Origin: a virus | Length of the DNA stretch: 20,499 nucleotides | Direction: 5' to 3' (one strand) | UHGV virus genome: UHGV-0263856 | Shown: piece by piece, positions 1 to 20,499 of the stretch | How positions within the stretch are numbered: position 1 is the first letter of the stretch | How the letters are laid out: each line of letters begins with the position of its first letter | Notes under the pieces: model-generated | Seen by the model: the letters and a program-made list of their open reading frames with translations, nothing else | Database searches by the model: none | What the model was told of the DNA's origin: nothing | Translations under genes and position numbers: made by a program

Positions 1-209
1 AACCAGATCACCAGGACGACTACTTGCGCTGATTATCTGCTGCAGCATTTCTGCCGGTTTTTCGCACGGATGTTTCCCGGGATAGTACTGCACCGGTTTA
101 TGCAGTACTATCCCGGGAAACATCCGTGCGAAAAACCGGCAGAAATGCTGCAGCAGATAATCAGCGCAAGTAGTCGTCCTGGTGATCTGGTTGCGGATTT
201 TTTCATGGG
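1..209. repeat. Palindromic duplication of an internal 3'-region fragment of the methyltransferase gene
   Basis: 1-101 is identical to 809-909 (same orientation). 103-209 is the exact reverse complement of 792-898. Arms 1-90 and 103-192 form a perfect inverted repeat around a 12-nt centre (91-102). The left arm is cut by the window start. The + strand ORF 70-285 only re-reads the methyltransferase C-terminal residues and then diverges. Confidence 0.9.
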
Positions 210-337
210 ATCCGCGATTATCCCATATACCTACTCGCTGATTGCCCCTCCGCACAGGGGGATTCACCATGCCAGTTTCTTTTAACAAACTCCCCGCAAA
301 ACAGACAACTGTCAACCGTCTGAATTGTGAGACATTT

Positions 338-363
338 AAAAAAAAGGCCCGCAAAAGCGAGCC
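338..363 (-). terminator. Intrinsic terminator downstream of the tRNA cluster
   Basis: On the - strand RNA: 7-bp stem GGCUCGC/GCGGGCC (one G-U pair), 4-nt loop, then 8 U (A-tract 338-345 on +). Confidence 0.7.
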
Positions 364-377
364 AGGGAAAATAAGTG

Positions 378-454
378 TGGCGCGTTGTACTGGATTCGAA
401 CCAGTGACCGATTGCTTAGAAGGCAATTGCTCTGTCCGGCTGAGCTAACAACGC
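378..454 (-). tRNA. argO: tRNA-Arg (anticodon UCU)
   Basis: Reverse complement reads GCGTTGT-TA-GCTC...GAGC-ATTGC-CTTCTAA-GCAAT...GGTTCGAATCC...ACAACGC-G-CCA. Cloverleaf is complete with a 7-bp acceptor stem and encoded CCA; anticodon loop CUUCUAA. Symbol is by analogy with the 933W-type ileZ-argN-argO cluster (from memory). Confidence 0.85.
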
Positions 455-467
455 AGGGTACAGATAA

Positions 468-544
468 TGGACCGCCATCGAGGACTCGAACCCCGCGCAA
501 CCAGCTTCGAAGGCTGGCGCTCTATCCTGATGAGCTAATGGCGG
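468..544 (-). tRNA. argN: tRNA-Arg (anticodon UCG)
   Basis: Reverse complement gives a cloverleaf with D-stem GCTC/GAGC, anticodon stem CCAGC/GCTGG, loop CUUCGAA, T-loop GGTTCGAGTCC and encoded CCA. The acceptor stem starts with C1-G72, which is unusual, so the exact 5' end is uncertain by 1 nt. Confidence 0.8.
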
Positions 545-551
545 TATGTGA

Positions 552-627
552 TGGTGGCCCTTGCTGGATTTGAACCAGCGACCTGGCGATTATGAGTCGC
601 TCGCTCTCACCACTGAGCTAAAGGGCC
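552..627 (-). tRNA. ileZ: tRNA-Ile2-like (anticodon CAU, lysidine type; Met not formally excluded)
   Basis: Reverse complement GGCCCTT-TA-GCTCAGTGGTGAGAGC-G-AGCGA-CTCATAA-TCGCC...GGTTCAAATCC...AAGGGCC-A-CCA. Near-identical in layout to E. coli tRNA-Ile2 (ileX) as recalled. Confidence 0.85.
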
Positions 628-676
628 GCGCGCAGAATAATAACGTTACGGAATTAATACTGCAATCTCATCCGTT

Positions 677-1726
677 TCAAACGATTAAATCCTGAACTTC
701 CCTGACTGTCTGCTCAAAACGTCCGGTCTCCAGCTCAACACCAATCGCACGACGCCCCAGTGCCATCGCCGCTTTTACCGTTGAACCCGACCCCATGAAA
801 AAATCCGCAACCAGATCACCAGGACGACTACTTGCGCTGATTATCTGCTGCAGCATTTCTGCCGGTTTTTCGCACGGATGTTTCCCGGGATAGTACTGCA
901 CCGGTTTATACGTCCACACATCGGTGTACGGCACCTGCACCGTCACACCGAAATACCGCCGCAAATTTTTATATTCACTCAGCAGTTCCATATACTGCCG
1001 GTTCAGCTCACTGTATGTGCTGACCAGCTGGTGGTGTGGCTTTTCCAGTTCCCCGCGCTGATGTTTCTCTTCTGCCACCCGGGCAAACAGCGACTGTAAT
1101 TTCAGATAATCGCTTTCGTTCGGTAGCTGCCACTGACTGGCACTGAACCAGTGCGGCACCATGTTTTTCTTTCCTGTGGCATCTGCAATCTGTTTTGCCG
1201 TTATCCCCAGGGCAGCGCGCGCATCACGAAAGTAAGCAATCAGCGGGGCCATCACATGCTGTTTCAGTGCCCTGCCCTTCGCCTCATACCCGGCATCTTT
1301 CGGACGATACGGCCCCTGATAATGTTCCGCGAACAGAATGCGCTCTGTGGCGGGGAAATACGCCCGCAGGCTTTCCTTGTTGCATCCGTTCCAGCGTCCG
1401 GACGGCTTCGCCCAGATAATATGGTTCAGCACACTGAAGCGTTCACGCATCATGATTTCGATATCAGATGCCAGGCGATGACCACAGAACAGGTAAAGAC
1501 TTCCGGCAGGTTTCAGCACCCGCCAGAACTGCGCCAGACACTGGTCCAGCCACTTCAGGTAATCATCGTCGCCCTTCCACTGGTTATCCCAGCCCTCAGG
1601 CTTCACTTTAAAGTACGGCGGGTCCGTAACTATCAGGTCAACAGAATTTTCGGGTAACGACCGGATAAATTCCAGGCAGTCGGCGTTGATTAACTCACAA
1701 CTGGATATTTTTACAGTATTAAGCAT
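677..1726 (-). CDS. DNA N6-adenine methyltransferase (beta-class, DPPY motif IV before FxGxG motif I)
   Basis: 349-aa ORF. N-terminal DLIVTDPPYF (motif IV) and C-terminal DFFMGSGST (motif I), the order typical of PF01555-type N6A/N4C MTases. No adjacent restriction gene, so it looks like an orphan phage MTase. Confidence 0.85.
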   Translation of the reverse strand: MLNTVKISSCELINADCLEFIRSLPENSVDLIVTDPPYFKVKPEGWDNQWKGDDDYLKWLDQCLAQFWRVLKPAGSLYLFCGHRLASDIEIMMRERFSVLNHIIWAKPSGRWNGCNKESLRAYFPATERILFAEHYQGPYRPKDAGYEAKGRALKQHVMAPLIAYFRDARAALGITAKQIADATGKKNMVPHWFSASQWQLPNESDYLKLQSLFARVAEEKHQRGELEKPHHQLVSTYSELNRQYMELLSEYKNLRRYFGVTVQVPYTDVWTYKPVQYYPGKHPCEKPAEMLQQIISASSRPGDLVADFFMGSGSTVKAAMALGRRAIGVELETGRFEQTVREVQDLIV

Positions 1727-1860
1727 GGATCATTAAGCCTGTCTCTGATAGGCTCATTCTGCTTTTGCGCAAAGCAGTGGGCCTGAGGTTTGCTTGTGAA
1801 CCCAACGCATGAGCAGATGGCTGGCAGGTGCCGCTAACACCCACCAGCCGCCCATTACCA

Positions 1861-1889
1861 CAAATAAAAAAGCCTTCACTGAGGAAGGC
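1861..1889 (-). terminator. Intrinsic terminator at the end of the small winged-helix ORF
   Basis: - strand RNA: GCCUUC / loop CUCAGU / GAAGGC followed by UUUUUUAUUUG. The stem overlaps the last codons of ORF 1876-2073. Confidence 0.65.
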
Positions 1890-2073
1890 GTCTGTAACAA
1901 CCGAACTGATAATCTGCCAGACCCGCCATAACAAGCTGGGTCAGTATTAACTGGCAACGTTCGCGTGAAAGGTAAGTATTATGCGCAATTTCCCCGACGG
2001 TCGCCGGTTCGGTGACGCTTAATTCATTAAACACCACTCTGGCAGTTTCGGTCATATCCTGCTGTTTTAGCAT
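1876..2073 (-). CDS. Small winged-helix DNA-binding protein (PapI/FaeA-like fold suspected)
   Basis: 65 aa with a TVGEIAHNTYLSRERCQLILTQLVMAGL helix-turn-helix-like segment. Purine-rich stretch before the ATG; bracketed by terminators on both sides, so it is a stand-alone unit. Confidence 0.45.
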   Translation of the reverse strand: MLKQQDMTETARVVFNELSVTEPATVGEIAHNTYLSRERCQLILTQLVMAGLADYQFGCYRRLPQ

Positions 2074-2191
2074 GCCTTTTCCCTTTTCTGGTTAACGTGA
2101 CATACCAATAACTCTTGTCGAAAAAGCCAGCAAGCTGAAAGACCGATATTAATAACTACCAGCGCGTTTAATGTACCGCACTTCGGGCATC

Positions 2192-2216
2192 AAAAAACCC
2201 GCTCAATGGCGGGTTT
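2192..2216 (-). terminator. Intrinsic terminator after the membrane-protein cassette
   Basis: Stem CCCGC/GCGGG (extendable to 7 bp) with a 6-nt loop, A6 on one side and T3 on the other; on the - strand RNA the hairpin is followed by UUUUUU. Sits 20 nt after the stop of 2236-3033. Confidence 0.7.
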
Positions 2217-2235
2217 AATTAATGAGGTAACAACC

Positions 2236-3033
2236 TTAACTTGTTTGATTCTGTACTTCAGTGGCCTTCTTCCCTTCAATACCTGCCTTGAAAGTCTCGA
2301 ATGTTTCAACATTAAACAGCGAAAAAGATTCGATCTGATCGAAGGGCAACACATGCCTAAACTGATAAACTGACAATGGCTCAGAAGTTAATGTGATACC
2401 CTGACTAAGGTAGTAGTCCACATAATTATGCTCAACACAAAAAGTCAGAGTATCTTTATCTCTGTACCCGGACATAAAAGGGATTAGCACCAATGTGTTA
2501 GTATCTAACTGATTGAAACGTGCCTCATCAATCATCCCCACATAGACCTTGCGAGACTTCAGTGTAACCAACAATAACAATCCACGCTCAACTGATTCAA
2601 GAAGGATATTTTCCACGGCACTATGAGCCGCAATTTCTTCAAAAATAGCCTTGCGCTTTTGTGGGTCTTTATGGTTTTTGGTTGCCTCTGATGCCTTCCC
2701 GATACTTACAATAATAGTGAAAGCTATCGACATAGCAGGGAACATGCTCAACCCAAACACTTGCATTTTGAGAAAGTCATGGGCGAAAGTAAAGGGAGCG
2801 TACCAACCAAACAAGTACGCTGGAATGTTCCAAAGTGACATTCCAGCGTACAGAACAACAACCAATAAGGCAGCGATAAGAATACCACTTATGAGAAACT
2901 CACCACCTTTCAGTGCAACATCAAAGTATGCATTCCAACCGATCGCTTTGCTTTGACGGTATCGTGACGGCAAATGGCAGTTGGTATAGTGATAACCACA
3001 AACTAAAACAATAACAATCAGCGCAGCCCACAT
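2236..3033 (-). CDS. Uncharacterised membrane protein (3 predicted N-terminal TM helices plus ~150-aa soluble C-terminal domain)
   Basis: 265-aa ORF. Hydrophobic segments WAALIVIVLVCGY, FLISGILIAALLVVVLYAGM, VFGLSMFPAMSIAFTIIVSIG. AT-rich by eye relative to the replication genes. No motif I recognise. Confidence 0.7.
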   Translation of the reverse strand: MWAALIVIVLVCGYHYTNCHLPSRYRQSKAIGWNAYFDVALKGGEFLISGILIAALLVVVLYAGMSLWNIPAYLFGWYAPFTFAHDFLKMQVFGLSMFPAMSIAFTIIVSIGKASEATKNHKDPQKRKAIFEEIAAHSAVENILLESVERGLLLLVTLKSRKVYVGMIDEARFNQLDTNTLVLIPFMSGYRDKDTLTFCVEHNYVDYYLSQGITLTSEPLSVYQFRHVLPFDQIESFSLFNVETFETFKAGIEGKKATEVQNQTS

Positions 3034-3039
3034 AGAAGA

Positions 3040-3267
3040 CTAACCCTTCTTCTTAGTACTCAATCCCTTAATATTGGCTGCGAAAGCCTTTTGCACATCA
3101 GCGTTGTTGCGATTCAAAACCATCGAACCATTACTATCAATGAAAAACTTGTCACTTTCATGCTTAGCTTCTTTTCCATCACACATGGAAGCTATATCTG
3201 CAATTTTTTTGATGATCTTCTCAGGTGAGAGGATCGCGCGAGCGGCAAGTGTTAGATATTTCGGCAT
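3040..3267 (-). CDS. Small hypothetical protein, first gene of the Q-proximal cassette
   Basis: GGAGG 6-7 nt upstream of the ATG at 3267 (MPKYLTLAARAIL...). The ORF track extends it to 3324 but that start lacks an SD. Stop is 7 nt before the start of 2236-3033. Confidence 0.55.
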   Translation of the reverse strand: MPKYLTLAARAILSPEKIIKKIADIASMCDGKEAKHESDKFFIDSNGSMVLNRNNADVQKAFAANIKGLSTKKKG

Positions 3268-3446
3268 GCTCCCCTCCGTTAACAGATAAAACACAAAAAG
3301 CACACAAACAAAGTATGCGCACATCCTAACCTATGTGGCTAACAACCACTTTCTTTTATAAGATGAGTGTATTACCTAAAGGGTAACTCGGCAATAGCAG
3401 AATAGTTTTAGCAAGGTAAAATCGATGGTCTTTCGCTCAACTTACG

Positions 3447-3475
3447 ACAAAAGATAGCCCGCTCAGCAGCAGGCT
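3447..3475 (-). terminator. Candidate tR'-like intrinsic terminator downstream of Q
   Basis: - strand RNA: AGCCUGC / UGCUGA / GCGGGCU (one G-U) followed by AUCUUUUG, about 65 nt after the Q stop. The PR' promoter itself could not be pinned down. Confidence 0.35.
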
Positions 3476-3539
3476 TTGTTTAGTTTGCCATCGTGTACAA
3501 AATCAGCAAAATATCAGATTTACACGAAATGTACGCGAT

Positions 3540-4235
3540 TTAATTGACTTTTGCAATAACCCGCCGCGAAAAGGTCGCTTTTTGTTGCGATCTTGTTTTC
3601 ATGGTATAAATCAAAGATTCGTTGTCGAGGTTCTTAAAAATGTCGCACATATCACGCCAGTAGTGCGCATAATTGTGGCTCCAGTTGTCTGACTTAACTC
3701 CACACAGTCTGGCAAGTTCCTGTCGCTGGTAGACGTCACACCCAGTAATCCTCCCCCTGACATCCTGCGCCGCCAGCCAGATTAATTTCTTCAGACGCTC
3801 AAGCGTTTTCCCTGTAATTTTTCTGGTGCCAAAATGCACCTGAAACTTATCCCACGCCCATTTCGCAATGACCACCTGATAATCCCAACTCGGATTTTCA
3901 CTGTATACCCACAGTACCCACGCCTTCTGATGCTCTTCAAGAGACAGAACGGCGCGTCGCCATGATGATGTCGAAAACTCAACCGGACTGACTAGGGCAA
4001 TTGATGAACCTTTCGCCAGCGATTGCTTTCCCGGGATCGGTGGATTATCCAGCGTTACCATTTTTCCAGTGACCTTATCGCGGTACCGGATTTTTTTACG
4101 TCTGTAACGCCCTGTATCAAACATGGCATTCTCCTGCCAGGCTTCAAGCTGACCTTTTGTTGCCCCACTCAAATCGGCGGTGGCGATAATGAGTTGCTCA
4201 CGAACAAACTGTAAATACTGGTTATTCATGCGCAC
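3540..4235 (-). CDS. Late-gene antiterminator Q-like protein
   Basis: 231 aa. Last gene of the early-right operon, immediately after rusA and before the terminator-rich late-region entry, as in lambdoid phages. Assignment rests mainly on position and size. Confidence 0.55.
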   Translation of the reverse strand: MRMNNQYLQFVREQLIIATADLSGATKGQLEAWQENAMFDTGRYRRKKIRYRDKVTGKMVTLDNPPIPGKQSLAKGSSIALVSPVEFSTSSWRRAVLSLEEHQKAWVLWVYSENPSWDYQVVIAKWAWDKFQVHFGTRKITGKTLERLKKLIWLAAQDVRGRITGCDVYQRQELARLCGVKSDNWSHNYAHYWRDMCDIFKNLDNESLIYTMKTRSQQKATFSRRVIAKVN

Positions 4236-4585
4236 TCCAGCTCTGTGATTTTTATCCCCAACCGACCACCAGGAACAGGCAGTCCGCGCACAATATTGAT
4301 TTCATCAAACTGCTCGTCGTCGATAAGCAACCCCGCATGTGTCAGTGCATCCAGTGGTGCTTTCAGAATATTGTCCAGGTCACGACGGCGCTTATCCGGT
4401 GGCTCTGCAATCACCTTTATCGCCAGCCTTCCGGACAGGCTTAATTTCAGCCGCTGCTGGCGAACAATAAGCGCCACTGCCCGGCGATAACGCTCCCCGG
4501 CTTTTGATACAAAATATGTGCTGCCACGGCGTCGCCAGTAAGTGTTCACCGTCGGCGGGTAAGGTAAAACCAAATCTATGAGCAT
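4226..4585 (-). CDS. rusA: RusA Holliday-junction resolvase
   Basis: 119 aa. LPYPPTVNTYWR...DKRRRDLDNILKAPLDAL...GGRL matches the RusA pattern including the catalytic DxRRRDLDN region. Confidence 0.85.
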   Translation of the reverse strand: MLIDLVLPYPPTVNTYWRRRGSTYFVSKAGERYRRAVALIVRQQRLKLSLSGRLAIKVIAEPPDKRRRDLDNILKAPLDALTHAGLLIDDEQFDEINIVRGLPVPGGRLGIKITELECA

Positions 4586-4597
4586 CAGTCACCTCTT

Positions 4598-5593
4598 TTA
4601 CCCAAGCACGCCAGTTGCAAAGGCGTGATCAAGAAAACGAAAAATTAAATCAACCTGAGAACCATGCTTTTCTTCGAACGCCAGAGGATCCGCATGAAGC
4701 TCGTTGTGATGCTCCCGACACAGCGGTAGCGTGAAAATATCGTGAGATTTTGTCCCCATTCCGCCCTGACCATGACCAATCAGGTGATGGGGATCGTCGG
4801 CTGGCTTACCACAACATGCACACGGCTGCGTCTTAACCCAGCGCGTGTACTTTTCATTAACCCAGCGACGACGTTTTGGGCGTAACATAAAAGACTCCGG
4901 CGACTCCGGATCCACTTTCAGCGCCAGCACCTTTTTCGCCTTATCCTGGATGATGCTGGTGGCAGTAACCGAAGGCACAAGGTCACTTTCCCGGGTGACA
5001 GACGGCACAACAGGCTTCGGTAATCTCAGTGCCTTACGGGCTGCACTTTCCGGTAAGGCATCCGCCAGGTCATTACGAATCAGCCACCAGCACAGTTCCG
5101 GCATTGTCACAACGTGACTGTCATCAAAACCAAGATCACGGCGCACAACAGACAACACCCAGCGGGCACAGTTATCCGTTGCCATTGCTTCCAGCCGTTC
5201 CGTGAACTGGTCACGGAGAAGATTGTCACAGTGCCAGCACAGACGGATTGCGCCTGGCGCGTGCCGCATTGTGGTCATGTTCTCGCTGTGCCAGTCGGAA
5301 TGAGGCCACTGACAGCCTTTTTCACGAAGTAACCAGCTCTCAAGGCATTCCACGCCACCAGCACGACGGATCACCGCCTCATGGCGGAACACGGCCCGAA
5401 CGGCAGGATCATCCGCCAGCGGTTGTGATGCTGCCGGAACGGCACCGCTGGCGAAAGATGAATAACGTTCCGGCTCAGGCTCCAGCAGGACACGCCCCTG
5501 CATAAACAGGGGCATCAGCTCTGAACCGGGCCTGAACAATACAATCCCCATACGCGGGGCAATTTCAGGGGTCAGCAGTGCTCTCACGGTCAC
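4598..5593 (-). CDS. DUF968/YdfU-NinG-like protein with C-terminal Cys/His (HNH-like) motif
   Basis: 331 aa. C-terminal CACCGKP...HHLIGHGQGG...CREHHNELH. Sits in the nin-region position between the replication genes and rusA. Confidence 0.45.
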   Translation of the reverse strand: MTVRALLTPEIAPRMGIVLFRPGSELMPLFMQGRVLLEPEPERYSSFASGAVPAASQPLADDPAVRAVFRHEAVIRRAGGVECLESWLLREKGCQWPHSDWHSENMTTMRHAPGAIRLCWHCDNLLRDQFTERLEAMATDNCARWVLSVVRRDLGFDDSHVVTMPELCWWLIRNDLADALPESAARKALRLPKPVVPSVTRESDLVPSVTATSIIQDKAKKVLALKVDPESPESFMLRPKRRRWVNEKYTRWVKTQPCACCGKPADDPHHLIGHGQGGMGTKSHDIFTLPLCREHHNELHADPLAFEEKHGSQVDLIFRFLDHAFATGVLG

Positions 5594-5639
5594 CTCAGCG
5601 AACGGTATTGCATGAACGCAGGAGAAAAAAATTCAGCCA

Positions 5640-5897
5640 TCACGCAGTAAACTCCTTCACCAGCGTTTCAAACTGGCTTACCTGTCCTTCCAGTTCCGCC
5701 ACGCAATCCACCAGCTCATCCACCGCCTTTTGTGTGCGGTGTTTTGCCTGCAGCAGATCACGAAGCGCCGGAGTAAGCTGCTTGCGGAGCGTATCTTTTT
5801 TCACGCTCGTTTTTTTCATCTGTTCAGCACAACGAAGCATCTCCTGCGCCTGCCGACGAAGTTGTTCCGGTGAAACAGTGATTGTTCTGTTGTTCAA
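5640..5897 (-). CDS. Hypothetical nin-region protein
   Basis: 85-aa ORF whose start overlaps the DnaB-like stop by 4 nt. Charged, helical-looking sequence. Confidence 0.5.
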   Translation of the reverse strand: MNNRTITVSPEQLRRQAQEMLRCAEQMKKTSVKKDTLRKQLTPALRDLLQAKHRTQKAVDELVDCVAELEGQVSQFETLVKEFTA

Positions 5898-7294
5898 AAT
5901 AAACGCTCCGTTTTACTGCCCGACATGCGGTTATTGCTGTATCTGCGCGGATTGCCCGGCGTCATGGGTGTGGAAAGAACCCGGGCACTCTCCTGGTCCA
6001 CAGGCAGAAAATGTCCGTTATGAAAACGCCGGTAAATGGTCCCGAGCGTGCCATTACGCTGTTTCGTGATGTTGATTTCTGCTATGCCTCTGGCCTGAGT
6101 TTCCGGGTTGTATACCTCATCCCTGTAAAGCATCAGAATGATGTCGGCATCCGCCTCGATTTCCCCGGAGTTTTTCAGGTCCGAGTTCATTGGGCGTTTA
6201 TTGGGTCTGGATTCCACGCCGCGGGAGAGCTGGCTCAGAGCAATCAGCGGAAAACCGCCGGATTTTGCCAGGCTTTTAAGTCCCTTTGAGATTTCCCCCA
6301 CCGCAAGGTCGTGACGCCCCGTGCTGCGGGTTTTAATCAGGCCGAGGTAATCGACCACCACCAGCGCCGTTTCCGGGTGTTTCATCCGGTGGTGCTTCGT
6401 GGTTGCACATATCTCATCAATGGTCAGGTTTGCCTGGTCCACCATCCAGATATTACGCCCCGTCATTCGTCCCACGCCCTGCGAGAAACGCGCCCAGTCT
6501 TCATCTTCAAAACGGGCAACAGACTTAAGACGGGATACCGGCATTCCACCGGCAGCAGACACCATACGTTCACCAATCTGGATGTTCGCCATCTCCATGG
6601 TGAACAGAAGCACGCCATGCCCCTGCTCAGTCACCTTGTCGATGATGTCCAGCGCAAGTTCGGTTTTCCCCATCGAAGGACGGGCGGCAATGAATACCAG
6701 GTCTCCGGGCTCCATACCGCCCGTTTTTGCGTCCAGTTCATCAATACCGGTCATCAGCGCCCTGGATTTCTCCAGTCCCTGATTGCGGCATTCAACACGG
6801 TCGACCACTTCCGGAAGGACATCATCAATGTGAACCGGCTGAATGACGCCCTTTCCGGTCGACAGTGAGGCCATCATGTTCTGCACATCCTTCAGGGCAT
6901 CCTCGGCTGCTTCACAGGTATACGCATCACGTAAATTCTGTAATGCTTCAGTCAGTGTTTTTTCTGCATCGCGCAGTGCGGCATTGCGCCGCAACGCTGC
7001 GACATAGTGCTCCAGTGAAGACTTCACCCAGGTTTTGCGTCCGGTGTCGGTAATCACCGGGGCAAGTTCCGGCATCTCATTGCACAGCAGTACGGGGTCA
7101 ATGACGCCGGATATGCGAGCCTGTCTGCAAATCCCCGCGTAAATATCCCGGTACTGACGCACAAAAAATACATCCGCCGGAAGTGTGGCCAGAATATCCA
7201 TCACTTCCGGATCGGCCCCACGCAGAAAAAACGCACCGATGACAGCGCCTTCCAGGTCATCGTTACGCCATGCCGGGGTGTTCTGGCTGGTCAT
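5894..7294 (-). CDS. Replicative DNA helicase, DnaB family
   Basis: 466 aa. Walker A ARPSMGKT, then EDEDWARF, IDYLGL, ALSQLSRGVESRPNKRPMNSDL, ADIILMLYRDEVY: collinear with E. coli DnaB motifs. Confidence 0.9.
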   Translation of the reverse strand: MTSQNTPAWRNDDLEGAVIGAFFLRGADPEVMDILATLPADVFFVRQYRDIYAGICRQARISGVIDPVLLCNEMPELAPVITDTGRKTWVKSSLEHYVAALRRNAALRDAEKTLTEALQNLRDAYTCEAAEDALKDVQNMMASLSTGKGVIQPVHIDDVLPEVVDRVECRNQGLEKSRALMTGIDELDAKTGGMEPGDLVFIAARPSMGKTELALDIIDKVTEQGHGVLLFTMEMANIQIGERMVSAAGGMPVSRLKSVARFEDEDWARFSQGVGRMTGRNIWMVDQANLTIDEICATTKHHRMKHPETALVVVDYLGLIKTRSTGRHDLAVGEISKGLKSLAKSGGFPLIALSQLSRGVESRPNKRPMNSDLKNSGEIEADADIILMLYRDEVYNPETQARGIAEINITKQRNGTLGTIYRRFHNGHFLPVDQESARVLSTPMTPGNPRRYSNNRMSGSKTERLF

Positions 7295-8199
7295 GCGGCA
7301 ACACCTCCGATACGAGAACGGTAGCTGGGCCAGTTAAACGACAACCAGTTGCGCCCGCCATCGGTGATCCTGTCGGCAATCCGGGGACTGATGAACGCCC
7401 ACAATTCTTCCGGTGAAAGATTGCTGATCAAGATAGTTGGCAAAATACCCTCATACCGGGCATTGATAATTTCCTGCAAAATGGCCATTTCAGCCGCACT
7501 GCCAAACTGAACGCCGACTTCGTCGACAATCAGCAAATCCAGTGACGCATAATGCTCAATGACGTCATCCGCTGTTTTTTCACTGTCATTCCGCCAGCAG
7601 TTTTTCACAGCCCGGGTAAGGCGCATCACGTCGGTGATCTCCACACTGGCCAGATAGTTACGGATGATGTGTTTTGCCATTGATACCGCCAGATGATTTT
7701 TCCCGGTACCGCAACTGCCGGTCATAACAAGACTGGTACCGTTCTCCAGCATATCTGGCCAGTTCTCCGCATAGCGGCGACAGGCCGCAAGATTTCTGGC
7801 TGCGTCAGGATTAACCTCCAGATAATTATCAAACTCGCAGTCCCGAAAACGCAGAGCAATTCCGGCGTTATCAGTCAGTTCTTCCGCCTTGAGGGACGAC
7901 AGTTCCATGGTCAAATCACTGGCCTCAGCGATCAAGCAGTCAGGGCAGCATGAAATTTTTTCTCTGTCCTCGCCATTACGATCGATCCACACCAGTATAT
8001 GCGTACGATATTTACCGTGTTTTTCGCAATATCCGCGACCTTCACGCATCAGGCAGGAACGATAAGGCCATGGCTTTTCGCCCTTCTGAGCAAATGCAAT
8101 CTCTGCCCGTAACTCATCCATTTCTGCCCGTAACTCATCCATTCGCGCCTGTAGTCTTGTTTGTTTCTCACGTTGGTCAATCGTCATCATCGCTGTCAC
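7291..8199 (-). CDS. DnaC/IstB-like AAA+ helicase loader with Cys-rich N-terminus
   Basis: 302 aa. GSCGTGKNHLAVSMA (Walker A), LLIVDEVGVQ (Walker B), C-terminal WLSFNWPSYRS like DnaC. N-terminal Cys cluster CEKH...CCPDC. Contains the 21-bp tandem duplication at 8103-8144. Confidence 0.8.
   Translation of the reverse strand: MTAMMTIDQREKQTRLQARMDELRAEMDELRAEIAFAQKGEKPWPYRSCLMREGRGYCEKHGKYRTHILVWIDRNGEDREKISCCPDCLIAEASDLTMELSSLKAEELTDNAGIALRFRDCEFDNYLEVNPDAARNLAACRRYAENWPDMLENGTSLVMTGSCGTGKNHLAVSMAKHIIRNYLASVEITDVMRLTRAVKNCWRNDSEKTADDVIEHYASLDLLIVDEVGVQFGSAAEMAILQEIINARYEGILPTILISNLSPEELWAFISPRIADRITDGGRNWLSFNWPSYRSRIGGVAA
8103..8144. repeat. 21-bp tandem duplication inside the DnaC-like gene
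   Basis: ctgcccgtaactcatccattt / ctgcccgtaactcatccattc, 20 of 21 identical and in frame, encoding MDELRAE twice. Confidence 0.9.
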
Positions 8200-8200
8200 C

Positions 8201-9187
8201 TCAGAATGTCAATTTGTTACTGGATTTACCGAATTTGTCAGACATGGCTCCCAGGCCAGCCAGGACATCGACCTGTCGCTGTCGCCCACCTCCGTGAGCG
8301 GCTGGCTGTTGCCAGTAATCTTCGAAGTGACGATCGGGTCCAAAGAACGTCGCAGCCTGCTTCACGAACTGTGTGCCGGTATTTCCTGTAGCACGTACCC
8401 AGGCGGCATACCGCTTCACGCCATCAAGCATGGTCTCCGGTTTTATTCCCTCCCTGATACGGGCTTTCCAGGCTTTGAAGGCCGCTGACTTGGAATTGCC
8501 ACCAGCACGTTTGGGATATTCCTGCCAGGCCTGTTCAAATTCCGGTGAATATTCCTGTCGGGCAGAACGCGCAGACGCGTCAGCGGATGCATCAATAGTG
8601 TTTTTAGTCTCCGTTGTAATCTCTGTAGTAATCTCTGTATTTGTATCAACATTCGGCGTATCCCCTGTTCCGTTATGACGTCGGGGGGTGTTCCGTTTTA
8701 ACGTAATAGCTGTATCGCTGATTGCATTATTGCTGTTACTTTCTGGCGAAACAGAAGAAGGTGTGGTGATGACCGCAATTGCCTGTGGGTTGATCCCGAC
8801 AAACAAAATATTGCTGCATTTCACCCCATCGAGCATTTCCACCGTGCGTAAATCCAGAGTAATAAACCCTGCATCGCGCAGACGCTTCAGCGCATCTGCG
8901 GTTTCCCTTTTCCCGAAACCAAACTGCTCAGCAAACGCCTGGTAGCTTCTTTGCAGTTTGTCGCCCTGAAAACGCTTGCGATATCCCAGCAACGCTCCGG
9001 TGTGCTCATCCCTGACCTCTGTCGGGCGGTACCAGTAAACGATCTCTGAAAGCAGAGCGATAGCCGTCGCATCCGGACGCCCACTGGGTAGTCGAATATA
9101 TTTCCACCAGTTCGCAGGTGTAACATTGCCGGAAATATTAATTTGACCAATAGCCATAACTTCCGGTGTGGGGGCGTAACGGCTCAT
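8201..9187 (-). CDS. Replication initiator (lambda O-like role)
   Basis: 328 aa. Directly upstream of the DnaC/DnaB-like genes, with a mid-gene low-complexity linker (TEITTEITTE, DASADASARSA) that carries iteron-like repeats, as in lambda where ori lies inside O. Confidence 0.55.
   Translation of the reverse strand: MSRYAPTPEVMAIGQINISGNVTPANWWKYIRLPSGRPDATAIALLSEIVYWYRPTEVRDEHTGALLGYRKRFQGDKLQRSYQAFAEQFGFGKRETADALKRLRDAGFITLDLRTVEMLDGVKCSNILFVGINPQAIAVITTPSSVSPESNSNNAISDTAITLKRNTPRRHNGTGDTPNVDTNTEITTEITTETKNTIDASADASARSARQEYSPEFEQAWQEYPKRAGGNSKSAAFKAWKARIREGIKPETMLDGVKRYAAWVRATGNTGTQFVKQAATFFGPDRHFEDYWQQPAAHGGGRQRQVDVLAGLGAMSDKFGKSSNKLTF
8605..8652. repeat. Iteron-like 12-bp direct repeats (candidate ori) inside the initiator gene
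   Basis: tagtctccgttg / taatctctgtag / taatctctgtat / ttgtatcaacat: four adjacent 12-mers, the central two near-perfect. Confidence 0.45.
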
Positions 9188-9483
9188 ACAACCTCCTTCC
9201 GCGGCATGAGAATTGTGTAGCCACGCGCAGGTTGTAGTCTGGCTTTTGCATCAATAGTAAGCGTTGCAATTTTTCGGATATGAAGATAACCAGCTCTTTC
9301 CAGTGCCAGGGTTTCCCTGAATATCGCTTGCTTAGAACAACAGCAGAAATCAGCAAGCACCTGATGATCAATAACTCTCTCGCCTTCACCGTCTGAAGAA
9401 CCCGACATCAAAACACGCAACATAATTAGGCGCTGAATCGGGTTATCGAAAGCACATCCGCACACAAACTGAAAACAGTTCAC
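9184..9483 (-). CDS. Hypothetical HTH protein (cII-position)
   Basis: 99 aa. HQVLADFCCCSKQAIFRETLALERAGYL resembles an HTH. Start and stop each overlap neighbours by 4 nt. Confidence 0.4.
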   Translation of the reverse strand: MNCFQFVCGCAFDNPIQRLIMLRVLMSGSSDGEGERVIDHQVLADFCCCSKQAIFRETLALERAGYLHIRKIATLTIDAKARLQPARGYTILMPRKEVV

Positions 9484-9704
9484 GCCACACCTCCCAGACG
9501 CTTAAACATTTTTCCAGACAGAAATACCGCCAGAGGGTAACTGATGGTGTAGCTACGCCCCTGTAGTTCGCACACGACTTTCTGGCTTTCAGCGTTGACT
9601 AGGCAAACCCGCAGAACGTGACCGTTGCTGGTGGCGAACCACTGCCCCACACGGGGGCAACGGTTGTATCGGTGATACAGGGAATTAACGATGTGGCGGA
9701 TCAT
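9480..9704 (-). CDS. Hypothetical protein
   Basis: 74-aa ORF, translationally coupled (4-nt overlaps) on both sides. Confidence 0.4.
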   Translation of the reverse strand: MIRHIVNSLYHRYNRCPRVGQWFATSNGHVLRVCLVNAESQKVVCELQGRSYTISYPLAVFLSGKMFKRLGGVA

Positions 9705-9895
9705 GGACGCACCTCCACCGTAGTTACGTATTTAACCGGGCTACCTTTCATTGAGATGGTTTCACACATCTCTGCCGCTTTCAGTTCCGCTGTTTTTCTG
9801 GATTTATAGCGACGGTGCCAGACAGATACATCCGTGCGAACTGATACATCGTTTCTGTATTCCGTAGTGGAGATGATGATTTCGTAACTAATCAT
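9701..9895 (-). CDS. Hypothetical protein
   Basis: 64-aa ORF, translationally coupled on both sides. Confidence 0.4.
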   Translation of the reverse strand: MISYEIIISTTEYRNDVSVRTDVSVWHRRYKSRKTAELKAAEMCETISMKGSPVKYVTTVEVRP

Positions 9896-10443
9896 GGGCG
9901 AACCTCCTTGTCAGAACCATTCAGCCTGGAATCAACAAGTGCAGCGCCAAAAACAGCATCACCAACACGGTCGTACAGTTTGCTAGCCAGCGGAGATTCA
10001 ACGGCCTTAAGCATTGGATAAAGCTGGCTTGTCCAGATTTGATGGATTTCACGCAAATGCAGGTATACGCCTCTGGCGTTTCGTGCGACAGCTGACATAT
10101 CAGACGCATCGGCACCTGATAAACTCTTCTCCATCAGGTTAAAGGCGTTGATGTATGCCTCTTTGAACCGGGCTGCACGTTTGCCAGTAAAGCCCATAGC
10201 AAGGAACGCGAAGCCATCACGGGTGATTTGATAGCAAGGTAGTTTGCGGCCTGTGCAATCGGTGTAATCACTCACCGAAAAATTGCGGGCAGTGAATGAT
10301 GCGGAGCATTCAAGCGTGCGGATCTTTTTCAGTACATCGTCATGACGCTTGGAGAAGAAGTTGGCAACAGCCAGGGATGAAGTAACAGCCTGACCATCAA
10401 CGATGGCAATTTCAGGTTGAGTGAGGGTTGGGATCGTAGCCAT
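9892..10443 (-). CDS. Rha-family phage regulatory protein
   Basis: FSKRHDDVLKKI and DGFAFLAMGFTGKRAARFKEAYINAFN match the Rha domain as recalled. GGAGG 8 nt before the ATG at 10443. The ORF track extends in frame to 10743 but that N-terminal 100 aa is low-complexity with no SD. Confidence 0.6.
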   Translation of the reverse strand: MATIPTLTQPEIAIVDGQAVTSSLAVANFFSKRHDDVLKKIRTLECSASFTARNFSVSDYTDCTGRKLPCYQITRDGFAFLAMGFTGKRAARFKEAYINAFNLMEKSLSGADASDMSAVARNARGVYLHLREIHQIWTSQLYPMLKAVESPLASKLYDRVGDAVFGAALVDSRLNGSDKEVRP

Positions 10444-10828
10444 GATGGCAGCCTCCGTTGACTGTGGAAAACTTCCACCACCGGAGCTGCGAAACTCACT
10501 GGTGGCAGACTGAACAGGGTTCGCAGTACCGGCGTCAACGGAAACCGGCGAGCCTTTCGGCTCCCCTGCCCAGCCCACCATAATTCTGGCGTGCGTGAGC
10601 GCGGACGATAAAAAAGACGCTGGCGCGTCATATATCGCCGTTGACAATTCCGGGCTGCGACCCCCGGCACCCGCTTTATAAGGTGCAGAGACAGTGTAAC
10701 GTCCCGAAATTGCAGAATCAATATTTGGTCTTGAAATGATCATATAGCTGCTGATATCTTTAGAACTGTTCTTGGATGTTTCGGAGCCGTTTTATGCGAA
10801 ACAGCTCCCCGTTATTGATGTTGAGTGA

Positions 10829-10852
10829 GCCGGGTTACTCCCGGCTTTTTTT
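10829..10852 (+). terminator. Intrinsic terminator oriented opposite to the flanking genes
   Basis: + strand: GCCGGG / TTACT / CCCGGC followed by T7. It abuts the stop codon of the convergent - strand gene 10852-11559. Confidence 0.6.
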
Positions 10853-11559
10853 CACCGCTGCCAACCAATAACCTGAAATAACCCCATTTTCGGGTGATAC
10901 CAGCGAGTCCCTCGCGGTTCTGCTTCCTCCATAACCCGATAAAAAGCAGCCATAAACGGTTCCACAGCAACAATTGCGCGACGTGACAACAATCCGTCCG
11001 GCGTCATGAACTCATGGGTGTCTGTAGGAATCTGATAGGCGTTCACCAGATTGCGGCATTTATCATCTGACAAACCGGTTTTTGCTTTCAGTTGGCGATA
11101 TCCGGCATAGCCCTCACGAATAGTGCCCTTTTTAATTTGCTCGACTGTTTCAGCAACGTGGCTGACTTTTTCTTCCACCTGAGTGATCCGTTTCTGTTGG
11201 CGAACGGCTTCAAGAGCCATCGCGGCAACCATTTCGATTTCGCTCATTGGCTTACGGATCTGTTCTTCCAGTTCGCGCCAGCGATCTACCAGGCGAGCAG
11301 TGAATTCAGGACAGAGCTGTGCGACGACAATGATGCTGTCGCGCTTACCTTGTTCTCCTTCAAACAGGTAATGCTCATATTGAACTTTAAAACCTAAGTT
11401 ATTGATTCTTTCGGAAACCTCAATTTGAGGAGACCGGACAACGCCACCTTTGGCTAATGTTTCAATAGTGCGTTTCACATTGTCATGACGTTTACCCACC
11501 AGCTCTGCGATCTCAACGCTGGTCATGGATGCTTTGCCGTTAAAAATTGCGGTGTTCAT
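10852..11559 (-). CDS. Rha/antirepressor-like phage regulatory protein
   Basis: 235 aa. N-terminal SVEIAELVGKRHDNVKRTIETL (Rha-type motif). AGGAGA 6 nt before the ATG at 11559. Confidence 0.55.
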   Translation of the reverse strand: MNTAIFNGKASMTSVEIAELVGKRHDNVKRTIETLAKGGVVRSPQIEVSERINNLGFKVQYEHYLFEGEQGKRDSIIVVAQLCPEFTARLVDRWRELEEQIRKPMSEIEMVAAMALEAVRQQKRITQVEEKVSHVAETVEQIKKGTIREGYAGYRQLKAKTGLSDDKCRNLVNAYQIPTDTHEFMTPDGLLSRRAIVAVEPFMAAFYRVMEEAEPRGTRWYHPKMGLFQVIGWQR

Positions 11560-11783
11560 TGTTGGTCTCCTGTGGGCTTGTCATCTTCTGTATTCGCTAG
11601 ACTTGGGTGTGTATATGGAATGCTCGGATCCAGATGACAAAGAATGGCAACATCCTCCGGAACACCTCGCGTTTTCCACTTTCCAACACCTTGACTGCCA
11701 CGAGGCCTTCCTTTCTTTGGGAACCTGCGACCAATAGCGGCATTGGTTTTAAATTGAATTTTTAATATTTCATAAAGGGTCAT
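11556..11783 (-). CDS. Small basic ORF in the Cro position (no recognisable HTH)
   Basis: 75 aa, Arg/Lys/Gly/Pro-rich. Its stop overlaps the next ATG (ATGA). Weak SD; coding status uncertain. Confidence 0.3.
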   Translation of the reverse strand: MTLYEILKIQFKTNAAIGRRFPKKGRPRGSQGVGKWKTRGVPEDVAILCHLDPSIPYTHPSLANTEDDKPTGDQQ

Positions 11784-11894
11784 TCTTTAGTCTCACACCA
11801 GATACTTTGTTATCCAACGATGTTAACCACGGGAATCCAAAGTATCAAGAAATTCTGTTACTTTAGTATCAACAGCCATGAGAGGAGAAGAAAA
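11784..11894. promoter_or_regulatory. Divergent immunity control region (OR with PR/PRM candidates)
   Basis: Motif copies at 11803-11811 (reverse orientation), 11840-11848 and 11864-11872. Candidate - strand PR: -35 TTGATA (rc of 11843-11848), 17-nt spacer, -10 TAACAT (rc of 11820-11825). Candidate PRM -10 TAGTAT at 11864-11869. Confidence 0.5.
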
Positions 11895-12551
11895 ATGAAG
11901 TCTTTAGGTGAACGTCTCATCAACGCACGGCAAAAAGCTGGGTTAACACAAGATGCGTTGGCTAAAAAAGCTGGGATCACCAGAGTTGCAATCAGTAAAG
12001 CCGAGCAAGGCCTTACAAAAAGTTTCAACGGTGACACCCTTTTTAAAGTTGCAGCTGCACTGCGGTGTTCACCGCAGTGGCTTCAGAACGGAGATGAAAA
12101 AGATAAGCATTGGGAAAATAATGTTAAGAGCTGCCCACAGAGAGACACAGCACACTCTTACCCTGTAATTAACTGGGTTCAGGCAGGATTATTCGCAACT
12201 TCTGGTGATGACTACAACATGTATGATCAGGATAATTGGAGGCATTCTGTAAAATACGCTGGTGAGAGGGGGTTCTGGCTGGAAGTGCACGGAGACTCAA
12301 TGACTTCGCCCGTAGGAATAACATTTCCTGAAGGAATGTCGATCCTTGTCAACCCAGATAAAGAAGTTTTTTCAGGGTGTTACGTCATCGCCAGAAAAAA
12401 ATCGACCAATGAAGCAACATTCAAAAAATATATTTCTGACATGGGAAAGGCGTTTCTAAAGCCCCTTAATCCACAATATCCAATCATAGAAATGGACAAT
12501 GATTGCGAAATAGTAGGTGTTGTGGTTGATGCCAGGTGGGATATTTTCTGA
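11895..12551 (+). CDS. cI: CI-like prophage repressor (HTH plus S24 LexA-type peptidase domain)
   Basis: AGGAG 8 nt before the ATG at 11895. N-terminal LTQDALAKKAGITRVAISKAEQG (HTH), C-terminal WLEVHGDSMTSP...GCYVIARKK (Ser/Lys autocleavage dyad). Confidence 0.9.
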   Translation: MKSLGERLINARQKAGLTQDALAKKAGITRVAISKAEQGLTKSFNGDTLFKVAAALRCSPQWLQNGDEKDKHWENNVKSCPQRDTAHSYPVINWVQAGLFATSGDDYNMYDQDNWRHSVKYAGERGFWLEVHGDSMTSPVGITFPEGMSILVNPDKEVFSGCYVIARKKSTNEATFKKYISDMGKAFLKPLNPQYPIIEMDNDCEIVGVVVDARWDIF

Positions 12552-12654
12552 CCAGACACAAAACACAAAAAGAAACCAAAGTATCAAAAATCACTTGCCA
12601 CACCTTGATACCTTAGTTACCATAAAACAAAGTTCGTAACTGAGGTATCATCTC
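12552..12654. promoter_or_regulatory. OL/PL-like control region
   Basis: Motif copies at 12579-12587 (aagtatcaa), 12605-12612 (ttgatacc, reverse orientation) and 12643-12650 (ggtatcat). Candidate -35 TTGCCA at 12595-12600. Confidence 0.45.
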
Positions 12655-13155
12655 ATGATCAATAAAGCTACAACTCTTGACTGTCTCGAAGAACTGAAAA
12701 ACCTCGGCAGCCTCATTACACTAATAGCAAAAGCAACACCTGATGCTACGCTCTCTAGCGATATAGAGTCATGCGCAGGACTGGCATGGGATATGACAAA
12801 TAGCATATCCAGAAAGCTATCGTCAGCAATGCTTTTACAGAACAAAAATTCTGCAATCAACAACCGTCTTCGCACCCAACGCGAAGCCTGCGGCTTAACA
12901 ACCGCCGAACTCGCCAGGCTGCTCGATCTCGATGAAGAAATTATCATCCAGTGGGAGAGCGGAGAGTATGAACCAACTATCAGTATGCTTATCCCACTGG
13001 CAAATATTCTTGGCTGCGATCCGATGTGGCTGTTAACTGGTGAGGTTACTCCTCCGGAGCAACCAAAAAGTGAGGAGCAGCAACACCATGACGCATCTCA
13101 ACAAGTTTGCCCCTTATCTCGCGAAGCTCTTCTGCGGAAGAACCAATACCAATAG
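12655..13155 (+). CDS. HTH (XRE-type) protein, first gene of the early-left operon
   Basis: 166 aa. C-terminal half LRTQREACGLTTAELARLLDLDEEIIIQWESGEYEPTISMLIPLANILGCDPMWLL is a classic XRE HTH. N-terminal ~90 aa unassigned. Confidence 0.65.
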   Translation: MINKATTLDCLEELKNLGSLITLIAKATPDATLSSDIESCAGLAWDMTNSISRKLSSAMLLQNKNSAINNRLRTQREACGLTTAELARLLDLDEEIIIQWESGEYEPTISMLIPLANILGCDPMWLLTGEVTPPEQPKSEEQQHHDASQQVCPLSREALLRKNQYQ

Positions 13156-13286
13156 TGACATAATCGCCGCTTCGCCCTTCAAGGTACATGCGAACATTTT
13201 TATCAATCATTGCGGAAACAGTCTCAATATGAAAACACTTCTGAGACTCGCTATATAGCAGAACATATAAGTCAGCTGAGGAAGCC

Positions 13287-13652
13287 ATGAAAAAGTTCGA
13301 AAACATAACTGTTCTCCATGTTGATGACTTTGATTATACAAACCCGGAACTTCTCCCGGAGGTTGTAAAGGCAATAGATGTTGCCGATATAGTGATTAGA
13401 GAAAAGAGAATTGTCAAAAACAGGCTCGCATGCACTTCAGGAGCAATGACAGAAACAACCTCACAGCAAGATAATTACGAAGGCATTTGTCTGGAGCCTG
13501 ATTCATTTGCGGTAAATGTTTATCATTTATTGCATGCAACACAGGTATTACATATGTCCAGTAATCACGAAACGAAAACACTCGGCAGCGAAATTCTGAG
13601 TTTTGCATGTGAGTATACAAAAGCTGCTGCCGAAAAAGAATTAGCGCAATAA
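13287..13652 (+). CDS. Hypothetical protein
   Basis: 121 aa. GAGGAAG SD before the ATG. AT-rich. No motif recognised. Confidence 0.55.
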   Translation: MKKFENITVLHVDDFDYTNPELLPEVVKAIDVADIVIREKRIVKNRLACTSGAMTETTSQQDNYEGICLEPDSFAVNVYHLLHATQVLHMSSNHETKTLGSEILSFACEYTKAAAEKELAQ

Positions 13653-13730
13653 CAACAAATATGCCCTGAACGTTTATTGCGGTTTTATCGCCGGGGATTG
13701 TTACAACCTTAATCCACAGGAGGCTTTATT

Positions 13731-13844
13731 GTGACTTTTATAAAGAATATGGCATCACACAAGACCGCCTGCCTTATTGCACAATACGGTGAAAATTACA
13801 TGCATATTGCCTGCTTATTTCTGCGTAAAGCATACGGGAGATAA
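13731..13844 (+). CDS. Candidate small ORF (37 aa) upstream of 13847
   Basis: GGAGG 7 nt before the GTG at 13731 (in-frame ATG at 13749). Stop is 2 nt before the next ATG. Below the ORF-track length cutoff. Confidence 0.3.
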   Translation: MTFIKNMASHKTACLIAQYGENYMHIACLFLRKAYGR

Positions 13845-13846
13845 TA

Positions 13847-14041
13847 ATGCATCAGAAAACAGCAGAACACGAACAAACCAGAATATTGCTGACCATCAAA
13901 AACGGGAAAGTAATATTCATTCGCCATGTTCATGACGATGAACTTGTAGGAACTCTTTCAACATTCCTGTTTATTGCAGAAAGGGCAGGATATGACGTTA
14001 TTGCACCAGCAGATGAAGATGAAGATGAAGATGAGGAATAA
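13847..14041 (+). CDS. Small protein with poly-acidic C-terminal tail
   Basis: 64 aa ending APADEDEDEDEE. GGGAG SD. Confidence 0.5.
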   Translation: MHQKTAEHEQTRILLTIKNGKVIFIRHVHDDELVGTLSTFLFIAERAGYDVIAPADEDEDEDEE

Positions 14042-14046
14042 ATATC

Positions 14047-14628
14047 ATGCAATACGATGAATTCCAGGCTGAAGCAACAGCCAATGGTATACGAACTGGC
14101 AGTATGACGATTGATTATCACGACGCCATACGTCGTCTGGATGCCGGAGAATTCGATACTCCTAATGTGCGAGGTTTACGTATCCTTCAGTGTCTGGCGC
14201 AAGCCGACGAAGCAGGATTACTGGGTAAACTTCCGGTTGAGATGAAGGTTGCTCAGTGGCGATGGTTGTATGTGACGACATTCATCAACGAAGAAGAAGA
14301 CAAGAACGGCACAATTGATATCCTGAATGAACACGGAACAACTGAACACGCCGTGGTATATAACGGGATGTATGGGTTTATGACGATATATCCCGGCCCC
14401 ATTCGATTTGCCTTACAACAGTATATTGAATGGAATTTAATTCAAAAATACGGCGAAGCTGAAGGAATGGGAAGAGCGCTGTTTCTTTATCAGAAAATGC
14501 TCACTACTTCCCCTGATAAAGGTTTCATTCTTTCAGATATGGGTCGAGAAGGGCTTGAAATCCTTCTGGATGAAATTATTAACGAAATGAATACTCATGG
14601 CATGCAATCCGAAACAGATATTAAGTAA
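14047..14628 (+). CDS. Hypothetical protein
   Basis: 193 aa. GAGGA SD. No motif recognised. Confidence 0.6.
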   Translation: MQYDEFQAEATANGIRTGSMTIDYHDAIRRLDAGEFDTPNVRGLRILQCLAQADEAGLLGKLPVEMKVAQWRWLYVTTFINEEEDKNGTIDILNEHGTTEHAVVYNGMYGFMTIYPGPIRFALQQYIEWNLIQKYGEAEGMGRALFLYQKMLTTSPDKGFILSDMGREGLEILLDEIINEMNTHGMQSETDIK

Positions 14629-14638
14629 AAGGGACCAC

Positions 14639-14887
14639 ATGACCGTTATCGAGTATATCCAGGAAAATCCAGATTGCAGTAGAGAAGATATATCCCTCGC
14701 ACTTGGAAGAAGCGCAACTTCTATCAGTAATGAATTATCACGGTTATTGTGGAATGGGTTAATAGTACGAACTGGAGAAAAAAACAAAATGATTCTGTAC
14801 TGCGTAAACAATCTGCCGTTTGGATACAGCAATCCCCTAAGTGTTATGTTCAACCAGTTACTTAAACAGGTAAGAAATGGCAACTGA
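14639..14887 (+). CDS. Small winged-helix-like DNA-binding protein
   Basis: ATG at 14639 preceded by AAGGG. EDISLALGRSATSISNELSRLLWNGLIV looks HTH-like. The ORF track's alternative start 14597 overlaps the previous gene and lacks an SD. Confidence 0.5.
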   Translation: MTVIEYIQENPDCSREDISLALGRSATSISNELSRLLWNGLIVRTGEKNKMILYCVNNLPFGYSNPLSVMFNQLLKQVRNGN

Positions 14888-15194
14888 CTCACAACTAACC
14901 ATAGAAACGGCCCTGAATGTCGGCCTGGCGCTCCTTGGTTATTTTTACATCGTGTTCTGCAGCGGACGGTGGCTGTCGCTGTTGTTCCTGAAAAAATGGA
15001 ATAAACGCCGTAAGCAGGATGAACGCCAGAAGGCAATGAATGCGTTTTCCGAAGCCTTCGGAATTGACGGCATGGAACCAGGGGATCCAGCTCGCGCAAT
15101 CAGCAGAGGGGGTGTAGTAATCCTTGTATATCGGAGTGAAGAGAAAAATGACGATCACAAAACAACGAGTAGAAAAAATCATATATCGCCATGA
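14877..15194 (+). CDS. Small membrane protein (one TM helix)
   Basis: 105 aa with LNVGLALLGYFYIVFCSGRWLSLLFL. The 3' end overlaps the next ORF by about 47 nt, so the true extent is uncertain. Confidence 0.4.
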   Translation: MATDSQLTIETALNVGLALLGYFYIVFCSGRWLSLLFLKKWNKRRKQDERQKAMNAFSEAFGIDGMEPGDPARAISRGGVVILVYRSEEKNDDHKTTSRKNHISP

Positions 15195-15462
15195 AATGGG
15201 ACTGAACAGCGATGTCACTGCCGAAGAGGTTTATGACCTGGCTGTACTGGCGCTGAATTTATCAAATATCGCAAACCTGAAGCGATACGAGCTTGATATG
15301 GATGGTTGCGACTCGTGCGGTCAGGATTGTGGCGCAGATATGACTGAAGATCCTGATGGTGATTATGTCCTGTTTGATGACGTGGTTAAGTTGTTTGAAT
15401 TTGATACAACCACTCAAAAGTTAGAAATCCCGGCAAAGGAGGCTGCCAGTGAGCAAGATTGA
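15148..15462 (+). CDS. Hypothetical acidic protein
   Basis: ATG at 15148 with an upstream purine-rich stretch. C-terminus acidic with CDSCGQDCG. Confidence 0.45.
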   Translation: MTITKQRVEKIIYRHEMGLNSDVTAEEVYDLAVLALNLSNIANLKRYELDMDGCDSCGQDCGADMTEDPDGDYVLFDDVVKLFEFDTTTQKLEIPAKEAASEQD

Positions 15463-15631
15463 CTATCAGGCACTGCGCGAGGCGGCGGAACAGGCAACGC
15501 AAGATGAATGGGTAGCATATATTTGCCGGGTCATAACGGCATTTATCCTGCGCGCACGTCTGAGGGTAGGCATTGCGGATACTTTATTGACTGGCCTGGC
15601 GTCTGTCAGGGGCGGGAGAGCATCAACATGA
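15449..15631 (+). CDS. Ea22-like N-terminal module (possibly the 5' part of a frameshifted Ea22-like gene continuing in 15628-16134)
   Basis: AAAGGAGG SD and GTG start. MSKIDYQALREAAEQATQDEW is paralogous to the start of 16131-16616. The rest of the ORF is Arg-rich and looks out of frame. Confidence 0.35.
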   Translation: MSKIDYQALREAAEQATQDEWVAYICRVITAFILRARLRVGIADTLLTGLASVRGGRAST

Positions 15632-16134
15632 GCATCAGAACCTACGCAGTGAATTGCAATGACGCATGGCTAAACACCGAAGGTGATGACATCTCCGGCT
15701 CATACGTTAAGTACAAAGACCATCAGGAAGTGGTTGCCGCTCTTGAGGCCAAGTGCGCGGCGCTGGCAGCGGAGAATGCGGGAATAAAGTCTGCAATTCC
15801 AGAATCACGGGATATTGAGGATGACAATGACAATATGGATGACGTATCTCTCGCGGAAGACTTCGGGTTCAATCATGCAATAGAACGGATGAGGAGACAG
15901 ATACCTGAAACGCCAACCACTGATGCTTTCCTGGCTGAAGTCCGGGCGCAGGGGGTGGACGCTGCTATAGAAGCTGCAAAAAATCTGGTGGCCCAAGAAT
16001 ATGAGTATAAGGATTTCAAAGCGGCGCAGAGTGATTGCTGTATGTACCCTGGTTCAGACCTGGTAGGGAAGGTTGAAATGACTGAGTGGTTAGTTGACTT
16101 TGCTGCCCAGCTTCGCAAAGGAGGCAACCAGTGA
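15628..16134 (+). CDS. Hypothetical protein (Ea22-like body suspected)
   Basis: GGGAGAG SD before the ATG at 15628, which overlaps the preceding stop (ATGA). 169 aa. Confidence 0.55.
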   Translation: MSIRTYAVNCNDAWLNTEGDDISGSYVKYKDHQEVVAALEAKCAALAAENAGIKSAIPESRDIEDDNDNMDDVSLAEDFGFNHAIERMRRQIPETPTTDAFLAEVRAQGVDAAIEAAKNLVAQEYEYKDFKAAQSDCCMYPGSDLVGKVEMTEWLVDFAAQLRKGGNQ

Positions 16135-16616
16135 GCGAAATTAATTACCAGGCACTGCGTGAGGTGGCGGAACGTGCAATTCCAGCAATGGAACGCCTGT
16201 TAATGTTGCCAGCTGATGATGACTTGTTAAGTGAACAGGAACTTAAAGATTACGGTGTGGATATTGATGCGCTCAACGCCTTCAAATTTCTGACCGGACC
16301 AGAAACCGTGCTGGCACTGCTGGATGAACGGGAAAGAAACCTGCAATACATCAAAAGCCGCGATCAGGAGAACGAGGATATTGCGCTAACGGTAGGGAAG
16401 CTGCGCGTTGAGCTTGAAGCAGAAAAACAGCGGGCAAAAGTTCTATTTATGGAAAATGCTCGGCTTAAGTCAGGCATAGCCGGTCTGATACACCTCGGTA
16501 TTCGATATGCAGATGTTGAGGTCATGAAAATTGCTGGAGATGCCCAGCTTTCTACCCCATGCACTGACAGCATCATAAACAGCATTGCAACAGGCATTCG
16601 CATCAAAGGAGAGTGA
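16131..16616 (+). CDS. Ea22-like family protein
   Basis: AAAGGAGG SD and GTG start. N-terminus MSEINYQALREVAERA; coiled-coil-like middle. Confidence 0.5.
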   Translation: MSEINYQALREVAERAIPAMERLLMLPADDDLLSEQELKDYGVDIDALNAFKFLTGPETVLALLDERERNLQYIKSRDQENEDIALTVGKLRVELEAEKQRAKVLFMENARLKSGIAGLIHLGIRYADVEVMKIAGDAQLSTPCTDSIINSIATGIRIKGE

Positions 16617-16617
16617 T

Positions 16618-17133
16618 ATGGCGTTAACACACCACGAACTCTGTCAGATTGCGTACAAGTTCCTTAAGCGCAACGGGTTCAAGGTTTGCTTTCATGACCG
16701 CTTTGTTGCTGTAACCAGTACCGGAGAACAGCCAGATGCTATGGGATTCAGAAATTCAGCATCATGCCTGATAGAGGCGAAGTGTTCTCGTGCTGACTTG
16801 TTGGCAGATAGAAAAAAGCGTTTCCGTAAAAATCCCTCACTTGGCATGGGCGACTGGCGATTCTTTATTAGTGAGCCGGAAATTATTTCAGTTGAGGATT
16901 TACCTCCCGGCTGGGGATTACTTCACGTTGTTAACGGAAGAGTACGGAAAGTACATGGATGGCCCAGGGGTAATTGCTGTTGGGGTAATCCTGACGATAA
17001 GCCATTTACTGGGAATAAGCAGGTTGAATGCGATTACATGTTATCTGCATTAAGGCGCATGGAGTTGAGAGGGCACCTTAATGAAATATATGACGGTGTG
17101 ATTGTTAATAAGAAAGAAGGAAACGCGGCATGA
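16618..17133 (+). CDS. PD-(D/E)xK-type nuclease-fold protein (MmcB-like suspected)
   Basis: AAAGGAGAG SD before the ATG at 16618. Motif GEQPDAMGF...CLIEAKCSRADL fits the PD...(D/E)xK signature. Confidence 0.5.
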   Translation: MALTHHELCQIAYKFLKRNGFKVCFHDRFVAVTSTGEQPDAMGFRNSASCLIEAKCSRADLLADRKKRFRKNPSLGMGDWRFFISEPEIISVEDLPPGWGLLHVVNGRVRKVHGWPRGNCCWGNPDDKPFTGNKQVECDYMLSALRRMELRGHLNEIYDGVIVNKKEGNAA

Positions 17134-17315
17134 TCACTATTACCAAAGGGCGACTGCTGACAATCAAGCAGTGGCGCGAAACATACGGACCGGGTAGCAA
17201 CGTTGTACTGCCAGCAGAAGAAGCGGAAGAACTGGCACGAATTGCACTGGTATCGCTGGAAGCAGAGCCGGTTGTGTTCTGGTTTGAAAAATATCAAGAA
17301 GGGGCTACGGCATGA
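17130..17315 (+). CDS. Hypothetical small protein
   Basis: 61 aa. Shares the [10 protein letters not shown]-encoding 26-bp repeat with the next gene. Confidence 0.45.
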
Positions 17316-17656
17316 CGACTTTTACCAGAGAGCAGTTAATAGCTCACGCAGAGGAGACTATTGAAGCACAGAGACTGTGCATACCGGGTACAATCGACCA
17401 TGACATCATCCGCACATATAAGATGGATATTGCTGTTCTGGAAATCGCACTGGTATCGCTGGCAGCAGAGCCAGCCGGTAAATTGCATGAATACAAACCA
17501 GTGGGATATCAGCGTCTGGTCGATGAGTTAACCATGCTGGTAAAGCAGTTAACCTGGCAACTGAGGAAAGCGAAGCCAGACTGCAAATTACCGGATAAGG
17601 CGATGAGTTATCTGGAGCGGAACGGACTGATAAGCGTGGAGGATATTTTACGATGA
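17312..17656 (+). CDS. Hypothetical protein
   Basis: 114 aa. 4-nt start/stop overlaps with neighbours. Confidence 0.5.
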
Positions 17657-17736
17657 CCTGGCCTGAAGCATTAACAACGGTAGGAATTGCGATGGCGGTG
17701 ACGCTGATGGTGTATTCGATTTGCCGCTGGGGATAA
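17653..17736 (+). CDS. Candidate 27-aa hydrophobic peptide
   Basis: ATG overlaps the preceding stop. [27 protein letters not shown] is a single TM-like helix. GGAGG 11 nt upstream. Confidence 0.3.
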
Positions 17737-17740
17737 CCAC

Positions 17741-17983
17741 ATGTTCGCTTTGATTCAACGCGGTCAGATATACACGGACAGAGCCGGATACCCCGTGGTG
17801 ATTACTCGCATCACTGAGCACTCAGTGTTCTTTCGACGGATGGACGGACGATCCGGGCGGGTACGCATTGGTGAGTTAAACTGCCTGTTCGAACATATTG
17901 ACCACCAGGAGTACCGCAAAATTCTCGCGGACACTGAGCAGGAAAAGCACCTGAAAAAATTACGAGCCATAAAAAGGAAGTAA
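17741..17983 (+). CDS. Hypothetical protein (DUF4222-like suspected)
   Basis: 80-aa ORF; the family name is recalled, not verified. Confidence 0.5.
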   Translation: MFALIQRGQIYTDRAGYPVVITRITEHSVFFRRMDGRSGRVRIGELNCLFEHIDHQEYRKILADTEQEKHLKKLRAIKRK

Positions 17984-17986
17984 AGA

Positions 17987-18133
17987 ATGAATAAAGCATT
18001 TGAACGATGGGTCCACCAGCGTTACGGCAATCGCTATGACCTGACGCGAGATGTTGACGGCTTCTACTGTCGTGAAGTTGTGAAGCGAATGTTTGAAGTG
18101 TGGTGCCACTGCCGTGGGCTGAGTGTTGTGTGA
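17987..18133 (+). CDS. Candidate small Cys-containing protein (48 aa)
   Basis: AGGAAG 6 nt before the ATG. Contains C..(n)..CHC. Below the ORF-track cutoff. Confidence 0.35.
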   Translation: MNKAFERWVHQRYGNRYDLTRDVDGFYCREVVKRMFEVWCHCRGLSVV

Positions 18134-18141
18134 GGTAATAC

Positions 18142-18378
18142 ATGGGCAATGTGATTCAACTGGCTCCCAATGAATGGGTTTGTGAAAGCGTTCTTATCGC
18201 AATTACCGGGCTCAAACCAGGCACAATTCTTCGGGCCCGGAAAGAATGCTGGATGGTTGGAAGAGAGTATATTCACGTATCACCAGACGGTAATCCAAAG
18301 CCTTCCAGTGAATGTATGTATAACAGAAAAGCAATAGATGCCTGGGTCGCCTCAATGAAAAACAAACAACCCAGGTGA
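18142..18378 (+). CDS. xis: Excisionase (Xis-like)
   Basis: 78 aa immediately upstream of int. RARKECWMVGREYIHVS resembles lambda Xis (RRWVRECRIF...GREYLFHES). Confidence 0.6.
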   Translation: MGNVIQLAPNEWVCESVLIAITGLKPGTILRARKECWMVGREYIHVSPDGNPKPSSECMYNRKAIDAWVASMKNKQPR

Positions 18379-18433
18379 TTTAATATCATGAAATATGTAA
18401 GCTCGTATCGCTCTTGGGCGTCTGGAGGTATCG

Positions 18434-19747
18434 ATGGATAAAGTCAAATATCCAACAGGCGTCGAAAACCACGGCGGCACATTACGCATCTGGTTTAATT
18501 TTAAAGGTAAACGTGTCAGGGAAAATCTTGGTGTCCCTGACACTGCCAAGAACAGGAAGATCGCCGGGGAACTGCGGACATCAGTATGTTTTGCCATCCG
18601 CACAGGAAGCTTTGATTATGCTGCACAGTTCCCTGACTCCCCCAACCTTCAGGCTTTTGGGGTAAGTAAAAAAGAAATTACGGTGAAGGAACTTGAAGAA
18701 AAGTGGCTGGATCTGAAACGAATGGAAATCTCTGCAAATGCATTCAATCGCTATGAATCCGTTGCAAGAACGATGGTTCCGAAAATTGGAGGCAGTAGAC
18801 TGGTGTCATCGGTAACCAAAGAGGAATTGCTGTATATCAGGAAAGATTTGCTTACCGGGTATCAGAATTCAACGAAAAACAAAGCAGCAGCAAAAGGACG
18901 GAGCGTCGTTACTGTAAATTATTACATGACGACAATCGCTGGAATGTTTCAGTTTGCTGCAGATCACGGTTACTTAGAAGCAAATCCCTTCCAGGGAATT
19001 AAGCCTCTTAAAAGAGCCAGGGCAGAGCCAGATCCGCTAACTCGTGACGAATTTATTCGCCTGATAGATGCTTGCCGACATCAGCAGACGAAAAACCTGT
19101 GGTCATTGGCTGTGTACACAGGAATGCGTCACGGTGAACTGGTCTCCCTGGCCTGGGAAGATATCGATCTGAAGGCAGGAACAATTACCATCAGGCGCAA
19201 TTATACGAAACTTGGTGAGTTCACTCTACCGAAAACTGAAGCAAGCACAAACAGGGTTGTGCACCTTATCCAGCCCGCTATCAGTGTCCTGAAAAATCAG
19301 GCTGAAATGACAAGACTGGGTAAGCAGTACAACATCAAGGTGCAACTACGTGAATATGGACGTTCAGTGAACCATGAATGTACTTTCGTGTTTAACCCTC
19401 AAGTGGTTAGAAAAAGCGAACAGGTAGGTTTTGTCTACAAAGTCGATTCTGTAGGTGACTCATGGGAAACAGCCATTAAGCGTGCAGGGATCAGGCATCG
19501 AAAGGCATACCAGTCACGACACACTTATGCGTGCTGGTCATTATCTGCCGGAGCAAACCCAAGCTTCATTGCCAGCCAGATGGGCCATGCAAGTGCCCAG
19601 ATGGTATTCAATGTATACGGAGCATGGATGACTGACAGCAATGCAGAACAGATCGCAATGCTGAATCAGAAGCTGACAGATTATGTCCCAATGATGCCCC
19701 ATAGTCACCAAAGTGACACCAGAGGCTTATTAAAATCAGTAAGTTAA
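18434..19747 (+). CDS. int: Tyrosine-type site-specific integrase
   Basis: 437 aa. GGAGG SD. C-terminal catalytic region TGMRHGEL...SRHTYACW...GHAS...VYGAWM (R, HxxR, Y). Confidence 0.9.
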   Translation: MDKVKYPTGVENHGGTLRIWFNFKGKRVRENLGVPDTAKNRKIAGELRTSVCFAIRTGSFDYAAQFPDSPNLQAFGVSKKEITVKELEEKWLDLKRMEISANAFNRYESVARTMVPKIGGSRLVSSVTKEELLYIRKDLLTGYQNSTKNKAAAKGRSVVTVNYYMTTIAGMFQFAADHGYLEANPFQGIKPLKRARAEPDPLTRDEFIRLIDACRHQQTKNLWSLAVYTGMRHGELVSLAWEDIDLKAGTITIRRNYTKLGEFTLPKTEASTNRVVHLIQPAISVLKNQAEMTRLGKQYNIKVQLREYGRSVNHECTFVFNPQVVRKSEQVGFVYKVDSVGDSWETAIKRAGIRHRKAYQSRHTYACWSLSAGANPSFIASQMGHASAQMVFNVYGAWMTDSNAEQIAMLNQKLTDYVPMMPHSHQSDTRGLLKSVS

Positions 19748-19775
19748 TCCTTAATACCCGTCATGTTAACTGCGT
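19745..19775. other. Prophage-host junction (int-proximal att site) within the yecE-like reading frame
   Basis: The int stop is at 19745-19747. The yecE-like frame is open from 19717 and reads ...RHVNCVEGNTT across the junction. The exact core cannot be defined because the other prophage end is outside the window. Confidence 0.4.
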
Positions 19776-20499
19776 GGAGGGTAACACCACGCTTTATGCC
19801 CTGCCGAAACCCGAGGTTGTCCTGCGCTGGCGTGAGCAGACCACAGATGACTTCCGCTTCTGTTTTAAGTTTCCGGCGACCATTTCGCATCAGGCAGCAT
19901 TACGGCATTGCGATGATTTAGTGACTGAATTTTTGACCCGCATGTCACCGTTGGCTCCGCGCATTGGACAATACTGGCTGCAACTGCCTGCCACATTCGG
20001 CCCACGGGAGCTGCCTGCGCTTTGGCATTTTCTCGATTCTCTTCCCGGTGAATTTAATTATGGGGTGGAAGTCCGCCATCCACAGTTTTTCGCCAAAGGG
20101 GAAGAGGAACAAACGCTTAATCGCGGTTTACATCAGCGCGGCGTTAATCGGGTGATTTTAGACAGCCGCCCGGTTCATGCAGCACGTCCACACAGTGAAG
20201 CTATTCGCGACGCTCAACGAAAAAAACCTAAAGTTCCGGTACATGCTGTACTGACGGCGAAAAATCCACTGATCCGTTTTATCGGTAGTGATGATATGAC
20301 GCAAAACCGGGAGTTATTTCAGGTCTGGTTACAAAAATTAGCACAGTGGCATCAGACCACTACGCCTTATCTTTTTTTACATACGCCAGATATTGCCCAG
20401 GCCCCGGAACTGGTACATACCCTGTGGGAAGACTTACGTAAAACGCTTCCAGAGATCGGAGCAGTTCCGGCTATTCCACAGCAATCTTCTCTTTTCTGA
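19774..20499 (+). CDS. yecE: YecE-like DUF72 protein, 5' end displaced by the prophage
   Basis: 241-aa ORF running to the window end. The upstream frame has no ATG between the stop at 19714 and GTG 19774. Identification as yecE is from memory of the protein and of yecE as a known Stx-phage integration site. Confidence 0.55.
   Translation: MEGNTTLYALPKPEVVLRWREQTTDDFRFCFKFPATISHQAALRHCDDLVTEFLTRMSPLAPRIGQYWLQLPATFGPRELPALWHFLDSLPGEFNYGVEVRHPQFFAKGEEEQTLNRGLHQRGVNRVILDSRPVHAARPHSEAIRDAQRKKPKVPVHAVLTAKNPLIRFIGSDDMTQNRELFQVWLQKLAQWHQTTTPYLFLHTPDIAQAPELVHTLWEDLRKTLPEIGAVPAIPQQSSLF

What the first reader, a model, noticed from the sequence alone, without database searches (positions are those of the whole stretch)
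1..209. Near-perfect ~200-bp palindrome made of methyltransferase gene fragments, at the position where Stx phages carry stx
1-101 duplicates 809-909 and 103-209 is the exact reverse complement of 792-898, giving a hairpin with arms of at least 90 bp around a 12-nt centre. Both breakpoints fall inside the methyltransferase CDS, so neither copy is a functional gene. Perfect palindromes of this size are unstable in wild-type E. coli (SbcCD). It is therefore either a fold-back assembly or sequencing chimera at a contig end, or a recent real inversion-duplication at the late-region moron site.
Basis: seen in the sequence. Interest (0 to 1): 0.8.

Follow-up and report, generated by a model that had tools for sequence, protein, structure and literature searches.

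The report
Fold-back chimera at a contig end
The first 209 bases of this E. coli prophage window are a real, near-perfect hairpin built from two copies of a piece of the neighbouring methylase gene, but no other assembly has it and it is most likely a sequencing or assembly chimera stuck on a contig end, not biology.

Summary
Window 1-101 is an exact direct copy of 809-909, and 102-209 is an exact inverted copy of 792-899. Together they form a hairpin with 92-nt arms and an 8-nt loop (-133 kcal/mol, z = -31.8).

Everything from 210 to 20499 is an ordinary lambdoid prophage integrated in yecE. It is collinear and 99.9% identical with four complete E. coli genomes. In those genomes the base before position 210 continues into the native intergenic region, nanS-p and the lysis genes.

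Neither chimeric joint occurs anywhere else. No match came from 5,426 complete E. coli genomes, 50,697 phage records, IMG/VR, JGI metagenomes or GTDB species genomes. The native joint 32-mer is in at least 120 IMG/VR contigs.

Both joints are strand switches inside one 700-bp stretch, with 1 and 0 nt of microhomology. The copies are 100% identical to the adjacent gene.

The window ends on a gene boundary on the right. On the left it lacks the whole late half of the prophage, so position 1 is probably a contig end.

Best reading: an in-vitro template-switch or fold-back chimera kept at a dead-end contig tip (about 0.75). A real, very recent direct-inverted-direct duplication cannot be excluded without reads (about 0.17). 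The position at the stx site is incidental. Interest is low.

The parts
1..101 (+). Direct copy of window 809-909: a methylase gene fragment, antisense on the + strand. It forms the left arm of the hairpin (1-92) plus the loop (93-100).
   Evidence: 100% identical over 101 nt. Position 1 corresponds to 809 and is not a gene boundary in any frame.
93..100 (.). Unpaired centre (ccggttta) of the hairpin. Joint J1 lies at 101/102: native 909 is joined to the complement of native 900, with 1 nt (T) of microhomology.
   Evidence: The native sequence continues ...ccggtttat|acgtcc, while the window reads ...ccggtttat|gcagtact.
102..209 (+). Inverted copy of window 792-899: the right arm of the hairpin plus 17 nt further (193-209).
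   Evidence: Exact reverse complement.
209..210 (.). Joint J2: the complement of native 792 is joined to native 210, with 0 nt of microhomology. The joint creates a GGATCC at 208-213.
   Evidence: Comparison with L001 5990-6010. Neither parent sequence contains GATC at the joint.
210..377 (+). Native intergenic sequence, identical to related prophages. In those prophages it is preceded by a further ~320 nt of intergenic DNA and nanS-p.
   Evidence: Window 210 = L001 6001 = L003 3001, and the alignment is collinear to 20499. Annotation.
378..627 (-). Three tRNA genes: Arg-TCT 378-454, Arg-TCG 468-544, and Met/Ile2-CAT 552-627. This is the argO/argN/ileZ cluster of lambdoid late regions.
   Evidence: Named tRNA-Arg, tRNA-Arg and tRNA-Ile in RefSeq and phage records.
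677..1726 (-). Intact N6/N4 DNA methyltransferase gene (349 aa), the source of both fragments.
   Evidence: PF01555, E = 1.9e-44. Corresponds to WP_021519715.1 in L001 and L003.
792..909 (-). Source segment inside the methylase gene from which 1-209 was copied (residues ~273-312).
19729..20499 (+). The yecE' (DUF72) gene at the prophage-chromosome junction. Its stop codon is the last base of the window.
   Evidence: This shows the right end is cut at a gene boundary, whereas the left end is not.

Best explanation
The 209-base block is not part of the bacterial genome. It is a chimeric DNA molecule, or a read made from one, that was created in vitro and kept by the assembler as the terminal extension of a contig that had nowhere else to go.

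SHOWN
- The block consists only of sequence from the adjacent methylase gene.
- It has two strand-switch joints. J1 joins native 909 to the complement of 900. J2 joins the complement of 792 to native 210.
- Downstream of 210 the contig is ordinary.

INFERRED
- A DNA polymerase copying this stretch switched strand twice. This could have happened during end repair or fill-in, strand-displacement amplification or PCR in library preparation.
- The first switch was a snap-back of a 3' end at 909 onto its own strand 9 nt upstream. The second was a jump onto a template end at 210.
- The outer breakpoints, 210 and 909, are 700 bp apart, which is the size of one library fragment.
- This region (tRNAs, intergenic DNA, nanS-p) is multicopy among the lambdoid prophages of a single genome. 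The true path was therefore ambiguous or broken, and the chimeric reads survived as the contig tip.
For: 1. Window 210-20499 is collinear and 99.88-99.99% identical with complete genomes. In those genomes 210 is preceded by native intergenic DNA, nanS-p, holin and lysis genes.

2. A query spanning both joints (40-300) is covered at >=80% in 0 of 5,426 complete E. coli genomes and in 0 of 50,697 phage records.

3. The exact 32-mers across J2 and J1 are absent from GTDB species genomes, IMG/VR and JGI metagenomes. As a positive control, the native 32-mer across position 210 is in >=120 IMG/VR contigs.

4. No protein in a 5.8-billion-sequence collection carries the junction peptides.

5. The copies are 100% identical to the window's own methylase gene, whereas other alleles differ. 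The origin is therefore local and has accumulated no divergence.

6. Microhomology is 1 nt at J1 and 0 nt at J2. Verified spontaneous rearrangements in Salmonella had >=8-12 bp; shorter overlaps were attributed to library chimeras (PMC3411829).

7. Inverted chimeras drawn from the same short stretch of DNA are the documented signature of library-preparation and MDA artefacts (PMC10908179; PMC3946424; PMC1855051).

8. The window stops on the yecE stop codon on the right. On the left it stops at a non-boundary, with about half the prophage missing. This fits a provirus cut that ran into a contig end.

9. Both flanks of position 210 occur 2-5 times per genome, so this is a place where assemblies break.
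Against: - No reads, coverage data or source record were available, so the contig-end status and low read support are inferred, not seen.
- A real direct-inverted-direct duplication would also break a short-read assembly at this spot, so the terminal position does not discriminate strongly.
- Two chimeric joints within 108 nt had to survive the assembler's error removal. That is easier if they were well supported.
- In MDA chimeras over 70% of joints have 2-21 nt of complementarity, so a 0-1 nt overlap is not the commonest in-vitro outcome either.
- Among 143 other loci fetched here, including roughly 80 true contig ends, none carried a terminal palindrome. Such artefacts are not routine.
Confidence: 0.75

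Rival explanations
1. This is a real, very recent replication template-switch rearrangement in this strain. It would be a tandem inversion duplication (inverted triplication): ...210-909 (direct), 900-792 (inverted), 210-onward (direct). The left-hand direct copy continues beyond position 1. The assembly broke there because the duplicated 700 bp collapses in a short-read graph.
For: - The visible order is direct-inverted-direct, with two strand-switch joints close together. This is the architecture described for TID/ODIRA products (PMC4689423).
- Perfect identity of the copies fits a very recent event.
- A chromosomal palindrome of this size is tolerated in rec+ E. coli (PMC4213011).
- A real duplication would also put the structure on a contig end.
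- Survival of both joints in the assembly suggests non-trivial read support (inference).
Against: - The joints have 1 and 0 nt of microhomology and no pre-existing short inverted repeat at either turn-around point. TID/ODIRA joints use such repeats, and verified enterobacterial rearrangements had >=8 bp.
- E. coli has no classical end-joining pathway (established knowledge).
- The structure is not seen in any of 5,426 complete genomes, including four with a 99.9% identical prophage.
- The palindrome carries a fitness cost and there is no evident selection for duplicating three tRNAs and a methylase tail.
Confidence: 0.17
2. This is a cloning or ligation chimera: unrelated restriction or sheared fragments joined in a library, suggested by the GGATCC at 208-213.
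For: - J2 has no microhomology and creates a BamHI site.
- Ligation chimeras are a known source of split reads (PMC3411829).
Against: - Neither parent sequence has GATC at the joint: native ...catgggg tcgg... and ...cctga atccgc.... It is therefore not a BamHI/Sau3AI joint.
- All three pieces come from one 700-bp stretch of a ~5-Mb genome. Random ligation would essentially never give that.
Confidence: 0.03
3. This is a natural hairpin end: a covalently closed telomere of a linear prophage (N15-type), or a hairpin-capped broken chromosome end read through by the sequencer.
For: Reading around a closed hairpin gives a terminal palindrome at a contig end (established knowledge). The fold is extremely stable.
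Against: - The element is an integrated lambdoid prophage with a tyrosine integrase, an excisionase and a yecE junction.
- No protelomerase is annotated in the 99.9% identical relatives.
- The hairpin is made of an internal gene fragment, and a second joint (J2) lies only 108 nt from the turn. A telomere does not explain that.
Confidence: 0.02

Closest known systems
In-vitro inverted (fold-back) chimeras of sequencing libraries: hairpin fill-in palindromes (Star et al. 2014, PMC3946424), PDSM chimeric reads after sonication or enzymatic fragmentation (Chen et al. 2024, PMC10908179), and MDA inverted chimeras (Lasken & Stockwell 2007, PMC1855051)
   Same: Part of the molecule is the reverse complement of immediately neighbouring sequence. 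The events are intramolecular or local. The copies are perfectly identical. The structure is absent from the real genome of relatives.
   Different: There are two joints rather than one. Microhomology is 0-1 nt, where PDSM and most MDA joints use a short complementary stretch. The library type of the source is unknown.
Tandem inversion duplication / ODIRA inverted triplication (Brewer et al. 2015, PMC4689423; from my own knowledge, the Salmonella TID described by Kugelberg, Roth and colleagues)
   Same: Direct-inverted-direct order, with two turn-around joints produced by strand switching at a replication fork.
   Different: Those joints lie at pre-existing short inverted repeats, and there are none here. 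The inverted segment here is only 109 nt. Copy number and the left-hand copy cannot be seen.
Engineered long palindromes in the E. coli chromosome (246-bp interrupted palindrome in lacZ; Leach laboratory, PMC4213011, PMC3315005)
   Same: Similar total length (192-209 nt) and a short central spacer. It would be expected to extrude a hairpin on the lagging-strand template and be cut by SbcCD.
   Different: Those palindromes were inserted deliberately and their behaviour was measured. This one has no evidence of existing in a cell.

Membership tests
Sequencing/assembly fold-back chimera | The junction sequences are absent from independent assemblies of the same or near-identical DNA | tested here: met
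   0 of 5,426 complete E. coli genomes and 0 phage records cover 40-300. The J1 and J2 32-mers are absent from three contig collections. The native 32-mer is present in >=120 contigs.
Sequencing/assembly fold-back chimera | The chimeric part is an exact copy of nearby sequence from the same molecule | tested here: met
   101/101 and 108/108 identities to the window's own methylase gene, 580-800 bp away.
Sequencing/assembly fold-back chimera | It sits at a contig end or dead end | tested here: inconclusive
   The right end of the window is a gene boundary (the yecE stop). The left end is not a boundary, and the late half of the prophage is missing. The source contig was not found.
Sequencing/assembly fold-back chimera | The junctions are supported by few or duplicate reads, with normal 1x depth over the copied segment | not testable with these tools
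   No reads or coverage are available.
Tandem inversion duplication / inverted triplication (TID, ODIRA) | Direct-inverted-direct arrangement of the same segment | tested here: inconclusive
   The order 809-909 / 900-792 inverted / 210-onward is present. The left direct copy is cut at 101 nt by the window start.
Tandem inversion duplication / inverted triplication (TID, ODIRA) | The turn-around joints lie at pre-existing short inverted repeats (quasi-palindromes) | tested here: not met
   J1 shares 1 nt and J2 shares 0 nt. The native sequence at 891-915 and at 200-215 has no complementary stretch in the required register. The requirement is described in PMC4689423.
Tandem inversion duplication / inverted triplication (TID, ODIRA) | Two- to three-fold copy number of the segment | not testable with these tools
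   This needs read depth or a long read.
Hairpin telomere of a linear prophage (N15 type) | A protelomerase gene and a linear, non-integrated replicon | tested here: not met
   The prophage is integrated in yecE and has an integrase and excisionase. No protelomerase appears among the annotated genes of 99.9% identical relatives.
Moron / toxin cargo at the stx site | An intact cargo gene between the tRNA cluster and nanS-p | tested here: not met
   The only ORF in 1-340 is the chimeric 71-aa methylase fragment. Relatives have only non-coding DNA and a pseudo-ORF there.

The most novel reading that the evidence does not exclude
The palindrome exists in the cell. On this reading, a lambdoid prophage at yecE has just undergone a double strand-switch during replication that used essentially no microhomology. 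The product is a direct-inverted-direct duplication of the tRNA cluster and methylase 3' end, with a 92-bp-arm perfect palindrome at the late-region cargo site. That would be a snapshot of an unstable intermediate of the kind proposed to seed gene gain and rearrangement next to stx.
Probability: 0.15. Interest if true: 0.45.

Novelty: not a real feature. Interest (0 to 1): 0.1.

Why it matters
If it is an artefact, as is likely, the consequences are practical.

- The first 209 bases should be trimmed.
- The 71-aa ORF at 70-285 would otherwise be annotated as a partial DNA methylase (it scores on PF01555).
- No inference about the stx/moron site should be drawn from it.

If it were real, it would be a rare natural example of a long perfect palindrome and a template-switch inverted triplication caught before decay in a wild E. 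coli prophage. That would bear on how late-region cargo sites rearrange.

Tried and rejected
1. The first search with 1-700 appeared to show the structure in 929 genomes at '85% covered'. Inspection of the coordinates showed otherwise: those hits are 210-700 plus 1-101 matching the intact methylase gene, not the palindrome. The junction-spanning query then gave zero.

2. I tried to find the source contig through products unique to it. The chimeric ORFs 70-285 and 1-285 and the PGAP-style yecE' are not on record. The Prodigal-style yecE' and the DnaC-like protein are on record in more than 1,000 blocks, but only long, normal contigs are returned, and the 10-kb flank does not reach the locus.

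3. A protein search with the 94-aa chimeric peptide returned only ordinary methylase fragments. Candidates with higher coverage (P0040, P0003) are normal methylases.

4. A BamHI/Sau3AI cloning joint was rejected because neither parent has GATC at the joint.

5. A mosaic boundary at 210 was rejected. Relatives, including O104:H4, are collinear across it. Homology to Stx phages ends at 337-340, not at 210.

6. I scanned 143 fetched loci for terminal palindromes as evidence of a recurrent artefact at this locus. None was found.

7. A literature search for contig-end palindrome artefacts in assemblies returned nothing directly citable.

Full report
OBSERVATION

- Window 1-101 is a 100% direct copy of 809-909.
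- Window 101-212 is 99% complementary to 789-900; the match is exact for 102-209 vs 792-899.
- Within the block itself, 1-92 pairs perfectly with 101-192 around an 8-nt loop at 93-100.

Folded as single-stranded DNA, the block has -133 kcal/mol against -28.4 +/- 3.3 for shuffles (z = -31.8). It is therefore not a chance feature.

Both fragments come from the 3' third of the N6/N4 DNA methyltransferase gene on the minus strand (677-1726, PF01555, E = 1.9e-44). The full-length gene is intact.

ANATOMY OF THE JOINTS

Written in the coordinates of the undisturbed sequence, the contig reads [809->909][complement 900->792][210->20499].
- J1 (window 101/102) joins 909 to the complement of 900. It shares a single T.
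- J2 (window 209/210) joins the complement of 792 to 210. It shares nothing (one search compared).

The GGATCC at 208-213 is created by J2. Neither parent has GATC there, so this is not a restriction-ligation joint.

Both joints are strand switches, and all three pieces lie within one 700-bp stretch. Random ligation of unrelated fragments cannot explain that. The event was local template switching, either in a tube or in a cell.

The copies are identical to the window's own methylase gene. Alleles in other prophages differ by 1-5%.

CONTEXT

The window is the early half of a lambdoid prophage read backwards. From left to right it contains:
- three tRNA genes (378-627);
- the methylase;
- Q, RusA, DUF968, DnaB and a DnaC-like gene, and Rha/cI-like regulators;
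- the excisionase, and the integrase at 18434-19747;
- the yecE' junction gene, whose stop codon is the last base of the window.

From 210 to 20499 the window is collinear with complete genomes. It has 1 mismatch in 6,700 nt against strain AR_0372. Against strain 167 it has 19 substitutions plus a 6-bp indel in 20,290 nt.

In those genomes the base before 210 continues into about 320 nt of intergenic DNA, then nanS-p, holin, lysozyme, Rz and terminase.

Homology to Stx2 phages ends at 337-340, next to the tRNAs. The block does lie in the interval that holds stx in Stx phages. No cargo gene is present there, and relatives carry only non-coding DNA.

A TRAP

The first database search seemed to find the structure in 929 genomes. 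The coordinates showed that those hits were 210-700 plus 1-101 aligned to the intact methylase 600 bp downstream.

IS THE STRUCTURE SEEN ANYWHERE ELSE? NO.

- A query spanning both joints (40-300) is covered at >=80% in 0 of 5,426 complete E. coli genomes and in 0 of 50,697 phage records.
- The exact 32-mers across J2 and J1 are absent from GTDB species genomes, IMG/VR and JGI metagenomes.
- The native 32-mer across position 210, used as a positive control, is in at least 120 IMG/VR contigs.
- The chimeric ORFs are not on record as gene products.
- A search of 5.8 billion proteins with the 94-aa chimeric peptide found only ordinary methylase fragments.

IS POSITION 1 A CONTIG END?

The source contig could not be retrieved, so this is inference.
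- The right end of the window coincides with a stop codon, which suggests a provirus cut at a gene boundary.
- The left end is not a boundary in any frame.
- The whole late half of the prophage is missing. A provirus caller would have included it had the contig continued.
- Both sides of position 210 are present 2-5 times per genome in strains carrying this prophage. This is a region where short-read assemblies break.

INTERPRETATION

The best-supported reading is an in-vitro fold-back or template-switch chimera retained at a dead-end contig tip.

Library-preparation and amplification chemistry is documented to make this kind of molecule:
- hairpin fill-in palindromes (PMC3946424);
- chimeric reads carrying the inverted complement of adjacent sequence after sonication or enzymatic fragmentation (PMC10908179);
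- MDA chimeras, more than 85% of which are inverted and mostly intramolecular (PMC1855051).

The outer breakpoints, 210 and 909, are 700 bp apart. That is the size of a single library fragment. It fits a snap-back at one fragment end followed by a jump onto the other end, but this step is inferred.

In a study of Salmonella, verified spontaneous rearrangements had junction microhomologies of at least 8-12 bp. Shorter overlaps were attributed to library chimeras (PMC3411829).

THE MAIN RIVAL

The rival is a real, very recent tandem inversion duplication (direct-inverted-direct), as described for TID/ODIRA products (PMC4689423).

Points in its favour:
- The visible order fits.
- A real duplication would also break an assembly at this spot.
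- A chromosomal palindrome of this size is tolerated in rec+ sbcCD+ E. coli at about 0.6% cost per generation (PMC4213011).

Points against it:
- There is no pre-existing inverted repeat at either joint, which is a defining feature of those mechanisms. I tested this here and it is not met.
- The structure is absent from all relatives.
- The prior favours the artefact: chimeric reads are far more common than a fixed, unselected inverted triplication.

I put the artefact at about 0.75 and the real rearrangement at about 0.17. Cloning chimera and hairpin telomere are both contradicted by the sequence. Read depth and junction-spanning reads would settle the question.

VERDICT

The structure is most likely not a real genomic feature. 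The link to the stx site is incidental. Interest is low.

Noticed in passing
window 19729-20499 and 18434-19747: The prophage is integrated in yecE (DUF72), a known lambdoid and Stx-phage attachment locus. The window's last base is the yecE' stop codon, so the window looks like a provirus call clipped at a gene boundary.
   Followed up: partly
window 19782-20403 versus 210-19700: 12 of the 19 substitutions relative to strain 167 fall in the ~620 nt of the yecE part, while the ~19.5-kb prophage body has only 7. The same prophage therefore sits in a different chromosomal background.
   Followed up: no
window 14011-14016: A 6-bp insertion (AGATGA) relative to strain 167, located between small early-region ORFs.
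   Followed up: no
window 552-627 (minus strand): ARAGORN calls this tRNA-Met (CAT). RefSeq and phage records call the same gene tRNA-Ile (ileZ). It is probably a lysidine-modified tRNA-Ile2, and different pipelines give it different names.
   Followed up: no
window 70-285 (+) and 1-420 (minus frame 0): Because the palindrome is in frame with the methylase codons, both strands are open across it. The 71-aa ORF at 70-285 scores on PF01555 (E = 3.6e-11), so it would be annotated as a partial methylase.
   Followed up: yes
L039 (IMGVR_UViG_2681813268_000014) 2690-2883 and 4798-4991: A 194-nt direct repeat of the native intergenic segment, containing the equivalent of window 210, flanks an IS3-family element (orfA 3984-4286, orfB 3130-3948). 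This is far longer than a normal target-site duplication.
   Followed up: partly
IMG/VR loci L052, L057, L073, L076, L099, L103 and others: In several loci the native 32-mer lies within ~50-250 nt of a locus end. For L057, L073 and L076 the locus is the whole contig, which fits frequent assembly breaks around this multicopy tRNA/nanS-p region. For L052, L099 and L103 the locus is shorter than the contig, so the end shown is not a contig end.
   Followed up: no

What the first reader, a model, noticed from the sequence alone, without database searches (positions are those of the whole stretch)
210..676. ileZ-argN-argO-type tRNA cluster present but no toxin gene downstream
Three tRNAs (Ile-CAU, Arg-UCG, Arg-UCU) in the order found upstream of stx in 933W-type phages (from memory), followed by a clean terminator. 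No Stx-like ORF exists in 1-377 on either strand; the slot holds 127 bp of unique sequence (210-337) and the palindrome. This could be a stx-negative relative or a lysogen that lost or rearranged its cargo. A TTGAAA-N15-TATTAA promoter-like element lies just upstream of tRNA-Ile inside the MTase 3' end (around 650-680).
Basis: partly seen in the sequence, partly recalled or inferred. Interest (0 to 1): 0.55.

Follow-up and report, generated by a model that had tools for sequence, protein, structure and literature searches.

The report
Toxin-less prophage tRNA trio, ordinary
The three tRNA genes are real and match the trio found next to Shiga toxin genes, but this same toxin-free layout occurs in about a fifth of complete E. 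coli genomes, so nothing is missing; the only oddity is a 209-base fold-back copy of a neighbouring gene at the very start of the window.

Summary
Three minus-strand tRNA genes sit at 552-627 (Ile2-CAU), 468-544 (Arg-UCG) and 378-454 (Arg-UCU). An intrinsic terminator follows at 363-346 with a T8 tail. No stx gene occurs anywhere in the window.

The "missing cargo" reading does not hold. From base 210 to the end, the window is 99.7-99.96% identical to an stx-negative lambdoid prophage at yecE in E. coli AR_0372. The empty junction (spacer directly against terminator and tRNA-Arg) is contiguous in 1025 of 5426 complete E. coli genomes, and in phages Nil3, PhiR49_2 and vB_EcoS-611R1. In Stx2a/c/d phages a 1.33-kb stx2AB block sits exactly at window ~334/337. 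No complete genome has an empty slot with Stx2-type flanks, so recent toxin loss is not supported.

The proposed TTGAAA-N15-TATTAA promoter has a 15-nt spacer and is not conserved in relatives.

The unusual part is bases 1-209. They are an exact fold-back of a methyltransferase fragment (1-101 = 809-909; 101-209 = reverse complement of 792-900). It replaces the expected esterase and lysis genes. Neither of its two junctions was found in any collection searched. It is either a contig-end chimera or a private rearrangement.

Verdict: already known; low interest.

The parts
552..627 (-). tRNA-Ile2 (anticodon CAU, ileZ type; called Met by ARAGORN because of the CAT anticodon)
   Evidence: ARAGORN. 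Rfam tRNA 72.5 bits. 89.5% identical to K-12 ileX against 68.4% to metT and 60.5% to metZ. The identical sequence is annotated tRNA-Ile in AR_0372; the homologous gene is annotated ileZ in Stx2 phages.
468..544 (-). tRNA-Arg (anticodon UCG, argN type)
   Evidence: ARAGORN. Rfam 56 bits. The equivalent gene is annotated argN in Stx2a_1447.
378..454 (-). tRNA-Arg (anticodon UCU, argO type)
   Evidence: ARAGORN. Rfam 70.1 bits. 72.7% identical to K-12 argU. The equivalent gene is annotated argO in Stx2a_1447.
338..363 (-). Intrinsic terminator: 7-bp stem (6 G-C pairs), 4-nt loop, T8 tail, directly 3' of the last tRNA
   Evidence: Terminator scan. Conserved in the empty-slot relatives. Also kept upstream of stx2A in Stx2a/c/d phages, with a T6 tail.
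333..338 (.). Empty cargo slot: the point where Stx2a/c/d phages carry the 1332-1333-bp stx2A-stx2B block
   Evidence: Homology to Stx2a, Stx2c and Stx2d phages runs over 337-470 and 244-334, with the block in between. Alignment is gapless after removing the block.
210..334 (-). Spacer that lies downstream of stx2B in Stx2 phages. In stx-negative relatives it is followed downstream by the nanS-p esterase (AR_0372) or the holin gene (PhiR49_2).
   Evidence: 100% identical to AR_0372, where a further ~320 bp of intergenic sequence separates it from the SASA esterase gene. Bases 244-334 are 82% identical to the region just 3' of stx2B.
101..209 (+). Inverted copy of methyltransferase bases 792-900, joined to base 210 at a junction not found elsewhere
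   Evidence: Repeat finder, pair I1. All relatives lose homology at 209/210. The junction is absent from 5426 complete E. coli genomes and from genome, viral and metagenome contigs.
1..101 (-). Exact direct copy of methyltransferase bases 809-909. Forms the left arm of the fold-back (arms 1-92 and 101-192, loop 93-100).
   Evidence: Repeat finder, D1 and I2. The fold-back centre is absent from all collections searched. Predicted hairpin energy -202 kcal/mol.
677..1726 (-). N6/N4 DNA methyltransferase gene (349 aa) just upstream of the tRNAs; source of the duplicated fragment
   Evidence: Pfam PF01555, E = 1.9e-44. PADLOC MTase_II, E = 2.6e-167. The exact protein is listed in 758 blocks of the assembly collection.
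654..680 (-). It overlaps the methyltransferase stop codon and there is no support for it as a promoter.
   Evidence: Sequence. Not reported by the promoter scan because the spacer is 15 nt. Hexamers are not conserved in relatives.
3540..4235 (-). Antiterminator Q gene. It heads the late operon that contains the tRNAs. Terminator-like sites lie just downstream at 3475-3456 and 3320-3300.
   Evidence: Pfam PF06323, E = 1.5e-83. Terminator scan.

Best explanation
Bases 210-676 are the standard tRNA module of the late region of a lambdoid prophage. This prophage has no Shiga toxin gene and is integrated at yecE.

In phage orientation (window minus strand) the order is: antiterminator Q, three small ORFs, DNA methyltransferase, tRNA-Ile2(CAU), tRNA-Arg(UCG), tRNA-Arg(UCU), intrinsic terminator, then a 125-bp spacer. 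In close relatives the spacer region leads on to the nanS-p esterase or straight into the lysis genes.

The 1.33-kb stx2AB block of Stx2a/c/d phages sits exactly between the terminator tail and the spacer. Here, as in about a fifth of complete E. coli genomes, that position is empty. This is a common, separate lineage and not a recent toxin loss.

How it most likely works (inferred, not tested here):
- The tRNAs are transcribed as part of the Q-antiterminated late transcript, perhaps also from a weak promoter just upstream of tRNA-Ile.
- They are cut out by the host's tRNA-processing enzymes.
- They supply decoders for AUA, AGA/AGG and CGA/CGG, codons that the phage genes use about three times more often than the neighbouring host genes do.
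- The terminator stops transcripts that are not antiterminated.

Bases 1-209 do not belong to the module. They are a fold-back duplication of a 3' methyltransferase fragment that replaces the natural downstream sequence. It is most likely a chimeric contig end. It could instead be a private template-switch rearrangement.
For: The tRNAs, their anticodons, their order and the Ile2 identity are shown. The terminator is shown.

Window 210-12909 is 99.96% identical, and 11317-20499 is 99.7% identical, to the AR_0372 prophage. That prophage has integrase, excisionase and yecE at its right end and esterase, holin, lysozyme and head genes to the left of window base 210. yecE is a published Stx-phage insertion site (PMC8065619).

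The empty junction (query 250-430) is contiguous in 1025 of 5426 complete genomes and in Nil3, PhiR49_2 and vB_EcoS-611R1. About 285 Stx phage records break at window ~340. The cassette boundaries are identical in Stx2a, Stx2c and Stx2d phages.

The Met(=Ile2)/Arg/Arg triplet between q and stx, with nanS-p downstream, is described in the literature (PMC7366253; PMC7946995).

Combined use of the five rare codons is 29-37 per 1000 in the late (head/lysis), Q-to-tRNA and early genes of the near-identical AR_0372 prophage, and 16.2 per 1000 in its nanS-p gene. It is 11.7 per 1000 in five adjacent host genes and 88 per 1000 in stx2A.

Q and the terminator-like sites downstream of it are shown.

The fold-back anatomy is shown. 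Both of its junctions are absent everywhere searched. ORFs spanning the junction are absent from the 15-billion-protein collection.
Against: Nothing contradicts the main identification.

Transcription from the late promoter and the codon-supply role are inferred from layout, codon counts and published work on related phages. They were not measured. The host codon sample is small (1876 codons).

The lysis and structural genes that should follow are not visible in the window, so the completeness of this prophage is unknown.

The artefact reading of bases 1-209 has a weakness. Two inverted junctions within 209 bases are needed. An assembler would normally prefer a well-covered true path at base 210 if one existed in the reads.
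Confidence: 0.9

Rival explanations
1. The prophage is a former Stx2 phage that recently lost its stx2AB block by deletion, leaving the tRNAs and terminator behind.
For: The empty site aligns without gaps to a Stx2a phage from which the block plus one copy of a flanking 5-bp repeat (CAGAT) has been removed. Deletion between short repeats could produce that pattern.
Against: The window's slot is 100% identical to widespread stx-negative prophages. Its flanks are only 82% (spacer) and 92-97% (tRNA side) identical to Stx2 phages. The simulated excision product finds no contiguous match above about 91% identity in 5426 complete genomes, so no recent-loss intermediates are seen. The junction reads CATTT, not CAGAT.
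Confidence: 0.04
2. Bases 1-209 are a chimeric contig end. A fold-back or strand-switch artefact from library preparation, amplification or graph assembly was attached where the assembler could not extend into repeated prophage sequence.
For: Both copies are 100% identical to the nearby methyltransferase gene. Both junctions are of the inverted, nearby type and are absent from every collection searched. The right end of the window is trimmed exactly at the yecE stop codon, while the left end falls inside the palindrome and in frame with an ORF running off the edge. That is what a provirus call reaching a contig end looks like. The region to the left in relatives is highly repeated among prophages, with up to 19 places per genome.
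Against: Two junctions are needed within 209 bases. If the true continuation were present at normal coverage, an assembler would usually follow it or stop at base 210. No reads are available to test this.
Confidence: 0.55
3. Bases 1-209 record a real, strain-private rearrangement. A double strand-switch during replication or repair either duplicated bases 210-909 with a 109-bp inverted linker, or removed the late genes of the prophage.
For: The contig runs through the 209/210 junction rather than through the normal continuation. The anatomy (rightward to 909, back on the other strand from 900 to 792, then a jump to 210, with 1-2 bases of microhomology at each switch) fits serial template switching.
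Against: It was not seen in any of 5426 complete genomes or in the contig collections. There is zero divergence between the copies. Perfect long hairpins are unstable in E. coli (established knowledge: SbcCD cleavage of palindromes).
Confidence: 0.4
4. The tRNAs are an independent transcription unit driven by the reader's TTGAAA-N15-TATTAA promoter inside the 3' end of the methyltransferase gene.
For: The two hexamers are present at minus strand 680-675 and 659-654.
Against: The 15-nt spacer is outside the functional 16-18 range and the scan does not report it. That scan found no more promoter-like sites than shuffled sequence gives. Relatives read CAGAAC in place of TTGAAA, and AATTAA, AATTAG or GATTAG in place of TATTAA. 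A different, conserved candidate lies closer to the tRNA: TTGCAG-N17-TATTAT at minus strand 665-637.
Confidence: 0.05

Closest known systems
ileZ-argN-argO tRNA module of Stx2a/c/d-converting lambdoid phages (e.g. Stx2a_1447, WGPS2; 933W type)
   Same: It has the same three anticodons in the same order and on the same strand. The same methyltransferase lies upstream and the same terminator hairpin follows. Nucleotide identity is 92-97%.
   Different: There is no stx2AB block between the terminator and the spacer. The terminator tail is T8 rather than T6. The spacer beyond the slot is only 82% identical.
stx-negative lambdoid prophages and phages with the same module: the E. coli AR_0372 yecE prophage, phage PhiR49_2 (host ECOR13), phage Nil3, vB_EcoS-611R1
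   Same: The tRNA-terminator-spacer arrangement with an empty slot is identical. AR_0372 is 100% identical over 210-1000 and 99.7-99.96% over the rest of the window. PhiR49_2 and Nil3 are 98.3% identical, and vB_EcoS-611R1 is 97.2% identical, over the slot.
   Different: All of them continue leftward past base 210 into normal spacer, esterase or holin sequence. The window instead carries the methyltransferase fold-back.
Host tRNA-Ile2 (ileX) and tRNA-Arg(UCU) (argU) of E. coli K-12
   Same: The CAT tRNA is 89.5% identical to ileX, including the C4-G69 and C5-G68 acceptor pairs that I recall as lysidine-synthetase identity elements. The UCU tRNA is 72.7% identical to argU.
   Different: These are phage-borne extra copies. 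From my knowledge of the K-12 tRNA set, there is no K-12 tRNA-Arg with a UCG anticodon. I did not test that here.

Membership tests
ileZ-argN-argO tRNA module of lambdoid (Stx-type) phages | Three tRNA genes with anticodons CAU, UCG and UCU, in that order on one strand | tested here: met
   ARAGORN and Rfam. The order matches the ileZ/argN/argO annotation of Stx2a_1447.
ileZ-argN-argO tRNA module of lambdoid (Stx-type) phages | Position in the late region, downstream of antiterminator Q and upstream of the lysis cassette | tested here: inconclusive
   Q (PF06323) and the methyltransferase lie upstream. The lysis cassette is not in the window because bases 1-209 are a fold-back. It is present in the 99.96%-identical AR_0372 prophage.
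ileZ-argN-argO tRNA module of lambdoid (Stx-type) phages | Sequence homology to the module of characterised Stx phages | tested here: met
   92-97% identity over 337-1000 and 337-470.
Shiga-toxin-converting phage | Presence of stxA and stxB | tested here: not met
   tblastn of Stx2A and Stx2B against the window gives a best E of 0.57. The 1332-bp block is absent at 334/337.
Shiga-toxin-converting phage | Integration at a site used by Stx phages | tested here: met
   Integrase and yecE (DUF72) lie at the right end of the window. yecE is listed as an Stx phage insertion site in PMC8065619. This feature is not specific to toxin carriers.
tRNA-Ile2 (lysidine-modified CAU anticodon) as opposed to tRNA-Met | Body sequence of the ileX/ileY type rather than elongator or initiator Met | tested here: met
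   89.5% identical to ileX, 68.4% to metT and 60.5% to metZ. PGAP annotates the identical sequence as tRNA-Ile.
tRNA-Ile2 (lysidine-modified CAU anticodon) as opposed to tRNA-Met | C34 converted to lysidine by TilS, so that the tRNA reads AUA | not testable with these tools
   This needs modification mapping or aminoacylation assays.
Rho-independent terminator | G+C-rich hairpin immediately followed by a U-run on the transcribed strand | tested here: met
   7-bp stem with 6 G-C pairs, 4-nt loop and T8 tail at 363-338 on the minus strand. Termination activity was not tested.
   The spacer is 15 nt and the scan does not report the motif. Both hexamers differ in PhiR49_2, Nil3 and Stx2a_1447.

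The most novel reading that the evidence does not exclude
The 209-base fold-back is a genuine in-vivo scar. A double strand-switch at the methyltransferase gene either duplicated the tRNA module with an inverted linker or cut the late operon off at the cargo slot. Separately, a 5-bp CAGAT direct repeat flanks the stx2AB block, and the alignment to empty sites is gapless once the block is removed. That pattern would fit insertion of the toxin block as a discrete cassette with a target-site duplication immediately 3' of the tRNA terminator.
Probability: 0.3. Interest if true: 0.35.

Novelty: already known. Interest (0 to 1): 0.12.

Why it matters
It matters little beyond correct annotation. The tRNA trio is a backbone feature of many lambdoid prophages and is not a marker of a lost toxin gene, so its presence should not be read as evidence of former Stx carriage. 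The useful by-products are:
- a base-level definition of the empty stx2 slot (window 333-338);
- the observation that empty slots form a lineage separate from Stx2 phages;
- a warning that the first 209 bases of this sequence are probably not trustworthy genome sequence.

Tried and rejected
1. I searched for the source contig or any second occurrence of the two fold-back junctions. Exact-pattern scans of genome contigs, viral contigs and metagenome contigs found nothing. Megablast of junction-spanning queries against 5426 complete E. coli genomes gave 0 places with at least 80% coverage.

2. I looked up the ORFs that span or run through the fold-back, namely 70-285(+), 100-285(+) and seven candidate edge-truncated minus-strand products. 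None is in the protein collection. The source assembly could not be identified.

3. I looked for restriction-site or ligation signatures at the junctions. Junction 209/210 creates a GGATCC site, but neither parent sequence contains GATC, so I rejected it as coincidence (sequence).

4. I considered a hairpin-telomere reading of the palindrome (N15-type linear prophage) and rejected it. The element has an integrase and sits in yecE. The loop is asymmetric and lies inside a methyltransferase coding sequence.

5. Literature searches for ileZ/argN/argO returned nothing in the held library. The 933W genome paper is not held.

6. Pfam and PADLOC scans of the ORFs between Q and the methyltransferase gave no functional assignment; PHROGs placed the 265-aa and 65-aa ORFs only in families of unknown function.

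Full report
**What is in the sequence**

ARAGORN finds exactly three tRNA genes in the 20.5-kb window, all on the minus strand: 552-627 (anticodon CAT), 468-544 (Arg TCG) and 378-454 (Arg TCT). Rfam's tRNA model scores them 72.5, 56.0 and 70.1 bits against a gathering score of 29. All three encode a 3' CCA.

ARAGORN calls the CAT tRNA 'Met', but it is of the Ile2 type. It is 89.5% identical to E. coli K-12 ileX, against 68.4% to elongator metT and 60.5% to initiator metZ. The identical sequence is annotated tRNA-Ile by RefSeq. The homologous gene is annotated ileZ in Stx2 phage records.

Immediately 3' of the last tRNA lies a textbook intrinsic terminator on the minus strand, at 363-346: GGCTCGC-TTTT-GCGGGCC followed by eight T.

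Upstream lies a 349-aa N6/N4 DNA methyltransferase gene at 677-1726 on the minus strand (PF01555, E = 1.9e-44). Further upstream is antiterminator Q at 3540-4235 (PF06323), with terminator-like sites just after it.

There is no Stx-like coding sequence anywhere in the window. tblastn with Stx2A and Stx2B gives a best E of 0.57.

**What the locus is**

From base 210 to the end, the window is 99.96% (210-12909) and 99.7% (11317-20499) identical to a prophage of E. coli AR_0372. That prophage carries a LexA-family repressor gene and replication genes, followed by Q, the methyltransferase and the tRNAs. At the far end it has excisionase and integrase next to yecE.

The window ends exactly on the TGA of yecE. 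yecE is a published Stx-phage insertion site (PMC8065619). In AR_0372 the sequence to the left of window base 210 is about 320 bp of spacer, then a SASA/nanS-p-type esterase, holin, lysozyme, terminase and head genes.

**Where homology to Stx phages stops**

In the Stx2a (Stx2a_1447), Stx2c (PV98-693) and Stx2d (112808) phages, window 337-470 aligns at 92.5-97% on the tRNA side. Window 244-334 aligns at 81-82% to the sequence just 3' of stx2B. A block of 1332-1333 bp containing stx2A and stx2B lies in between. The toxin block therefore sits precisely between the terminator's T-run and the 125-bp spacer. In the window that position holds only 2 bases not covered by either alignment (335-336).

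**Is the empty slot unusual?**

No. A query spanning the slot (250-430) is contiguous in 1025 of 5426 complete E. coli genomes. These include O157:H7 and O104:H4 strains, which also appear in the listings. It is also contiguous in phages Nil3, PhiR49_2 and vB_EcoS-611R1, whereas about 285 Stx phage records break at window ~340.

The exact methyltransferase protein is listed in 758 blocks of the assembly collection. In loci that carry it, the position after the tRNAs holds one of three things: the esterase, a PmrD-like ORF plus the esterase, or the holin directly. The slot is a known variable cargo position.

The literature already describes the Met(=Ile2)/Arg/Arg triplet between q and stx, with nanS-p downstream (PMC7366253; PMC7946995).

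**Was the toxin lost recently?**

I built the product of a precise excision from Stx2a_1447 and searched for it. The best contiguous matches are only 88.6-90.8% identical, and they are the ordinary empty-slot lineage. No complete genome shows an empty slot with Stx2-type flanks. The window's slot is 100% identical to widespread stx-negative prophages.

**How it most likely works**

The layout is shown directly. The remaining steps are inferred. The tRNAs lie within the late operon downstream of Q. In Nil3 they follow directly after q and the annotated late terminator tR'. They are therefore most simply made from the Q-antiterminated late transcript and released by the host's tRNA-processing enzymes. 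The terminator at 363-346 would stop RNA polymerase that is not antiterminated.

The tRNAs decode AUA, AGA/AGG and CGA/CGG. I counted these five codons in the near-identical AR_0372 prophage and its flanks:

| Gene set | Combined use per 1000 codons |
|---|---|
| Prophage late (head/lysis) genes | 31.4 |
| nanS-p esterase gene | 16.2 |
| Prophage Q-to-tRNA genes | 29.2 |
| Prophage early genes | 37.2 |
| Five adjacent host genes | 11.7 |
| stx2A | 88 |

These counts fit the accepted codon-supply role. The host sample is small (1876 codons).

**The promoter suggestion**

TTGAAA (680-675) and TATTAA (659-654) are present on the minus strand. The spacer is 15 nt, so the scan does not report the motif, and that scan found no more promoter-like sites than shuffled sequence gives. 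Both hexamers are different in PhiR49_2, Nil3 and Stx2a_1447.

A better candidate lies at minus strand 665-637: TTGCAG-N17-TATTAT. Its -10 hexamer is invariant in all five sequences and ends 9 nt before the tRNA. Overall identity in this stretch is so high that this conservation is weak evidence.

**The real oddity: bases 1-209**

Bases 1-101 are an exact copy of 809-909. Bases 101-209 are the exact reverse complement of 792-900. Together they form a hairpin with arms 1-92 and 101-192 and an 8-nt loop. All relatives lose homology to the window at 209/210.

Neither the 209/210 junction nor the fold-back centre occurs in 5426 complete E. coli genomes. Neither occurs in the genome, viral or metagenome contig collections. 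The ORFs that cross them are absent from the protein collection. The 71-aa ORF at 70-285 is just this methyltransferase fragment fused to the spacer.

The right end of the window is trimmed at a gene boundary. The left end lies mid-palindrome and in frame with an ORF that runs off the edge. Base 1 is therefore probably a contig end.

I cannot tell from sequence alone whether the fold-back is a chimeric contig end or a real private double strand-switch. I put these at about 0.55 and 0.4. Read mapping or PCR across the two junctions would decide. Either way, the fold-back hides the downstream late genes and is not part of the tRNA module.

**Verdict**

The finding is a correct observation of a well-known, common arrangement. 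The 'missing toxin' framing is not supported. Novelty: already known. Interest: low.

Noticed in passing
window 10498-10585 (-) and 10610-10686 (-): Rfam matches to C4 antisense RNA (81.4 bits) and the isrK Hfq-binding RNA (58.7 bits), both above their gathering scores. They lie inside the 5' part of the 283-aa 'Rha family' ORF 9892-10743(-). This points to a P1/P7-type c4/antirepressor immunity module, and the ORF start may be over-extended.
   Followed up: no
L003 2661-2668 and 3993-3999; same in L020 and L021; window 333-338: The 1332-1333-bp stx2AB block of Stx2a, Stx2c and Stx2d phages is flanked by a 5-bp direct repeat, CAGAT. Removing the block plus one repeat copy aligns without gaps to the empty sites, which read CATTT there. 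It could be a target-site duplication, a microhomology or chance. The identical boundaries in all three subtypes suggest a single ancestral event.
   Followed up: partly
window 338-345 versus L003 ~4001-4006: The T-run of the terminator after the last tRNA is T8 in empty-slot prophages but T6 in Stx2a/c/d phages, where it directly precedes the stx2 upstream region. This might weaken termination ahead of the toxin genes.
   Followed up: no
L010 4641-4976 and L014 4641-4976 (loci carrying the identical methyltransferase): In some relatives a PmrD-like ORF (PF11183, 111 aa, opposite strand) occupies the position between the tRNAs and the esterase gene. In others the holin follows directly. The slot after the tRNAs is a variable cargo position.
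   Followed up: no
window 637-665 (-): TTGCAG-N17-TATTAT lies 9 nt upstream of the mature 5' end of tRNA-Ile. The -10 hexamer is invariant in five related sequences.
   Followed up: partly
window 20497-20499 and window 1: The window ends exactly on the TGA stop codon of host gene yecE. It begins mid-palindrome, in frame with a minus-strand ORF that runs off the edge. This looks like a gene-boundary-trimmed provirus call that reaches a contig end.
   Followed up: partly
window 2236-3033 (-): A 265-aa ORF between Q and the methyltransferase has no Pfam or PADLOC match. It matches only PHROG 3630, of unknown function. It is a possible moron gene in the late-operon leader.
   Followed up: partly
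L025 2378-3218 (E. coli FDAARGOS_1286): In this relative the methyltransferase upstream of the tRNA trio is truncated. It is preceded by a PP2C-family phosphatase gene and a Ser/Thr kinase gene. This is another variable insert in the Q-to-tRNA interval.
   Followed up: no

What the first reader, a model, noticed from the sequence alone, without database searches (positions are those of the whole stretch)
677..2216. Stand-alone PapI-like winged-helix ORF directly upstream of an orphan DPPY adenine methyltransferase
The 65-aa ORF 1876-2073 is bracketed by two intrinsic terminators and precedes an orphan N6-adenine MTase with no restriction partner. Small PapI/FaeA-type regulators act at methylation-sensitive sites, so the pair could form a methylation-dependent switch or a controller-MTase unit. 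The fold assignment and the functional link are both speculative.
Basis: inference. Interest (0 to 1): 0.5.

Follow-up and report, generated by a model that had tools for sequence, protein, structure and literature searches.

The report
Phage M.EcoGII methylase regulatory cassette
This stretch is the prophage cassette for M.EcoGII, the already known DNA methylase that marks any adenine, and it carries two conserved, apparently undescribed companions (a 65-residue winged-helix protein and a folded leader RNA in front of the methylase gene) that probably help control this toxic enzyme.

Summary
A real 65-aa gene (1876-2073, minus strand) lies between two terminator-like hairpins, 149 nt upstream of a DPPY adenine methyltransferase (677-1726) that has no restriction partner.

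The methyltransferase is an allele of M.EcoGII (344/350 identical to a machine-read copy). M.EcoGII is the characterised non-specific adenine methylase, silent in lysogens and harmful when expressed constitutively. A site-specific PapI/Dam-type switch is therefore implausible. The small protein is a confident but generic winged helix. It is not a PapI/FaeA member, a controller (C) protein or a Com protein.

The pair is nevertheless a tightly conserved unit. In 24 of 26 species-representative genomes, the winged-helix gene is followed by an M.EcoGII-type gene 137-154 nt downstream (one frameshifted copy aside).

The spacer is a 143-nt structured leader RNA supported by covariation and absent from Rfam. 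Its last helix ends 1 nt before the methylase start codon. It occurs in 148 of 176 distinct viral loci, including N15, PY54, phiKO2 and VHML. The winged-helix gene occurs in 115 of these loci and a Mu Com-like zinc ribbon in 12, never both.

Best reading: a Q-dependent late anti-restriction cassette under layered control. The role of the winged-helix protein is unresolved.

The parts
3540..4235 (-). Context: late antiterminator Q. Its late promoter region and first terminator lie in 3325-3539.
   Evidence: Pfam Phage_antiter_Q 1.5e-83. Terminator-like site at 3456-3475. RefSeq annotates the identical region in the same way.
2190..2216 (-). Intrinsic terminator upstream of the winged-helix gene, after the 265-aa ORF.
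   Evidence: 8-bp G+C-rich stem followed by a U run, -17.9 kcal/mol, z = -3.05. An equivalent terminator sits at this position in phiP27, Salmonella and Klebsiella prophages; in Klebsiella it appears to be the first terminator after Q.
2074..2189 (-). Conserved 5' region of the winged-helix gene, with a purine-rich Shine-Dalgarno-like stretch GGGAAAAGG before the ATG.
   Evidence: Conserved between E. coli, phiP27 and Salmonella, and partly in Klebsiella. No sigma-70-like promoter was found on this strand. No significant fold, z = +0.82.
1876..2073 (-). 65-aa winged-helix protein. It belongs to phrog_331 and is a remote relative of N15 gp51.
   Evidence: dN/dS 0.05-0.14. pLDDT 90.6, H-H-H-strand-strand. 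Foldseek hits are generic winged helices. phrog_331 at 6e-37. hhalign to the N15 gp51 family: 95.2% probability, E = 2.8e-8.
1862..1889 (-). Hairpin P0 plus U run: a weak intrinsic terminator whose loop holds the stop codon of the winged-helix gene.
   Evidence: A G+C-rich hairpin lies at this position upstream of the leader in most related loci, with compensatory stem changes. A good U run is present only in the E. coli/Stx type and the N15 type.
1721..1863 (-). 143-nt structured leader RNA of the methyltransferase mRNA. Helices in window coordinates: P1 1850-1855/1809-1814; P2 1838-1849/1819-1830; P3 1792-1802/1727-1738 (its 3' strand ends 1 nt before the ATG); P4 1781-1784/1750-1753; P5 1771-1777/1759-1765.
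   Evidence: The spacer is more conserved than the flanking coding sequence. Covariation is documented. Covariance model R1 scores the window at 131.1 bits, E = 1.9e-28. No Rfam family matches this region at E <= 1.
677..1726 (-). Beta-class N6-adenine DNA methyltransferase, an allele of M.EcoGII (non-specific adenine methylase).
   Evidence: 344/350 identical to the machine-read M.EcoGII sequence in Suppl. Table S1 of PMC11551740. Five of the six differences, by my reading, look like reading errors. Pfam N6_N4_Mtase 1.9e-44. Properties of the enzyme are described in PMC5778455.
378..627 (-). Three phage tRNA genes downstream of the methyltransferase: CAT anticodon (annotated tRNA-Ile in RefSeq), Arg-TCG and Arg-TCT.
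   Evidence: ARAGORN, Rfam tRNA, RefSeq annotation. Stx phages carry the same trio between the methylase and stx.
346..363 (-). Intrinsic terminator after the tRNA genes.
   Evidence: Scan. Fold -13.8 kcal/mol, z = -3.92.

Best explanation
The region is the M.EcoGII cassette of a lambdoid prophage. It is a late-operon anti-restriction module consisting of a hairpin/terminator, a 65-aa winged-helix gene, a second hairpin/terminator, a 143-nt structured leader RNA, and the gene for a non-specific adenine methyltransferase.

Shown: the enzyme is M.EcoGII. The winged-helix gene, the leader and the methyltransferase gene are inherited together across Enterobacterales phages. The leader has a conserved five-helix fold.

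From the literature: M.EcoGII methylates any adenine, is silent in the lysogen and slows growth when expressed constitutively.

Inferred mechanism: in the lysogen, transcripts from the late promoter stop at the terminators, so no enzyme is made. After induction, Q-modified RNA polymerase reads through. The leader, whose last helix pairs with the 12 nt directly 5' of the start codon (a region without a normal Shine-Dalgarno sequence), then limits or times translation of the toxic enzyme. The phage DNA is heavily adenine-methylated before packaging and escapes host restriction.

The winged-helix protein is most likely a cassette-specific regulator of methyltransferase expression that acts on the hairpin/leader region. 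That would make it the functional counterpart of Com in the Mu com-mom operon.

My confidence is about 0.9 for the identity of the enzyme and the late-operon logic, about 0.8 for the leader being a real structured cis-regulatory RNA, and about 0.4 for the winged-helix protein being an expression regulator.
For: Enzyme identity:
- 98% identity to M.EcoGII (sequence).
- The M.EcoGII paper names phage 1720a-02 as carrying a very similar enzyme. That phage is the best phage DNA match to this window.

Late-operon position:
- The order Q, variable genes, winged-helix gene, methyltransferase, then tRNAs/stx or lysis genes holds in the window, phiP27, Salmonella and Klebsiella prophages and cdtI.
- Terminators are documented.

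Linkage:
- 24 of 26 species-representative genome loci that encode the winged-helix protein have the methyltransferase gene. The spacer is 137-154 nt, apart from one frameshifted copy. Of the other two loci, one is cut by a contig end and one has a truncated winged-helix gene.
- The winged-helix family is small: 58 representatives at 50% identity among 1.84 billion proteins, all short, with no fusions.

Leader:
- On a plain MAFFT alignment, 93.6% of cells pair, against 29-46% when partners are slid. Ten pairs show changes on both sides, against 5.0 +/- 1.4 in shuffles (0 of 500 shuffles reach the observed value).
- With distant members added, 32 of 37 pairs show compensatory changes.
- The G-U pairs make the fold specific to the mRNA-sense strand.
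- The model finds the leader directly upstream of the methyltransferase gene in N15, PY54, phiKO2, VHML and phiARM81ld. It finds it in 80/80, 52/80 and 71/80 viral loci in three searches, always on the coding strand.
- After removing duplicates, 148 of 176 loci have the leader. It abuts the start codon in 138 of them.

Com analogy:
- In 10 loci a Mu Com-like zinc ribbon (Pfam PF10122, above its threshold) lies between leader and methyltransferase gene.
- 115 loci have the winged-helix gene and 12 have Com; none has both.
- Com-methylase pairs are also annotated in other phages.
Against: - There is no expression or binding data.
- The leader occurs without any winged-helix gene in 25 loci and in VHML, so the protein is not needed for the leader to exist.
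- In N15-type phages the winged-helix homologue gp51 is separated from the leader by the annotated late promoter and terminator. The two genes need not be co-transcribed there.
- Net charge in the family runs from -5 (Proteus type) through -1 (window) to +4 (cdtI type), counted from the sequences. This is unusual for a dedicated nucleic-acid binder.
- Single-sequence thermodynamic folding does not show the start region to be clearly less accessible than with shuffled leaders. Occlusion by P3 therefore rests on covariation alone.
- No promoter for the winged-helix gene was found.
- The M.EcoGII comparison uses a machine-read sequence.
Confidence: 0.7

Rival explanations
1. The winged-helix protein works at the protein level rather than on expression. 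It could be a stoichiometric inhibitor or antidote of the toxic methyltransferase (toxin-antitoxin logic), or a modulator of its activity. It could also be a reader or shield of adenine-methylated DNA that protects hypermethylated phage DNA from methylation-dependent (Type IV) restriction. On this reading the leader RNA regulates translation on its own.
For: - Linkage to the methyltransferase gene is strict, and the family occurs nowhere else.
- Several family members are acidic (-5 in the Proteus type; sequences), which suits protein binding better than nucleic-acid binding.
- The leader exists without the protein in 25 loci.
- The arrangement 'small upstream winged-helix gene plus toxic enzyme' resembles type II toxin-antitoxin operons (general knowledge).
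- Prokaryotic winged-helix domains in DpnI and HhiV4I sense 6mA (abstract of PMC11037411).
Against: - No fusion of the two proteins exists among the 58 family representatives.
- A 150-nt structured spacer is atypical for toxin-antitoxin pairs.
- DpnI-type winged helices were not among the top 50 structural matches.
- Exclusivity with Com, a translational regulator, points to a role in expression.
Confidence: 0.25
2. The winged-helix protein is a DNA-binding transcription factor of the controller type. It binds an operator in the spacer or upstream of its own gene and represses or activates methyltransferase transcription.
For: - The fold is the one used by MarR, IclR and TrmB regulators, and PGAP names some homologues 'TrmB family transcriptional regulator'.
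- In N15-type phages the homologue gp51 lies immediately upstream of the annotated late promoter that drives the methyltransferase gene.
- P2 is also an inverted repeat at the DNA level.
Against: - In the lambdoid arrangement there is no room for a promoter between the gene and the leader (0-40 nt in 73 loci), and none was found.
- The inverted repeats covary in a way that keeps G-U pairs. That indicates an RNA constraint, not a protein-DNA operator.
- The Pfam TrmB score is below threshold (18.3 against 25.6 bits).
- Some members are acidic.
Confidence: 0.12
3. One reading: a PapI/FaeA-like protein and the methyltransferase form a methylation-dependent epigenetic switch that acts at specific methylation-sensitive sites near the genes.
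For: The protein has a similar size and the same general fold class as PapI. It is adjacent to an adenine methyltransferase gene.
Against: - There is no FaeA/PapI Pfam match at E <= 1, and PapI is not among the top 50 structural matches.
- The enzyme is sequence non-specific, so there is no discrete site whose methylation state could be heritable.
- The enzyme is silent in lysogens, so it cannot maintain an epigenetic state.
- The context is a Q-dependent lytic operon in every homologue examined.
Confidence: 0.03
4. The conserved spacer is not a translational control element. It could be a processed small RNA, an RNA that acts on RNA polymerase (antitermination, as with HK022 put), or a ligand-sensing riboswitch. 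On this reading the winged-helix gene is merely a hitch-hiking neighbour.
For: - Many unpaired positions of the leader are invariant. That suggests a tertiary fold or a specific ligand or partner.
- Thermodynamic occlusion of the start codon is not clear-cut.
- The moron region downstream of the late promoter in these prophages is known to encode small RNAs (PMC4104026).
Against: - The 3' end of the motif sits at a fixed position next to the start codon of the following gene: the methyltransferase gene in 138 loci and the Com gene in 10.
- The motif is never found apart from this gene family in the sequence searched.
- The small RNAs described by Tree et al. lie downstream of the moron coding sequence, not here.
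Confidence: 0.15

Closest known systems
M.EcoGII / M.EcoGI of E. coli O104:H4 C227-11 (Murray et al. 2018, PMC5778455)
   Same: 349 aa, beta-class motif order (DPPY, then target recognition domain, then FxGxG), 344/350 identical to the machine-read M.EcoGII sequence, and a prophage location.
   Different: Probably a single real substitution (Q244 here, K in M.EcoGII). The papers I checked do not mention the upstream winged-helix gene or the leader. A four-term full-text search combining EcoGII, prophage, translational and leader found nothing.
Phage Mu com-mom operon (translational activation of a toxic DNA-modification gene by a small upstream-encoded protein that binds an mRNA hairpin; own knowledge)
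   Same: A late-expressed, host-toxic DNA modification enzyme used against restriction. A small (~60-70 aa) gene lies immediately upstream, and a structured mRNA region lies at the start of the enzyme gene. Real Com zinc ribbons occupy the equivalent slot next to M.EcoGII-family genes in Aeromonas/Vibrio-type phages.
   Different: The small protein here is a winged helix, not a zinc ribbon. It lies upstream of the leader and does not overlap the enzyme gene. The enzyme is an adenine N6-methyltransferase, not Mom. No RNA binding has been shown.
N15 gp51-gp52, and the equivalents in PY54 (ORF59/ORF60) and phiKO2 (gp51/gp52)
   Same: gp52 is an M.EcoGII-family methyltransferase (56-62% identical). 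The leader RNA precedes it. gp51 is a remote homologue of the winged-helix protein.
   Different: The annotated late promoter and its terminator lie between gp51 and the leader. Here only a hairpin/terminator separates the two.
Controller (C) proteins of restriction-modification systems
   Same: A small regulatory gene upstream of a methyltransferase gene, needed to time a dangerous enzyme activity.
   Different: C proteins are Xre-type helix-turn-helix proteins that act on C-boxes and control an endonuclease. Here the fold is a winged helix and there is no endonuclease gene.
PapI/FaeA with Dam and Lrp (pap phase variation)
   Same: A small stand-alone winged-helix protein whose biology is connected to adenine methylation.
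   Different: No sequence-family match. The context is a phage late operon. The methyltransferase is non-specific and silent in lysogens.
Type II toxin-antitoxin operons
   Same: A small upstream gene, often a winged-helix or ribbon-helix-helix protein, followed by a gene whose product is harmful to the host.
   Different: A 149-nt structured spacer and terminator-like hairpin lie between the genes. [quoted passage not shown]

Membership tests
M.EcoGII-type beta-class N6-adenine methyltransferases | Motif order: catalytic DPPY at the N-terminus, central target recognition domain, FxGxG SAM-binding motif at the C-terminus; N6_N4_Mtase domain. | tested here: met
   DPPY at residues 35-38 and FMGSG at 310-314 in the translation. 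Pfam PF01555 at 1.9e-44.
M.EcoGII-type beta-class N6-adenine methyltransferases | Near-identity to the characterised enzyme. | tested here: met
   344/350 identical to the machine-read M.EcoGII sequence. For comparison, M.EcoGI and M.EcoGII share 333/349.
M.EcoGII-type beta-class N6-adenine methyltransferases | Methylates adenine in any sequence context; silent in the lysogen. | not testable with these tools
   Known for M.EcoGII itself. Inferred here from about 98% identity.
PapI/FaeA family | Sequence match to Pfam FaeA (PF04703). | tested here: not met
   hmmscan against Pfam-A at E <= 1 lists only TrmB, DUF7342, DprA_WH and HTH_24.
PapI/FaeA family | Small stand-alone winged-helix fold. 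| tested here: met
   pLDDT 90.6, H-H-H-strand-strand. The best structural matches are IclR, MarR and O-methyltransferase winged helices; PapI is not in the top 50.
PapI/FaeA family | Encoded beside a fimbrial operon with GATC/Lrp switch sites. | tested here: not met
   All homologues examined lie in phage late regions between Q (or the late promoter) and the lysis genes.
Controller (C) proteins of restriction-modification systems | Xre-type helix-turn-helix (HTH_3) fold. | tested here: not met
   No HTH_3 match. The predicted fold is a winged helix.
Controller (C) proteins of restriction-modification systems | Linked restriction endonuclease gene. | tested here: not met
   The neighbours have no nuclease or defence match in Pfam, NCBIfam, PHROGs or PADLOC. 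Flanks in other phages are Q, tRNAs and lysis genes.
Mu Com translational regulators | Zn_ribbon_Com (PF10122) with four Cys ligands. | tested here: not met
   No match for the 65-aa protein. By contrast, the ORF between leader and methyltransferase gene in phiARM81ld scores 27.9 bits against a cut-off of 22.9.
TrmB family transcriptional regulators (the name PGAP gives some homologues) | Pfam TrmB (PF01978) score above the gathering threshold. | tested here: not met
   18.3 bits against a cut-off of 25.6, E = 0.0021. This indicates general winged-helix resemblance only.
phrog_331 / N15 gp51-like small winged-helix proteins | Profile match, and position 5' of an M.EcoGII-family gene. | tested here: met
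   phrog_331 at 6.3e-37. hhalign to N15/PY54/phiKO2 gp51: 95.2% probability. Position confirmed.
Known RNA families (Rfam 15) | Covariance-model match of the 1727-1875 spacer. | tested here: not met
   cmscan of window 1-4500 at E <= 1 gives no hit in 1727-1875.
Intrinsic (Rho-independent) terminators | G+C-rich hairpin followed directly by a U run. | tested here: met
   2190-2216 is strong and 1872-1889 is weak. Termination activity itself was not tested.

The most novel reading that the evidence does not exclude
The 143-nt leader would be a new class of cis-regulatory RNA dedicated to non-specific adenine methyltransferases of temperate phages (lambdoid, N15-like, and Vibrio/Aeromonas phages). 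It would be a genuine switch operated by a trans factor or a ligand. The phrog_331/gp51 winged-helix family would be its protein partner, for example an RNA-binding translational regulator that has taken the place of Com. Alternatively, that family would be a reader or shield of 6mA-saturated DNA. Either way, this would be the natural control circuit that lets a phage carry an enzyme able to methylate every adenine in the cell.
Probability: 0.3. Interest if true: 0.75.

Novelty: new variant of a known kind. Interest (0 to 1): 0.55.

Why it matters
M.EcoGII is widely used as a reagent for chromatin footprinting, MadID and RNA-methylation engineering. How phages restrain it is not known. The original paper reports only that it is silent in the lysogen and harmful when expressed constitutively.

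This analysis provides a concrete, testable anatomy for that control:
- Q-dependent read-through of stacked terminators.
- A covariation-supported leader RNA that ends at the start codon.
- A dedicated small winged-helix protein, replaced by Com in some phages.

If confirmed, it would add a widespread phage RNA motif (148 of 176 distinct viral loci). It would also be a second example, built from different parts, of the Mu com-mom strategy for handling a toxic anti-restriction enzyme.

The cassette lies directly upstream of stx in many Stx2 phages. Its terminators and leader are therefore part of the transcript that carries Shiga toxin genes.

Tried and rejected
1. PapI/FaeA membership. Pfam shows no match, a sequence search of the PDB gave only a chance hit to YraP at E = 0.5, and Foldseek against the PDB returned generic winged helices. 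Rejected.

2. A longer ORF. The 94-110-aa versions in databases have unrelated N-termini, and the window has in-frame stops upstream. Rejected.

3. The spacer as coding sequence. Overlapping ORFs exist on both strands, but indels of 1-2 nt between homologues break every frame. Rejected.

4. My first manual fold of the spacer, three independent hairpins including a local hairpin GCUCAUG/CACAAGC. It was replaced by P1 and P3 after RNAalifold and pair counting. The local hairpin has two mismatches in most sequences. It may still be an alternative conformer; this was not tested.

5. The local hairpin GAGCCU...AGGCU seen in the single-sequence fold. Its 3' arm is not conserved. Rejected.

6. A sigma-70 promoter for the winged-helix gene in 2074-2189 or inside its 3' end. 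Only poor hexamers lacking the final T of the -10 element are present, and the scan listed nothing. Left open.

7. Thermodynamic test of start-codon occlusion. The result was inconclusive against shuffled leaders.

8. Automated scoring of a terminator upstream of every leader. It was too crude: the minimum-energy fold picked other pairings. Only inspection by eye is reported.

9. A winged-helix homologue in VHML or phiARM81ld. None was found with a family HMM.

10. The first viral-contig scan with the methyltransferase alignment returned only >=95% identical loci. It was useful for frequency but not for diversity, so scans seeded with VHML and N15 were added.

11. Literature searches found no description of the leader or the small protein.
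Full report
**1. What is in the window**

All genes in 1-4600 that matter here read on the minus strand. In order of transcription they are:
- RusA.
- The late antiterminator Q (3540-4235, Pfam Phage_antiter_Q 1.5e-83).
- An intergenic region with a terminator-like site (3456-3475).
- A 94-aa and a 265-aa ORF of unknown function.
- A hairpin with a U run at 2190-2216.
- The 65-aa ORF (1876-2073).
- A hairpin with a U run at 1872-1889.
- A 149-nt spacer.
- A 349-aa N6_N4 methyltransferase (677-1726).
- Three tRNA genes (378-627) and a terminator (346-363).

Complete E. coli genomes that are 100% identical over 210-3400 annotate the same genes. They continue into a SASA-family esterase, holin and lysozyme. 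This is therefore the moron region at the start of the late operon of a lambdoid prophage. Stx2 phages and phiP27 carry the same module (small ORF, methylase, tRNAs) immediately upstream of stx.

**2. Checking the observation**

The 65-aa ORF is a real gene. Against eleven orthologues, synonymous sites are saturated or nearly so, while dN is 0.08-0.23. dN/dS is 0.05-0.14 where it can be estimated. Longer database versions (94-110 aa, one named 'lipoprotein') have unrelated N-termini and are gene-calling artefacts.

AlphaFold2 on a 30-sequence alignment gives pLDDT 90.6 and the order helix-helix-helix-strand-strand. Foldseek against the PDB returns only winged-helix domains: IclR and MarR regulators, the dimerisation domains of O-methyltransferases, and SelB.

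The upstream hairpin at 2190-2216 is a good terminator (-17.9 kcal/mol, z = -3.05). The downstream one is weak (-8.9 kcal/mol, z = -1.58) but has a clean U run. Neither the neighbouring proteins nor the flanks in other phages include a nuclease.

**3. The methyltransferase is M.EcoGII**

The best phage DNA match to the module is Escherichia phage 1720a-02. Murray et al. name that same phage as carrying an enzyme very similar to M.EcoGII.

The M.EcoGII protein sequence is printed in Supplementary Table S1 of the SUPREM paper. The stored copy was read from a PDF by machine. It is 344/350 identical to the window protein. By my reading, five of the six differences look like reading errors: HH for HI, a scrambled YKPV, and RRR for RR. 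That would leave one real substitution.

According to the literature, M.EcoGII has these properties:
- It is not expressed in the lysogen.
- It slows growth when expressed constitutively.
- It is thought to serve the phage against host restriction.

This removes the basis for a PapI-type model. There is no discrete target site, and no methylation in the lysogen that could hold an epigenetic state.

**4. The small protein is a generic winged helix from a narrow family**

Sequence-family results:
- Pfam gives only sub-threshold winged-helix matches (TrmB at 18.3 bits against a cut-off of 25.6). There is no FaeA/PapI, HTH_3 or Com match.
- NCBIfam gives nothing meaningful.
- PHROGs places the protein in phrog_331, of unknown function.
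- An exhaustive HMMER search of 1.84 billion cluster representatives finds 58 relatives, all 27-114 aa, none fused to another domain.

**5. Linkage to the methyltransferase gene**

A pattern scan of one genome per species found 26 loci, from Escherichia, Salmonella, Klebsiella, Citrobacter, Kluyvera, Buttiauxella, Erwinia and Mixta to Proteus, Providencia and Plesiomonas.

In 24 of them an M.EcoGII-family gene follows the winged-helix gene. The spacer is 137-154 nt, apart from one frameshifted copy. One of the other two loci ends at a contig boundary and one has a truncated winged-helix gene. The association persists down to 41% identity for the winged-helix protein and 58% for the methyltransferase.

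**6. The spacer is the most conserved part and folds**

In a four-way alignment (E. coli, phiP27, Salmonella, Klebsiella), the spacer is more conserved than the flanking codons, even though synonymous sites in the small gene are saturated. Indels exclude a coding explanation.

Twenty-six spacers show concerted changes. Two examples:
- GGCUGGUGGGUG...CACCCGCCAGCC becomes GACUGUAAAAGUG...CACCUUUACAGUC in Proteus.
- AAGC...GCUU becomes GGGC...GCCC in Plesiomonas.

RNAalifold and manual refinement give five helices:
- P1 and P2 form a long 5' hairpin.
- P3 closes a 3' domain that contains P4 and P5.
- The 3' strand of P3 ends 1 nt before the methyltransferase AUG, in a region with no purine-rich Shine-Dalgarno sequence.

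On a plain MAFFT alignment of 25 sequences:
- 93.6% of cells pair, against 29-46% when the partners are slid by 1-3 columns.
- Ten pairs have changes on both sides, against 5.0 +/- 1.4 in shuffles (0 of 500).
- The covariation score is 0.162, against 0.109 for shuffles and at most 0.095 for slid versions.

Frequent G-U pairs make the fold specific to the mRNA-sense strand. No Rfam 15 family matches the region at E <= 1.

**7. The leader is wider than the winged-helix gene**

A covariance model built from these 25 sequences (R1) scores the window at 131 bits. It also finds the motif immediately upstream of the methyltransferase gene in:
- PY54 (55.9 bits).
- VHML (53.1 bits).
- phiKO2 (52.4 bits).
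- N15 (47.6 bits).
- PhiR46_1 (43.9 bits).
- Aeromonas phage phiARM81ld (38.4 bits, E = 1e-6).

With these distant members included, 32 of 37 pairs show compensatory changes. This alignment is fitted to the model and so leans towards the structure, but slid controls stay at 29-45% paired.

Three scans of IMG/VR with methyltransferase queries gave 240 loci. The model hit 80/80, 52/80 and 71/80 of them, always on the coding strand.

After removing duplicates and requiring 600 nt of upstream sequence, 176 distinct loci remain:

| Architecture | Loci |
|---|---|
| Winged-helix gene + leader abutting the start codon | 113 |
| Leader only | 25 |
| Leader, then a Com-like ORF, then the methyltransferase gene | 10 |
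| None of these elements detected | 24 |
| Com-like ORF only | 2 |
| Winged-helix gene only | 2 |

No locus has both a winged-helix gene and Com.

**8. Two informative relatives**

(a) In N15, PY54 and phiKO2, the 75-77-aa protein encoded just upstream (gp51, ORF59) is a remote homologue of the winged-helix protein (hhalign 95.2% probability, E = 2.8e-8). There, the annotated late promoter and its terminator lie between that gene and the leader. In 40 viral loci the distance between the gene and the leader is 140-220 nt, which fits this arrangement. In 73 loci it is 0-40 nt, as in the window.

(b) In phiARM81ld the ORF between leader and methyltransferase gene is a genuine Mu Com zinc ribbon (PF10122, 27.9 bits against a cut-off of 22.9). 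Com-methylase pairs are also annotated in Burkholderia P2-like phages. In Mu, Com activates translation of the toxic mom gene by binding its mRNA (own knowledge).

**9. How it most likely works**

Shown:
- The identity of the enzyme.
- The late-operon position downstream of Q.
- The terminator-like hairpins.
- The conserved, folded leader next to the start codon.
- The co-inheritance of the winged-helix gene.

Inferred:
- In the lysogen, late-promoter transcripts end at the terminators, so the toxic enzyme is not made. This fits the reported silence of the gene.
- After induction, Q-modified polymerase reads through.
- The leader then limits or times translation.
- Phage DNA is hypermethylated before packaging.

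For the winged-helix protein I favour a role in regulating methyltransferase expression at the hairpin/leader region. The reasons are its strict positional linkage and its mutual exclusivity with Com. My confidence in this is only about 0.4, because:
- The leader exists without the protein in 25 loci.
- In N15-type phages the two are separated by a promoter.
- Family members range from net charge -5 to +4 (counted from the sequences).
- Energy-based accessibility of the start region is not clearly lower than with shuffled leaders.

A protein-level role (antidote or modulator of the enzyme, or a reader or shield of 6mA DNA) remains a serious rival. Winged helices in DpnI and HhiV4I sense 6mA.

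**10. Comparison with known systems and novelty**

- The enzyme is already known.
- The small protein fails the membership tests for PapI/FaeA, C proteins, Com and TrmB. It belongs to phrog_331 and the gp51 family, of unknown function.
- The overall logic resembles Mu com-mom but is built from different parts.
- The leader RNA is not in Rfam.
- The papers I read and the searches I ran turned up no description of the leader or of the small protein. That search covers open-access literature only.

I classify the cassette as a new variant of a known kind. The finding as originally worded (a PapI-like methylation switch) is not supported. What is actually there is moderately interesting and directly testable.

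Noticed in passing
window 1-209: The first 209 bases are a perfect palindrome made from part of the methyltransferase gene: a copy of 809-908 followed by its reverse complement, centred near 104. Complete genomes that are 100% identical over 210-3400 have unrelated sequence at this position. This is probably a contig-end assembly artefact or a local rearrangement.
   Followed up: partly
window 137-301 (-): An Rfam STnc100-like match at 45.9 bits, just under the gathering score of 47. It partly overlaps the palindrome and lies in the slot downstream of the tRNAs where Stx phages carry stx. Tree et al. (PMC4104026) place prophage anti-sRNAs in this slot.
   Followed up: no
window 2236-3324 (-): A 265-aa protein that appears to have N-terminal transmembrane segments (phrog_3630) and a 94-aa ORF lie between Q and the cassette. 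Neither has a Pfam, NCBIfam or PADLOC match. phiP27 carries a GIY-YIG nuclease gene in the same slot, so this is a variable moron position.
   Followed up: no
L035 1506-1733 (N15 gp51); L039 992-1225 (PY54 ORF59); L040 1003-1230 (phiKO2 gp51): These uncharacterised proteins of linear-plasmid prophages are remote homologues of the 65-aa winged-helix protein. They sit just upstream of the late promoter that drives the methyltransferase gene.
   Followed up: yes
L036 1698-2044 (Aeromonas phage phiARM81ld) and 10 IMG/VR loci such as L125-L133: In these loci the leader RNA is followed by a Mu Com-like zinc-ribbon ORF and then the methyltransferase gene. The leader abuts the Com start rather than the methyltransferase start.
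   Followed up: yes
window 1698-1716 (-), and the same place in L005, L029, L033 and L039: A small hairpin (ACUGU...ACAGU) within codons 4-10 of the methyltransferase gene is predicted in five of the six leaders folded, but not in N15. It may belong to the regulatory structure.
   Followed up: no
window 1727-1732 (-): The bases directly 5' of the methyltransferase AUG are UGAUC(C/U) in most homologues. There is no purine-rich Shine-Dalgarno sequence. UGAUC is complementary to GAUCA near the 3' end of 16S rRNA (own knowledge), which might serve as an unusual ribosome contact once P3 opens.
   Followed up: no
L005 6427-7089 (Klebsiella prophage): A hicA/hicB toxin-antitoxin pair lies immediately downstream of the methyltransferase gene, on the opposite strand.
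   Followed up: no
window 552-627 (-): ARAGORN calls this tRNA Met (anticodon CAT). RefSeq and the phage records annotate it as tRNA-Ile (ileZ type, presumably lysidine-modified).
   Followed up: no
database entries P0001-P0120: Many deposited versions of the small protein are mis-called. Some have N-terminal extensions, and some have C-terminal fusions or frameshifts, for example with a DUF3927 protein. This suggests frequent recombination breakpoints at the 3' end of the gene.
   Followed up: partly

What the first reader, a model, noticed from the sequence alone, without database searches (positions are those of the whole stretch)
2192..3324. AT-rich two-gene moron cassette immediately downstream of Q: small soluble protein plus 3-TM membrane protein with its own terminator
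3040-3267 (75 aa, strong GGAGG) and 2236-3033 (265 aa) sit between Q and the methyltransferase, are AT-rich by eye, and end in a strong intrinsic terminator (2192-2216). This is the Q/PR'-proximal moron site where lambdoid phages carry stx, bor-like and exclusion genes. I recognise no motif in either protein. The membrane anchor plus cytoplasmic domain is reminiscent of superinfection-exclusion or abortive-infection effectors, so this is the best candidate here for an undescribed phage-defence or host-interaction module.
Basis: partly seen in the sequence, partly recalled or inferred. Interest (0 to 1): 0.75.

Follow-up and report, generated by a model that had tools for sequence, protein, structure and literature searches.

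The report
Mobile prophage cassette: membrane-tethered Sm-like protein pair
A rare 1.3-kb insert just after the phage late-gene switch (Q) carries two always-paired genes of unknown function, a small soluble protein and an inner-membrane protein with an Hfq/Sm-like barrel on its cytoplasmic side; the pair hops between phage cargo sites that often hold anti-phage genes, which makes it an untested candidate for a new phage-exclusion module.

Summary
ORFs 3040-3267 (75 aa, GGAGG) and 2236-3033 (265 aa) lie on the minus strand downstream of Q, are AT-rich (41.3% vs 48.8% GC) and end at a real hairpin terminator (2192-2216). Comparison with an empty-site relative defines a 1,266-bp insert (about 2200-3465) whose two junctions fall inside terminator hairpins. 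Other prophages carry other cargo in the same slot, including a MazF toxin. The cassette occurs in only 14 of 5,426 complete E. coli genomes.

The pair turns up at different phage sites. Of 80 viral loci, 32 lie in the P2 gpA-portal defence hotspot, once beside bSEFIR; 15 follow Q; 13 lie in tail modules.

The moron status is firm. A defence or exclusion role is plausible (about 0.4) but untested. Some members sit in stable chromosomal positions, and neighbours show no strong defence-island signal.

The parts
2200..3465 (-). Whole inserted cassette (moron) relative to an empty-site prophage
   Evidence: blastn against L095 (E. coli O145 RM11626). Window 1700-2199 aligns with L095 301-808, and window 3466-4235 with L095 814-1584, so 1,266 bp are replaced by about 5 nt (alignments). 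GC is 0.413 vs 0.488.
3456..3475 (-). Q-proximal terminator hairpin (tR'-like) at the upstream junction, with an interrupted U-tract (GGGCU-AUCUUUUGU)
   Evidence: Terminator scan. Fold -14.2 kcal/mol, z = -3.3. Its 5' half aligns with the single terminator of the empty site.
3366..3394 (-). Putative sigma-70 promoter of the cassette: TTGCCG (3394-3389), 17-nt spacer, TACACT (3371-3366). Predicted only.
   Evidence: Read from the sequence. It scores 8 of 12, below the scanner's threshold. The element TAATACACTC, with a TTGnnn hexamer 17 nt upstream, recurs at about -100 in the otherwise unrelated upstream regions of the Pantoea (L017) and Serratia (L018) cassettes.
3273..3277 (-). Shine-Dalgarno GGAGG of the small gene
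   Evidence: Sequence. GGAGG is conserved before the small gene in other loci.
3040..3267 (-). Small partner gene, 75 aa, soluble and basic (14 K+R, 8 D+E). The conserved core is a beta-hairpin plus helix (residues about 41-70).
   Evidence: ORF. Homologues (207 clusters). Alignments A2, A8 and A9. AF2 gives pLDDT 64 overall and about 78 for the core.
2236..3033 (-). Large gene, 265 aa: three N-terminal TM helices, two linker helices, then a cytoplasmic Sm/Hfq-like beta-barrel (153-240) and a C-terminal helix
2192..2216 (-). Distal intrinsic terminator. Its 3' half and T-tract are homologous to the backbone tR'.
   Evidence: Fold -17.9 kcal/mol, z = -4.5. Alignment with the empty site and with other cargo variants.

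Best explanation
Shown: this is a self-contained, horizontally mobile two-gene accessory operon (a moron), recombined into the tR' terminator just downstream of Q in a lambdoid E. coli prophage. It encodes (i) a 75-aa cytoplasmic protein whose conserved core is a beta-hairpin plus helix, and (ii) a 265-aa inner-membrane protein with three TM helices (N-terminus out) and a cytoplasmic Sm/Hfq-like beta-barrel. The two genes form an obligate pair across a large, uncharacterised family.

Inferred, as the most likely function: a prophage-borne phage-exclusion module of the abortive-infection or toxin-antitoxin-like type.
- The Sm-like domains assemble, as Sm barrels usually do, into a ring under the membrane.
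- Through the invariant basic loops (KSRK, SGYRDKD) the ring binds a nucleic acid or nucleotide signal that appears during infection.
- The TM helices then perturb the membrane, by a leak or a block of DNA entry.
- The small partner holds the membrane protein inactive or acts as its adaptor.

Expression in the lysogen would come from the cassette's own weak promoter and/or from read-through of the weakened Q-proximal terminator. During lytic growth the cassette is part of the Q-antiterminated late transcript.

The moron status and the architecture are shown. Ring formation, ligand binding, membrane action and anti-phage activity are all inference.
For: Moron status:
- The insert is absent from an otherwise collinear prophage, and other cargo (PemK/MazF toxin, a 237-aa hypothetical, DUF3927) occupies the same slot.
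- GC is low and the insert is bracketed by terminators.
- It is rare: 14 of 5,426 E. coli genomes.

Architecture:
- AF2 model with pLDDT 89.

Obligate pairing:
- The small ORF abuts the large gene in 80 of 80 IMG/VR loci.
- HMMs not built from the loci themselves detect it in 56 of 80 genome loci; a broader HMM detects it in 74 of 80.
- Pairing persists at about 25% identity of the large protein and in Acidobacteria and Balneolaceae.

Mobility and company:
- The same pair lies in E217-like myovirus and siphovirus tail modules, in primase-bearing elements next to an Imm_superinfect gene, and after a different antiterminator family in Citrobacter.
- It also lies in the gpA-portal slot of P2-like phages. 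That slot accounts for 32 of 80 viral loci.
- The gpA-gpQ slot is an experimentally validated hotspot of anti-phage systems (Rousset et al. 2022, PMC9122126). Their Table S5A lists the E. coli P2-type pair there as 'hypothetical + hypothetical'.
- In Klebsiella phage ST15-OXA48phi14.1 and in E. coli GDSC2239PM the pair sits next to bSEFIR, a known defence gene.

Cost signal: 7 of 80 genomic loci have a split large gene beside an intact small gene. This fits a costly gene, but draft-assembly errors are not excluded.
Against: - There is no experimental test.
- Neither protein matches any of 5,027 PADLOC models.
- Among 107 genes flanking chromosomal copies, only sporadic defence hits appear (PD-Lambda-2_A, PDC-S42/S59, methylases).
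- Several clades carry the pair in conserved, non-mobile positions among metabolic or envelope genes: Pantoea/Erwinia between transporters and oxidoreductases, and Bryobacterales next to GT2, KsgA-like and ECF-sigma genes. That is unusual for defence genes.
- The Sm-like assignment is at fold level only. Profile comparison with Hfq gives 1% probability, and no Pfam or PDB sequence matches. Small beta-barrels can converge.
- The promoter is only a weak consensus match.
- The small protein's model has low confidence, so no binding mode can be proposed.
Confidence: 0.4

Rival explanations
1. Classical superinfection exclusion at the injection step. The inner-membrane protein blocks DNA entry of incoming phages, for example by engaging the tape-measure or ejection proteins or their membrane receptor. 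The cell is not killed, and the small protein acts as an assembly or targeting factor.
For: The protein is an inner-membrane protein expressed from a prophage moron. 13 of 80 viral loci place the pair inside tail modules next to tape-measure, chaperone or baseplate genes. From my own knowledge, this is where HK97 gp15-type exclusion morons sit. The pair is adjacent to an Imm_superinfect (PF14373) gene in L105 and L106.
Against: There is no similarity to SieA/B, Imm, Sp, Cor or gp15 families. Known injection blockers are single genes, and a strictly conserved cytoplasmic partner is not expected for them. The most conserved residues lie in the cytoplasmic barrel, not in the periplasmic loop. Members in syntenic chromosomal positions of non-lysogenic context fit poorly.
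Confidence: 0.15
2. An addiction or stabilisation toxin-antitoxin pair with no anti-phage role. The membrane protein is the toxin, the upstream small protein is the antitoxin, and the module merely favours retention of the DNA that carries it.
For: The gene order is small upstream then larger downstream, with a gap of -16 to +35 nt. The pairing is strict. A MazF toxin is alternative cargo at the same site. 7 of 80 loci have a broken large gene beside an intact small gene. The pair occurs as an isolated two-gene islet between unrelated genes.
Against: No antitoxin-type DNA-binding fold or known toxin fold was detected. No conserved operator lies upstream. Phage moron sites already ensure inheritance with the prophage. 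Many TA modules turn out to be defence systems anyway, so this rival overlaps the main explanation.
Confidence: 0.12
3. A non-defence membrane function. This would be a membrane-tethered Sm-like RNA or nucleotide-binding regulator, or an envelope or ion-homeostasis factor, ancestral in bacterial chromosomes and occasionally picked up by phages as a lysogenic-conversion or fitness gene.
For: The family is broad and old: 776 clusters at 50% identity across Proteobacteria, Acidobacteria and Balneolaceae. Stable syntenic positions occur in Pantoea/Erwinia and Bryobacterales. Defence-neighbour signal is weak. Sm/Hfq folds are typically RNA-handling.
Against: No neighbourhood is functionally coherent. 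There is heavy over-representation in phage accessory slots: 237 IMG/VR contigs against 103 loci in 185,579 species genomes, although the two collections are not directly comparable. The distribution within E. coli is patchy, at 14 + 52 of 5,426 genomes.
Confidence: 0.2
4. A lysis-timing device (holin, antiholin or related) belonging to the late operon.
For: It lies in the Q-dependent late transcript upstream of the lysis genes and encodes a multi-TM protein.
Against: At 265 aa with a large cytoplasmic domain it is unlike holins. The prophage already has a class II holin, a lysozyme and a spanin. In other phages the pair sits far from lysis genes, in the P2 hotspot or in tail modules. Collinear prophages that lack it show it is dispensable.
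Confidence: 0.03

Closest known systems
Sm / LSm / Hfq small beta-barrel proteins
   Different: There is no sequence-level signal: Pfam gives nothing at E <= 1, hhalign against Hfq gives 1% probability, and a PDB HMM search finds nothing. A 25-residue insertion precedes the last strands. The domain is tethered to three TM helices and comes with an obligate small partner. Ring formation and RNA binding are untested.
MscS-type mechanosensitive channels (from my own knowledge: N-out, three TM helices, then an Sm-like beta domain forming a heptameric ring)
   Same: The order of parts and the predicted topology are the same: N-terminus out, three TM helices, and a cytoplasmic Sm-like barrel shortly after TM3.
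WYL-domain ligand sensors of defence regulators (DriD, CapW, BrxR)
   Different: WYL proteins are soluble transcription factors with HTH domains. No WYL Pfam match was found here.
Prophage membrane exclusion morons and Abi membrane effectors (HK97 gp15, T4 Imm, P22 SieA/B, lambda RexB, lactococcal AbiP; from my own knowledge)
   Same: They are accessory, promoter-to-terminator cassettes in prophages that encode inner-membrane proteins. AbiP is described as membrane-anchored and nucleic-acid-binding. An Imm-family gene is a neighbour in L105 and L106.
   Different: No homology to any of them was found. Here the unit is a strictly conserved two-gene pair, and it has a different fold.
PHROG 3630 / PHROG 23864, and faintly Pfam DUF6338
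   Same: The large protein matches PHROG 3630 over its full length (E = 1.6e-59), and its C-terminal domain matches PHROG 23864. Five of 115 diverse family members give sub-threshold DUF6338 hits in the TM region.
   Different: All of these are families of unknown function. The window protein itself does not match DUF6338. No paper describes them.
Cargo of the P2 gpA-gpQ defence hotspot (Rousset et al. 2022)
   Same: Distant members of this pair (about 30% identity) occupy that hotspot in Salmonella, Klebsiella, E. coli, Edwardsiella, Photorhabdus and other P2-like prophages. They are listed in the paper's Table S5A.
   Different: In the supplementary text held here, the pair appears only as 'hypothetical + hypothetical'. 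It was not found among the tested systems. The validated AC1 system '2TM + 1TM + TIR' has a protein 1 whose domain-search matches all lie within about residue 120, so it appears to be a different, shorter protein.

Membership tests
Moron (autonomous accessory cassette in a phage genome, sensu Hendrix; definition from my own knowledge) | Present between two backbone genes that are adjacent in related phages | tested here: met
   The empty-site relative L095 has about 5 nt in place of window 2200-3465.
Moron (autonomous accessory cassette in a phage genome, sensu Hendrix; definition from my own knowledge) | Base composition differs from the surrounding genome | tested here: met
   GC is 0.413 vs 0.488, in the lowest 2.6% of same-sized windows.
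Moron (autonomous accessory cassette in a phage genome, sensu Hendrix; definition from my own knowledge) | Own terminator | tested here: met
   The hairpin at 2192-2216 has z = -4.5. It is chimeric with the backbone tR'.
Moron (autonomous accessory cassette in a phage genome, sensu Hendrix; definition from my own knowledge) | Own promoter active in the lysogen | tested here: inconclusive
   Only a weak TTGCCG-17-TACACT match, below the scanner threshold. The -10-like element is shared with two other cassettes. No expression data are available.
Sm/LSm/Hfq superfamily | Sm fold (helix plus five bent strands forming a small barrel) | tested here: met
Sm/LSm/Hfq superfamily | Sequence-profile match to the LSM or Hfq families (Sm1/Sm2 motifs) | tested here: not met
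   No Pfam hit at E <= 1. hhalign against Hfq gives 1.1% probability. The PDB HMM search is empty.
Sm/LSm/Hfq superfamily | Hexameric or heptameric ring and RNA binding | not testable with these tools
   No multimer prediction or biochemistry is available.
MscS-like channels | Profile or structural match to MscS TM3 plus beta domain plus alpha/beta domain | tested here: not met
Known anti-phage defence systems (PADLOC-DB v2) | HMM match of either protein to a defence-system component | tested here: not met
   No families at E <= 1 for either protein.
Anti-phage defence systems in general | Enrichment next to known defence genes or in validated defence hotspots | tested here: inconclusive
   For: 32 of 80 viral loci lie in the P2 gpA-portal hotspot, and the pair sits next to bSEFIR. 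Against: hits among 107 chromosomal neighbours are sparse. No genome-wide enrichment score was computed.
Anti-phage defence systems in general | Protection against phage when expressed | not testable with these tools
   This needs an experiment.
Type II toxin-antitoxin modules | Small upstream gene tightly coupled to a larger downstream gene | tested here: met
   The gap is 6 nt here and -16 to +35 nt across the family.
Type II toxin-antitoxin modules | Recognisable antitoxin DNA-binding fold or toxin fold | tested here: not met
   No Pfam, NCBIfam or PADLOC hits. The small protein's model shows a hairpin plus helix only.
PHROG 3630 | Full-length HMM match | tested here: met
   E = 1.6e-59, covering residues 1-257 of the protein against positions 1-257 of the 274-position profile. 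The family has no known function.
Pfam DUF6338 | Score above the gathering threshold | tested here: not met
   The window protein has no hit. Five of 115 relatives give sub-threshold hits, e.g. P0219 at 23.1 bits against a cutoff of 26.5.

The most novel reading that the evidence does not exclude
The pair defines a previously unrecognised, phylum-spanning class of two-component membrane systems. A ring of membrane-tethered Sm-like barrels would act as a cytoplasmic nucleic-acid or nucleotide sensor directly coupled to a membrane effector, kept in check by a small hairpin-helix partner. Temperate phages would trade it between their cargo hotspots as an anti-phage weapon. That would make it the first defence system built on an Sm/Hfq fold.
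Probability: 0.25. Interest if true: 0.8.

Novelty: new variant of a known kind. Interest (0 to 1): 0.6.

Why it matters
If the pair protects against phages, it would add a compact (about 1 kb) system with a new sensor-effector design, an Sm-like barrel on a membrane anchor. It is present in well over a thousand sequenced phages and bacteria, including Salmonella, Klebsiella, Yersinia, Serratia and E. coli prophages.

It would also assign a function to unexplained cargo at the P2 gpA-gpQ hotspot and at the Q-proximal slot of Stx-type lambdoid phages.

If it is not defensive, it is still a sizeable conserved protein pair without any Pfam family, with a confidently predicted and unusual architecture. 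The terminator-to-terminator cargo exchange seen here shows concretely how morons swap at the Q/tR' site.

Tried and rejected
- **Family libraries.** Pfam, NCBIfam and PADLOC scans of both proteins gave nothing.
- **PDB sequence search.** A profile search of PDB sequences gave nothing.
- **Phage DNA search.** Megablast against 50,697 phage records found no match. tblastn found only 30%-identity relatives in P2-like phages.
- **afdb50 fold library.** It was unavailable.
- **BFVD fold search.** It returned only weak Sm-like hits with no full-length analogue.
- **MscS and Hfq homology.** Tested by hhalign and rejected at sequence level.
- **Tai tail-assembly-interference systems (PMC11364771).** Considered because they are lambdoid morons with a partner immunity gene. 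Rejected because they have no TM protein and no similarity.
- **Rousset's validated AC1 'TIR + TM proteins' system.** Suspected to be this pair because the pair neighbours a SEFIR/TIR gene in Klebsiella and in one E. coli strain. Rejected because AC1 is '2TM + 1TM + TIR' and the matches of its protein 1 all lie within about residue 120. The TIR gene also occurs without the pair.
- **A count that was wrong.** A first distant-mode search suggested the P2-type pair was in 1,313 E. coli genomes. That came from other parts of the query. The pair alone is in 52 genomes.
- **A TTACC/GGTAA operator upstream of the small gene.** Not general.
- **A lipoprotein signal in TM1.** Rejected because there is no lipobox and the Cys is not conserved.
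- **The leader hairpin at 3300-3320.** No more stable than shuffled sequence (z = -0.65 for the whole leader).
- **Structure of the small protein.** Confidence was too low (pLDDT 64) for a meaningful fold search.
- **Literature searches.** Searches for Sm-like or Hfq-like membrane defence proteins, for DUF6338 and for the protein accessions found nothing relevant.
Full report
**1. The observation**

On the minus strand the window reads as follows:
- Q (3540-4235, Pfam Phage_antiter_Q, E = 1.5e-83)
- a non-coding stretch with a terminator-like hairpin at 3456-3475
- a 75-aa ORF (3040-3267, GGAGG at 3277-3273)
- after 6 nt, a 265-aa ORF (2236-3033)
- a hairpin terminator (2192-2216)
- a 65-aa winged-helix gene (1876-2073)
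- an N6/N4 DNA methyltransferase (677-1726)
- three tRNAs (378-627)

RefSeq annotates the same two genes as hypothetical proteins. The region is AT-rich: 0.413 GC against 0.488 for the rest of the window, in the lowest 2.6% of equal-sized windows. The distal terminator folds at -17.9 kcal/mol with z = -4.5. The 65-aa backbone gene also lies before the methylase. The mechanical 94-aa extension of the small ORF (to 3324) is not supported by homologues.

**2. Boundaries and the nature of the site**

The 1.39-kb stretch occurs in only 14 of 5,426 complete E. coli genomes, always after Q. Its flanks occur in about 2,400 genomes.

In E. coli O145 RM11626 the flanks are contiguous. Window 1700-2199 and 3466-4235 align on either side of about 5 nt, so the insert is about 2200-3465, or 1,266 bp.

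Both junctions fall inside terminator hairpins. The empty site has one terminator after PR'. The window has a Q-proximal hairpin whose 5' half matches the backbone, and a distal hairpin whose 3' half and T-tract match the backbone.

Other relatives carry different cargo between the same two hairpins: a PemK/MazF toxin with small ORFs, a 237-aa hypothetical, or a DUF3927 protein. This is a cargo-exchange slot, and the cassette is a moron in the strict sense.

The Q-proximal hairpin has an interrupted U-tract. A weak promoter-like element, TTGCCG-17-TACACT (3394-3366), lies about 100 nt before the start codon. The TAATACACTC element with a TTGnnn hexamer 17 nt upstream recurs in the otherwise unrelated upstream regions of the Pantoea and Serratia cassettes. 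Expression in the lysogen is therefore plausible but not shown.

**3. The proteins**

Neither protein matches Pfam, NCBIfam or PADLOC, nor any PDB sequence by profile search. The large protein is PHROG 3630 (function unknown, E = 1.6e-59), and its C-terminal half is PHROG 23864.

Homologues are numerous:
- 82 clusters at 90% identity in the word-indexed search, all named hypothetical
- 776 representatives at 50% identity in the exhaustive search
- 103 loci among species-representative genomes, spanning Enterobacterales, Vibrio, Shewanella, Pseudomonas, Psychrobacter, Neisseriales, Legionella, alpha-proteobacteria, Acidobacteria (Bryobacterales) and Balneolaceae

Invariant residues cluster in two places: GW..Y in the first cytoplasmic loop, and two loops of the C-terminal domain, LKSRKVYVG and P..SGYRDKD.

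An AlphaFold2 model built on 37 sequences has mean pLDDT 89. It shows helices at 2-19, 33-75 and 97-122, two linker helices, a five-to-six-stranded barrel (153-240) and a terminal helix. Hydropathy and the K/R distribution indicate N-out, three TM segments and a cytoplasmic C-terminal domain.

The small protein has 207 clusters of relatives, all hypothetical and 60-80 aa long. They share a core of beta-hairpin, an almost invariant Gly, and a helix. Examples are KFFIDSNGSMVLNRNNADVQKAF in the window protein and SVRVVGRGTVKIDPEEV in other proteobacterial and metagenomic relatives. Its model is of modest quality: pLDDT 64 overall and about 78 in the core.

**4. The two genes are an obligate pair**

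- A same-strand small ORF ends within a few nucleotides of the large gene's start in all loci of close relatives.
- It is present in 80 of 80 of the best IMG/VR loci.
- HMMs not built from the loci themselves detect it in 56 of 80 genome loci. A wider HMM that includes some of those sequences detects it in 74 of 80.
- Visual inspection shows the hairpin-helix ORF even next to the most distant Acidobacterial and Balneolaceae members.
- Seven of 80 genomic loci have a split large gene beside an intact small gene.

**5. Where the pair lives**

It is strongly phage-associated: 237 IMG/VR contigs encode a relative. The best 80 divide as follows:

| Site | Loci |
|---|---|
| P2-like gpA-portal interval | 32 |
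| After a Q antiterminator | 15 |
| Tail modules | 13 |
| Primase/SLT elements | 2 |
| Unclassified | 18 |

Individual examples:
- Yersinia E217-like myovirus tail genes
- a Proteus siphovirus, between the tail chaperones and the tape-measure gene
- between baseplate and tail-fibre genes
- Pectobacterium and Klebsiella primase-bearing elements, the latter followed by an Imm_superinfect gene
- Citrobacter lambdoid prophages, after a different antiterminator family (PF03589)
- P2-like phages of Salmonella (SEN4/5 and L102), Klebsiella, E. coli, Edwardsiella, Photorhabdus, Erwinia and others

The gpA-gpQ interval of P2-like phages is an experimentally validated hotspot of anti-phage systems (Rousset et al. 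2022, PMC9122126). Their Table S5A lists the E. coli P2-type pair (WP_000094764 + WP_000212611) as 'hypothetical + hypothetical' among hotspot arrangements. I did not find it among their tested constructs in the text held.

In Klebsiella phage ST15-OXA48phi14.1 and in E. coli GDSC2239PM the pair lies beside bSEFIR (PADLOC E = 6.9e-103), a known defence gene. That gene also occurs alone. The P2-type pair is present in 52 of 5,426 E. coli genomes.

The evidence on the other side is also real:
- Chromosomal copies in Pantoea/Erwinia and in Bryobacterales sit in conserved positions among transport, sugar-metabolism or envelope genes.
- A PADLOC scan of 107 flanking genes gave only scattered hits.

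**6. Most likely mechanism**

Shown: a mobile, autonomous two-gene unit, and a membrane protein with a cytoplasmic Sm-like barrel whose most conserved residues are basic loops on that barrel.

Inferred: Sm-type barrels generally work as rings that bind nucleic acids or, in WYL domains, small ligands or ssDNA. A ring of six or seven subunits would gather 18-21 TM helices beneath it. That layout recalls, by analogy only, MscS, where an Sm-like beta domain follows three TM helices.

I therefore favour a sensor-effector model. The barrel ring detects an infection-specific nucleic acid or nucleotide, the TM bundle compromises the membrane or blocks DNA entry, and the small partner restrains or adapts it. 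I put about 0.4 on an Abi/TA-like exclusion module of this kind and 0.15 on a pure injection-block exclusion. That gives roughly 0.55 for an anti-phage role of some kind. The remaining rivals are:
- a non-defence membrane function (0.2)
- a purely addictive toxin-antitoxin pair (0.12)
- a lysis role (0.03)

**7. Comparison with known families**

The cassette meets the structural definition of a moron, with the promoter still unproven. It is a member of PHROG 3630.

It fails sequence-based membership tests for LSm/Hfq, MscS, all PADLOC systems and known toxin-antitoxin families. It has only a faint, sub-threshold link to Pfam DUF6338 in a few relatives.

The Tai systems and the AC1 TIR system, two validated prophage-encoded defence systems (a lambdoid moron and P2-hotspot cargo), are different entities.

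**8. Verdict**

The finding is real and well delimited. What is new is the fold assignment, the obligate pairing, the breadth of the family and its habit of occupying phage cargo hotspots. What is missing is any functional test.

I rate it as a new variant of a known kind: a prophage accessory cassette with a membrane effector, but with an unreported Sm-on-a-membrane architecture. Interest is 0.6.

Noticed in passing
window 10498-10585 (-) and 10610-10686 (-): Rfam matches to C4 antisense RNA (81 bits) and isrK Hfq-binding sRNA (59 bits) lie side by side in the early region of this lambdoid prophage. This suggests a P1/P7-type antisense immunity or anti-repressor control element.
   Followed up: no
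window 70-285 (+) versus 677-1726 (-): An inverted partial copy of the methyltransferase C-terminus (QYYPGKHPCEKPAEMLQQIISASSRPGDLVADFFMGS) lies on the other side of the tRNA cluster. It looks like a remnant of a rearrangement or of module exchange around the tRNAs. RefSeq marks a partial pseudogene there.
   Followed up: no
window 552-627 (-): ARAGORN calls the first tRNA Met (anticodon CAT), while RefSeq annotates it as tRNA-Ile. It is presumably the lysidine-modified ileX/ileZ type common in Stx-like phages. It is followed by two tRNA-Arg genes, anticodons TCG and TCT.
   Followed up: no
window 3456-3475 (-): The Q-proximal terminator has an interrupted U-tract (GGGCUAUCUUUUGU), unlike the clean T-run of the empty-site tR'. 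This might let constitutive PR' transcripts leak into the cassette in lysogens.
   Followed up: partly
L096 (E. coli 2015C-3121) 695-1362; L097 (E. coli WY517-2) 849-1562; H24 and H25: The same terminator-to-terminator slot after Q carries a solitary PemK/MazF-family toxin with two small ORFs, a 237-aa protein with no Pfam or PADLOC match, or a DUF3927 protein. The slot is a general cargo hotspot and would merit a survey.
   Followed up: partly
L002 (E. coli strain 41, raw beef) flanks: The 96.8%-identical copy of the cassette sits in a degraded prophage region. That region also holds an enterotoxin A family gene, duplicated holin and tRNA blocks, a phospholipase D family protein and a retron-type HNH endonuclease.
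   Followed up: no
L020, L036, L048, L051, L052, L058, L062: In 7 of 80 species-representative loci the large gene is split into two or more ORFs while the small gene is intact. This could be pseudogenisation of a costly gene or draft-assembly errors.
   Followed up: no
L013 6853-7062 and L111 6068-6247: A 69-aa ORF lies between the pair and bSEFIR in the Klebsiella phage. Its E. coli counterpart carries an internal stop. It is unclear whether it belongs to the pair, to bSEFIR or to neither.
   Followed up: no
window 1876-2073 (-): The conserved 65-aa backbone gene between the cargo slot and the methylase is a winged-helix protein, TrmB-like (PHROG 331; Pfam TrmB at E = 0.002, below threshold). 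It is always retained next to the methyltransferase and could regulate it.
   Followed up: no

What the first reader, a model, noticed from the sequence alone, without database searches (positions are those of the whole stretch)
8605..8652. Iteron-like 12-bp repeats in the linker of the initiator gene (candidate ori)
Four adjacent 12-mers (two near-perfect) lie mid-gene, encoding TEITTEITTE. This mirrors lambda, where the ori iterons are inside O.
Basis: partly seen in the sequence, partly recalled or inferred. Interest (0 to 1): 0.4.

Follow-up and report, generated by a model that had tools for sequence, protein, structure and literature searches.

The report
Conserved 12-mer tract in phage origin
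The 12-base repeats are real and belong to a probable replication origin hidden inside a prophage's initiator gene, but they are not the initiator's specific binding sites: those lie just upstream, and the repeats are a separate DNA element kept almost letter for letter in phages of very different bacteria.

Summary
The repeat exists: 2.7 tandem copies of a 12-mer at 8603-8638 on the minus strand. It lies mid-gene in a 328-aa replication initiator (8201-9187) of an E. coli lambdoid prophage and encodes TEITTEITTET.

It is selected as DNA, not as peptide. In homologues found through the N-domain alone (identity down to ~40%, including Bacillus, Geobacillus, Acinetobacter and Yersinia phages) the unit is always ACAGAGANTACT. 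Glu is GAG in 79 of 79 codons. Only the second base of the ANT codon varies freely, while synonymous sites in the flanking domain are saturated.

Directly upstream sit ~21-bp repeats in different reading frames, phased 22-23 bp and at fixed distances (24, 46, 68-69, 90-91, 113 nt) from the tract. They change with the initiator subfamily. These are the better iteron candidates; in the window they are 8687-8707 and 8664-8684.

The tract is the least stable duplex in the replication module and encodes a disordered linker.

Best reading: a lambda-like origin of iterons plus a sequence-specific unwinding or loading tract. No description of the tract was found in the papers searched. All function is inferred.

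The parts
8201..9187 (-). Replication initiator gene (328 aa). N-terminal winged-helix domain about aa 1-143 (8759-9187), disordered linker aa 144-210 (8558-8758), helical C-domain aa 211-328.
   Evidence: ORF and translation. phrog_270 'replication initiation protein', E 4e-75, with no Pfam or NCBIfam hit. AF2 model: pLDDT 79-91 for residues 30-141, about 30 for 144-210, helical for 211-297. Only weak winged-helix fold matches.
8603..8644 (-). The 12-mer tract, which is the finding. Prefix ACAAAT (8639-8644); unit 1 ACAGAGATTACT (8627-8638); unit 2 ACAGAGATTACA (8615-8626); degenerate unit 3 ACGGAGACTAAA (8603-8614). Proposed unwinding or loading element of the origin.
   Evidence: TRF. Consensus ACAGAGANTACT from 91 units of 32 distinct genes. 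Codon identity 0.92-1.0 in 6 of the 7 scored repeat columns against 0.16-0.88 in the N-domain. Copy number 1-4 among near-identical prophages.
8594..8653 (.). Least stable 60-bp duplex of the replication module 5894-9700, and second least stable in the whole window. It overlaps the 12-mer tract.
   Evidence: Nearest-neighbour free-energy scan, 99.9th percentile; the 40-bp window 8614-8653 is at the 99.8th percentile. GC 0.37-0.38. The single strand is predicted to be unstructured there.
8687..8707 (-). Iteron candidate ATTACGTTAAAACGGAACACC, starting 69 nt upstream of the first 12-mer.
   Evidence: Top hit of the whole window (27.0 bits) for a weight matrix built only from relatives. The best minus-strand hit outside the initiator gene scores 8.8; the only other high score, 21.8 on the + strand at 8690-8710, is this same site read on the other strand, so the site appears partly palindromic. 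Phasing. Direct repeat D8.
8664..8684 (-). Iteron candidate CCGACGTCATAACGGAACAGG, starting 46 nt upstream of the first 12-mer and 23 bp from the previous one. It is read in a different frame.
   Evidence: 18.8 bits. 14 of 16 identity to the neighbour at spacing 23. Phasing.
8642..8662 (-). Proximal iteron slot, 24 nt from the tract. It is degenerate in this lineage (GATACGCCGAATGTTGATACA, about 12 of 18 matches to the consensus core by eye).
   Evidence: 24 of 31 relatives have a strong iteron at this slot; the window and its relative L122 do not reach 10 bits. Sequence.
8732..8752 (-). Weak distal iteron candidate GTTTCGCCAGAAAGTAACAGC, 114 nt upstream of the tract.
   Evidence: 10.5 bits, third best minus-strand hit in the window. 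In phase with the 113-nt slot seen in relatives.
7291..8199 (-). DnaC/IstB-like helicase loader, immediately downstream of the initiator.
   Evidence: PF01695 E 4e-14, phrog_50 E 1e-87.
5894..7294 (-). DnaB-family replicative helicase.
   Evidence: PF03796 E 8e-74. RefSeq calls it 'replicative DNA helicase' in strain SF-088.

Best explanation
The linker-coding middle of the initiator gene is the prophage's replication origin, built like lambda's. An array of ~21-bp iterons phased at 22-23 bp is bound by the initiator's winged-helix N-domain. In the window there are two strong copies (8687-8707 and 8664-8684), plus degenerate copies at 8642-8662 and 8732-8752. Directly downstream in the direction of transcription lies the (ACAGAGANTACT)n tract, the easiest-melting DNA of the module. 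There the duplex is opened and the phage's DnaC-like loader and DnaB-like helicase are brought in through the initiator's C-domain.

The tract is therefore the counterpart of lambda's AT-rich region and of the 13-mer repeats of oriC and RK2 oriV, not of the iterons. Its near-invariant sequence implies that something reads it sequence-specifically. The most likely reader is a conserved surface of this winged-helix initiator superfamily, possibly on single-stranded DNA.

Shown here: the repeat, its DNA-level conservation, the phased class-specific repeats, the low duplex stability and the disordered linker. Inferred: that this is the origin, who binds what, and where unwinding occurs.
For: (1) Selection acts on DNA. 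In 32 distinct genes retrieved through N-domain peptides only, Glu in the repeat is GAG in 79 of 79 codons, against 42% elsewhere in the same genes. Thr is ACA or ACT in 188 of 202 codons and ACC once, against 28% ACC elsewhere. The only free base is codon position 2 of ANT, giving I, T, N or S. Pairwise codon identity is 0.92-1.0 in 6 of the 7 scored repeat columns (0.64 in the seventh) against 0.16-0.88 in the conserved N-domain columns scored.
(2) The same DNA follows the N-domain in Geobacillus, Bacillus, Exiguobacterium, Acinetobacter and (degenerate) Eggerthella phages, whatever the C-domain or helicase loader.
(3) A non-coding copy exists: three iterons plus three perfect 12-mers, with the TE.T frame closed, in Bacillus plasmid pBSG3.
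(4) Class-specific repeats lie directly upstream, in different reading frames. In 82 distinct loci found by the tract alone, 93% have a direct repeat of at least 13 of 16 within 140 nt upstream, against 1.6% of controls. Spacing is 23 bp in 53 loci and 45-48 bp in 17 of the 76 loci with such a repeat.
(5) Iterons sit at fixed distances of 24, 46, 68-69, 90-91 and 113 nt from the tract. A matrix trained without the window puts its top hits at 8687-8707 and 8664-8684.
(6) The tract is the least stable duplex of the module. It is the least stable 40-mer within +-700 nt in 67% of the 82 loci.
(7) The region encodes a disordered linker between two folded domains.
(8) Lambda has the same order, iterons then an A-rich tract inside O (PMC7466680). 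Two iterons plus the AT-rich tract suffice for unwinding in lambda (PMC7466680). DUE repeats are read sequence-specifically as single strands by DnaA and TrfA (PMC4980987).
(9) The tract type follows the N-domain superfamily, not the C-domain. HTH_36-class initiators with the same C-domain carry a different 12-mer, GAACCAGTCAWA. All classes that carry ACAGAGANTACT are remote homologues (hhalign probability 69-99.5%).
Against: Nothing was tested experimentally: no replication, binding or unwinding data exist for this element, and no paper describing it was found. The tract is only about 63% A+T, much less than lambda's tract. The window has only two strong iterons, and the slot next to the tract is degenerate. 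The copy number varies from 1 to 4 among near-identical prophages, so its length is not critical. The N-domain shows no sequence homology to lambda O (hhalign probability 0.2). An RNA-level role cannot be strictly excluded, although no Rfam family matches.
Confidence: 0.6

Rival explanations
1. The 12-mers are themselves double-strand binding sites (iterons) of the initiator. They could be a second, generic set of sites onto which the initiator oligomer spreads from the specific iterons.
For: They are direct repeats under DNA-level selection. They lie in phase with the upstream array, with the first unit 23-24 nt after the last iteron slot, and two units (24 bp) roughly equal one iteron period. 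The tract type correlates with the N-domain superfamily.
Against: The sequence is unchanged across initiator classes whose predicted recognition helices differ, and across phyla, whereas the upstream repeats change with the class. A contiguous 12-bp unit is unlike the 17-22-bp spaced iterons of lambda or iteron plasmids. Copy number drifts from 1 to 4.
Confidence: 0.15
2. The tract is a landing or start site for a universal host replication component, for example primase. It carries 5'-CTA on the coding strand and 5'-CTG on the other strand in every unit. On this view the initiator does not read it.
For: The same sequence works in phages of Gram-positive and Gram-negative hosts with different loaders and C-domains. 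The trinucleotides can be read from the consensus. That they are primase start sites is my own recollection, not tested.
Against: Such trinucleotides are common by chance. Initiators of another superfamily in the same hosts, with the same C-domain, use a different 12-mer, which argues against a host reader.
Confidence: 0.1
3. It is a conserved joint for module exchange. Identical DNA at the boundary between the N- and C-domain modules lets phages recombine initiator halves, and that is why it persists.
For: Homology between the window and Stx-phage initiators with another N-domain stops exactly at 8638, the 5' edge of the tract. Homology with phiP27-type genes stops at 8597-8599, its 3' edge. 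The tract is found with many N- and C-domain combinations.
Against: Selection for future recombination is too weak to hold synonymous sites fixed across phyla while flanking sites are saturated. This idea does not explain the fixed phasing with iterons or the low duplex stability. Mosaic joints are expected at an origin anyway, as in lambdoid O genes.
Confidence: 0.07
4. It is merely a slippage-prone low-complexity linker: a Thr/Glu-rich peptide spacer with no function at the DNA level.
For: The encoded region is predicted to be disordered. Copy number is polymorphic, as in a VNTR. Other initiators have other short repeats at this spot.
Against: Synonymous positions are fixed while the amino acid at the ANT codon varies among I, T, N and S. 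This is the opposite of selection on the peptide. An out-of-frame, non-coding copy exists in pBSG3.
Confidence: 0.05

Closest known systems
Bacteriophage lambda ori inside gene O (four iterons followed by an AT-rich tract)
   Same: The origin lies in the middle of the initiator gene, in the segment between the DNA-binding N-domain and the C-domain that recruits the helicase. It has phased direct repeats (lambda spacing 20-24 bp; here 22-23), followed in the direction of transcription by an easily melted, A-rich coding strand. It also acts as a module boundary (PMC7466680).
   Different: There is no detectable homology of the N-domain to lambda O. The partner proteins are a DnaC-like loader plus the phage's own DnaB-like helicase instead of P. 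The tract is a sequence-conserved 12-mer repeat of about 63% A+T, not a generic AT-rich run.
Bacillus phage SPP1 oriL inside gene 38 (gp38 origin-binding protein, gp39 loader, gp40 helicase)
   Same: The origin consists of direct repeats plus an AT-rich unwinding element within the gene of the origin-binding protein. Loader and DnaB-type helicase genes follow (PMC6316719). Gene order is the same here, and the Geobacillus relative has a G39P-like loader.
   Different: Homology to gp38 and presence of the 12-mer in SPP1 were not tested.
13-mer repeats of the unwinding elements of E. coli oriC and plasmid RK2 oriV
   Same: These are short tandem repeats of defined sequence inside the unwinding element, next to the initiator's duplex binding sites. 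DnaA or TrfA reads them strand-specifically as single-stranded DNA, and point mutations abolish opening (PMC4980987). This is the best functional parallel for an unwinding tract that is sequence-constrained.
   Different: The unit is 12 nt, not 13, has a different sequence, lies in coding DNA and is less AT-rich. No binding data exist.
Iterons of theta plasmids (RepA, pi, TrfA type)
   Same: Direct repeats within an origin.
   Different: Plasmid iterons are 17-22 bp, spaced, and specific to their own Rep protein. The 12-mers are contiguous and shared among initiator classes. The upstream 21-mers fit this definition better.

Membership tests
Lambda-type origin embedded in the initiator gene | Array of at least two phased direct repeats inside the initiator ORF | tested here: met
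   8687-8707 and 8664-8684, 23 bp apart, are the top window hits of a matrix built from relatives. The same phasing is seen in relatives.
Lambda-type origin embedded in the initiator gene | Easily melted region directly flanking the repeats | tested here: met
   8594-8653 is the least stable 60-mer of the module, at the 99.9th percentile of the window.
Lambda-type origin embedded in the initiator gene | Position in the linker between the DNA-binding N-domain and the C-domain | tested here: met
   AF2 model: residues 144-210 have pLDDT about 30, between two confident domains.
Lambda-type origin embedded in the initiator gene | Initiator homologous to lambda O | tested here: not met
   hhalign of the N-domain profile against lambda O gives probability 0.2. 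There are only weak PHROG 'O-like' hits, E 3e-6. So it works like lambda's origin but is not a member of the O family.
Lambda-type origin embedded in the initiator gene | Initiator-dependent autonomous replication of the fragment | not testable with these tools
   Needs a plasmid replication assay.
Iterons (specific duplex binding sites of the initiator), applied to the 12-mers | Sequence co-varies with the initiator's DNA-binding specificity | tested here: not met
   The unit ACAGAGANTACT is the same in all classes and phyla. Only the type of tract changes, and only between N-domain superfamilies.
Iterons (specific duplex binding sites of the initiator), applied to the 12-mers | Several spaced copies of about 17-22 bp | tested here: not met
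   2.7 contiguous 12-bp copies, varying from 1 to 4 in near-identical prophages.
Iterons (specific duplex binding sites of the initiator), applied to the 12-mers | Bound by the initiator | not testable with these tools
   Needs EMSA or footprinting.
Unwinding element with sequence-specific short repeats (oriC / RK2 13-mer type) | Short tandem repeats of conserved sequence at a fixed distance from the initiator sites | tested here: met
   Consensus from 91 units. Synonymous-site invariance. Iterons at 24, 46, 68-69 and 90-91 nt.
Unwinding element with sequence-specific short repeats (oriC / RK2 13-mer type) | Lowest helical stability of the origin region | tested here: met
   for the window. 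In 67% of 82 loci the tract is the least stable 40-mer within +-700 nt.
Unwinding element with sequence-specific short repeats (oriC / RK2 13-mer type) | Initiator-induced strand opening, and single-strand binding | not testable with these tools
   Needs KMnO4/P1 probing and single-strand EMSA.
Neutral VNTR / low-complexity linker | No constraint on nucleotide sequence beyond the peptide | tested here: not met
   Codon identity is 0.92-1.0 in 6 of the 7 scored repeat columns against a median of about 0.4 in the flanking domain. The amino acid at the ANT codon varies.

The most novel reading that the evidence does not exclude
(ACAGAGANTACT)n is an undescribed, cross-phylum origin module. It is a sequence-specific unwinding or loading tract shared by one large superfamily of winged-helix phage and plasmid initiators in Proteobacteria, Firmicutes and beyond, always coupled at fixed phase to class-specific 23-bp iterons. 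It would be read by a conserved surface of the initiator, for example the invariant aromatic 'YW' helix, perhaps on single-stranded DNA, in the way DnaA reads 13-mers and DnaA-trios. A parallel tract, GAACCAGTCAWA, would serve HTH_36-type initiators. If so, origins of many hundreds of phages could be located from sequence alone, and the Thr/Glu-rich 'TEITTE' linker motif in their proteins would be a by-product of a DNA signal.
Probability: 0.35. Interest if true: 0.75.

Novelty: new variant of a known kind. Interest (0 to 1): 0.6.

Why it matters
An origin inside a phage initiator gene is textbook knowledge from lambda and SPP1, so on that level the finding is ordinary. What stands out is the tract itself: a 12-base unit kept nearly letter-perfect at synonymous sites. 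It occurs in phages of E. coli, Yersinia, Acinetobacter, Bacillus, Geobacillus and Staphylococcus and in several plasmids, always in phase with iterons that differ from class to class.

If it is the unwinding or loading site, four things follow:
- It gives a sequence rule for locating origins in a very large group of temperate phages and phage-plasmids.
- It shows that a recurrent 'protein motif' (TEITTE) is really a DNA signal read through a disordered linker.
- It offers a simple system for asking how a non-AAA+ winged-helix initiator opens DNA.
- It explains why initiator genes recombine at this point.

Tried and rejected
- Homology of the N-domain to lambda O: none (hhalign probability 0.2).
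- Pfam and NCBIfam for the initiator: no hits.
- PDB sequence profile and Foldseek: only weak generic winged-helix matches, best E 0.006-0.008, so no precise structural family can be named.
- Rfam search of 8200-9200: nothing with E up to 1.
- Promoter and terminator scan: nothing in the tract.
- Single-strand folding of 8590-8715: no better than shuffles, z -0.12, so a hairpin signal is rejected.
- Known protein sites (DnaA box, IHF, DnaA-trio) compared by eye with the consensus: no convincing match. This rests on my own knowledge of those consensus sequences, not on a tool result.
- Literature searches for the DNA or peptide strings, and for phage origins of this kind: nothing relevant. This is absence in the searchable library only.
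- Single-linkage clustering of N-domains at E<1e-5 merged almost everything into one cluster and was uninformative. It was replaced by strict classes plus hhalign.
- The resemblance between lambda's tract (ACACTATTACAAAAGA) and this one (ATTACTACAGAGA; AAAAACACTATT) is too weak to claim homology.
- The 16-mer pair at 8666-8704 cannot be judged from within the window, because the search pattern was derived from those two copies. The independent matrix was used instead.

Full report
CONTEXT. The window is part of an E. coli lambdoid prophage integrated next to yecE. It is 100% identical over the queried gene to strain SF-088, and related copies occur in 408 of 5426 complete E. coli genomes. The finding lies in a minus-strand gene, 8201-9187, encoding a 328-aa protein. 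Its best family match is PHROG 270, 'replication initiation protein' (E 4e-75). There is no Pfam or NCBIfam match. Directly downstream are a DnaC/IstB-like loader (7291-8199) and a DnaB-family helicase (5894-7294).

OBSERVATION. Tandem Repeats Finder reports a 12-bp array at 8608-8639 with 2.7 copies and 90% matches. Read on the coding strand, the units are:
- ACAGAGATTACT (8627-8638)
- ACAGAGATTACA (8615-8626)
- a degenerate ACGGAGACTAAA (8603-8614)

They are preceded by ACAAAT and encode TEITTEITTET. Within the window alone the repeat is weak evidence.

THE REPEAT IS A DNA SIGNAL, NOT A PEPTIDE MOTIF. I collected homologues through peptides of the N-domain only, so the retrieval is blind to the repeat's DNA. 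This gave 80 close and 33 divergent IMG/VR loci, plus GenBank phages found by tblastn whose matches covered residues 1-142 only.
- Among near-identical prophages the unit is a copy-number polymorphism, with 1, 2, 3 or 4 full copies.
- In 32 distinct genes, with N-domain identity down to about 40%, every one has the repeat at the same place and with the same codons.
- Glu is GAG in 79 of 79 codons, against 42% GAG elsewhere in the same genes.
- Thr is ACA or ACT in 188 of 202 codons and ACC once, against 28% ACC elsewhere.
- The consensus of 91 units is A-C-A-G-A-G-A-N-T-A-C-T. Positions 1-7, 9 and 10 are at least 95% conserved. Positions 11 and 12 vary mainly in the last unit of each array. 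Position 8 is free (T 55, C 22, A 10, G 4). It is the second base of a codon, so the residue changes among Ile, Thr, Asn and Ser.
- In a codon alignment, conserved amino-acid columns of the N-domain have pairwise codon identity of 0.16-0.88 (median about 0.4, i.e. saturated). Six of the seven scored repeat columns have 0.92-1.0; the seventh has 0.64.

Synonymous sites fixed while a non-synonymous site drifts is the signature of selection on the nucleic acid.

The same DNA follows the N-domain in Geobacillus phage PT9.1, Bacillus phages Athena and PM1, Exiguobacterium phage EauM-23, and Acinetobacter phages qsb1 and IME-AB2. It is present in degenerate form in Eggerthella phage LE2-3. These phages have unrelated C-domains and different helicase loaders. 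In Bacillus plasmid pBSG3 three iterons and three perfect 12-mers survive with the TE.T frame closed. That copy is an initiator-gene fragment, judged by similarity to phage PM1.

THE REAL ITERON CANDIDATES ARE NEXT DOOR. Immediately 5' of the tract (in gene orientation) each gene carries 2-5 repeats of about 21 bp that fall in different reading frames and change with the initiator subfamily. Examples:
- four copies of CCTACGTTGAAACGGAACAGG in L119
- four copies of GGGGTGTGACGTTGAAACGTCAG in the Geobacillus phage
- CCCTCCCCATTTCAAAAGGGGGA in L147-L149, with a lambda-like TCCCC...GGGGA symmetry
- CCTATTACCYTSCAGGGCA in L143
- GGGAAAC-type and TCAGAATCTGA-type repeats in the Stx-phage and phiP27 classes

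A weight matrix built from relatives without the window, scanned over all 20.5 kb on both strands, gave these minus-strand hits:
- 8687-8707: 27.0 bits
- 8664-8684: 18.8 bits
- 8732-8752: 10.5 bits
- best minus-strand hit outside the initiator gene: 8.8 bits

The only other high score, 21.8 bits on the plus strand at 8690-8710, is the first site read on the other strand, so that site appears partly palindromic.

Relative to the first ACAGAG, iterons in the family sit at 24, 46, 68-69, 90-91 and 113 nt. The window has them at 46, 69 and (weakly) 114, and the 24-nt slot is degenerate.

The tract alone, used as a DNA pattern, found at least 120 IMG/VR loci. All lie in the TE.T frame of initiator-like ORFs, mostly of 250-350 aa. 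In the 82 distinct loci analysable:
- 93% have a direct repeat of at least 13 of 16 within the 140 nt upstream, against 1.6% of control segments.
- Of the 76 loci with such a repeat, spacing is 23 bp in 53 and 45-48 bp in 17 (Mann-Whitney p 3e-49).

ANATOMY AND PHYSICAL PROPERTIES.
- The tract region 8594-8653 is the least stable 60-bp duplex of the replication module. It is second in the whole window, after the immunity-region intergenic DNA.
- Across the 82 loci the tract is the least stable 40-mer within +-700 nt in 67%.
- As single-stranded DNA it is predicted to be unstructured.
- The AF2 model gives a confident winged-helix N-domain (residues 30-141), a disordered segment at 144-210 that is exactly the part encoded by iterons plus tract, and a helical C-domain. 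Fold matches are weak and generic winged-helix proteins.
- Lambda has the same order: four iterons (39034-39118), then an A-rich tract on the coding strand of O (PMC7466680). In lambda, two iterons plus the AT-rich tract suffice for unwinding (PMC7466680), so two strong iterons here are not disqualifying.

WHO READS THE TRACT? The classes of N-domain that carry ACAGAGANTACT are all remote homologues. hhalign probabilities are 69-99.5% over 52-77 columns, including a conserved aromatic 'YW' helix. One class is an exception only because the extracted segment there was the HNH part of a larger protein. Initiators with an HTH_36-type N-domain but the same C-domain as the window's protein have their own iterons followed by a different 12-mer tract, GAACCAGTCAWA. 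The phiP27 class has a 24-mer pair. So the tract type follows the N-domain superfamily, not the C-domain, the loader or the host.

This favours a reader within the initiator, through a conserved surface distinct from the variable recognition helix. The known parallel is the 13-mers of oriC and RK2 oriV, which DnaA and TrfA bind sequence-specifically as single strands (PMC4980987). This step is inference.

MOSAIC BOUNDARY. Homology between the window and Stx-phage initiators with another N-domain ends at 8638, the 5' edge of the tract. Homology with phiP27-type genes ends at 8597-8599, its 3' edge. The tract is thus also the joint at which initiator modules are exchanged. I regard that as a consequence of being a shared origin element rather than the reason for its conservation.

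VERDICT. There is very probably a lambda-like origin here, but the 12-mers are its conserved unwinding or loading tract rather than the specificity iterons, which are at 8664-8707. The origin-in-initiator design is known from lambda and from SPP1 oriL in gene 38 (PMC6316719). I found no description of the cross-phylum ACAGAGANTACT tract phased to 23-bp iterons in four literature searches, which is a limited test. I rate it a new variant of a known kind. All functional statements remain to be tested.

Noticed in passing
window 8102-8143 (minus strand, 5' part of the DnaC-like gene 7291-8199): A perfect 21-bp tandem duplication, AATGGATGAGTTACGGGCAGA x2, which is in frame (MDELRAE x2). Among related loci it is polymorphic: 2 copies in 29, 1 copy in 14, none in 41 (those have another allele or lie outside the fetched range).
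   Followed up: partly
L279 (Bacillus amyloliquefaciens plasmid pBSG3, NC_014104) 730-845: An 8.4-kb mobilizable plasmid carries a non-coding origin cassette: three iterons with core CCTACAGGGAAA at 23 bp, plus three perfect ACAGAGATTACT units. It is a fragment of a phage PM1-like initiator gene lacking the N-domain. It might let the plasmid be replicated by an infecting phage, or interfere with that phage.
   Followed up: partly
L004, L005, L010, L013, L014, L012 (initiators with an HTH_36-type N-domain and the same C-domain as the window): These show the same architecture with other parts: their own iterons (for example GTTTCACCACATGGTGCAGCA x4 in L005) followed by a second conserved 12-mer tract, GAACCAGTCAWA, encoding the common 'EPVIEPV' motif. 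This suggests that other recurrent linker motifs of Rep proteins are also DNA signals.
   Followed up: partly
window 8638 and 8597-8599: Mosaic joints fall exactly at the two edges of the 12-mer tract. Similarity to Stx-phage 'O' genes (other N-domain) ends at 8638, and similarity to phiP27-type genes ends at 8597-8599.
   Followed up: partly
window 9184-9483 (minus strand, 99 aa, overlapping the initiator start): A small ORF matches only the N-terminal 93 of 223 positions of PHROG 4617, 'replication initiation protein' (E 2e-29). It may be a remnant or a separate small partner of another initiator type, sitting directly upstream of the initiator.
   Followed up: no
window 8642-8662: The iteron slot closest to the tract is strong in 24 of 31 relatives but degenerate in this prophage and in its Salmonella-like relative L122. 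In lambda the proximal iterons are the essential ones, so this lineage may initiate less efficiently or use a variant site.
   Followed up: no
window 14011-14034: A perfect hexamer repeat, AGATGA x4 (TRF score 48), in the early-left region. It was not examined.
   Followed up: no
window 9892-10743 and 10852-11559: Two consecutive Rha-family regulator genes, one fused to an Ash domain, lie between the cI-like repressor (11820-12551) and the replication genes, in place of a lambda-like cro/cII arrangement.
   Followed up: no

What the first reader, a model, noticed from the sequence alone, without database searches (positions are those of the whole stretch)
10744..10852. Strong intrinsic terminator convergent with the early-right operon: possible oop-like antisense RNA
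A perfect GCCGGG/CCCGGC hairpin plus T7 on the + strand sits in the interval between the two Rha-like genes, where every annotated gene is on the - strand. In lambda an antisense RNA (oop) terminates at a similar place relative to cII. A short + strand transcript ending here would be antisense to the 5' region of 9892-10443 or its upstream extension.
Basis: partly seen in the sequence, partly recalled or inferred. Interest (0 to 1): 0.5.

Follow-up and report, generated by a model that had tools for sequence, protein, structure and literature searches.

The report
Candidate oop-like prophage small RNA
A strong one-way transcription stop signal in a Shiga-toxin-type prophage closes a conserved ~85-base unit that has its own promoter. 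It is most likely an undescribed small RNA made opposite to the phage's early genes, beside the known regulatory RNAs IsrK and C4, but nobody has yet shown that it is expressed.

Summary
The hairpin is real. GAGCCGGG-TTACT-CCCGGCTT (10827-10847) is followed by T7 (10846-10852), with a stem energy of -14.5 kcal/mol. Under strict criteria it is the only such terminator on either strand of the 20.5-kb window; 2.5% of shuffles give any.

The cassette has three diverged sequence types (71-74% identical) in about 4% of complete E. coli genomes. All three keep:
- a + strand promoter, TTGAAA-18-TGnTATyTT
- a 5' block, GTTCTTGG
- a stem-loop whose sequence is replaced but whose fold is kept
- the terminator with T7-8

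My best reading is an autonomous ~85-nt + strand RNA, positionally and architecturally like lambda OOP. It has no sequence similarity to OOP. It overlaps only the stop codon of the upstream gene and is not antisense to the antirepressor gene. Expression, strand and target are unproven. No Rfam family or paper describes it.

It is a candidate new member of a known kind, of moderate interest.

The parts
10725..10852 (+). The whole cassette, an exchangeable 128-bp filler between the Rha235 stop codon and the isrK promoter
   Evidence: Homology to Stx1 phages stops at 10724. Types A, B and C of the cassette always lie between the same two neighbours. The cassette is 71-74% identical between types, while the flanking rha gene is 95-98% identical.
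10731..10736 (+). Candidate -35 hexamer TTGAAA
   Evidence: Invariant in 21 of 22 distinct cassette sequences; one has TTGGAA.
10752..10760 (+). Candidate extended -10, TGa-TATCTT, 18 bp after the -35
   Evidence: Types B and C have TGg-TATTTT at the same 18-bp spacing, although only 10 of the 18 spacer bases match.
10765..10852 (+). Predicted small RNA of about 83-88 nt (start inferred at 10765-10768)
   Evidence: Folds at -30 kcal/mol, z = -3.8 against shuffles. The start is inferred from the -10 position only.
10768..10777 (+). Conserved 5' block GTTCTTGGAT
   Evidence: GTTCTTGG is invariant in all 22 versions, inside the most diverged part of the cassette.
10783..10808 (+). Stem-loop 1 (GGAGCCGTTT / AAACAGCTCC, loop TATGCG)
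   Evidence: Types B and C have different stem sequences at the same place that still fold into a hairpin.
10809..10826 (+). U-rich single-stranded linker CCGTTATTGATGTTGAGT
   Evidence: Unpaired or weakly paired in the MFE folds. GTTGAG is invariant.
10827..10852 (+). Intrinsic terminator: 8-bp stem, TTACT loop, T7
   Evidence: T7-T8 in all 22 versions.
10852..11559 (-). Context: 235-aa Rha-family gene (called Roi or DNA-binding protein in phage records). Its stop codon overlaps the T-run.
10693..10721 (-). Context: inferred isrK promoter, TTGATT (10721-10716), 17 bp, TACACT (10698-10693), back-to-back with the + promoter
   Evidence: Read from the sequence. It lies 7 nt upstream of the Rfam isrK start at 10686. 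Inferred, not tested.
10610..10686 (-). Context: isrK RNA gene with its own terminator (10616-10629 plus T6)
   Evidence: Rfam RF01394, 58.7 bits against a gathering score of 50. Terminator found.
10498..10585 (-). Context: C4 antisense RNA gene
   Evidence: Rfam RF01695, 81.4 bits against a gathering score of 45.
9892..10443 (-). Context: antirepressor-type Rha-domain gene with a GGAGG ribosome-binding site
   Evidence: Phage_pRha covers aa 121-206 of the long ORF, which begins 20 aa after ATG 10443. Sequence.

Best explanation
Positions 10725-10852 are a small autonomous + strand transcription unit. It has an extended -10 sigma-70 promoter (TTGAAA-18-TGaTATCTT) and makes an RNA of about 85 nt: a 5' single-stranded block GUUCUUGGAU, one stem-loop, a U-rich linker, and a strong intrinsic terminator with U7. 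It is transcribed against the early-right (pR) operon and diverges from the isrK promoter.

Proposed mechanism (inferred). Like lambda OOP, the RNA pairs over its full length with any pR read-through transcript at the junction between the rha235 gene and the IsrK/C4/antirepressor and replication genes. The duplex is cut, most likely by RNase III. That would strip the 3' hairpin from the cro-rha235 message and uncouple the downstream antirepressor and replication genes from pR.

The terminator also prevents + strand transcription from running antisense through rha235 and cro and in the sense direction into cI.

A trans-acting, Hfq-type role using the conserved 5' block is an almost equally likely mode of action.

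Shown here: the terminator, the promoter-like site and their conservation, the conserved fold, and the modular nature of the cassette.
Inferred: transcription itself, the 5' end, the target and the nuclease.
For: - The terminator is unique in the window and rare in shuffles. It is one-way, because there is no U-tract on the - strand.
- A 9/12 promoter with a TG extension lies 67 nt upstream of the terminator stem on the same strand. It is the only one of the nine promoter-like sites in 6 kb that has the TG.
- I found 22 distinct versions in three sequence types. All keep the -35, the 18-bp spacing, TGnTATyTT, GTTCTTGG, a hairpin of unrelated sequence at the same place, and the terminator with T7-8.
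- The cassette is the most diverged segment locally: 71-74% identity, against 95-98% for rha and 83-89% for isrK/C4. The conserved islands inside it therefore stand out.
- Phages with the same rha235 and isrK genes carry other fillers instead. The cassette combines with at least 5 immunity-side and at least 9 downstream sequence clusters. It behaves as a discrete, exchangeable gene.
- phiP27 has a non-homologous + strand terminator at the same spot. This argues that + strand termination is what is selected there.
- The architecture matches lambda OOP: 77 nt, a stem-loop plus terminator.
- The U7-8 tail and U-rich linker fit the usual Hfq-binding module (established knowledge; also cited in PMC4104026).
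Against: - There is no expression data of any kind. No paper or Rfam family covers the element.
- 9/12 promoter matches are common: 9 found against 7.9 expected in 6 kb. An 18-bp spacer is suboptimal.
- The terminator and the -35 abut flanks that are highly conserved anyway, so their invariance is weak evidence.
- The terminator stem never co-varies.
- Wobble changes do not settle the strand. Three changes in stem-loop 1 of type A are G-U on the - strand but mismatches on the + strand. Two others, in the type C stem-loop and the L065 terminator, favour the + strand.
- Both strands fold about equally well.
- Related phages, such as the Stx1 phages, lack the cassette altogether.
- I found no target above background within the window.
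Confidence: 0.5

Rival explanations
1. Insulator only. The terminator exists to stop stray + strand transcription, from the promoter-like site or from anywhere in the antisense of the early-right genes. Unchecked, such transcription would run antisense into rha235 and cro and in the sense direction into cI. Any short RNA made is a by-product with no function of its own.
For: phiP27 has a different + strand terminator at the same place with no sRNA cassette in front of it. The terminator stem and T-run are the best-conserved part. cI lies downstream on the + strand.
Against: It does not explain why the stem-loop fold is kept while its sequence is replaced. It does not explain the invariant GTTCTTGG block, nor the TG-extended -10 surviving in the diverged middle of the cassette. 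A phage could lose a spurious promoter more easily than it could keep a promoter-terminator pair.
Confidence: 0.2
2. The functional molecule is the - strand (sense) RNA. The two hairpins after the rha235 stop codon act as a 3' stabiliser or processing site for the cro-rha235 message, or as a structured leader ahead of the IsrK/C4 module. The T-run is incidental.
For: The - strand folds as well as the + strand (-33.4 kcal/mol, z = -4.1). In type A, stem-loop 1 has a U-G wobble on the - strand where the + strand has a C-A mismatch. Two natural variants add further G-U pairs on the - strand only. The hairpin starts 6 nt after the stop codon.
Against: An A7-8 run in front of a hairpin has no known role in the sense RNA, yet it is kept at 7-8 in all 22 versions and is T-rich in the unrelated phiP27 hairpin. 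Two other wobble changes favour the + strand. It does not explain the conserved promoter-like site. With G-U pairs the + strand terminator stem is longer: 8-9 bp against 7.
Confidence: 0.15
3. The hairpins are a nutR-type (boxA/boxB) or put-type antitermination site on the - strand. They would let pR transcription pass the isrK terminator and reach the replication genes.
For: The site lies between cro-rha and an intrinsic terminator on the path to the replication genes. Types B and C have CGCUCAAC, which matches 5 of the 8 bases of lambda boxA CGCUCUUA (boxA sequence from my own knowledge), about 10 nt before stem-loop 1.
Against: There is no second copy of either hairpin anywhere in the window, including downstream of pL. 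No N-like arginine-rich ORF follows cI; the first pL gene is a 166-aa HTH protein. Stem-loop 1 is a 10-bp stem with a 6-nt loop, not a 5-bp boxB with a pentaloop. Related phages lack the cassette but keep the same isrK terminator.
Confidence: 0.03
4. It is a relic or a chance feature: a terminator left at a recombination joint, with no present function.
For: The GCCGGG/CCCGGC stem plus T-run is a generic terminator design found across unrelated bacteria. The region is a mosaic joint.
Against: The strict scan gives p of about 0.025 per window. Three diverged types keep all the parts. The cassette is present in about 4% of complete E. coli genomes with the T-run intact.
Confidence: 0.07

Closest known systems
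Lambda OOP antisense RNA (promoter pO, terminator to)
   Same: It is a short RNA with its own promoter, transcribed against pR. It lies after the gene that follows cro and before the replication genes. It has a 5' stem-loop plus a strong intrinsic terminator (77 nt against about 85 nt). It stops leftward transcription before cro and cI.
   Different: There is no sequence similarity: the local alignment score is no better than 17% of shuffles. OOP overlaps 55 nt of cII coding sequence, whereas this RNA overlaps only the stop codon of an unrelated Rha-family gene. The neighbour on the other side is an IsrK/C4 module rather than gene O. RNase III dependence is not known here.
IsrK / C4 RNAs of P1/P7-type immI modules (Rfam RF01394, RF01695; Gifsy-1 isrK-orf45-anrP, PMC4825925)
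   Same: They are immediate neighbours of this cassette. Their promoter is back-to-back with the candidate promoter, with 9 bp between the -35 hexamers. They too are small RNAs controlling an antirepressor.
   Different: They are on the opposite strand, have no sequence or structural similarity, and no Rfam family matches the + strand. In Gifsy-1 the gene upstream of isrK is antQ, not this cassette. Many phages have isrK/C4 without the cassette.
EHEC prophage sRNAs AgvB, AsxR and HnrS (PMC4104026, PMC13502914)
   Same: They are short, prophage-borne, moron-like sRNA genes with their own promoter and intrinsic terminator, oriented convergently to phage operons. They share the Hfq-type 3' module and have a variable body with a conserved end.
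   Different: They lie in the late region, downstream of PR' or within the late genes, not in the early-right operon. They are 51-66 nt long and unrelated in sequence.
P22 sar RNA (immI antisense to ant)
   Same: It is a small antisense RNA in a region controlling an antirepressor.
   Different: From my own knowledge, not tested here: sar overlaps the ant ribosome-binding site. This RNA is about 320 nt from the antirepressor start codon.

Membership tests
Lambda OOP RNA family | Transcribed opposite to pR, from a promoter between the cII-position gene and the replication genes | tested here: inconclusive
   The position and a conserved promoter-like site fit. Transcription itself is not shown.
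Lambda OOP RNA family | Sequence homology to oop | tested here: not met
   Local alignment to lambda 38599-38675 scores 16, against a shuffle mean of 13.4 (sd 2.2). 17% of shuffles score at least as high, and only the terminator tail aligns.
Lambda OOP RNA family | Overlaps the 3' coding end of the upstream regulator gene (55 nt of cII), so that pairing leads to cleavage inside the gene | tested here: not met
   Only the stop codon (10852-10854) is overlapped by the T-run. OOP overlaps 55 nt of cII.
Lambda OOP RNA family | Architecture of one 5' stem-loop plus an intrinsic terminator, about 77 nt | tested here: met
   The predicted folds of types A, B and C have one stem-loop plus the terminator, at 85-96 nt as modelled.
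Lambda OOP RNA family | RNase III-dependent down-regulation of the overlapped message | not testable with these tools
   Needs Northern blots or primer extension in wild-type and rnc strains.
Any curated Rfam family | Score at or above the gathering threshold on the + strand at 10744-10852 | tested here: not met
   The best hit is sroD at 24.5 bits against a gathering score of 50, and only the terminator aligns. Nothing reaches gathering score.
Hfq-dependent trans-acting sRNA (class) | Rho-independent terminator with at least 7 U, preceded by a U-rich single-stranded stretch | tested here: met
   U7-8 in all versions. The linker is CCGUUAUUGAUGUUGAG or its B/C equivalents.
Hfq-dependent trans-acting sRNA (class) | Conserved single-stranded seed with an identifiable target | tested here: inconclusive
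   GUUCUUGG is invariant. No target in the window stands above the shuffled-query background. The host genome was not searchable offline.
Hfq-dependent trans-acting sRNA (class) | Binding to Hfq in vivo | not testable with these tools
   No CLIP or RIL-seq data for a strain carrying the cassette was found.
nut (boxA/boxB) antitermination site | A matching second site in the pL operon and an N-type protein | tested here: not met
   There is no second copy of either hairpin and no N-like ORF.

The most novel reading that the evidence does not exclude
The + strand RNA is a third RNA of the antirepressor switch. It is fired back-to-back with IsrK/C4 and destroys or blocks pR read-through into the IsrK/C4/antirepressor module, or it pairs in trans through GUUCUUGG. 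Three small RNAs would then jointly decide whether an Stx-type prophage makes antirepressor, and so whether it induces and releases toxin. A further twist would be that the conserved 5' block competes with the terminator stem, allowing regulated read-through towards cI as a pRE-like route.
Probability: 0.12. Interest if true: 0.65.

Novelty: new member of a known kind. Interest (0 to 1): 0.4.

Why it matters
If it is expressed, this would be an undescribed small RNA family in the early control region of lambdoid prophages, including Stx2a-converting phages, carried by about 4% of complete E. coli genomes. It sits directly beside the IsrK/C4 antirepressor switch. It would extend the idea of an antisense RNA at the cII/replication junction to phages that have no cII or oop homologue. 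It would also offer a handle on prophage induction, and therefore toxin release. The work also corrects the local annotation: the ORF 'extension', annotated as 'ash family protein', covers two RNA genes.

Tried and rejected
1. Rfam at gathering and at E-value thresholds. Nothing was found for the + strand; the sroD, SorX and PrrF hits align only the terminator.

2. Hairpin-only pattern scan of genome contigs. It returned 120 unrelated terminators in many phyla and no homologues. The stem is a generic design, and the scan was wasted.

3. Metagenome scan with GTTCTTGG..GTTGAG.GAGC. Most matches were chance. Four were true hits, all identical to sequences already known.

4. RNAalifold on a MAFFT alignment. 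The stem-loops of types A, B and C are not alignable, so the consensus was meaningless. It gave only a possible pairing between the 5' block and the terminator arm.

5. Strand assignment from G-U wobbles. The result was 3 against 2, which is inconclusive.

6. nut or put reading. Rejected for lack of a second site and of an N-like protein.

7. Small + strand ORF from ATG 10796 in the loop of stem-loop 1, with GGAG 7 nt upstream. It runs through the terminator into rha235 and would lack a stop codon on the terminated RNA. Rejected.

8. Trans targets inside the window by RNAduplex. Nothing stood above shuffled queries; an earlier run timed out.

9. Literature. No paper holds the hairpin sequence. 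The known EHEC prophage sRNAs are located elsewhere.

10. LexA box and cI-operator resemblance at the -10, checked by eye only. Neither was convincing. The cassette type is also independent of immunity type.

Full report
**Observation.** The sequence at 10827-10852 reads GAGCCGGG TTACT CCCGGCTT followed by T's. This gives an 8-bp stem with 6 G-C pairs, a 5-nt loop, and a T7 run at 10846-10852. The consensus scan lists it as the best terminator-like site in 8000-14000. The stem folds at -14.5 kcal/mol, stronger than the lambda oop terminator (-11.4) or the neighbouring isrK terminator (-7.1). I also ran a stricter scan: perfect stem of at least 6 bp, at least 5 G-C pairs, at least 6 T in the next 7 bases. 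Under that scan it is the only hit on either strand of the whole window, and only 2.5% of 200 dinucleotide-preserving shuffles give any hit. On the - strand the hairpin is preceded by A7 and followed by UCACUCAACAUC, so it terminates in one direction only.

**Context, and a correction.** The window is the early region of a lambdoid, Stx-type prophage.
- cI-like repressor at 11820-12551 (+): HTH_3 plus Peptidase_S24.
- A 75-aa cro-position ORF at 11556-11783 (-).
- A 235-aa Rha-family gene at 10852-11559 (-).
- Replication genes further along the - strand: IstB/DnaC-like at 7291-8199 and DnaB-like at 5894-7294.
- The closest records are Stx2a-converting phages.

These are isrK (10610-10686, 58.7 bits) and the C4 antisense RNA (10498-10585, 81.4 bits). 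Together they form a P1/P7-immI-type or Gifsy-1-type module in front of an antirepressor-like Rha-domain gene. That gene's credible start is ATG 10443, behind a GGAGG (PMC4825925). From the sequence I infer the isrK promoter as TTGATT (10721-10716), 17 bp, TACACT (10698-10693), ending 7 nt before the Rfam start.

**The cassette.** Stx1 phages share the isrK module up to window position 10724 and then diverge. Phage PhiR49_2 shares 10663-11000. Positions 10725-10852 are therefore a discrete 128-bp filler between the rha235 stop codon and the isrK -35.
- Type A, the window's version, occurs in 204 of 5426 complete E. coli genomes at 95% identity or better. A type C query finds 33 more.
- Among 80 IMG/VR loci holding the rha235 gene, 79 could be classified. 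I found five kinds of filler: A (54), B (4), C (9), D (5, phiP27-like) and E (7, Stx1-phage-like).
- A, B and C are homologous but only 71-74% identical (A against B or C). The adjacent rha gene is 95-98% identical and the isrK/C4 segment 83-89%.
- Across 22 distinct A/B/C sequences the conserved islands are: TTGAAA; TCATAT; CTGnTATyTTT; GTTCTTGG; and GTTGAGyGAGCCGGGTyACT(n)CCCGGC followed by T7-8.
- The tool's promoter scan independently reports TTGAAA-18-TATCTT or TATTTT with a preceding TG in types A, B and C. In each case it lies upstream of the same-strand terminator.
- Between the promoter and the terminator, each type has a hairpin at the same place with an unrelated stem sequence: GGAGCCGTTT/AAACAGCTCC, CTGC/GCAG within GGC/GCC, and ACTTC/GAAGT within GGC/GCC.
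- Type A combines with at least 5 different immunity-side and at least 9 different downstream sequence clusters.

**What it most likely is.** Taken together, these are the marks of a small, self-contained gene on the + strand: promoter, RNA of about 85 nt (10765/8 to 10852), terminator. The predicted RNA has a free 5' block GUUCUUGGAU, one stem-loop, a U-rich linker, and a terminator with U7-8. It folds at -30 kcal/mol with z = -3.8. This is the architecture of lambda OOP (77 nt, stem-loop plus terminator) and of many Hfq-binding sRNAs. Its place in the gene order is also that of OOP: after the gene that follows cro and before the replication genes.

I propose that it pairs with pR read-through RNA at the rha235/isrK junction, and that the duplex is cleaved. 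Cleavage would destabilise the cro-rha235 message and uncouple the antirepressor and replication genes. A trans-acting role through the invariant 5' block is nearly as likely. The terminator also keeps + strand transcription from running antisense through rha235 and cro and into cI. phiP27 supports selection for + strand termination at this point. It has a non-homologous hairpin, GGCCGG-TTTTCTCT-GCCGGCC followed by TTTCTTATTT, at the same spot after its rha235 homologue.

**What weakens this reading.**
- Nothing shows that the RNA is made.
- 9/12 promoter matches are frequent: 9 found against 7.9 expected in 6 kb.
- The terminator and the -35 lie next to flanks that are conserved anyway, and the terminator stem never co-varies.
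- Both strands fold about equally well.
- Wobble evidence is split. In type A, stem-loop 1 has a C-A mismatch on the + strand that is a U-G pair on the - strand, and two natural variants do the same. By contrast, a type C stem-loop variant and a terminator variant (L065) are U-G on the + strand and mismatched on the - strand.
- Some related phages do without the cassette.
- No target inside the window stands out.

**Rivals.**
- (a) An insulating terminator whose short RNA is a by-product (0.2).
- (b) A sense-strand RNA structure that stabilises or processes the cro-rha message (0.15). This does not explain the conserved A7-8/T7-8 run or the promoter.
- (c) A nut or put antitermination site (0.03). 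There is no second copy of either hairpin and no N-like protein.
- (d) A relic or chance feature (0.07).

**Comparison with known systems.**
- It works like OOP in position, orientation and architecture.
- It is not a member of the OOP family by homology, and it lacks OOP's 55-nt overlap with the upstream coding sequence.
- It matches no Rfam family.
- It is unrelated to IsrK and C4, which are on the other strand.
- It is unrelated to the EHEC prophage sRNAs AgvB, AsxR and HnrS, which lie in the late region.
- No paper in the library holds its hairpin sequence.

**Verdict.** The 'oop-like' interpretation is partly supported: the analogy holds for position and architecture, but not for homology, and the RNA is not antisense to the antirepressor gene. 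It is a candidate new member of a known kind, namely a phage small or antisense RNA with its own promoter and terminator. Interest is 0.4. Confidence that a real + strand RNA gene is present is about 0.5.

Noticed in passing
window 10498-10686 (-): The C4 antisense RNA (10498-10585) and isrK (10610-10686) form a P1/P7-immI-like or Gifsy-1-like RNA switch in front of the antirepressor-type gene 9892-10443. The same pair is found in phiP27, SfV, Stx1 phages and E. coli O103:H2 12009.
   Followed up: yes
window 9892-10743 (-): The 283-aa ORF stays open across both RNA genes. Pfam Phage_ASH (PF10554) matches aa 16-111, which is the translation of isrK and C4, and PGAP annotates such ORFs as 'ash family protein'. 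Among 7 homologues, substitutions show no third-codon-position excess in isrK (13/8/9) or C4 (13/9/16). The 'Ash' family may therefore largely be a translated RNA gene. The ATG at 10743 is conserved but has no Shine-Dalgarno sequence.
   Followed up: partly
window 10616-10629 (-) plus T6: The isrK intrinsic terminator lies in the path of the early-right operon, upstream of the replication genes. No N-like gene or nut pair was found. How pR transcription reaches the replication genes is unclear. In Gifsy-1 part of the transcripts starting at the isrK promoter read through this terminator (PMC4825925).
   Followed up: partly
L085 (phage phiP27) 2679-2706: A non-homologous + strand terminator, GGCCGGTTTTCTCTGCCGGCC followed by TTTCTTATTT, sits at the stop codon of the phiP27 Rha235 homologue. 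An extra gene (L15) follows it instead of the cassette.
   Followed up: partly
window 10768-10775 and 10830-10838 (+): The invariant 5' block GUUCUUGG can pair with the 5' arm and loop of the terminator (CCGGGUyAC). RNAalifold proposed this pairing. It would be a weak antiterminator conformer, but it cannot be tested by covariation because both sides never vary.
   Followed up: no
L023, L040 and other type C loci; L022, L024 and other type B loci: Type C cassettes carry TTTACTAACG twice in direct orientation: just after the -10 and in the linker before the terminator. Type B has the palindrome TCAACGTTGA in the linker. These could be protein-binding sites. They are unexplained.
   Followed up: no
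window 381-627 (-): Three tRNA genes in a row, as found in the late-regulatory region of Stx phages.
   Followed up: no
window 11799-11874 and 12572-12651: Repeated operator-like sites of the form TTGATACyTTrGTTAC flank the cI-like gene and presumably mark the pR/pRM and pL operators. The first gene after the presumed pL is a 166-aa HTH protein, not an N homologue.
   Followed up: no
L084 (Stx1a phage Stx1_14040) 1826-2017: In Stx1 phages the same rha235 and isrK genes are joined by a different filler of about 190 bp. It has a small ORF (starting MQVLNRWF...) and no terminator. The record annotates it as part of a 341-aa 'antirepressor' running through isrK and C4.
   Followed up: partly

What the first reader, a model, noticed from the sequence alone, without database searches (positions are those of the whole stretch)
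11800..12650. Repeated (A/G)GTATCAA operator-like motifs on both sides of cI
Copies at 11803-11811 (reverse), 11840-11848, 11864-11872, 12579-12587, 12605-12612 (reverse, one mismatch) and 12643-12650 cluster exactly where OR and OL are expected, overlapping the candidate PR -35 and the PL region. They are likely the repressor's binding half-sites.
Basis: seen in the sequence. Interest (0 to 1): 0.4.

Follow-up and report, generated by a model that had tools for sequence, protein, structure and literature searches.

The report
Repressor operators of a phiP27-type prophage
The repeated GTATCAA-like words are real and are the better-conserved halves of six 14-base mirror-symmetric binding sites that flank the repressor gene of an E. 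coli prophage, an ordinary lambda-style genetic switch whose exact sites I found described nowhere.

Summary
RGTATCAA occurs 5 times in the window against 0.97 expected, and 4 of the 5 lie in the 214 intergenic bases either side of cI. The 8-mer is only part of the unit. The unit is a 14-bp dyad, ideal form GATACTT·AAGTATC, loosely GWWAC-N4-GTWWC. There are three copies between cro and cI (11801-14, 11833-46, 11857-70) and three after cI (12572-85, 12607-20, 12636-49).

A palindromic matrix trained without a given site still ranks that site in the top 6 of 20,486 positions. Across family variants, site columns vary far less than other intergenic columns (22/84 against 86/115). The same sites, with the same 32/24-bp spacing in OR, recur in Klebsiella, Providencia, Yersinia, Photorhabdus, Salmonella and Citrobacter relatives that share the repressor's recognition helix.

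The repressor is a lambda-CI homologue: HTH plus S24 peptidase, Ala-Gly site, Ser/Lys dyad. The divergent 75-aa ORF models as an all-alpha Cro. Candidate PR and PL promoters overlap the sites.

This is a new member of a known kind. No binding has been tested.

The parts
11801..11814 (.). Operator Oa (OR1 position, nearest cro): GATACTTTGTTATC. It lies just downstream of the PR -10, about -1 to +13 of the inferred PR start.
   Evidence: Leave-one-out PWM rank 6 of 20,486. A perfect palindrome, GATACTTAAGTATC, occupies this position in Stx2 phage 12E129. Present at the same place in all relatives.
11833..11846 (.). Operator Ob (OR2 position): GAATCCAAAGTATC. The right half is a perfect half-site and the left half is degenerate. 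It overlaps the PR -35 and spacer.
   Evidence: Leave-one-out rank 6. The 14-mer is identical in phiP27, Klebsiella, Providencia, Yersinia, Salmonella and Citrobacter relatives. It forms a 19-nt direct repeat with Od (D2).
11857..11870 (.). Operator Oc (OR3 position, nearest cI): GTTACTTTAGTATC, the best dyad in the window. It covers the candidate PRM -10.
   Evidence: Top PWM score in the window (19.2 bits) and leave-one-out rank 2. Exact match to GWWAC-N4-GTWWC. Columns are nearly invariant across 7 lineages.
12572..12585 (.). Operator Od (OL3 position, nearest cI): GAAACCAAAGTATC, upstream of the PL -35.
   Evidence: Leave-one-out rank 2. In relative L105 this position holds a near-perfect dyad, GATACTTTAGTATC. 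Exact match to the degenerate dyad.
12607..12620 (.). Operator Oe (OL2 position): GATACCTTAGTTAC, inside the PL spacer and -10.
   Evidence: Leave-one-out rank 4. Only 2 of its 14 columns vary among 28 family variants. Conserved across genera.
12636..12649 (.). Operator Of (OL1 position): GTAACTGAGGTATC, about +7 to +20 of the inferred PL start and just before the next gene's ATG.
   Evidence: Leave-one-out rank 6. 93% inverted repeat with Oe (I3). Only 1 of its 14 columns varies among 28 family variants. No site scores at this position in the Klebsiella, Yersinia, Salmonella and Citrobacter relatives.
11820..11848 (-). Candidate PR: -35 TTGATA (11848-11843), 17-nt spacer, -10 TAACAT (11825-11820). 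It reads toward cro.
   Evidence: Consensus scan. The same geometry was found independently by the scan in the Providencia and Klebsiella relatives (TTGATA-17-TAAATT and TTGATA-17-TACTAT). A consensus match only; not mapped experimentally.
12595..12623 (+). Candidate PL: -35 TTGCCA (12595-12600), 17-nt spacer, -10 TACCAT (12618-12623). It reads into the early-left operon.
   Evidence: Consensus scan. The Providencia relative has TTGACA-17-TACATT at the same place. The -35 block is conserved among family variants.
11856..11864 (+). Candidate PRM: extended -10, TGnTACTTT, embedded in Oc. It reads toward cI. This is inference only.
   Evidence: T76, G77 and T79-T84 of alignment A4 are invariant in all 7 lineages, including Serratia. 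The T lies outside the 14-mer and is not conserved before the other five operators. No canonical -35/-10 pair was found on this strand.
11895..12551 (+). cI: a 218-aa lambda-CI-type repressor.
   Evidence: Pfam HTH_3 plus Peptidase_S24. Lambda CI 3bdn E = 9e-34; N-terminal domain matches 434 Cro and P22 c2 at E about 1e-9. Ala97-Gly98, Ser135 and Lys177/178 occupy the positions of lambda's cleavage site and catalytic dyad.
11556..11783 (-). cro-like gene: 75 aa, first gene of the PR operon.
12655..13155 (+). First gene of the PL operon: a 166-aa HTH_3 protein (PHROG 'CII-like regulator', DicA-like). Unlikely to be the binder of these sites.
   Evidence: Phage phi467 carries the same HTH module next to a different repressor and has no such sites.

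Best explanation
The window is a lambdoid prophage inserted at yecE of E. coli, and its immunity region is of the phiP27 type. The repeated words are the better-conserved halves of six 14-bp dyad-symmetric operators. The ideal form is GATACTT·AAGTATC; the loose form is GWWAC-N4-GTWWC.

Three operators form OR between the divergent cro-like gene and cI. Three form OL just downstream of cI.

Inferred mechanism:
- Dimers of the CI-type repressor bind these sites through a 434/P22-like helix-turn-helix.
- At OR, Ob covers the -35 and spacer of PR and Oa covers its start site.
- At OL, Oe covers the spacer and -10 of PL and Of lies just downstream of its start.
- Occupancy therefore shuts off both early operons and maintains lysogeny.
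- Oc lies over the likely cI promoter and would give negative autoregulation.
- The lambda-like C-terminal domain suggests cooperative binding, and possibly OL-OR looping across about 775 bp.
- RecA-stimulated self-cleavage at Ala97-Gly98 would lift repression.
- The Cro-like protein probably competes for the same sites.

Shown by computation: the sites exist, they are non-random, conserved and correctly placed, and the protein families are as named. Inferred: who binds, site affinities, cooperativity, and the exact promoter starts.
For: - Enrichment and clustering of the 8-mer.
- The degenerate dyad GWWAC-N4-GTWWC has 4 exact hits, all in OR or OL, against 0.17 expected.
- With a leave-one-out palindromic PWM, every left-out site stays in the top 6 of 20,486 positions. 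A matrix trained on OL alone recovers the three OR sites as the only other hits above threshold, against 0.17 expected per shuffle.
- Among 24 (OR) and 28 (OL) distinct family variants, 22 of 84 operator columns vary against 86 of 115 other intergenic columns (Fisher P = 1e-11).
- In seven further lineages (IMG/VR contig L105, Klebsiella, Providencia, Yersinia, Photorhabdus, Salmonella, Citrobacter) CI keeps the helix-3 sequence V/I-T/S-RVAISKAE. In each, the highest-scoring hits of the window-trained matrix lie in that locus's OR and OL, 4 to 6 sites per locus, although the weakest site is sometimes outscored by a hit elsewhere. OR spacing is always 32/24 bp, although the spacer DNA has diverged.
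- Relatives with an altered CI helix 3 (Serratia L004, L130) have shifted half-sites (TAAAC...GTTTA; ARRTTWC), while the Cro-like helix is almost unchanged.
- phi467 shares the downstream HTH module but has another repressor and no such sites.
- Protein identities: CI and the Cro fold.
- Promoter overlap and genome map.
Against: - No binding, footprint or transcript data exist for this immunity type in anything I could read.
- Promoters are consensus matches only (9 of 12), and PRM is a guess.
- Ob and Od have poor left halves (GAATCCA, GAAACCA). They could be weak sites, or could be read differently by CI and Cro.
- The conservation test treats alignment columns as independent and the variants as unrelated, which overstates its significance.
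- CI and the Cro-like gene are always co-inherited in the data, so the computations cannot separate their contributions cleanly. The helix-3 covariation rests on two lineages.
Confidence: 0.85

Rival explanations
1. The sites are targets of the Cro-like protein only, and CI acts elsewhere or by another route.
For: The Cro-like gene is always co-inherited with this cI type, so co-occurrence alone cannot exclude it. Its model is a DNA-binding all-alpha Cro fold.
Against: The Cro-like recognition helix (QxVGKW) is nearly invariant even in Serratia L004 and L130, where the half-sites shift and CI helix 3 changes. A 3+3 arrangement on both sides of cI that covers PR and PL is what a maintenance repressor needs. 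In characterised lambdoid phages CI and Cro share the same operators (established knowledge of lambda, 434 and P22).
Confidence: 0.07
2. The sites are bound by the 166-aa HTH protein encoded just downstream (12655-13155) and form an autoregulatory or CII-like circuit.
For: It has an HTH_3 domain and a PHROG 'CII-like regulator' match. Three of the sites lie immediately upstream of its gene.
Against: phi467 encodes a near-identical HTH module (one substitution within it, plus one just after) next to a different repressor. Its intergenic regions carry different repeats, and the best matrix score there is 6.7 bits against 15-19 bits in the window. Relatives such as Klebsiella L122 and Salmonella L128 keep the sites but have different genes after cI.
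Confidence: 0.03
3. The repeats are chance, or are only promoter -35 elements (TTGATA = reverse complement of TATCAA), and are not protein operators.
For: TTGATAC appears at four of the sites, and one of those copies is the predicted PR -35.
Against: Only one TTGATA has a properly spaced -10. Similarity extends over 14 bp with dyad symmetry. Enrichment, leave-one-out ranking and cross-genus conservation are far beyond chance.
Confidence: 0.02

Closest known systems
Bacteriophage lambda OR/OL-CI-Cro switch
   Same: - Gene order is the same: cro <- PR/OR/PRM -> cI ... OL/PL -> early-left genes -> xis, int.
- There are three dyad operators at each of OR and OL, overlapping the early promoters.
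- The repressor's C-terminal domain is homologous to the lambda CI C-terminal domain (E about 4e-31), with the Ala-Gly site and Ser/Lys dyad.
- The 24-bp spacing between the two cI-proximal OR sites resembles lambda's 23-24 bp (my own knowledge).
   Different: - The operators are 14 bp rather than 17 bp, and share no sequence with the lambda consensus.
- The N-terminal domain is closer to 434 Cro and P22 c2 than to lambda CI.
- The third OR site is 32 bp away and lies over or downstream of the PR start rather than over the -10.
- OL is only about 775 bp from OR, because no rex-like genes intervene.
- The first PL gene is an HTH regulator, and no N homologue was noted.
- Cro is of the all-alpha type, not lambda's alpha+beta type.
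Phage 434 and P22 repressor/Cro operator systems
   Same: The N-terminal HTH_3 domain aligns with 434 Cro (E = 1e-9), P22 c2 (E = 2e-9) and 434 repressor. Operator length is 14 bp, as in 434, with conserved outer bases and a variable centre (my own knowledge of 434). The Cro has the all-alpha P22/N15 type of fold.
   Different: The half-site sequence differs: AAGTATC here, against ACAA(T/G) for 434 and the TTAAG type for P22. No 434-type dyads occur in OR or OL. P22-like relatives in the same search carry P22-type repeats instead. The recognition helix is TRVAISKAEQ, against QQSIQLIEA (434 Cro) and SNVAISQWER (P22 c2).
Immunity region of Stx2e phage phiP27, and of Stx1a/Stx2a phages with the same cI
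   Same: DNA identity across the region is 95.7% to phiP27 and 85-86% to Stx1a/Stx2a phages. All six sites are present at the same spacing. This is the same immunity type.
   Different: The window's prophage is an E. coli SF-088-type element at yecE, and I did not see stx in the annotation. Individual sites differ slightly: Oa is a perfect palindrome in Stx2_12E129 and weaker in phiP27. I found no published description of these operators. The phiP27 genome paper itself could not be read.

Membership tests
Lambdoid CI/Cro immunity switch | Repressor with an N-terminal HTH and a C-terminal S24 (LexA-like) self-cleaving domain, with an Ala-Gly site and a Ser/Lys dyad | tested here: met
   Pfam HTH_3 (E = 2e-14) plus Peptidase_S24 (E = 3e-22). 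Lambda CI 3bdn E = 9e-34, with VQAG and G(D/N)SMT aligned. Ala97-Gly98, Ser135 and Lys177/178 located.
Lambdoid CI/Cro immunity switch | Divergently transcribed small Cro-type DNA-binding protein as the first gene of the rightward operon | tested here: met
Lambdoid CI/Cro immunity switch | Several dyad-symmetric operators in the cI-cro intergenic region that overlap PR and PRM | tested here: met
   Three 14-bp dyads at 11801, 11833 and 11857. They overlap the TTGATA-17-TAACAT promoter. PRM is only inferred.
Lambdoid CI/Cro immunity switch | A second operator cluster (OL) overlapping the leftward early promoter on the other side of cI | tested here: met
   Three dyads at 12572, 12607 and 12636 around TTGCCA-17-TACCAT.
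Lambdoid CI/Cro immunity switch | The repressor physically binds the operators and represses PR and PL | not testable with these tools
   Only indirect evidence exists: conservation and co-occurrence of the sites with CI helix 3 across genera.
Lambdoid CI/Cro immunity switch | Cooperative binding to adjacent sites, or OL-OR looping, through the C-terminal domain | not testable with these tools
   Homology to the lambda CI C-terminal domain (E about 4e-31) and invariant 32/24-bp OR spacing in every lineage examined are suggestive only.
Lambda immunity specificity (imm-lambda) | 17-bp operators of consensus TATCACCGCCAGTGGTA | tested here: not met
   No match within 3 mismatches anywhere in the window.
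434 immunity specificity | 14-bp operators ACAA-N6-TTGT | tested here: not met
   One match, at 19247, far from cI, no more than chance gives.
phiP27-type immunity group | Near-identical cI, cro-like gene and operator set | tested here: met
   95.7% DNA identity to phiP27 over the region. CI 97-98% and Cro-like 91% identical. All six sites present at the same spacing. Shared immunity in vivo is not tested.

The most novel reading that the evidence does not exclude
The circuit may be wired differently from lambda in ways that matter:
- A start-site-proximal operator (Oa at about +5 of PR).
- A cI promoter of the extended -10 type buried inside Oc.
- An unusually conserved asymmetric middle site (GAATCCAAAGTATC), which might be read differently by CI and by the atypical Cro. 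That Cro carries a basic FPKKGRPRG insertion between its HTH helices.
- In the E. coli clade only, loss of the terminator after cI. CI bound at OL would then also act as a roadblock, gating read-through from the cI transcript into a PL operon that begins with a CII-like HTH regulator instead of N.
Probability: 0.15. Interest if true: 0.4.

Novelty: new member of a known kind. Interest (0 to 1): 0.22.

Why it matters
This immunity type is carried by 197 of 5,426 complete E. coli genomes. It is also carried by Stx2e phage phiP27 and by several Stx1a and Stx2a phages, and in Stx phages repressor release controls toxin production.

Knowing the operator sequence and layout has three uses:
- Heteroimmunity groups can be predicted from sequence.
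- PR/PL reporter constructs can be designed.
- Orthogonal repressor-operator pairs become available.

Conceptually it is a further instance of the lambda paradigm, not a new mechanism.

Tried and rejected
Rejected in favour of a 14-bp dyad. The repeat finder's arms end at the 14-mers, and relatives show perfect or near-perfect palindromes at Oa and Od.
- **A seventh site at 11781-11794** (CATTCTTTAGTCTC, 7-10 bits). Not conserved in the Stx-phage relatives, so treated as chance.
- **Weak hits at 15578 and 17032** (10-12 bits). One is inside a gene and the other in pseudogene DNA. Not pursued.
- **Separating Cro from CI through mosaic phages.** This failed, because every phage record with the Cro-like gene also has this cI type.
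- **Literature.** An exact-sequence search returned only irrelevant plant papers. Stx-phage comparative papers mention operators only for lambda, 933W and H-19B. The phiP27 genome paper is not held.
- **A canonical PRM.** No -35/-10 pair on the cI strand passed the scan. TAGTAT inside Oc was rejected as the -10 because its key second base is T or G in the Stx-phage relatives.
- **The perfect 10-bp inverted repeat inside cI** (12058-12079). Not conserved.

Full report
**Context.** The window is a lambdoid prophage of E. coli. It is 100% identical to strain SF-088 over the region tested. The SF-088 annotation gives this order: holin, tRNAs, Q-type antiterminator, RusA, replicative helicase, two Rha-family genes and a small ORF, all on the minus strand; then cI, an HTH gene, early-left genes, xis, int and bacterial yecE on the plus strand. 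The immunity region is 95.7% identical to Stx2e phage phiP27 and 85-86% identical to several Stx1a and Stx2a phages. It occurs in 197 of 5,426 complete E. coli genomes.

**The observation.** RGTATCAA occurs exactly five times in 20.5 kb against 0.97 expected, and no shuffle in 100 reaches five.
- Four copies lie in the 214 intergenic bases flanking cI, at 11841-48, 11865-72, 12580-87 and 12605-12 (reverse strand); binomial P = 6e-8.
- A one-mismatch copy, GGTATCAT, is at 12644-51.
- The reverse-strand copy near 11803 is really AGTATCTG at 11799-11806.

**What the unit is.** Reading both strands and an unbiased repeat search show that each 8-mer is one arm of a 14-bp imperfect palindrome.

| Site | Coordinates | Sequence |
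|---|---|---|
| Oa | 11801-14 | GATACTTTGTTATC |
| Ob | 11833-46 | GAATCCAAAGTATC |
| Oc | 11857-70 | GTTACTTTAGTATC |
| Od | 12572-85 | GAAACCAAAGTATC |
| Oe | 12607-20 | GATACCTTAGTTAC |
| Of | 12636-49 | GTAACTGAGGTATC |

- The twelve half-sites give W-R-G-T-W-W-C, reading from the centre outward. G3, T4 and C7 are the most constant positions.
- In Stx2 phage 12E129, Oa is the perfect palindrome GATACTTAAGTATC.
- In contig L105 (CI 86% identical, same recognition helix), Od is GATACTTTAGTATC.
- So the degenerate halves in the window are decayed versions of a full dyad.
At Ob it completes the PR -35, and A is only weakly preferred in the two flanking positions of the twelve half-sites (read by eye).

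**Is it more than chance?**
- GWWAC-N4-GTWWC has four exact hits, all among the six sites, against 0.17 expected.
- With a palindromic weight matrix built from five sites, the sixth always ranks within the top 6 of 20,486 positions.
- A matrix built only from the three OL sites finds the three OR sites as the only other positions above their lowest score, against 0.17 per shuffled window and at most 2 in 200 shuffles.
- The next-best positions, 15578 and 17032, score 9-12 bits. The real sites score 13-19 bits.

**Conservation.** There are 24 distinct OR and 28 distinct OL sequences from phages and prophages whose CI is at least 85% identical. Among them, 22 of 84 operator columns vary against 86 of 115 other intergenic columns (Fisher P = 1e-11). 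The variants are related to one another, so that P value is optimistic.

Deeper comparisons are stronger. I used the small divergent ORF as a handle to fetch loci from Klebsiella, Providencia, Yersinia, Photorhabdus, Salmonella and Citrobacter.
- Each locus has an S24/HTH repressor whose helix 3 reads V-T/S-RVAISKAE.
- In each, the highest-scoring hits of the window-trained matrix lie in that locus's own OR and OL: five sites in Klebsiella, Yersinia and Citrobacter, four in Salmonella, six in Providencia and Photorhabdus. In some loci the weakest site is outscored by a hit elsewhere.
- OR site spacing is always 32 and 24 bp, although the spacer sequence has diverged.
- Two relatives with an altered CI helix 3 have shifted half-sites: Serratia L004 (SRMAISKIEM) has TAAACTTTAGTTTA, and L130 (SRVTISKIEL) has ARRTTWC.
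- In those two, the putative recognition helix of the small ORF is almost unchanged.
- That pattern favours CI as the specificity partner, but it rests on two lineages.

**The proteins.**
- *cI (11895-12551).* It has HTH_3 plus Peptidase_S24. It matches full-length lambda CI (E = 9e-34) and the lambda C-terminal domain (E about 4e-31), with the VQAG cleavage motif and the GxSM and TFKK catalytic motifs aligned. Its N-terminal domain is closest to 434 Cro, P22 c2 and 434 repressor.
- *The 166-aa HTH protein after cI.* It is unlikely to be the binder. phi467 carries a near-identical HTH module beside a different repressor and has different repeats.

**Promoters (consensus matches, not mapped).**
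- *PR.* TTGATA-17-TAACAT on the minus strand, 11848 to 11820. Ob covers its -35 and spacer. Oa covers about -1 to +13. Oc lies upstream at about -44 to -57.
- *PL.* TTGCCA-17-TACCAT at 12595-12623. Od is upstream, Oe covers the spacer and -10, and Of lies at about +7 to +20.
- The same two geometries are found independently by the scan in the Providencia and Klebsiella relatives.
- *PRM.* No canonical cI promoter was found. The best candidate is an extended -10, TGnTACTTT, at 11856-11864 inside Oc. Its TG and hexamer are invariant in all seven aligned lineages.

**Mechanism.** The best reading is a standard CI/Cro switch.
- CI dimers on OR and OL silence PR and PL.
- Occupancy of Oc limits cI transcription.
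- The lambda-like C-terminal domain may support cooperativity and looping over about 775 bp.
- RecA-stimulated cleavage induces the prophage.
- Cro competes for the same sites.

Computation shows site existence, placement, conservation and protein family. Binding, affinity order, cooperativity and transcription starts are inferred.

**Comparison and novelty.** The system works like lambda, 434 and P22, and passes every membership test that can be run here. It is not imm-lambda or imm-434. I found no description of these operators in the papers available, and the phiP27 genome paper could not be read. I rate it a new member of a known kind, of low to moderate interest.

Noticed in passing
window 11556-11783 (-): The cro-position protein belongs to an unnamed family: PHROG 4749 'unknown function', with 42 relatives across Enterobacterales, all 'hypothetical'. 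It models as an all-alpha Cro with an unusual basic insertion (FPKKGRPRG) between the two HTH helices. Its VGKW...GVPEDVAILCH core is invariant.
   Followed up: partly
window 12552-12571; compare L122, L124, L126-L129, L004: The Klebsiella, Providencia, Yersinia, Photorhabdus, Salmonella, Citrobacter and Serratia relatives all have a GC hairpin plus T-run terminator immediately after cI. The scan confirmed it for Providencia and Klebsiella; the others were read by eye. The E. coli/phiP27 clade has none, so cI transcripts might read into the PL operon unless CI at OL blocks them.
   Followed up: partly
window 12655-13155 (+), especially about 12871-13027: The first PL gene encodes a 166-aa HTH protein (PHROG 'CII-like regulator', DicA-like), not an N-type antiterminator. 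Its HTH module is near-identical in phi467 and in some Stx2a phages that have other repressors, so a mosaic joint lies inside the gene.
   Followed up: partly
window 12058-12079: A perfect 10-bp inverted repeat, CACTGCGGTG/CACCGCAGTG with a 2-nt gap, lies inside the cI coding sequence. It is imperfect in phiP27-type variants and lost in the Stx-phage and other relatives, so it is probably lineage-specific chance.
   Followed up: yes
window 15578-15591 and 17032-17045: Two weaker matches to the operator matrix, GATACTTTATTGAC and GATTACATGTTATC (10-12 bits), lie in the early-left region. One is inside an Ea22-like pseudogene and the other in pseudogene or intergenic DNA.
   Followed up: no
window 9892-11559 (-): Two Rha-family genes follow cro directly, and the second also has an Ash domain. 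This resembles the Rha-type 'Eru' early regions described for some Stx phages (PMC8951638). No cII homologue was noted on this side.
   Followed up: no
window about 1-4200 (from the SF-088 annotation): Between the Q-type antiterminator and the holin lie three tRNA genes (Arg, Arg, Ile), a frameshifted DNA methyltransferase and a truncated DUF1737 gene. Related converting phages carry stx in this position. No stx is annotated here.
   Followed up: no

What the first reader, a model, noticed from the sequence alone, without database searches (positions are those of the whole stretch)
12552..15462. Early-left arm lacks any recognisable recombination module and instead carries a run of unassigned AT-rich genes
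Where lambdoid phages usually encode N, cIII, kil, gam, bet, exo, this phage has an XRE-HTH protein followed by at least six ORFs (121, 37?, 64, 193, 82, 105, 105 aa) with no motif I can place. Most have good SDs and tight spacing. Early-left accessory regions commonly carry anti-restriction, anti-defence and exclusion genes, so this is a second candidate island.
Basis: partly seen in the sequence, partly recalled or inferred. Interest (0 to 1): 0.65.

Follow-up and report, generated by a model that had tools for sequence, protein, structure and literature searches.

The report
Recombination-less, Chi-rich lambdoid early-left operon
This is the repressor-controlled early-left operon of an E. 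coli lambda-like prophage that really has no recombination genes, but this is a known phage lifestyle (many Chi sites that recruit the host's RecBCD instead), and the unassigned genes are widespread prophage "hypotheticals" with no evidence of an anti-defence role.

Summary
Between cI (11895-12551) and xis/int (18142-19747) there is no Bet/RecT/Erf/Sak, Exo/RecE, Gam/Abc2, N or cIII by Pfam, PHROGs or NCBIfam. The listed ORFs exist, have Shine-Dalgarno sites and show dN/dS of 0.14-0.41. GC is 42.9% against about 50% in the right arm.

It is not unusual. The window is a lambda-like prophage at yecE with a phiP27-type early region. 22% of enterobacterial lambdoid phages lack a Rec module and carry many Chi sites in the active orientation (Zheng 2025; Bobay 2013). 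This window has 11 Chi sites where 0.87 are expected. A 99.85%-identical full prophage has 9 active and 3 inactive sites, all in the right half. Two relatives have 16:3 and 11:3.

Three OL operators and a promoter at 12572-12651 make the XRE gene the first PL gene, so the + strand ORFs should be silent in the lysogen.

It forms a conserved trio with the XRE gene and the 121-aa gene. Two "unplaceable" ORFs are a winged-helix protein and DUF4752.

The 193-aa protein has a confident model with no fold match. Nothing supports an anti-defence role. New member of a known kind.

The parts
11895..12551 (+). cI-type repressor: HTH_3 plus Peptidase_S24 with a GDSM motif, so LexA-like and SOS-cleavable
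   Evidence: Pfam Peptidase_S24 4e-22 and HTH_3 2e-14; phrog_4 2e-53. The start codon follows the PGAP call.
11801..11872 (.). OR region. Operator-like 16-bp sites lie at 11833-11848 and 11857-11872, with a weaker one at 11801-11814, between the cro-like gene and cI.
   Evidence: the repeat finder; pattern search.
12572..12651 (.). OL region. Three operator sites of the TTGATAC-N4-G-N-T-N-C type lie at 12572-12587, 12605-12620 and 12636-12651.
   Evidence: Five of the six window-wide matches to the pattern fall in the two regions flanking cI, against 1.3 expected; 0 of 100 shuffles reach 6. A 15-nt inverted repeat is 93% complementary.
12595..12623 (+). PL-equivalent promoter-like site, TTGCCA-17-TACCAT, overlapped by the middle OL site
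   Evidence: Consensus scan, which on its own is not above chance. The assignment rests on its position among the operators.
12655..13155 (+). First PL gene. It encodes a 166-aa XRE-family regulator with an N-terminal domain (1-65) that travels with the immunity region, an HTH (70-130), and a tail (131-166) that overlaps the antisense gene.
   Evidence: HTH_3 3.7e-11; phrog_4739 7e-98; phrog_4836 'CII-like regulator' 1.4e-40. Mosaic breakpoint near 12868. dN/dS 0.14.
13046..13306 (-). Antisense 86-aa gene, the homologue of phiP27 L09 (phrog_6104). It is convergent with XRE, overlapping it by 110 nt, and overlaps the 121-aa gene by 20 nt. PGAP does not annotate it.
   Evidence: phrog_6104 1.4e-49. 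dN/dS 0.19 over 86 codons against ASU11, where it fills an otherwise non-coding gap. Homologues occur in Escherichia, Salmonella and Citrobacter at the same position. GGAG lies 7 nt before the ATG. AF2 core pLDDT is above 90 with no fold match.
13287..13652 (+). 121-aa protein, the homologue of phiP27 L08. Its C-terminal domain (69-115) is paralogous to the N-terminal domain of alternative alleles of the XRE regulator.
   Evidence: phrog_5451 1.7e-83. The full length is conserved down to 45% identity. 43% identity over 47 aa to the N-domain of the PhiR49_2 regulator, E 9e-10.
13731..13844 (+). 37-aa basic ORF with a GTG start and an AGGAGG Shine-Dalgarno site. It is probably a gene but the evidence is weak.
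   Evidence: Annotated and 89% identical in Stx1_14040. dN/dS 0.23 rests on 8 substitutions. No family hit.
13847..14041 (+). 64-aa acidic protein with a poly-D/E tail
   Evidence: phrog_340 9e-23. Weak matches to the C-terminal parts of annotated anti-repressors (phrog_4792 1.4e-6, phrog_2379 1e-3).
14047..14628 (+). 193-aa acidic protein of an uncharacterised family with an orphan alpha/beta fold
14639..14887 (+). 82-aa winged-helix (MarR-like) DNA-binding protein. PGAP does not annotate it.
   Evidence: phrog_1687 1.3e-24. Pfam MarR_2 9.5e-5, below the cut-off, and HTH_24 6e-4. dN/dS 0.25.
14877..15194 (+). DUF4752 protein, 105 aa, with one predicted membrane helix at residues 12-30
   Evidence: PF15944 7e-37. 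Kyte-Doolittle maximum 1.67.
15148..15462 (+). 104-aa very acidic protein (pI 4.1). It overlaps DUF4752 and travels with it as a cassette.
   Evidence: phrog_3126 4.9e-64. The same overlapping pair sits in the nin region of a Rac-like O157:H7 prophage.
15449..17656 (+). Rest of the accessory run. It comprises a frameshifted Ea22 gene (15449-16134), an Ea22 gene (16131-16616), a 171-aa ORF with a D..ExK motif (16618-17133), a 61-aa ORF and a 114-aa ORF.
   Evidence: Pfam Ead_Ea22; PHROGs of unknown function. PGAP flags.
17741..19747 (+). DUF4222 gene, a 48-aa ORF, excisionase (18142-18378) and tyrosine integrase (18434-19747). Host yecE begins at 19774.
1841..18020 (-). Eight Chi sites (GCTGGTGG) on the minus strand, which is the lambda top strand and the active orientation. 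They start at 1841, 5084, 5355, 5708, 6358, 8499, 11496 and 18013. Three more on the + strand start at 1027, 4955 and 9627.
   Evidence: 11 sites against 0.87 expected; 0 of 100 shuffles reach 11. Orientation logic comes from PMC12315714.

Best explanation
The region is the cI-repressed early-left (PL) operon of a lambda-like, cos-packaging prophage integrated at yecE. Its immunity and early region is of the phiP27 type.

Shown:
- Transcription would start at a promoter at 12595-12623. The promoter sits among three operators that match those between cro and cI.
- The operon opens with a conserved trio. It consists of an XRE regulator, an antisense 86-aa gene, and a 121-aa protein whose C-domain is a paralogue of regulator N-domains.
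- Mosaic accessory cassettes follow: orf37/64/193/winged-helix, DUF4752/orf104, and the Ea22 genes.
- The operon ends with xis and int.
- It carries no phage recombination module and no RecBCD inhibitor.

Inferred:
- The phage belongs to the known 'no Rec module, Chi-rich' class of lambdoid phages.
- It would make the concatemers needed for packaging by recruiting host RecBCD and RecA through Chi sites. These are oriented for RecBCD entry from the right cos end.
- The nin-region RusA resolvase and the DUF968/HNH protein probably help.
- The trio is most likely regulatory.
- The remaining small acidic or membrane proteins are accessory early proteins of unknown target, expressed only after induction or infection.
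For: Lambdoid layout. The gene order is Q, RusA, DUF968/HNH, DnaB, loader, O-like, two Rha genes, cro-like, cI, the early-left run, xis, int, then yecE. Lambda-type terminase, head and tail genes are also present.

Operators and promoter..

No Rec, N or cIII families. None was found in Pfam, PHROGs or NCBIfam for any early-left ORF. The largest unknown protein has no SSAP-like fold match.

Chi sites.
- The window has 11 against 0.87 expected.
- The 99.85%-identical full prophage has 9 active and 3 inactive sites.
- All 12 lie at virion-map positions 0.53-0.97 (p about 1e-4) and none lies in the structural half.
- ASU11, recovered by mitomycin C induction, has 16:3. PhiR49_2, deposited as a complete phage genome, has 11:3. 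Both share the early-left core.

Published class definition. It requires no Rec module, at least 8 active and at most 6 inactive Chi sites, and clustering towards the right end. 68 of 314 phages meet it (PMC12315714). Rec-minus lambdoids have a Chi observed/expected ratio of 3.1 (PMC3784561). phiP27 was already noted to lack N, cIII and cII (PMC3430580).

Trio conservation. It is conserved across different repressor types in E. coli, Salmonella and Citrobacter.

Absence of Rec genes in relatives. All seven annotated relatives (phiP27, ASU11, PhiR49_2, Stx1_14040, FRIK1989, RMDEC332, S1-JOR-02-A) have none annotated between cI and int. The same holds for the part of that arm shown for two unannotated loci, L016 and L017.
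Against: - Dependence on RecBCD is inferred from the class, not shown for this phage.
- A 3rd- or 4th-order Markov model already expects about 5 Chi sites on the active strand. Part of the excess may therefore be compositional.
- The 9:3 strand bias alone is not significant (p = 0.07). The pooled 36:9 is not independent, because the phages share modules.
- Total Chi density of the prophage (12 in 49.7 kb) is close to the E. coli average. Only the clustering and orientation stand out.
- Five protein families in the region have no assigned function, so an unrecognised recombination or anti-RecBCD function cannot be excluded.
- The promoter call is a consensus match only.
Confidence: 0.8

Rival explanations
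1. The run of unassigned genes would be an anti-restriction, anti-defence or superinfection-exclusion island that occupies the slot of the recombination module. This is not exclusive of the main explanation.
For: - The products are small and mostly acidic: pI 4.1-5.0 for L08, orf64, orf193 and orf104.
- The segment after L08 is swapped for other cargo in prophages that share the flanks. That cargo includes a ParE-like toxin, an SPFH protein, an ORF6N protein and a beta-clamp-domain protein.
- The DUF4752/orf104 cassette moves between the early-left and nin regions.
- GC content is low.
Against: - PADLOC gives no hit beyond generic HTH matches.
- No Ocr, ArdA, Gam, Abc2, Lar or Ral-type family appears in Pfam or PHROGs.
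- The orf193 fold matches nothing known.
- The genes sit behind a cI-operator-controlled promoter, so they would not be expressed in the lysogen for exclusion.
- Three products are regulators or regulator-domain paralogues.
- The phage already carries a DNA methyltransferase downstream of Q, a conventional way to evade restriction.
Confidence: 0.22
2. A non-canonical recombination function would be hidden among the unknowns. The best candidate is the 193-aa protein, which sits mid-operon where Rec modules normally lie.
For: [quoted passage not shown]
- The family recurs at the same position in other prophages with no recognisable Rec genes. It also lies next to a primase in a P4/PICI-like element.
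- The authors of the class paper concede that unrecognised functions cannot be excluded.
Against: - There is no Foldseek hit in BFVD and no PDB profile hit.
- No Pfam hit was found in 45 family members.
- The gene is absent from equally Rec-less relatives that share the flanks: phiP27, ASU11 and RMDEC332.
- The Chi signature argues that the host pathway is used.
Confidence: 0.06
3. The prophage would be a decaying remnant that lost its Rec module by deletion. Its Chi sites would have accumulated as they do in ordinary chromosomal DNA.
For: - Some early-left genes are frameshifted or partial according to PGAP: one Ea22 gene and fragments near 16.6-17.2 kb.
- Overall Chi density is similar to that of the host.
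- The class paper warns that cryptic prophages can gain Chi sites.
Against: - A complete set of lambda-type morphogenesis, lysis, replication and integration genes is present, with no IS elements.
- ASU11, recovered by mitomycin C induction, and phages deposited as complete genomes (PhiR49_2, phiP27, Stx1 phages) have the same Rec-less design.
- All ORFs are under purifying selection.
- No Chi site lies in the 26-kb structural half while 12 lie in the early half. That pattern is not what passive amelioration would give.
Confidence: 0.05

Closest known systems
[quoted passage not shown] This is the LLS functional type of Zheng, Casjens, Davidson, Amundsen and Smith 2025 (PMC12315714), equivalent to the Rec-minus Inh-minus lambdoids of Bobay et al. 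2013 (PMC3784561).
   Same: - Lambdoid gene order.
- No annealing protein, exonuclease, SSB or RecBCD inhibitor in the early-left operon.
- 9 Chi sites in the active orientation and 3 in the inactive one.
- Chi sites confined to the right half of the virion map.
- Lower GC in that half.
   Different: - The early-left genes differ. LLS and ST64B carry yfbR/yfdQ/yfdP-type genes, whereas this phage carries the phiP27-type XRE/L09/L08 trio and other cassettes.
- RecBCD-dependent growth has not been tested for this phage.
- I could not check whether phiP27-type phages are in their panel, because the supplement is not held.
Early-left region of phage phiP27 (AJ298298; ORFs L10, L09, L08) and of yecE-integrating Stx phages such as Stx1_14040 and ASU11
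   Same: - The same cI repressor, 94% nucleotide identity with phiP27 and 94% amino-acid identity with Stx1_14040 (ASU11, like PhiR49_2, carries a different repressor).
- The same XRE gene, antisense L09 and L08 genes.
- The same xis/int and attachment site.
- phiP27 was already reported to lack N, cIII and cII.
   Different: - The cargo after L08 differs. phiP27 has L07, L06, a serine protease L05, L04 and L03.
- phiP27 has non-lambda morphogenesis genes and an insertion between L10 and L09.
- Stx1_14040 and ASU11 have a two-HTH version of the regulator.
Phage lambda PL operon (N, ral, sieB, cIII, kil, gam, bet, exo, xis, int)
   Same: - Position and orientation relative to cI.
- Three OL operators around the promoter.
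- xis and int at the distal end.
- Ea22-type genes next to xis.
   Different: - There is no N, cIII, kil, gam, bet or exo.
- The first gene is an HTH regulator rather than an antiterminator.
- An antisense protein-coding gene lies inside the operon.
- Lambda has no Chi sites.
SinR/SinI-type regulator and antagonist pairs. This is a functional analogy only, recalled from general knowledge.
   Same: A small protein (L08) carries a copy of the non-DNA-binding domain of a neighbouring HTH regulator. The match is to the PhiR49_2 allele, at 43% identity over 47 aa; ASU11's regulator carries a similar N-domain by eye only.
   Different: - In this window the regulator's N-domain shows no detectable similarity to L08 (hhalign probability 0.2%).
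- No interaction has been tested.
- There is no sequence relationship to SinR or SinI.

Membership tests
No-Rec-module, Chi-rich lambdoid phages (Zheng et al. 2025) | [quoted passage not shown] | tested here: met
   Annotation of the window's 99.85%-identical counterpart and my own family scans.
No-Rec-module, Chi-rich lambdoid phages (Zheng et al. 2025) | No strand-annealing protein, exonuclease, SSB or anti-RecBCD protein in the early-left operon | tested here: met
   Every ORF from 11820 to 18378 was scanned against Pfam, PHROGs and NCBIfam without such a hit. The orf193 model has no SSAP-level fold match. Unknown families remain, so absence is shown only at the level of recognisable families.
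No-Rec-module, Chi-rich lambdoid phages (Zheng et al. 2025) | At least 8 Chi sites in the active (lambda top-strand) orientation and at most 6 in the inactive orientation | tested here: met
   9 active and 3 inactive in the full prophage of NZ_CP145634. The window alone has 8 and 3.
No-Rec-module, Chi-rich lambdoid phages (Zheng et al. 2025) | Chi sites concentrated towards the right end of the virion map | tested here: met
   All 12 sites lie at map fractions 0.53-0.97 and none lies in the structural half (p about 1e-4).
No-Rec-module, Chi-rich lambdoid phages (Zheng et al. 2025) | Growth enhanced by host RecBCD | not testable with these tools
   This needs plaque or burst assays on recB, recC and recD hosts.
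Lambda Red / RecET / Erf / Sak recombination modules | Presence of a Redbeta/RecT, Erf, Sak (Rad52-like) or Sak4 annealing protein, with an Exo/RecE-type nuclease | tested here: not met
Lambda N antitermination and cIII | An N-family arginine-rich antiterminator as the first PL gene, and a cIII homologue | tested here: not met
   The first PL gene is an XRE HTH protein. No N or cIII family was hit. The literature reports the same for phiP27. nut-like RNA sites were not searched.
Known anti-phage defence systems (PADLOC-DB) | A match to a defence-system protein model beyond a generic DNA-binding domain | tested here: not met
   Only HTH-level hits (RmrA, capH, CasR/CARF HTH parts) for the XRE and winged-helix proteins. 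The other eight proteins gave nothing apart from one chance-level Cas11a hit (E 0.03) for the antisense ORF.
Known anti-restriction and anti-defence proteins (Ocr, ArdA, Gam, Abc2, Lar, Ral and similar, as represented in Pfam and PHROGs) | Profile match to such a family | tested here: not met
   None. No dedicated anti-defence library was available.
XRE/Cro-C1 HTH regulators | HTH_3-type domain above the Pfam threshold | tested here: met
   XRE166 scores 43.3 bits against a cut-off of 23.
MarR / winged-helix regulators | Winged-helix domain above a curated threshold | tested here: inconclusive
   Pfam MarR_2 scores 22.9 bits (cut-off 27) and HTH_24 scores 19.8 (cut-off 21.9). phrog_1687 'MarR family' gives E 1.3e-24.
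DUF4752 | PF15944 above the gathering score | tested here: met
   125.8 bits against 27.
GIY-YIG nuclease domain (considered for the antisense 86-aa protein) | GIY and YIG motifs with a catalytic Arg/Glu in a beta-beta-alpha-beta-alpha core | tested here: not met

The most novel reading that the evidence does not exclude
The 193-aa orphan-fold family would be a so far unrecognised DNA-transaction factor. It has about 100 clusters at 50% identity. It sits in the Rec-module slot of prophages without recognisable Rec genes and beside the primase of a P4/PICI-like satellite. It could be a new kind of recombination mediator or a modulator of RecBCD-Chi recombination. If so, 'Rec-less' lambdoids would not be entirely dependent on the host.
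Probability: 0.07. Interest if true: 0.75.

Novelty: new member of a known kind. Interest (0 to 1): 0.3.

Why it matters
The absence of a recombination module is not an anomaly that needs a new explanation. This prophage is one more example of the alternative lambdoid strategy, in which Chi sites recruit host RecBCD. That matters for predicting phage growth on rec mutants. It also bears on mosaicism, since Rec-minus phages exchange fewer genes, and on Stx phages that share this early region.

Three smaller results come out of the analysis:
- A conserved three-gene unit at the head of PL includes an antisense protein-coding gene that the standard annotation pipeline misses.
- A regulator-domain paralogue (L08) suggests a testable regulator and partner pair.
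- A moderately large protein family has a confident but unmatched fold.

None of these is yet linked to a phenotype.

Tried and rejected

2. AFDB50 fold search. The library was unavailable.

3. Homology between the XRE166 N-domain and the L08 C-domain. BLASTP found no alignment and hhalign probability was 0.2%. It is not supported for this allele, although it holds for the PhiR49_2 allele and looks likely by eye for ASU11.

5. orf171 (16618-17133) as a PD-(D/E)xK nuclease. There is no Pfam or PDB sequence hit. An IMG/VR scan returned only 98-100% identical copies, so no profile could be built. Left as an untested lead.

6. Rfam scan of 11400-18500. Nothing was found.

7. Promoter and terminator scans. 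Counts were not above shuffled expectation, so they were used only in combination with the operators.

8. Literature searches for DUF4752 and PhiR49 returned nothing. The phiP27 genome paper is not held.

9. Conserved partner genes for orf193. Neighbours differ between loci: ORF6N, a ParE-like protein, or small unknowns.

Full report
**What the window is**

The 6-kb stretch around the finding is 99.9% identical to chromosomal prophages in several E. coli genomes. The whole window aligns at 99.85% over 210-20499 to NZ_CP145634.

The PGAP annotation and my own family scans give a lambdoid layout.
- Minus strand: DNA methyltransferase, Q, RusA, a DUF968/HNH protein, DnaB-type helicase, loader, O-like initiator, two Rha proteins and a cro-like gene (11556-11783).
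- Plus strand: a LexA-like cI (11895-12551), the run of ORFs in question, Ea22 genes, DUF4222, excisionase (18142-18378), integrase (18434-19747), and then host yecE.

The rest of the prophage carries lambda-type terminase, head, tail and lysis genes.

**Check of the observation**

All listed ORFs exist with the stated lengths. Most have GGAG/GAGG-type ribosome-binding sites.

GC is 42.9% in 12552-15462, 50.2% in the right arm and 51.7% in the whole prophage.

Against the roughly 89%-identical Stx1_14040 phage every ORF shows dN/dS of 0.14-0.41. They are genes, although the 37- and 64-codon ORFs rest on few substitutions.

No ORF between cI and int matches Bet/RecT, Erf, Sak, Exo/RecE, Gam, Abc2, N or cIII in Pfam, PHROGs or NCBIfam.

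Four corrections apply.
- The 82-aa ORF is a winged-helix, MarR-like protein (phrog_1687, E 1.3e-24).
- One 105-aa ORF is DUF4752 with a hydrophobic helix.
- The run of unknowns continues to about 18.1 kb.
- A minus-strand gene was missed (see the trio below).

**Control of the operon**

A 16-bp motif (TTGATAC-N4-G-N-T-N-C, one mismatch allowed) occurs six times in the 20.5-kb window, against 1.3 expected. No shuffle out of 100 reaches six.

Five of the six copies lie in the two regions flanking cI.
- Two lie between cro and cI, with a weaker third.
- Three lie at 12572-12587, 12605-12620 and 12636-12651.

A TTGCCA-17-TACCAT promoter-like site at 12595-12623 sits among the second group.

This is the classical OR/OL arrangement. 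It makes the XRE gene (12655) the first PL gene, in the position of lambda N. The inference is that the + strand ORFs are repressed in the lysogen. That argues against a role as lysogen-expressed exclusion genes.

**The missing recombination module is a known lifestyle**

Zheng, Casjens, Davidson, Amundsen and Smith (2025, PMC12315714) found that 68 of 314 enterobacterial lambdoid phages have no recognisable Rec module. Of these, 62 carry at least 8 Chi sites in the active orientation and at most 6 in the inactive one, concentrated towards the right end. Phage LLS, the type example, grows better with RecBCD.

Bobay et al. (2013, PMC3784561) had earlier shown that Rec-minus lambdoids over-represent Chi about threefold. 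Smith et al. (2012, PMC3430580) noted that phiP27 lacks N, cIII and cII.

I tested the Chi prediction.
- The window has 11 GCTGGTGG sites against 0.87 expected; 0 of 100 shuffles reach 11.
- Eight are on the minus strand. That is the lambda top, or active, strand, because cro through Q run on it.
- The full 49.7-kb prophage of NZ_CP145634 has 9 active and 3 inactive sites.
- All 12 lie at virion-map fractions 0.53-0.97 and none lies in the structural half (p about 1e-4).
- ASU11, recovered by mitomycin C induction, has 16:3. PhiR49_2, deposited as a complete phage genome, has 11:3. Both share the early-left core.

Three caveats apply.
- Higher-order Markov models already expect about 5 sites on the active strand.
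- Overall Chi density is near the E. coli average.
- The 9:3 bias alone gives p = 0.07.

The right arm supplies only RusA and a DUF968/HNH protein as recombination-related functions.

**A conserved trio at the head of the operon**

*The XRE regulator.* XRE166 has an N-terminal domain that travels with the immunity region and an HTH shared with other phages. The mosaic breakpoint lies near 12868. In Stx1_14040 and ASU11 the same regulator has two HTH domains.

*The antisense gene.* The minus-strand ORF 13046-13306 is convergent with XRE and overlaps its 3' tail by 110 nt. It is 86 aa, belongs to phrog_6104 and corresponds to phiP27 L09. PGAP does not call it. Several results show it is real.
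- In ASU11 it fills an otherwise non-coding gap.
- dN/dS is 0.19 over 86 codons.
- Homologues in Escherichia, Salmonella and Citrobacter sit at the same antisense position, between an XRE gene and an L08 gene, in prophages with different repressors.
- It has a GGAG ribosome-binding site.

*The 121-aa protein (L08).* It is conserved over its full length. Its C-terminal domain is 43% identical over 47 residues (E 9e-10) to the N-terminal domain of the PhiR49_2 allele of the XRE regulator. ASU11's regulator carries a similar-looking N-domain, by eye only. No similarity to this window's own XRE N-domain is detectable.

I infer that the trio is regulatory. It may work through convergent transcription and a regulator-partner interaction. 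Nothing here shows its mechanism.

**The remaining ORFs**

orf193 belongs to a family with 102 cluster representatives at E<=1e-3.
- None of 45 members has a Pfam hit.
- Neither of two profiles hits any PDB sequence.
- The AF2 model is good (pLDDT 83.9, pTM 0.80).
- Distant homologues occupy the same mid-operon position in other prophages with a cI, XRE, small ORFs, xis/int layout. One lies next to a primase in a P4/PICI-like element.
- Its neighbours are not conserved.
- The gene is absent from equally Rec-less relatives: phiP27, ASU11 and RMDEC332.

orf64 resembles the C-terminal parts of annotated anti-repressors only weakly.

DUF4752 and the overlapping acidic orf104 form a cassette. The same cassette also occurs in the nin region of a Rac-like O157:H7 prophage.

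The full 2.9-kb region is present in 118 of 5426 complete E. coli genomes, and parts of it in 906.

**Anti-defence reading**

PADLOC returns only generic HTH matches. No known anti-restriction or anti-defence family is hit.

The features in favour are small acidic products, low GC and cargo replacement between related prophages. These are generic properties of lambdoid accessory regions.

I rate this reading as possible for individual genes (about 0.2), but it is not supported as a description of the region.

**Verdict**

The sequence features are real. The interpretation as a striking absence plus a candidate anti-defence island is only partly supported.

The region is best described as the PL operon of a phiP27-type member of the known no-Rec-module, Chi-rich lambdoid class. 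It is a new member of a known kind.

Three points of residual interest remain: the unannotated antisense gene within a conserved trio, the L08/regulator domain relationship, and the orphan-fold 193-aa family.

Noticed in passing
window 13046-13306 (minus strand): A protein-coding gene antisense to the PL operon overlaps the 3' end of the XRE ORF by 110 nt and the 5' end of the 121-aa ORF by 20 nt. PGAP does not annotate it in the near-identical genomes. It is conserved in Escherichia, Salmonella and Citrobacter prophages.
   Followed up: yes
window 13287-13420 and its opposite strand: The two most conserved motifs of the L08 N-terminal half are MKKFENITVLH and IVKNRL. On the opposite strand they coincide with the ribosome-binding site and start of the antisense gene, and with a TTGACA hexamer. 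This suggests a dual coding and regulatory constraint.
   Followed up: partly
window 13044-13155; L002 5148-5798; L015 3724-4437: The XRE regulator occurs as a one-HTH form with a tail that reads through the antisense gene (this window, PhiR49_2, and probably L016 and L017). It also occurs as a two-HTH form (Stx1_14040 at 216 aa, ASU11 at 237 aa). The junction lies at the conserved WLLTG motif.
   Followed up: partly
window 16618-17133: A 171-aa ORF near int carries a D40...E53-x-K55 motif reminiscent of PD-(D/E)xK nucleases. It matches phrog_5429 'DNA repair protein' only weakly (E 0.005). It has no Pfam or PDB sequence hit. 396 related copies occur in IMG/VR, and the 80 retrieved are 98-100% identical. 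PGAP treats the area as frameshifted fragments.
   Followed up: partly
L005 6982-7570 (E. coli O157:H7 FRIK944): The overlapping DUF4752 and 104-aa acidic protein pair, followed by an Ea22 gene, lies in the nin (early-right) region of a Rac-like prophage. The cassette therefore moves between phage arms.
   Followed up: partly
L006 9284-14258 (E. coli RMDEC332): A prophage with the same cI, XRE, L08, xis/int and yecE site replaces the middle of the arm with other cargo. This includes a ParE-like toxin, IS600, an SPFH-domain protein, an ORF6N protein and a beta-clamp-domain protein.
   Followed up: no
L012 (Logan SRR21472526 contig, 12.6 kb): A P4/PICI-like element carries an integrase, Rha, Ash, an orf193 homologue, a primase and PerC. 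It has 15 Chi sites in 12.6 kb, 7 on one strand and 8 on the other, far above the host average.
   Followed up: no
window 15449-16134: The first Ea22-like gene is split by a frameshift (ORFs 15449-15631 and 15508-16134). PGAP flags the same in the near-identical genomes.
   Followed up: no
window 1-210 versus L001: The first 210 bases of the window do not align colinearly with the otherwise 99.85%-identical NZ_CP145634 prophage. Bases 101-212 match in inverted orientation near the tRNA and methyltransferase region.
   Followed up: no
window 677-1726 and the L001 tRNA cluster: A DNA methyltransferase and three tRNA genes (Arg, Arg, Ile) lie downstream of Q. They occupy the position where Stx phages carry stx. 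ASU11 has stx2 at that position.
   Followed up: no
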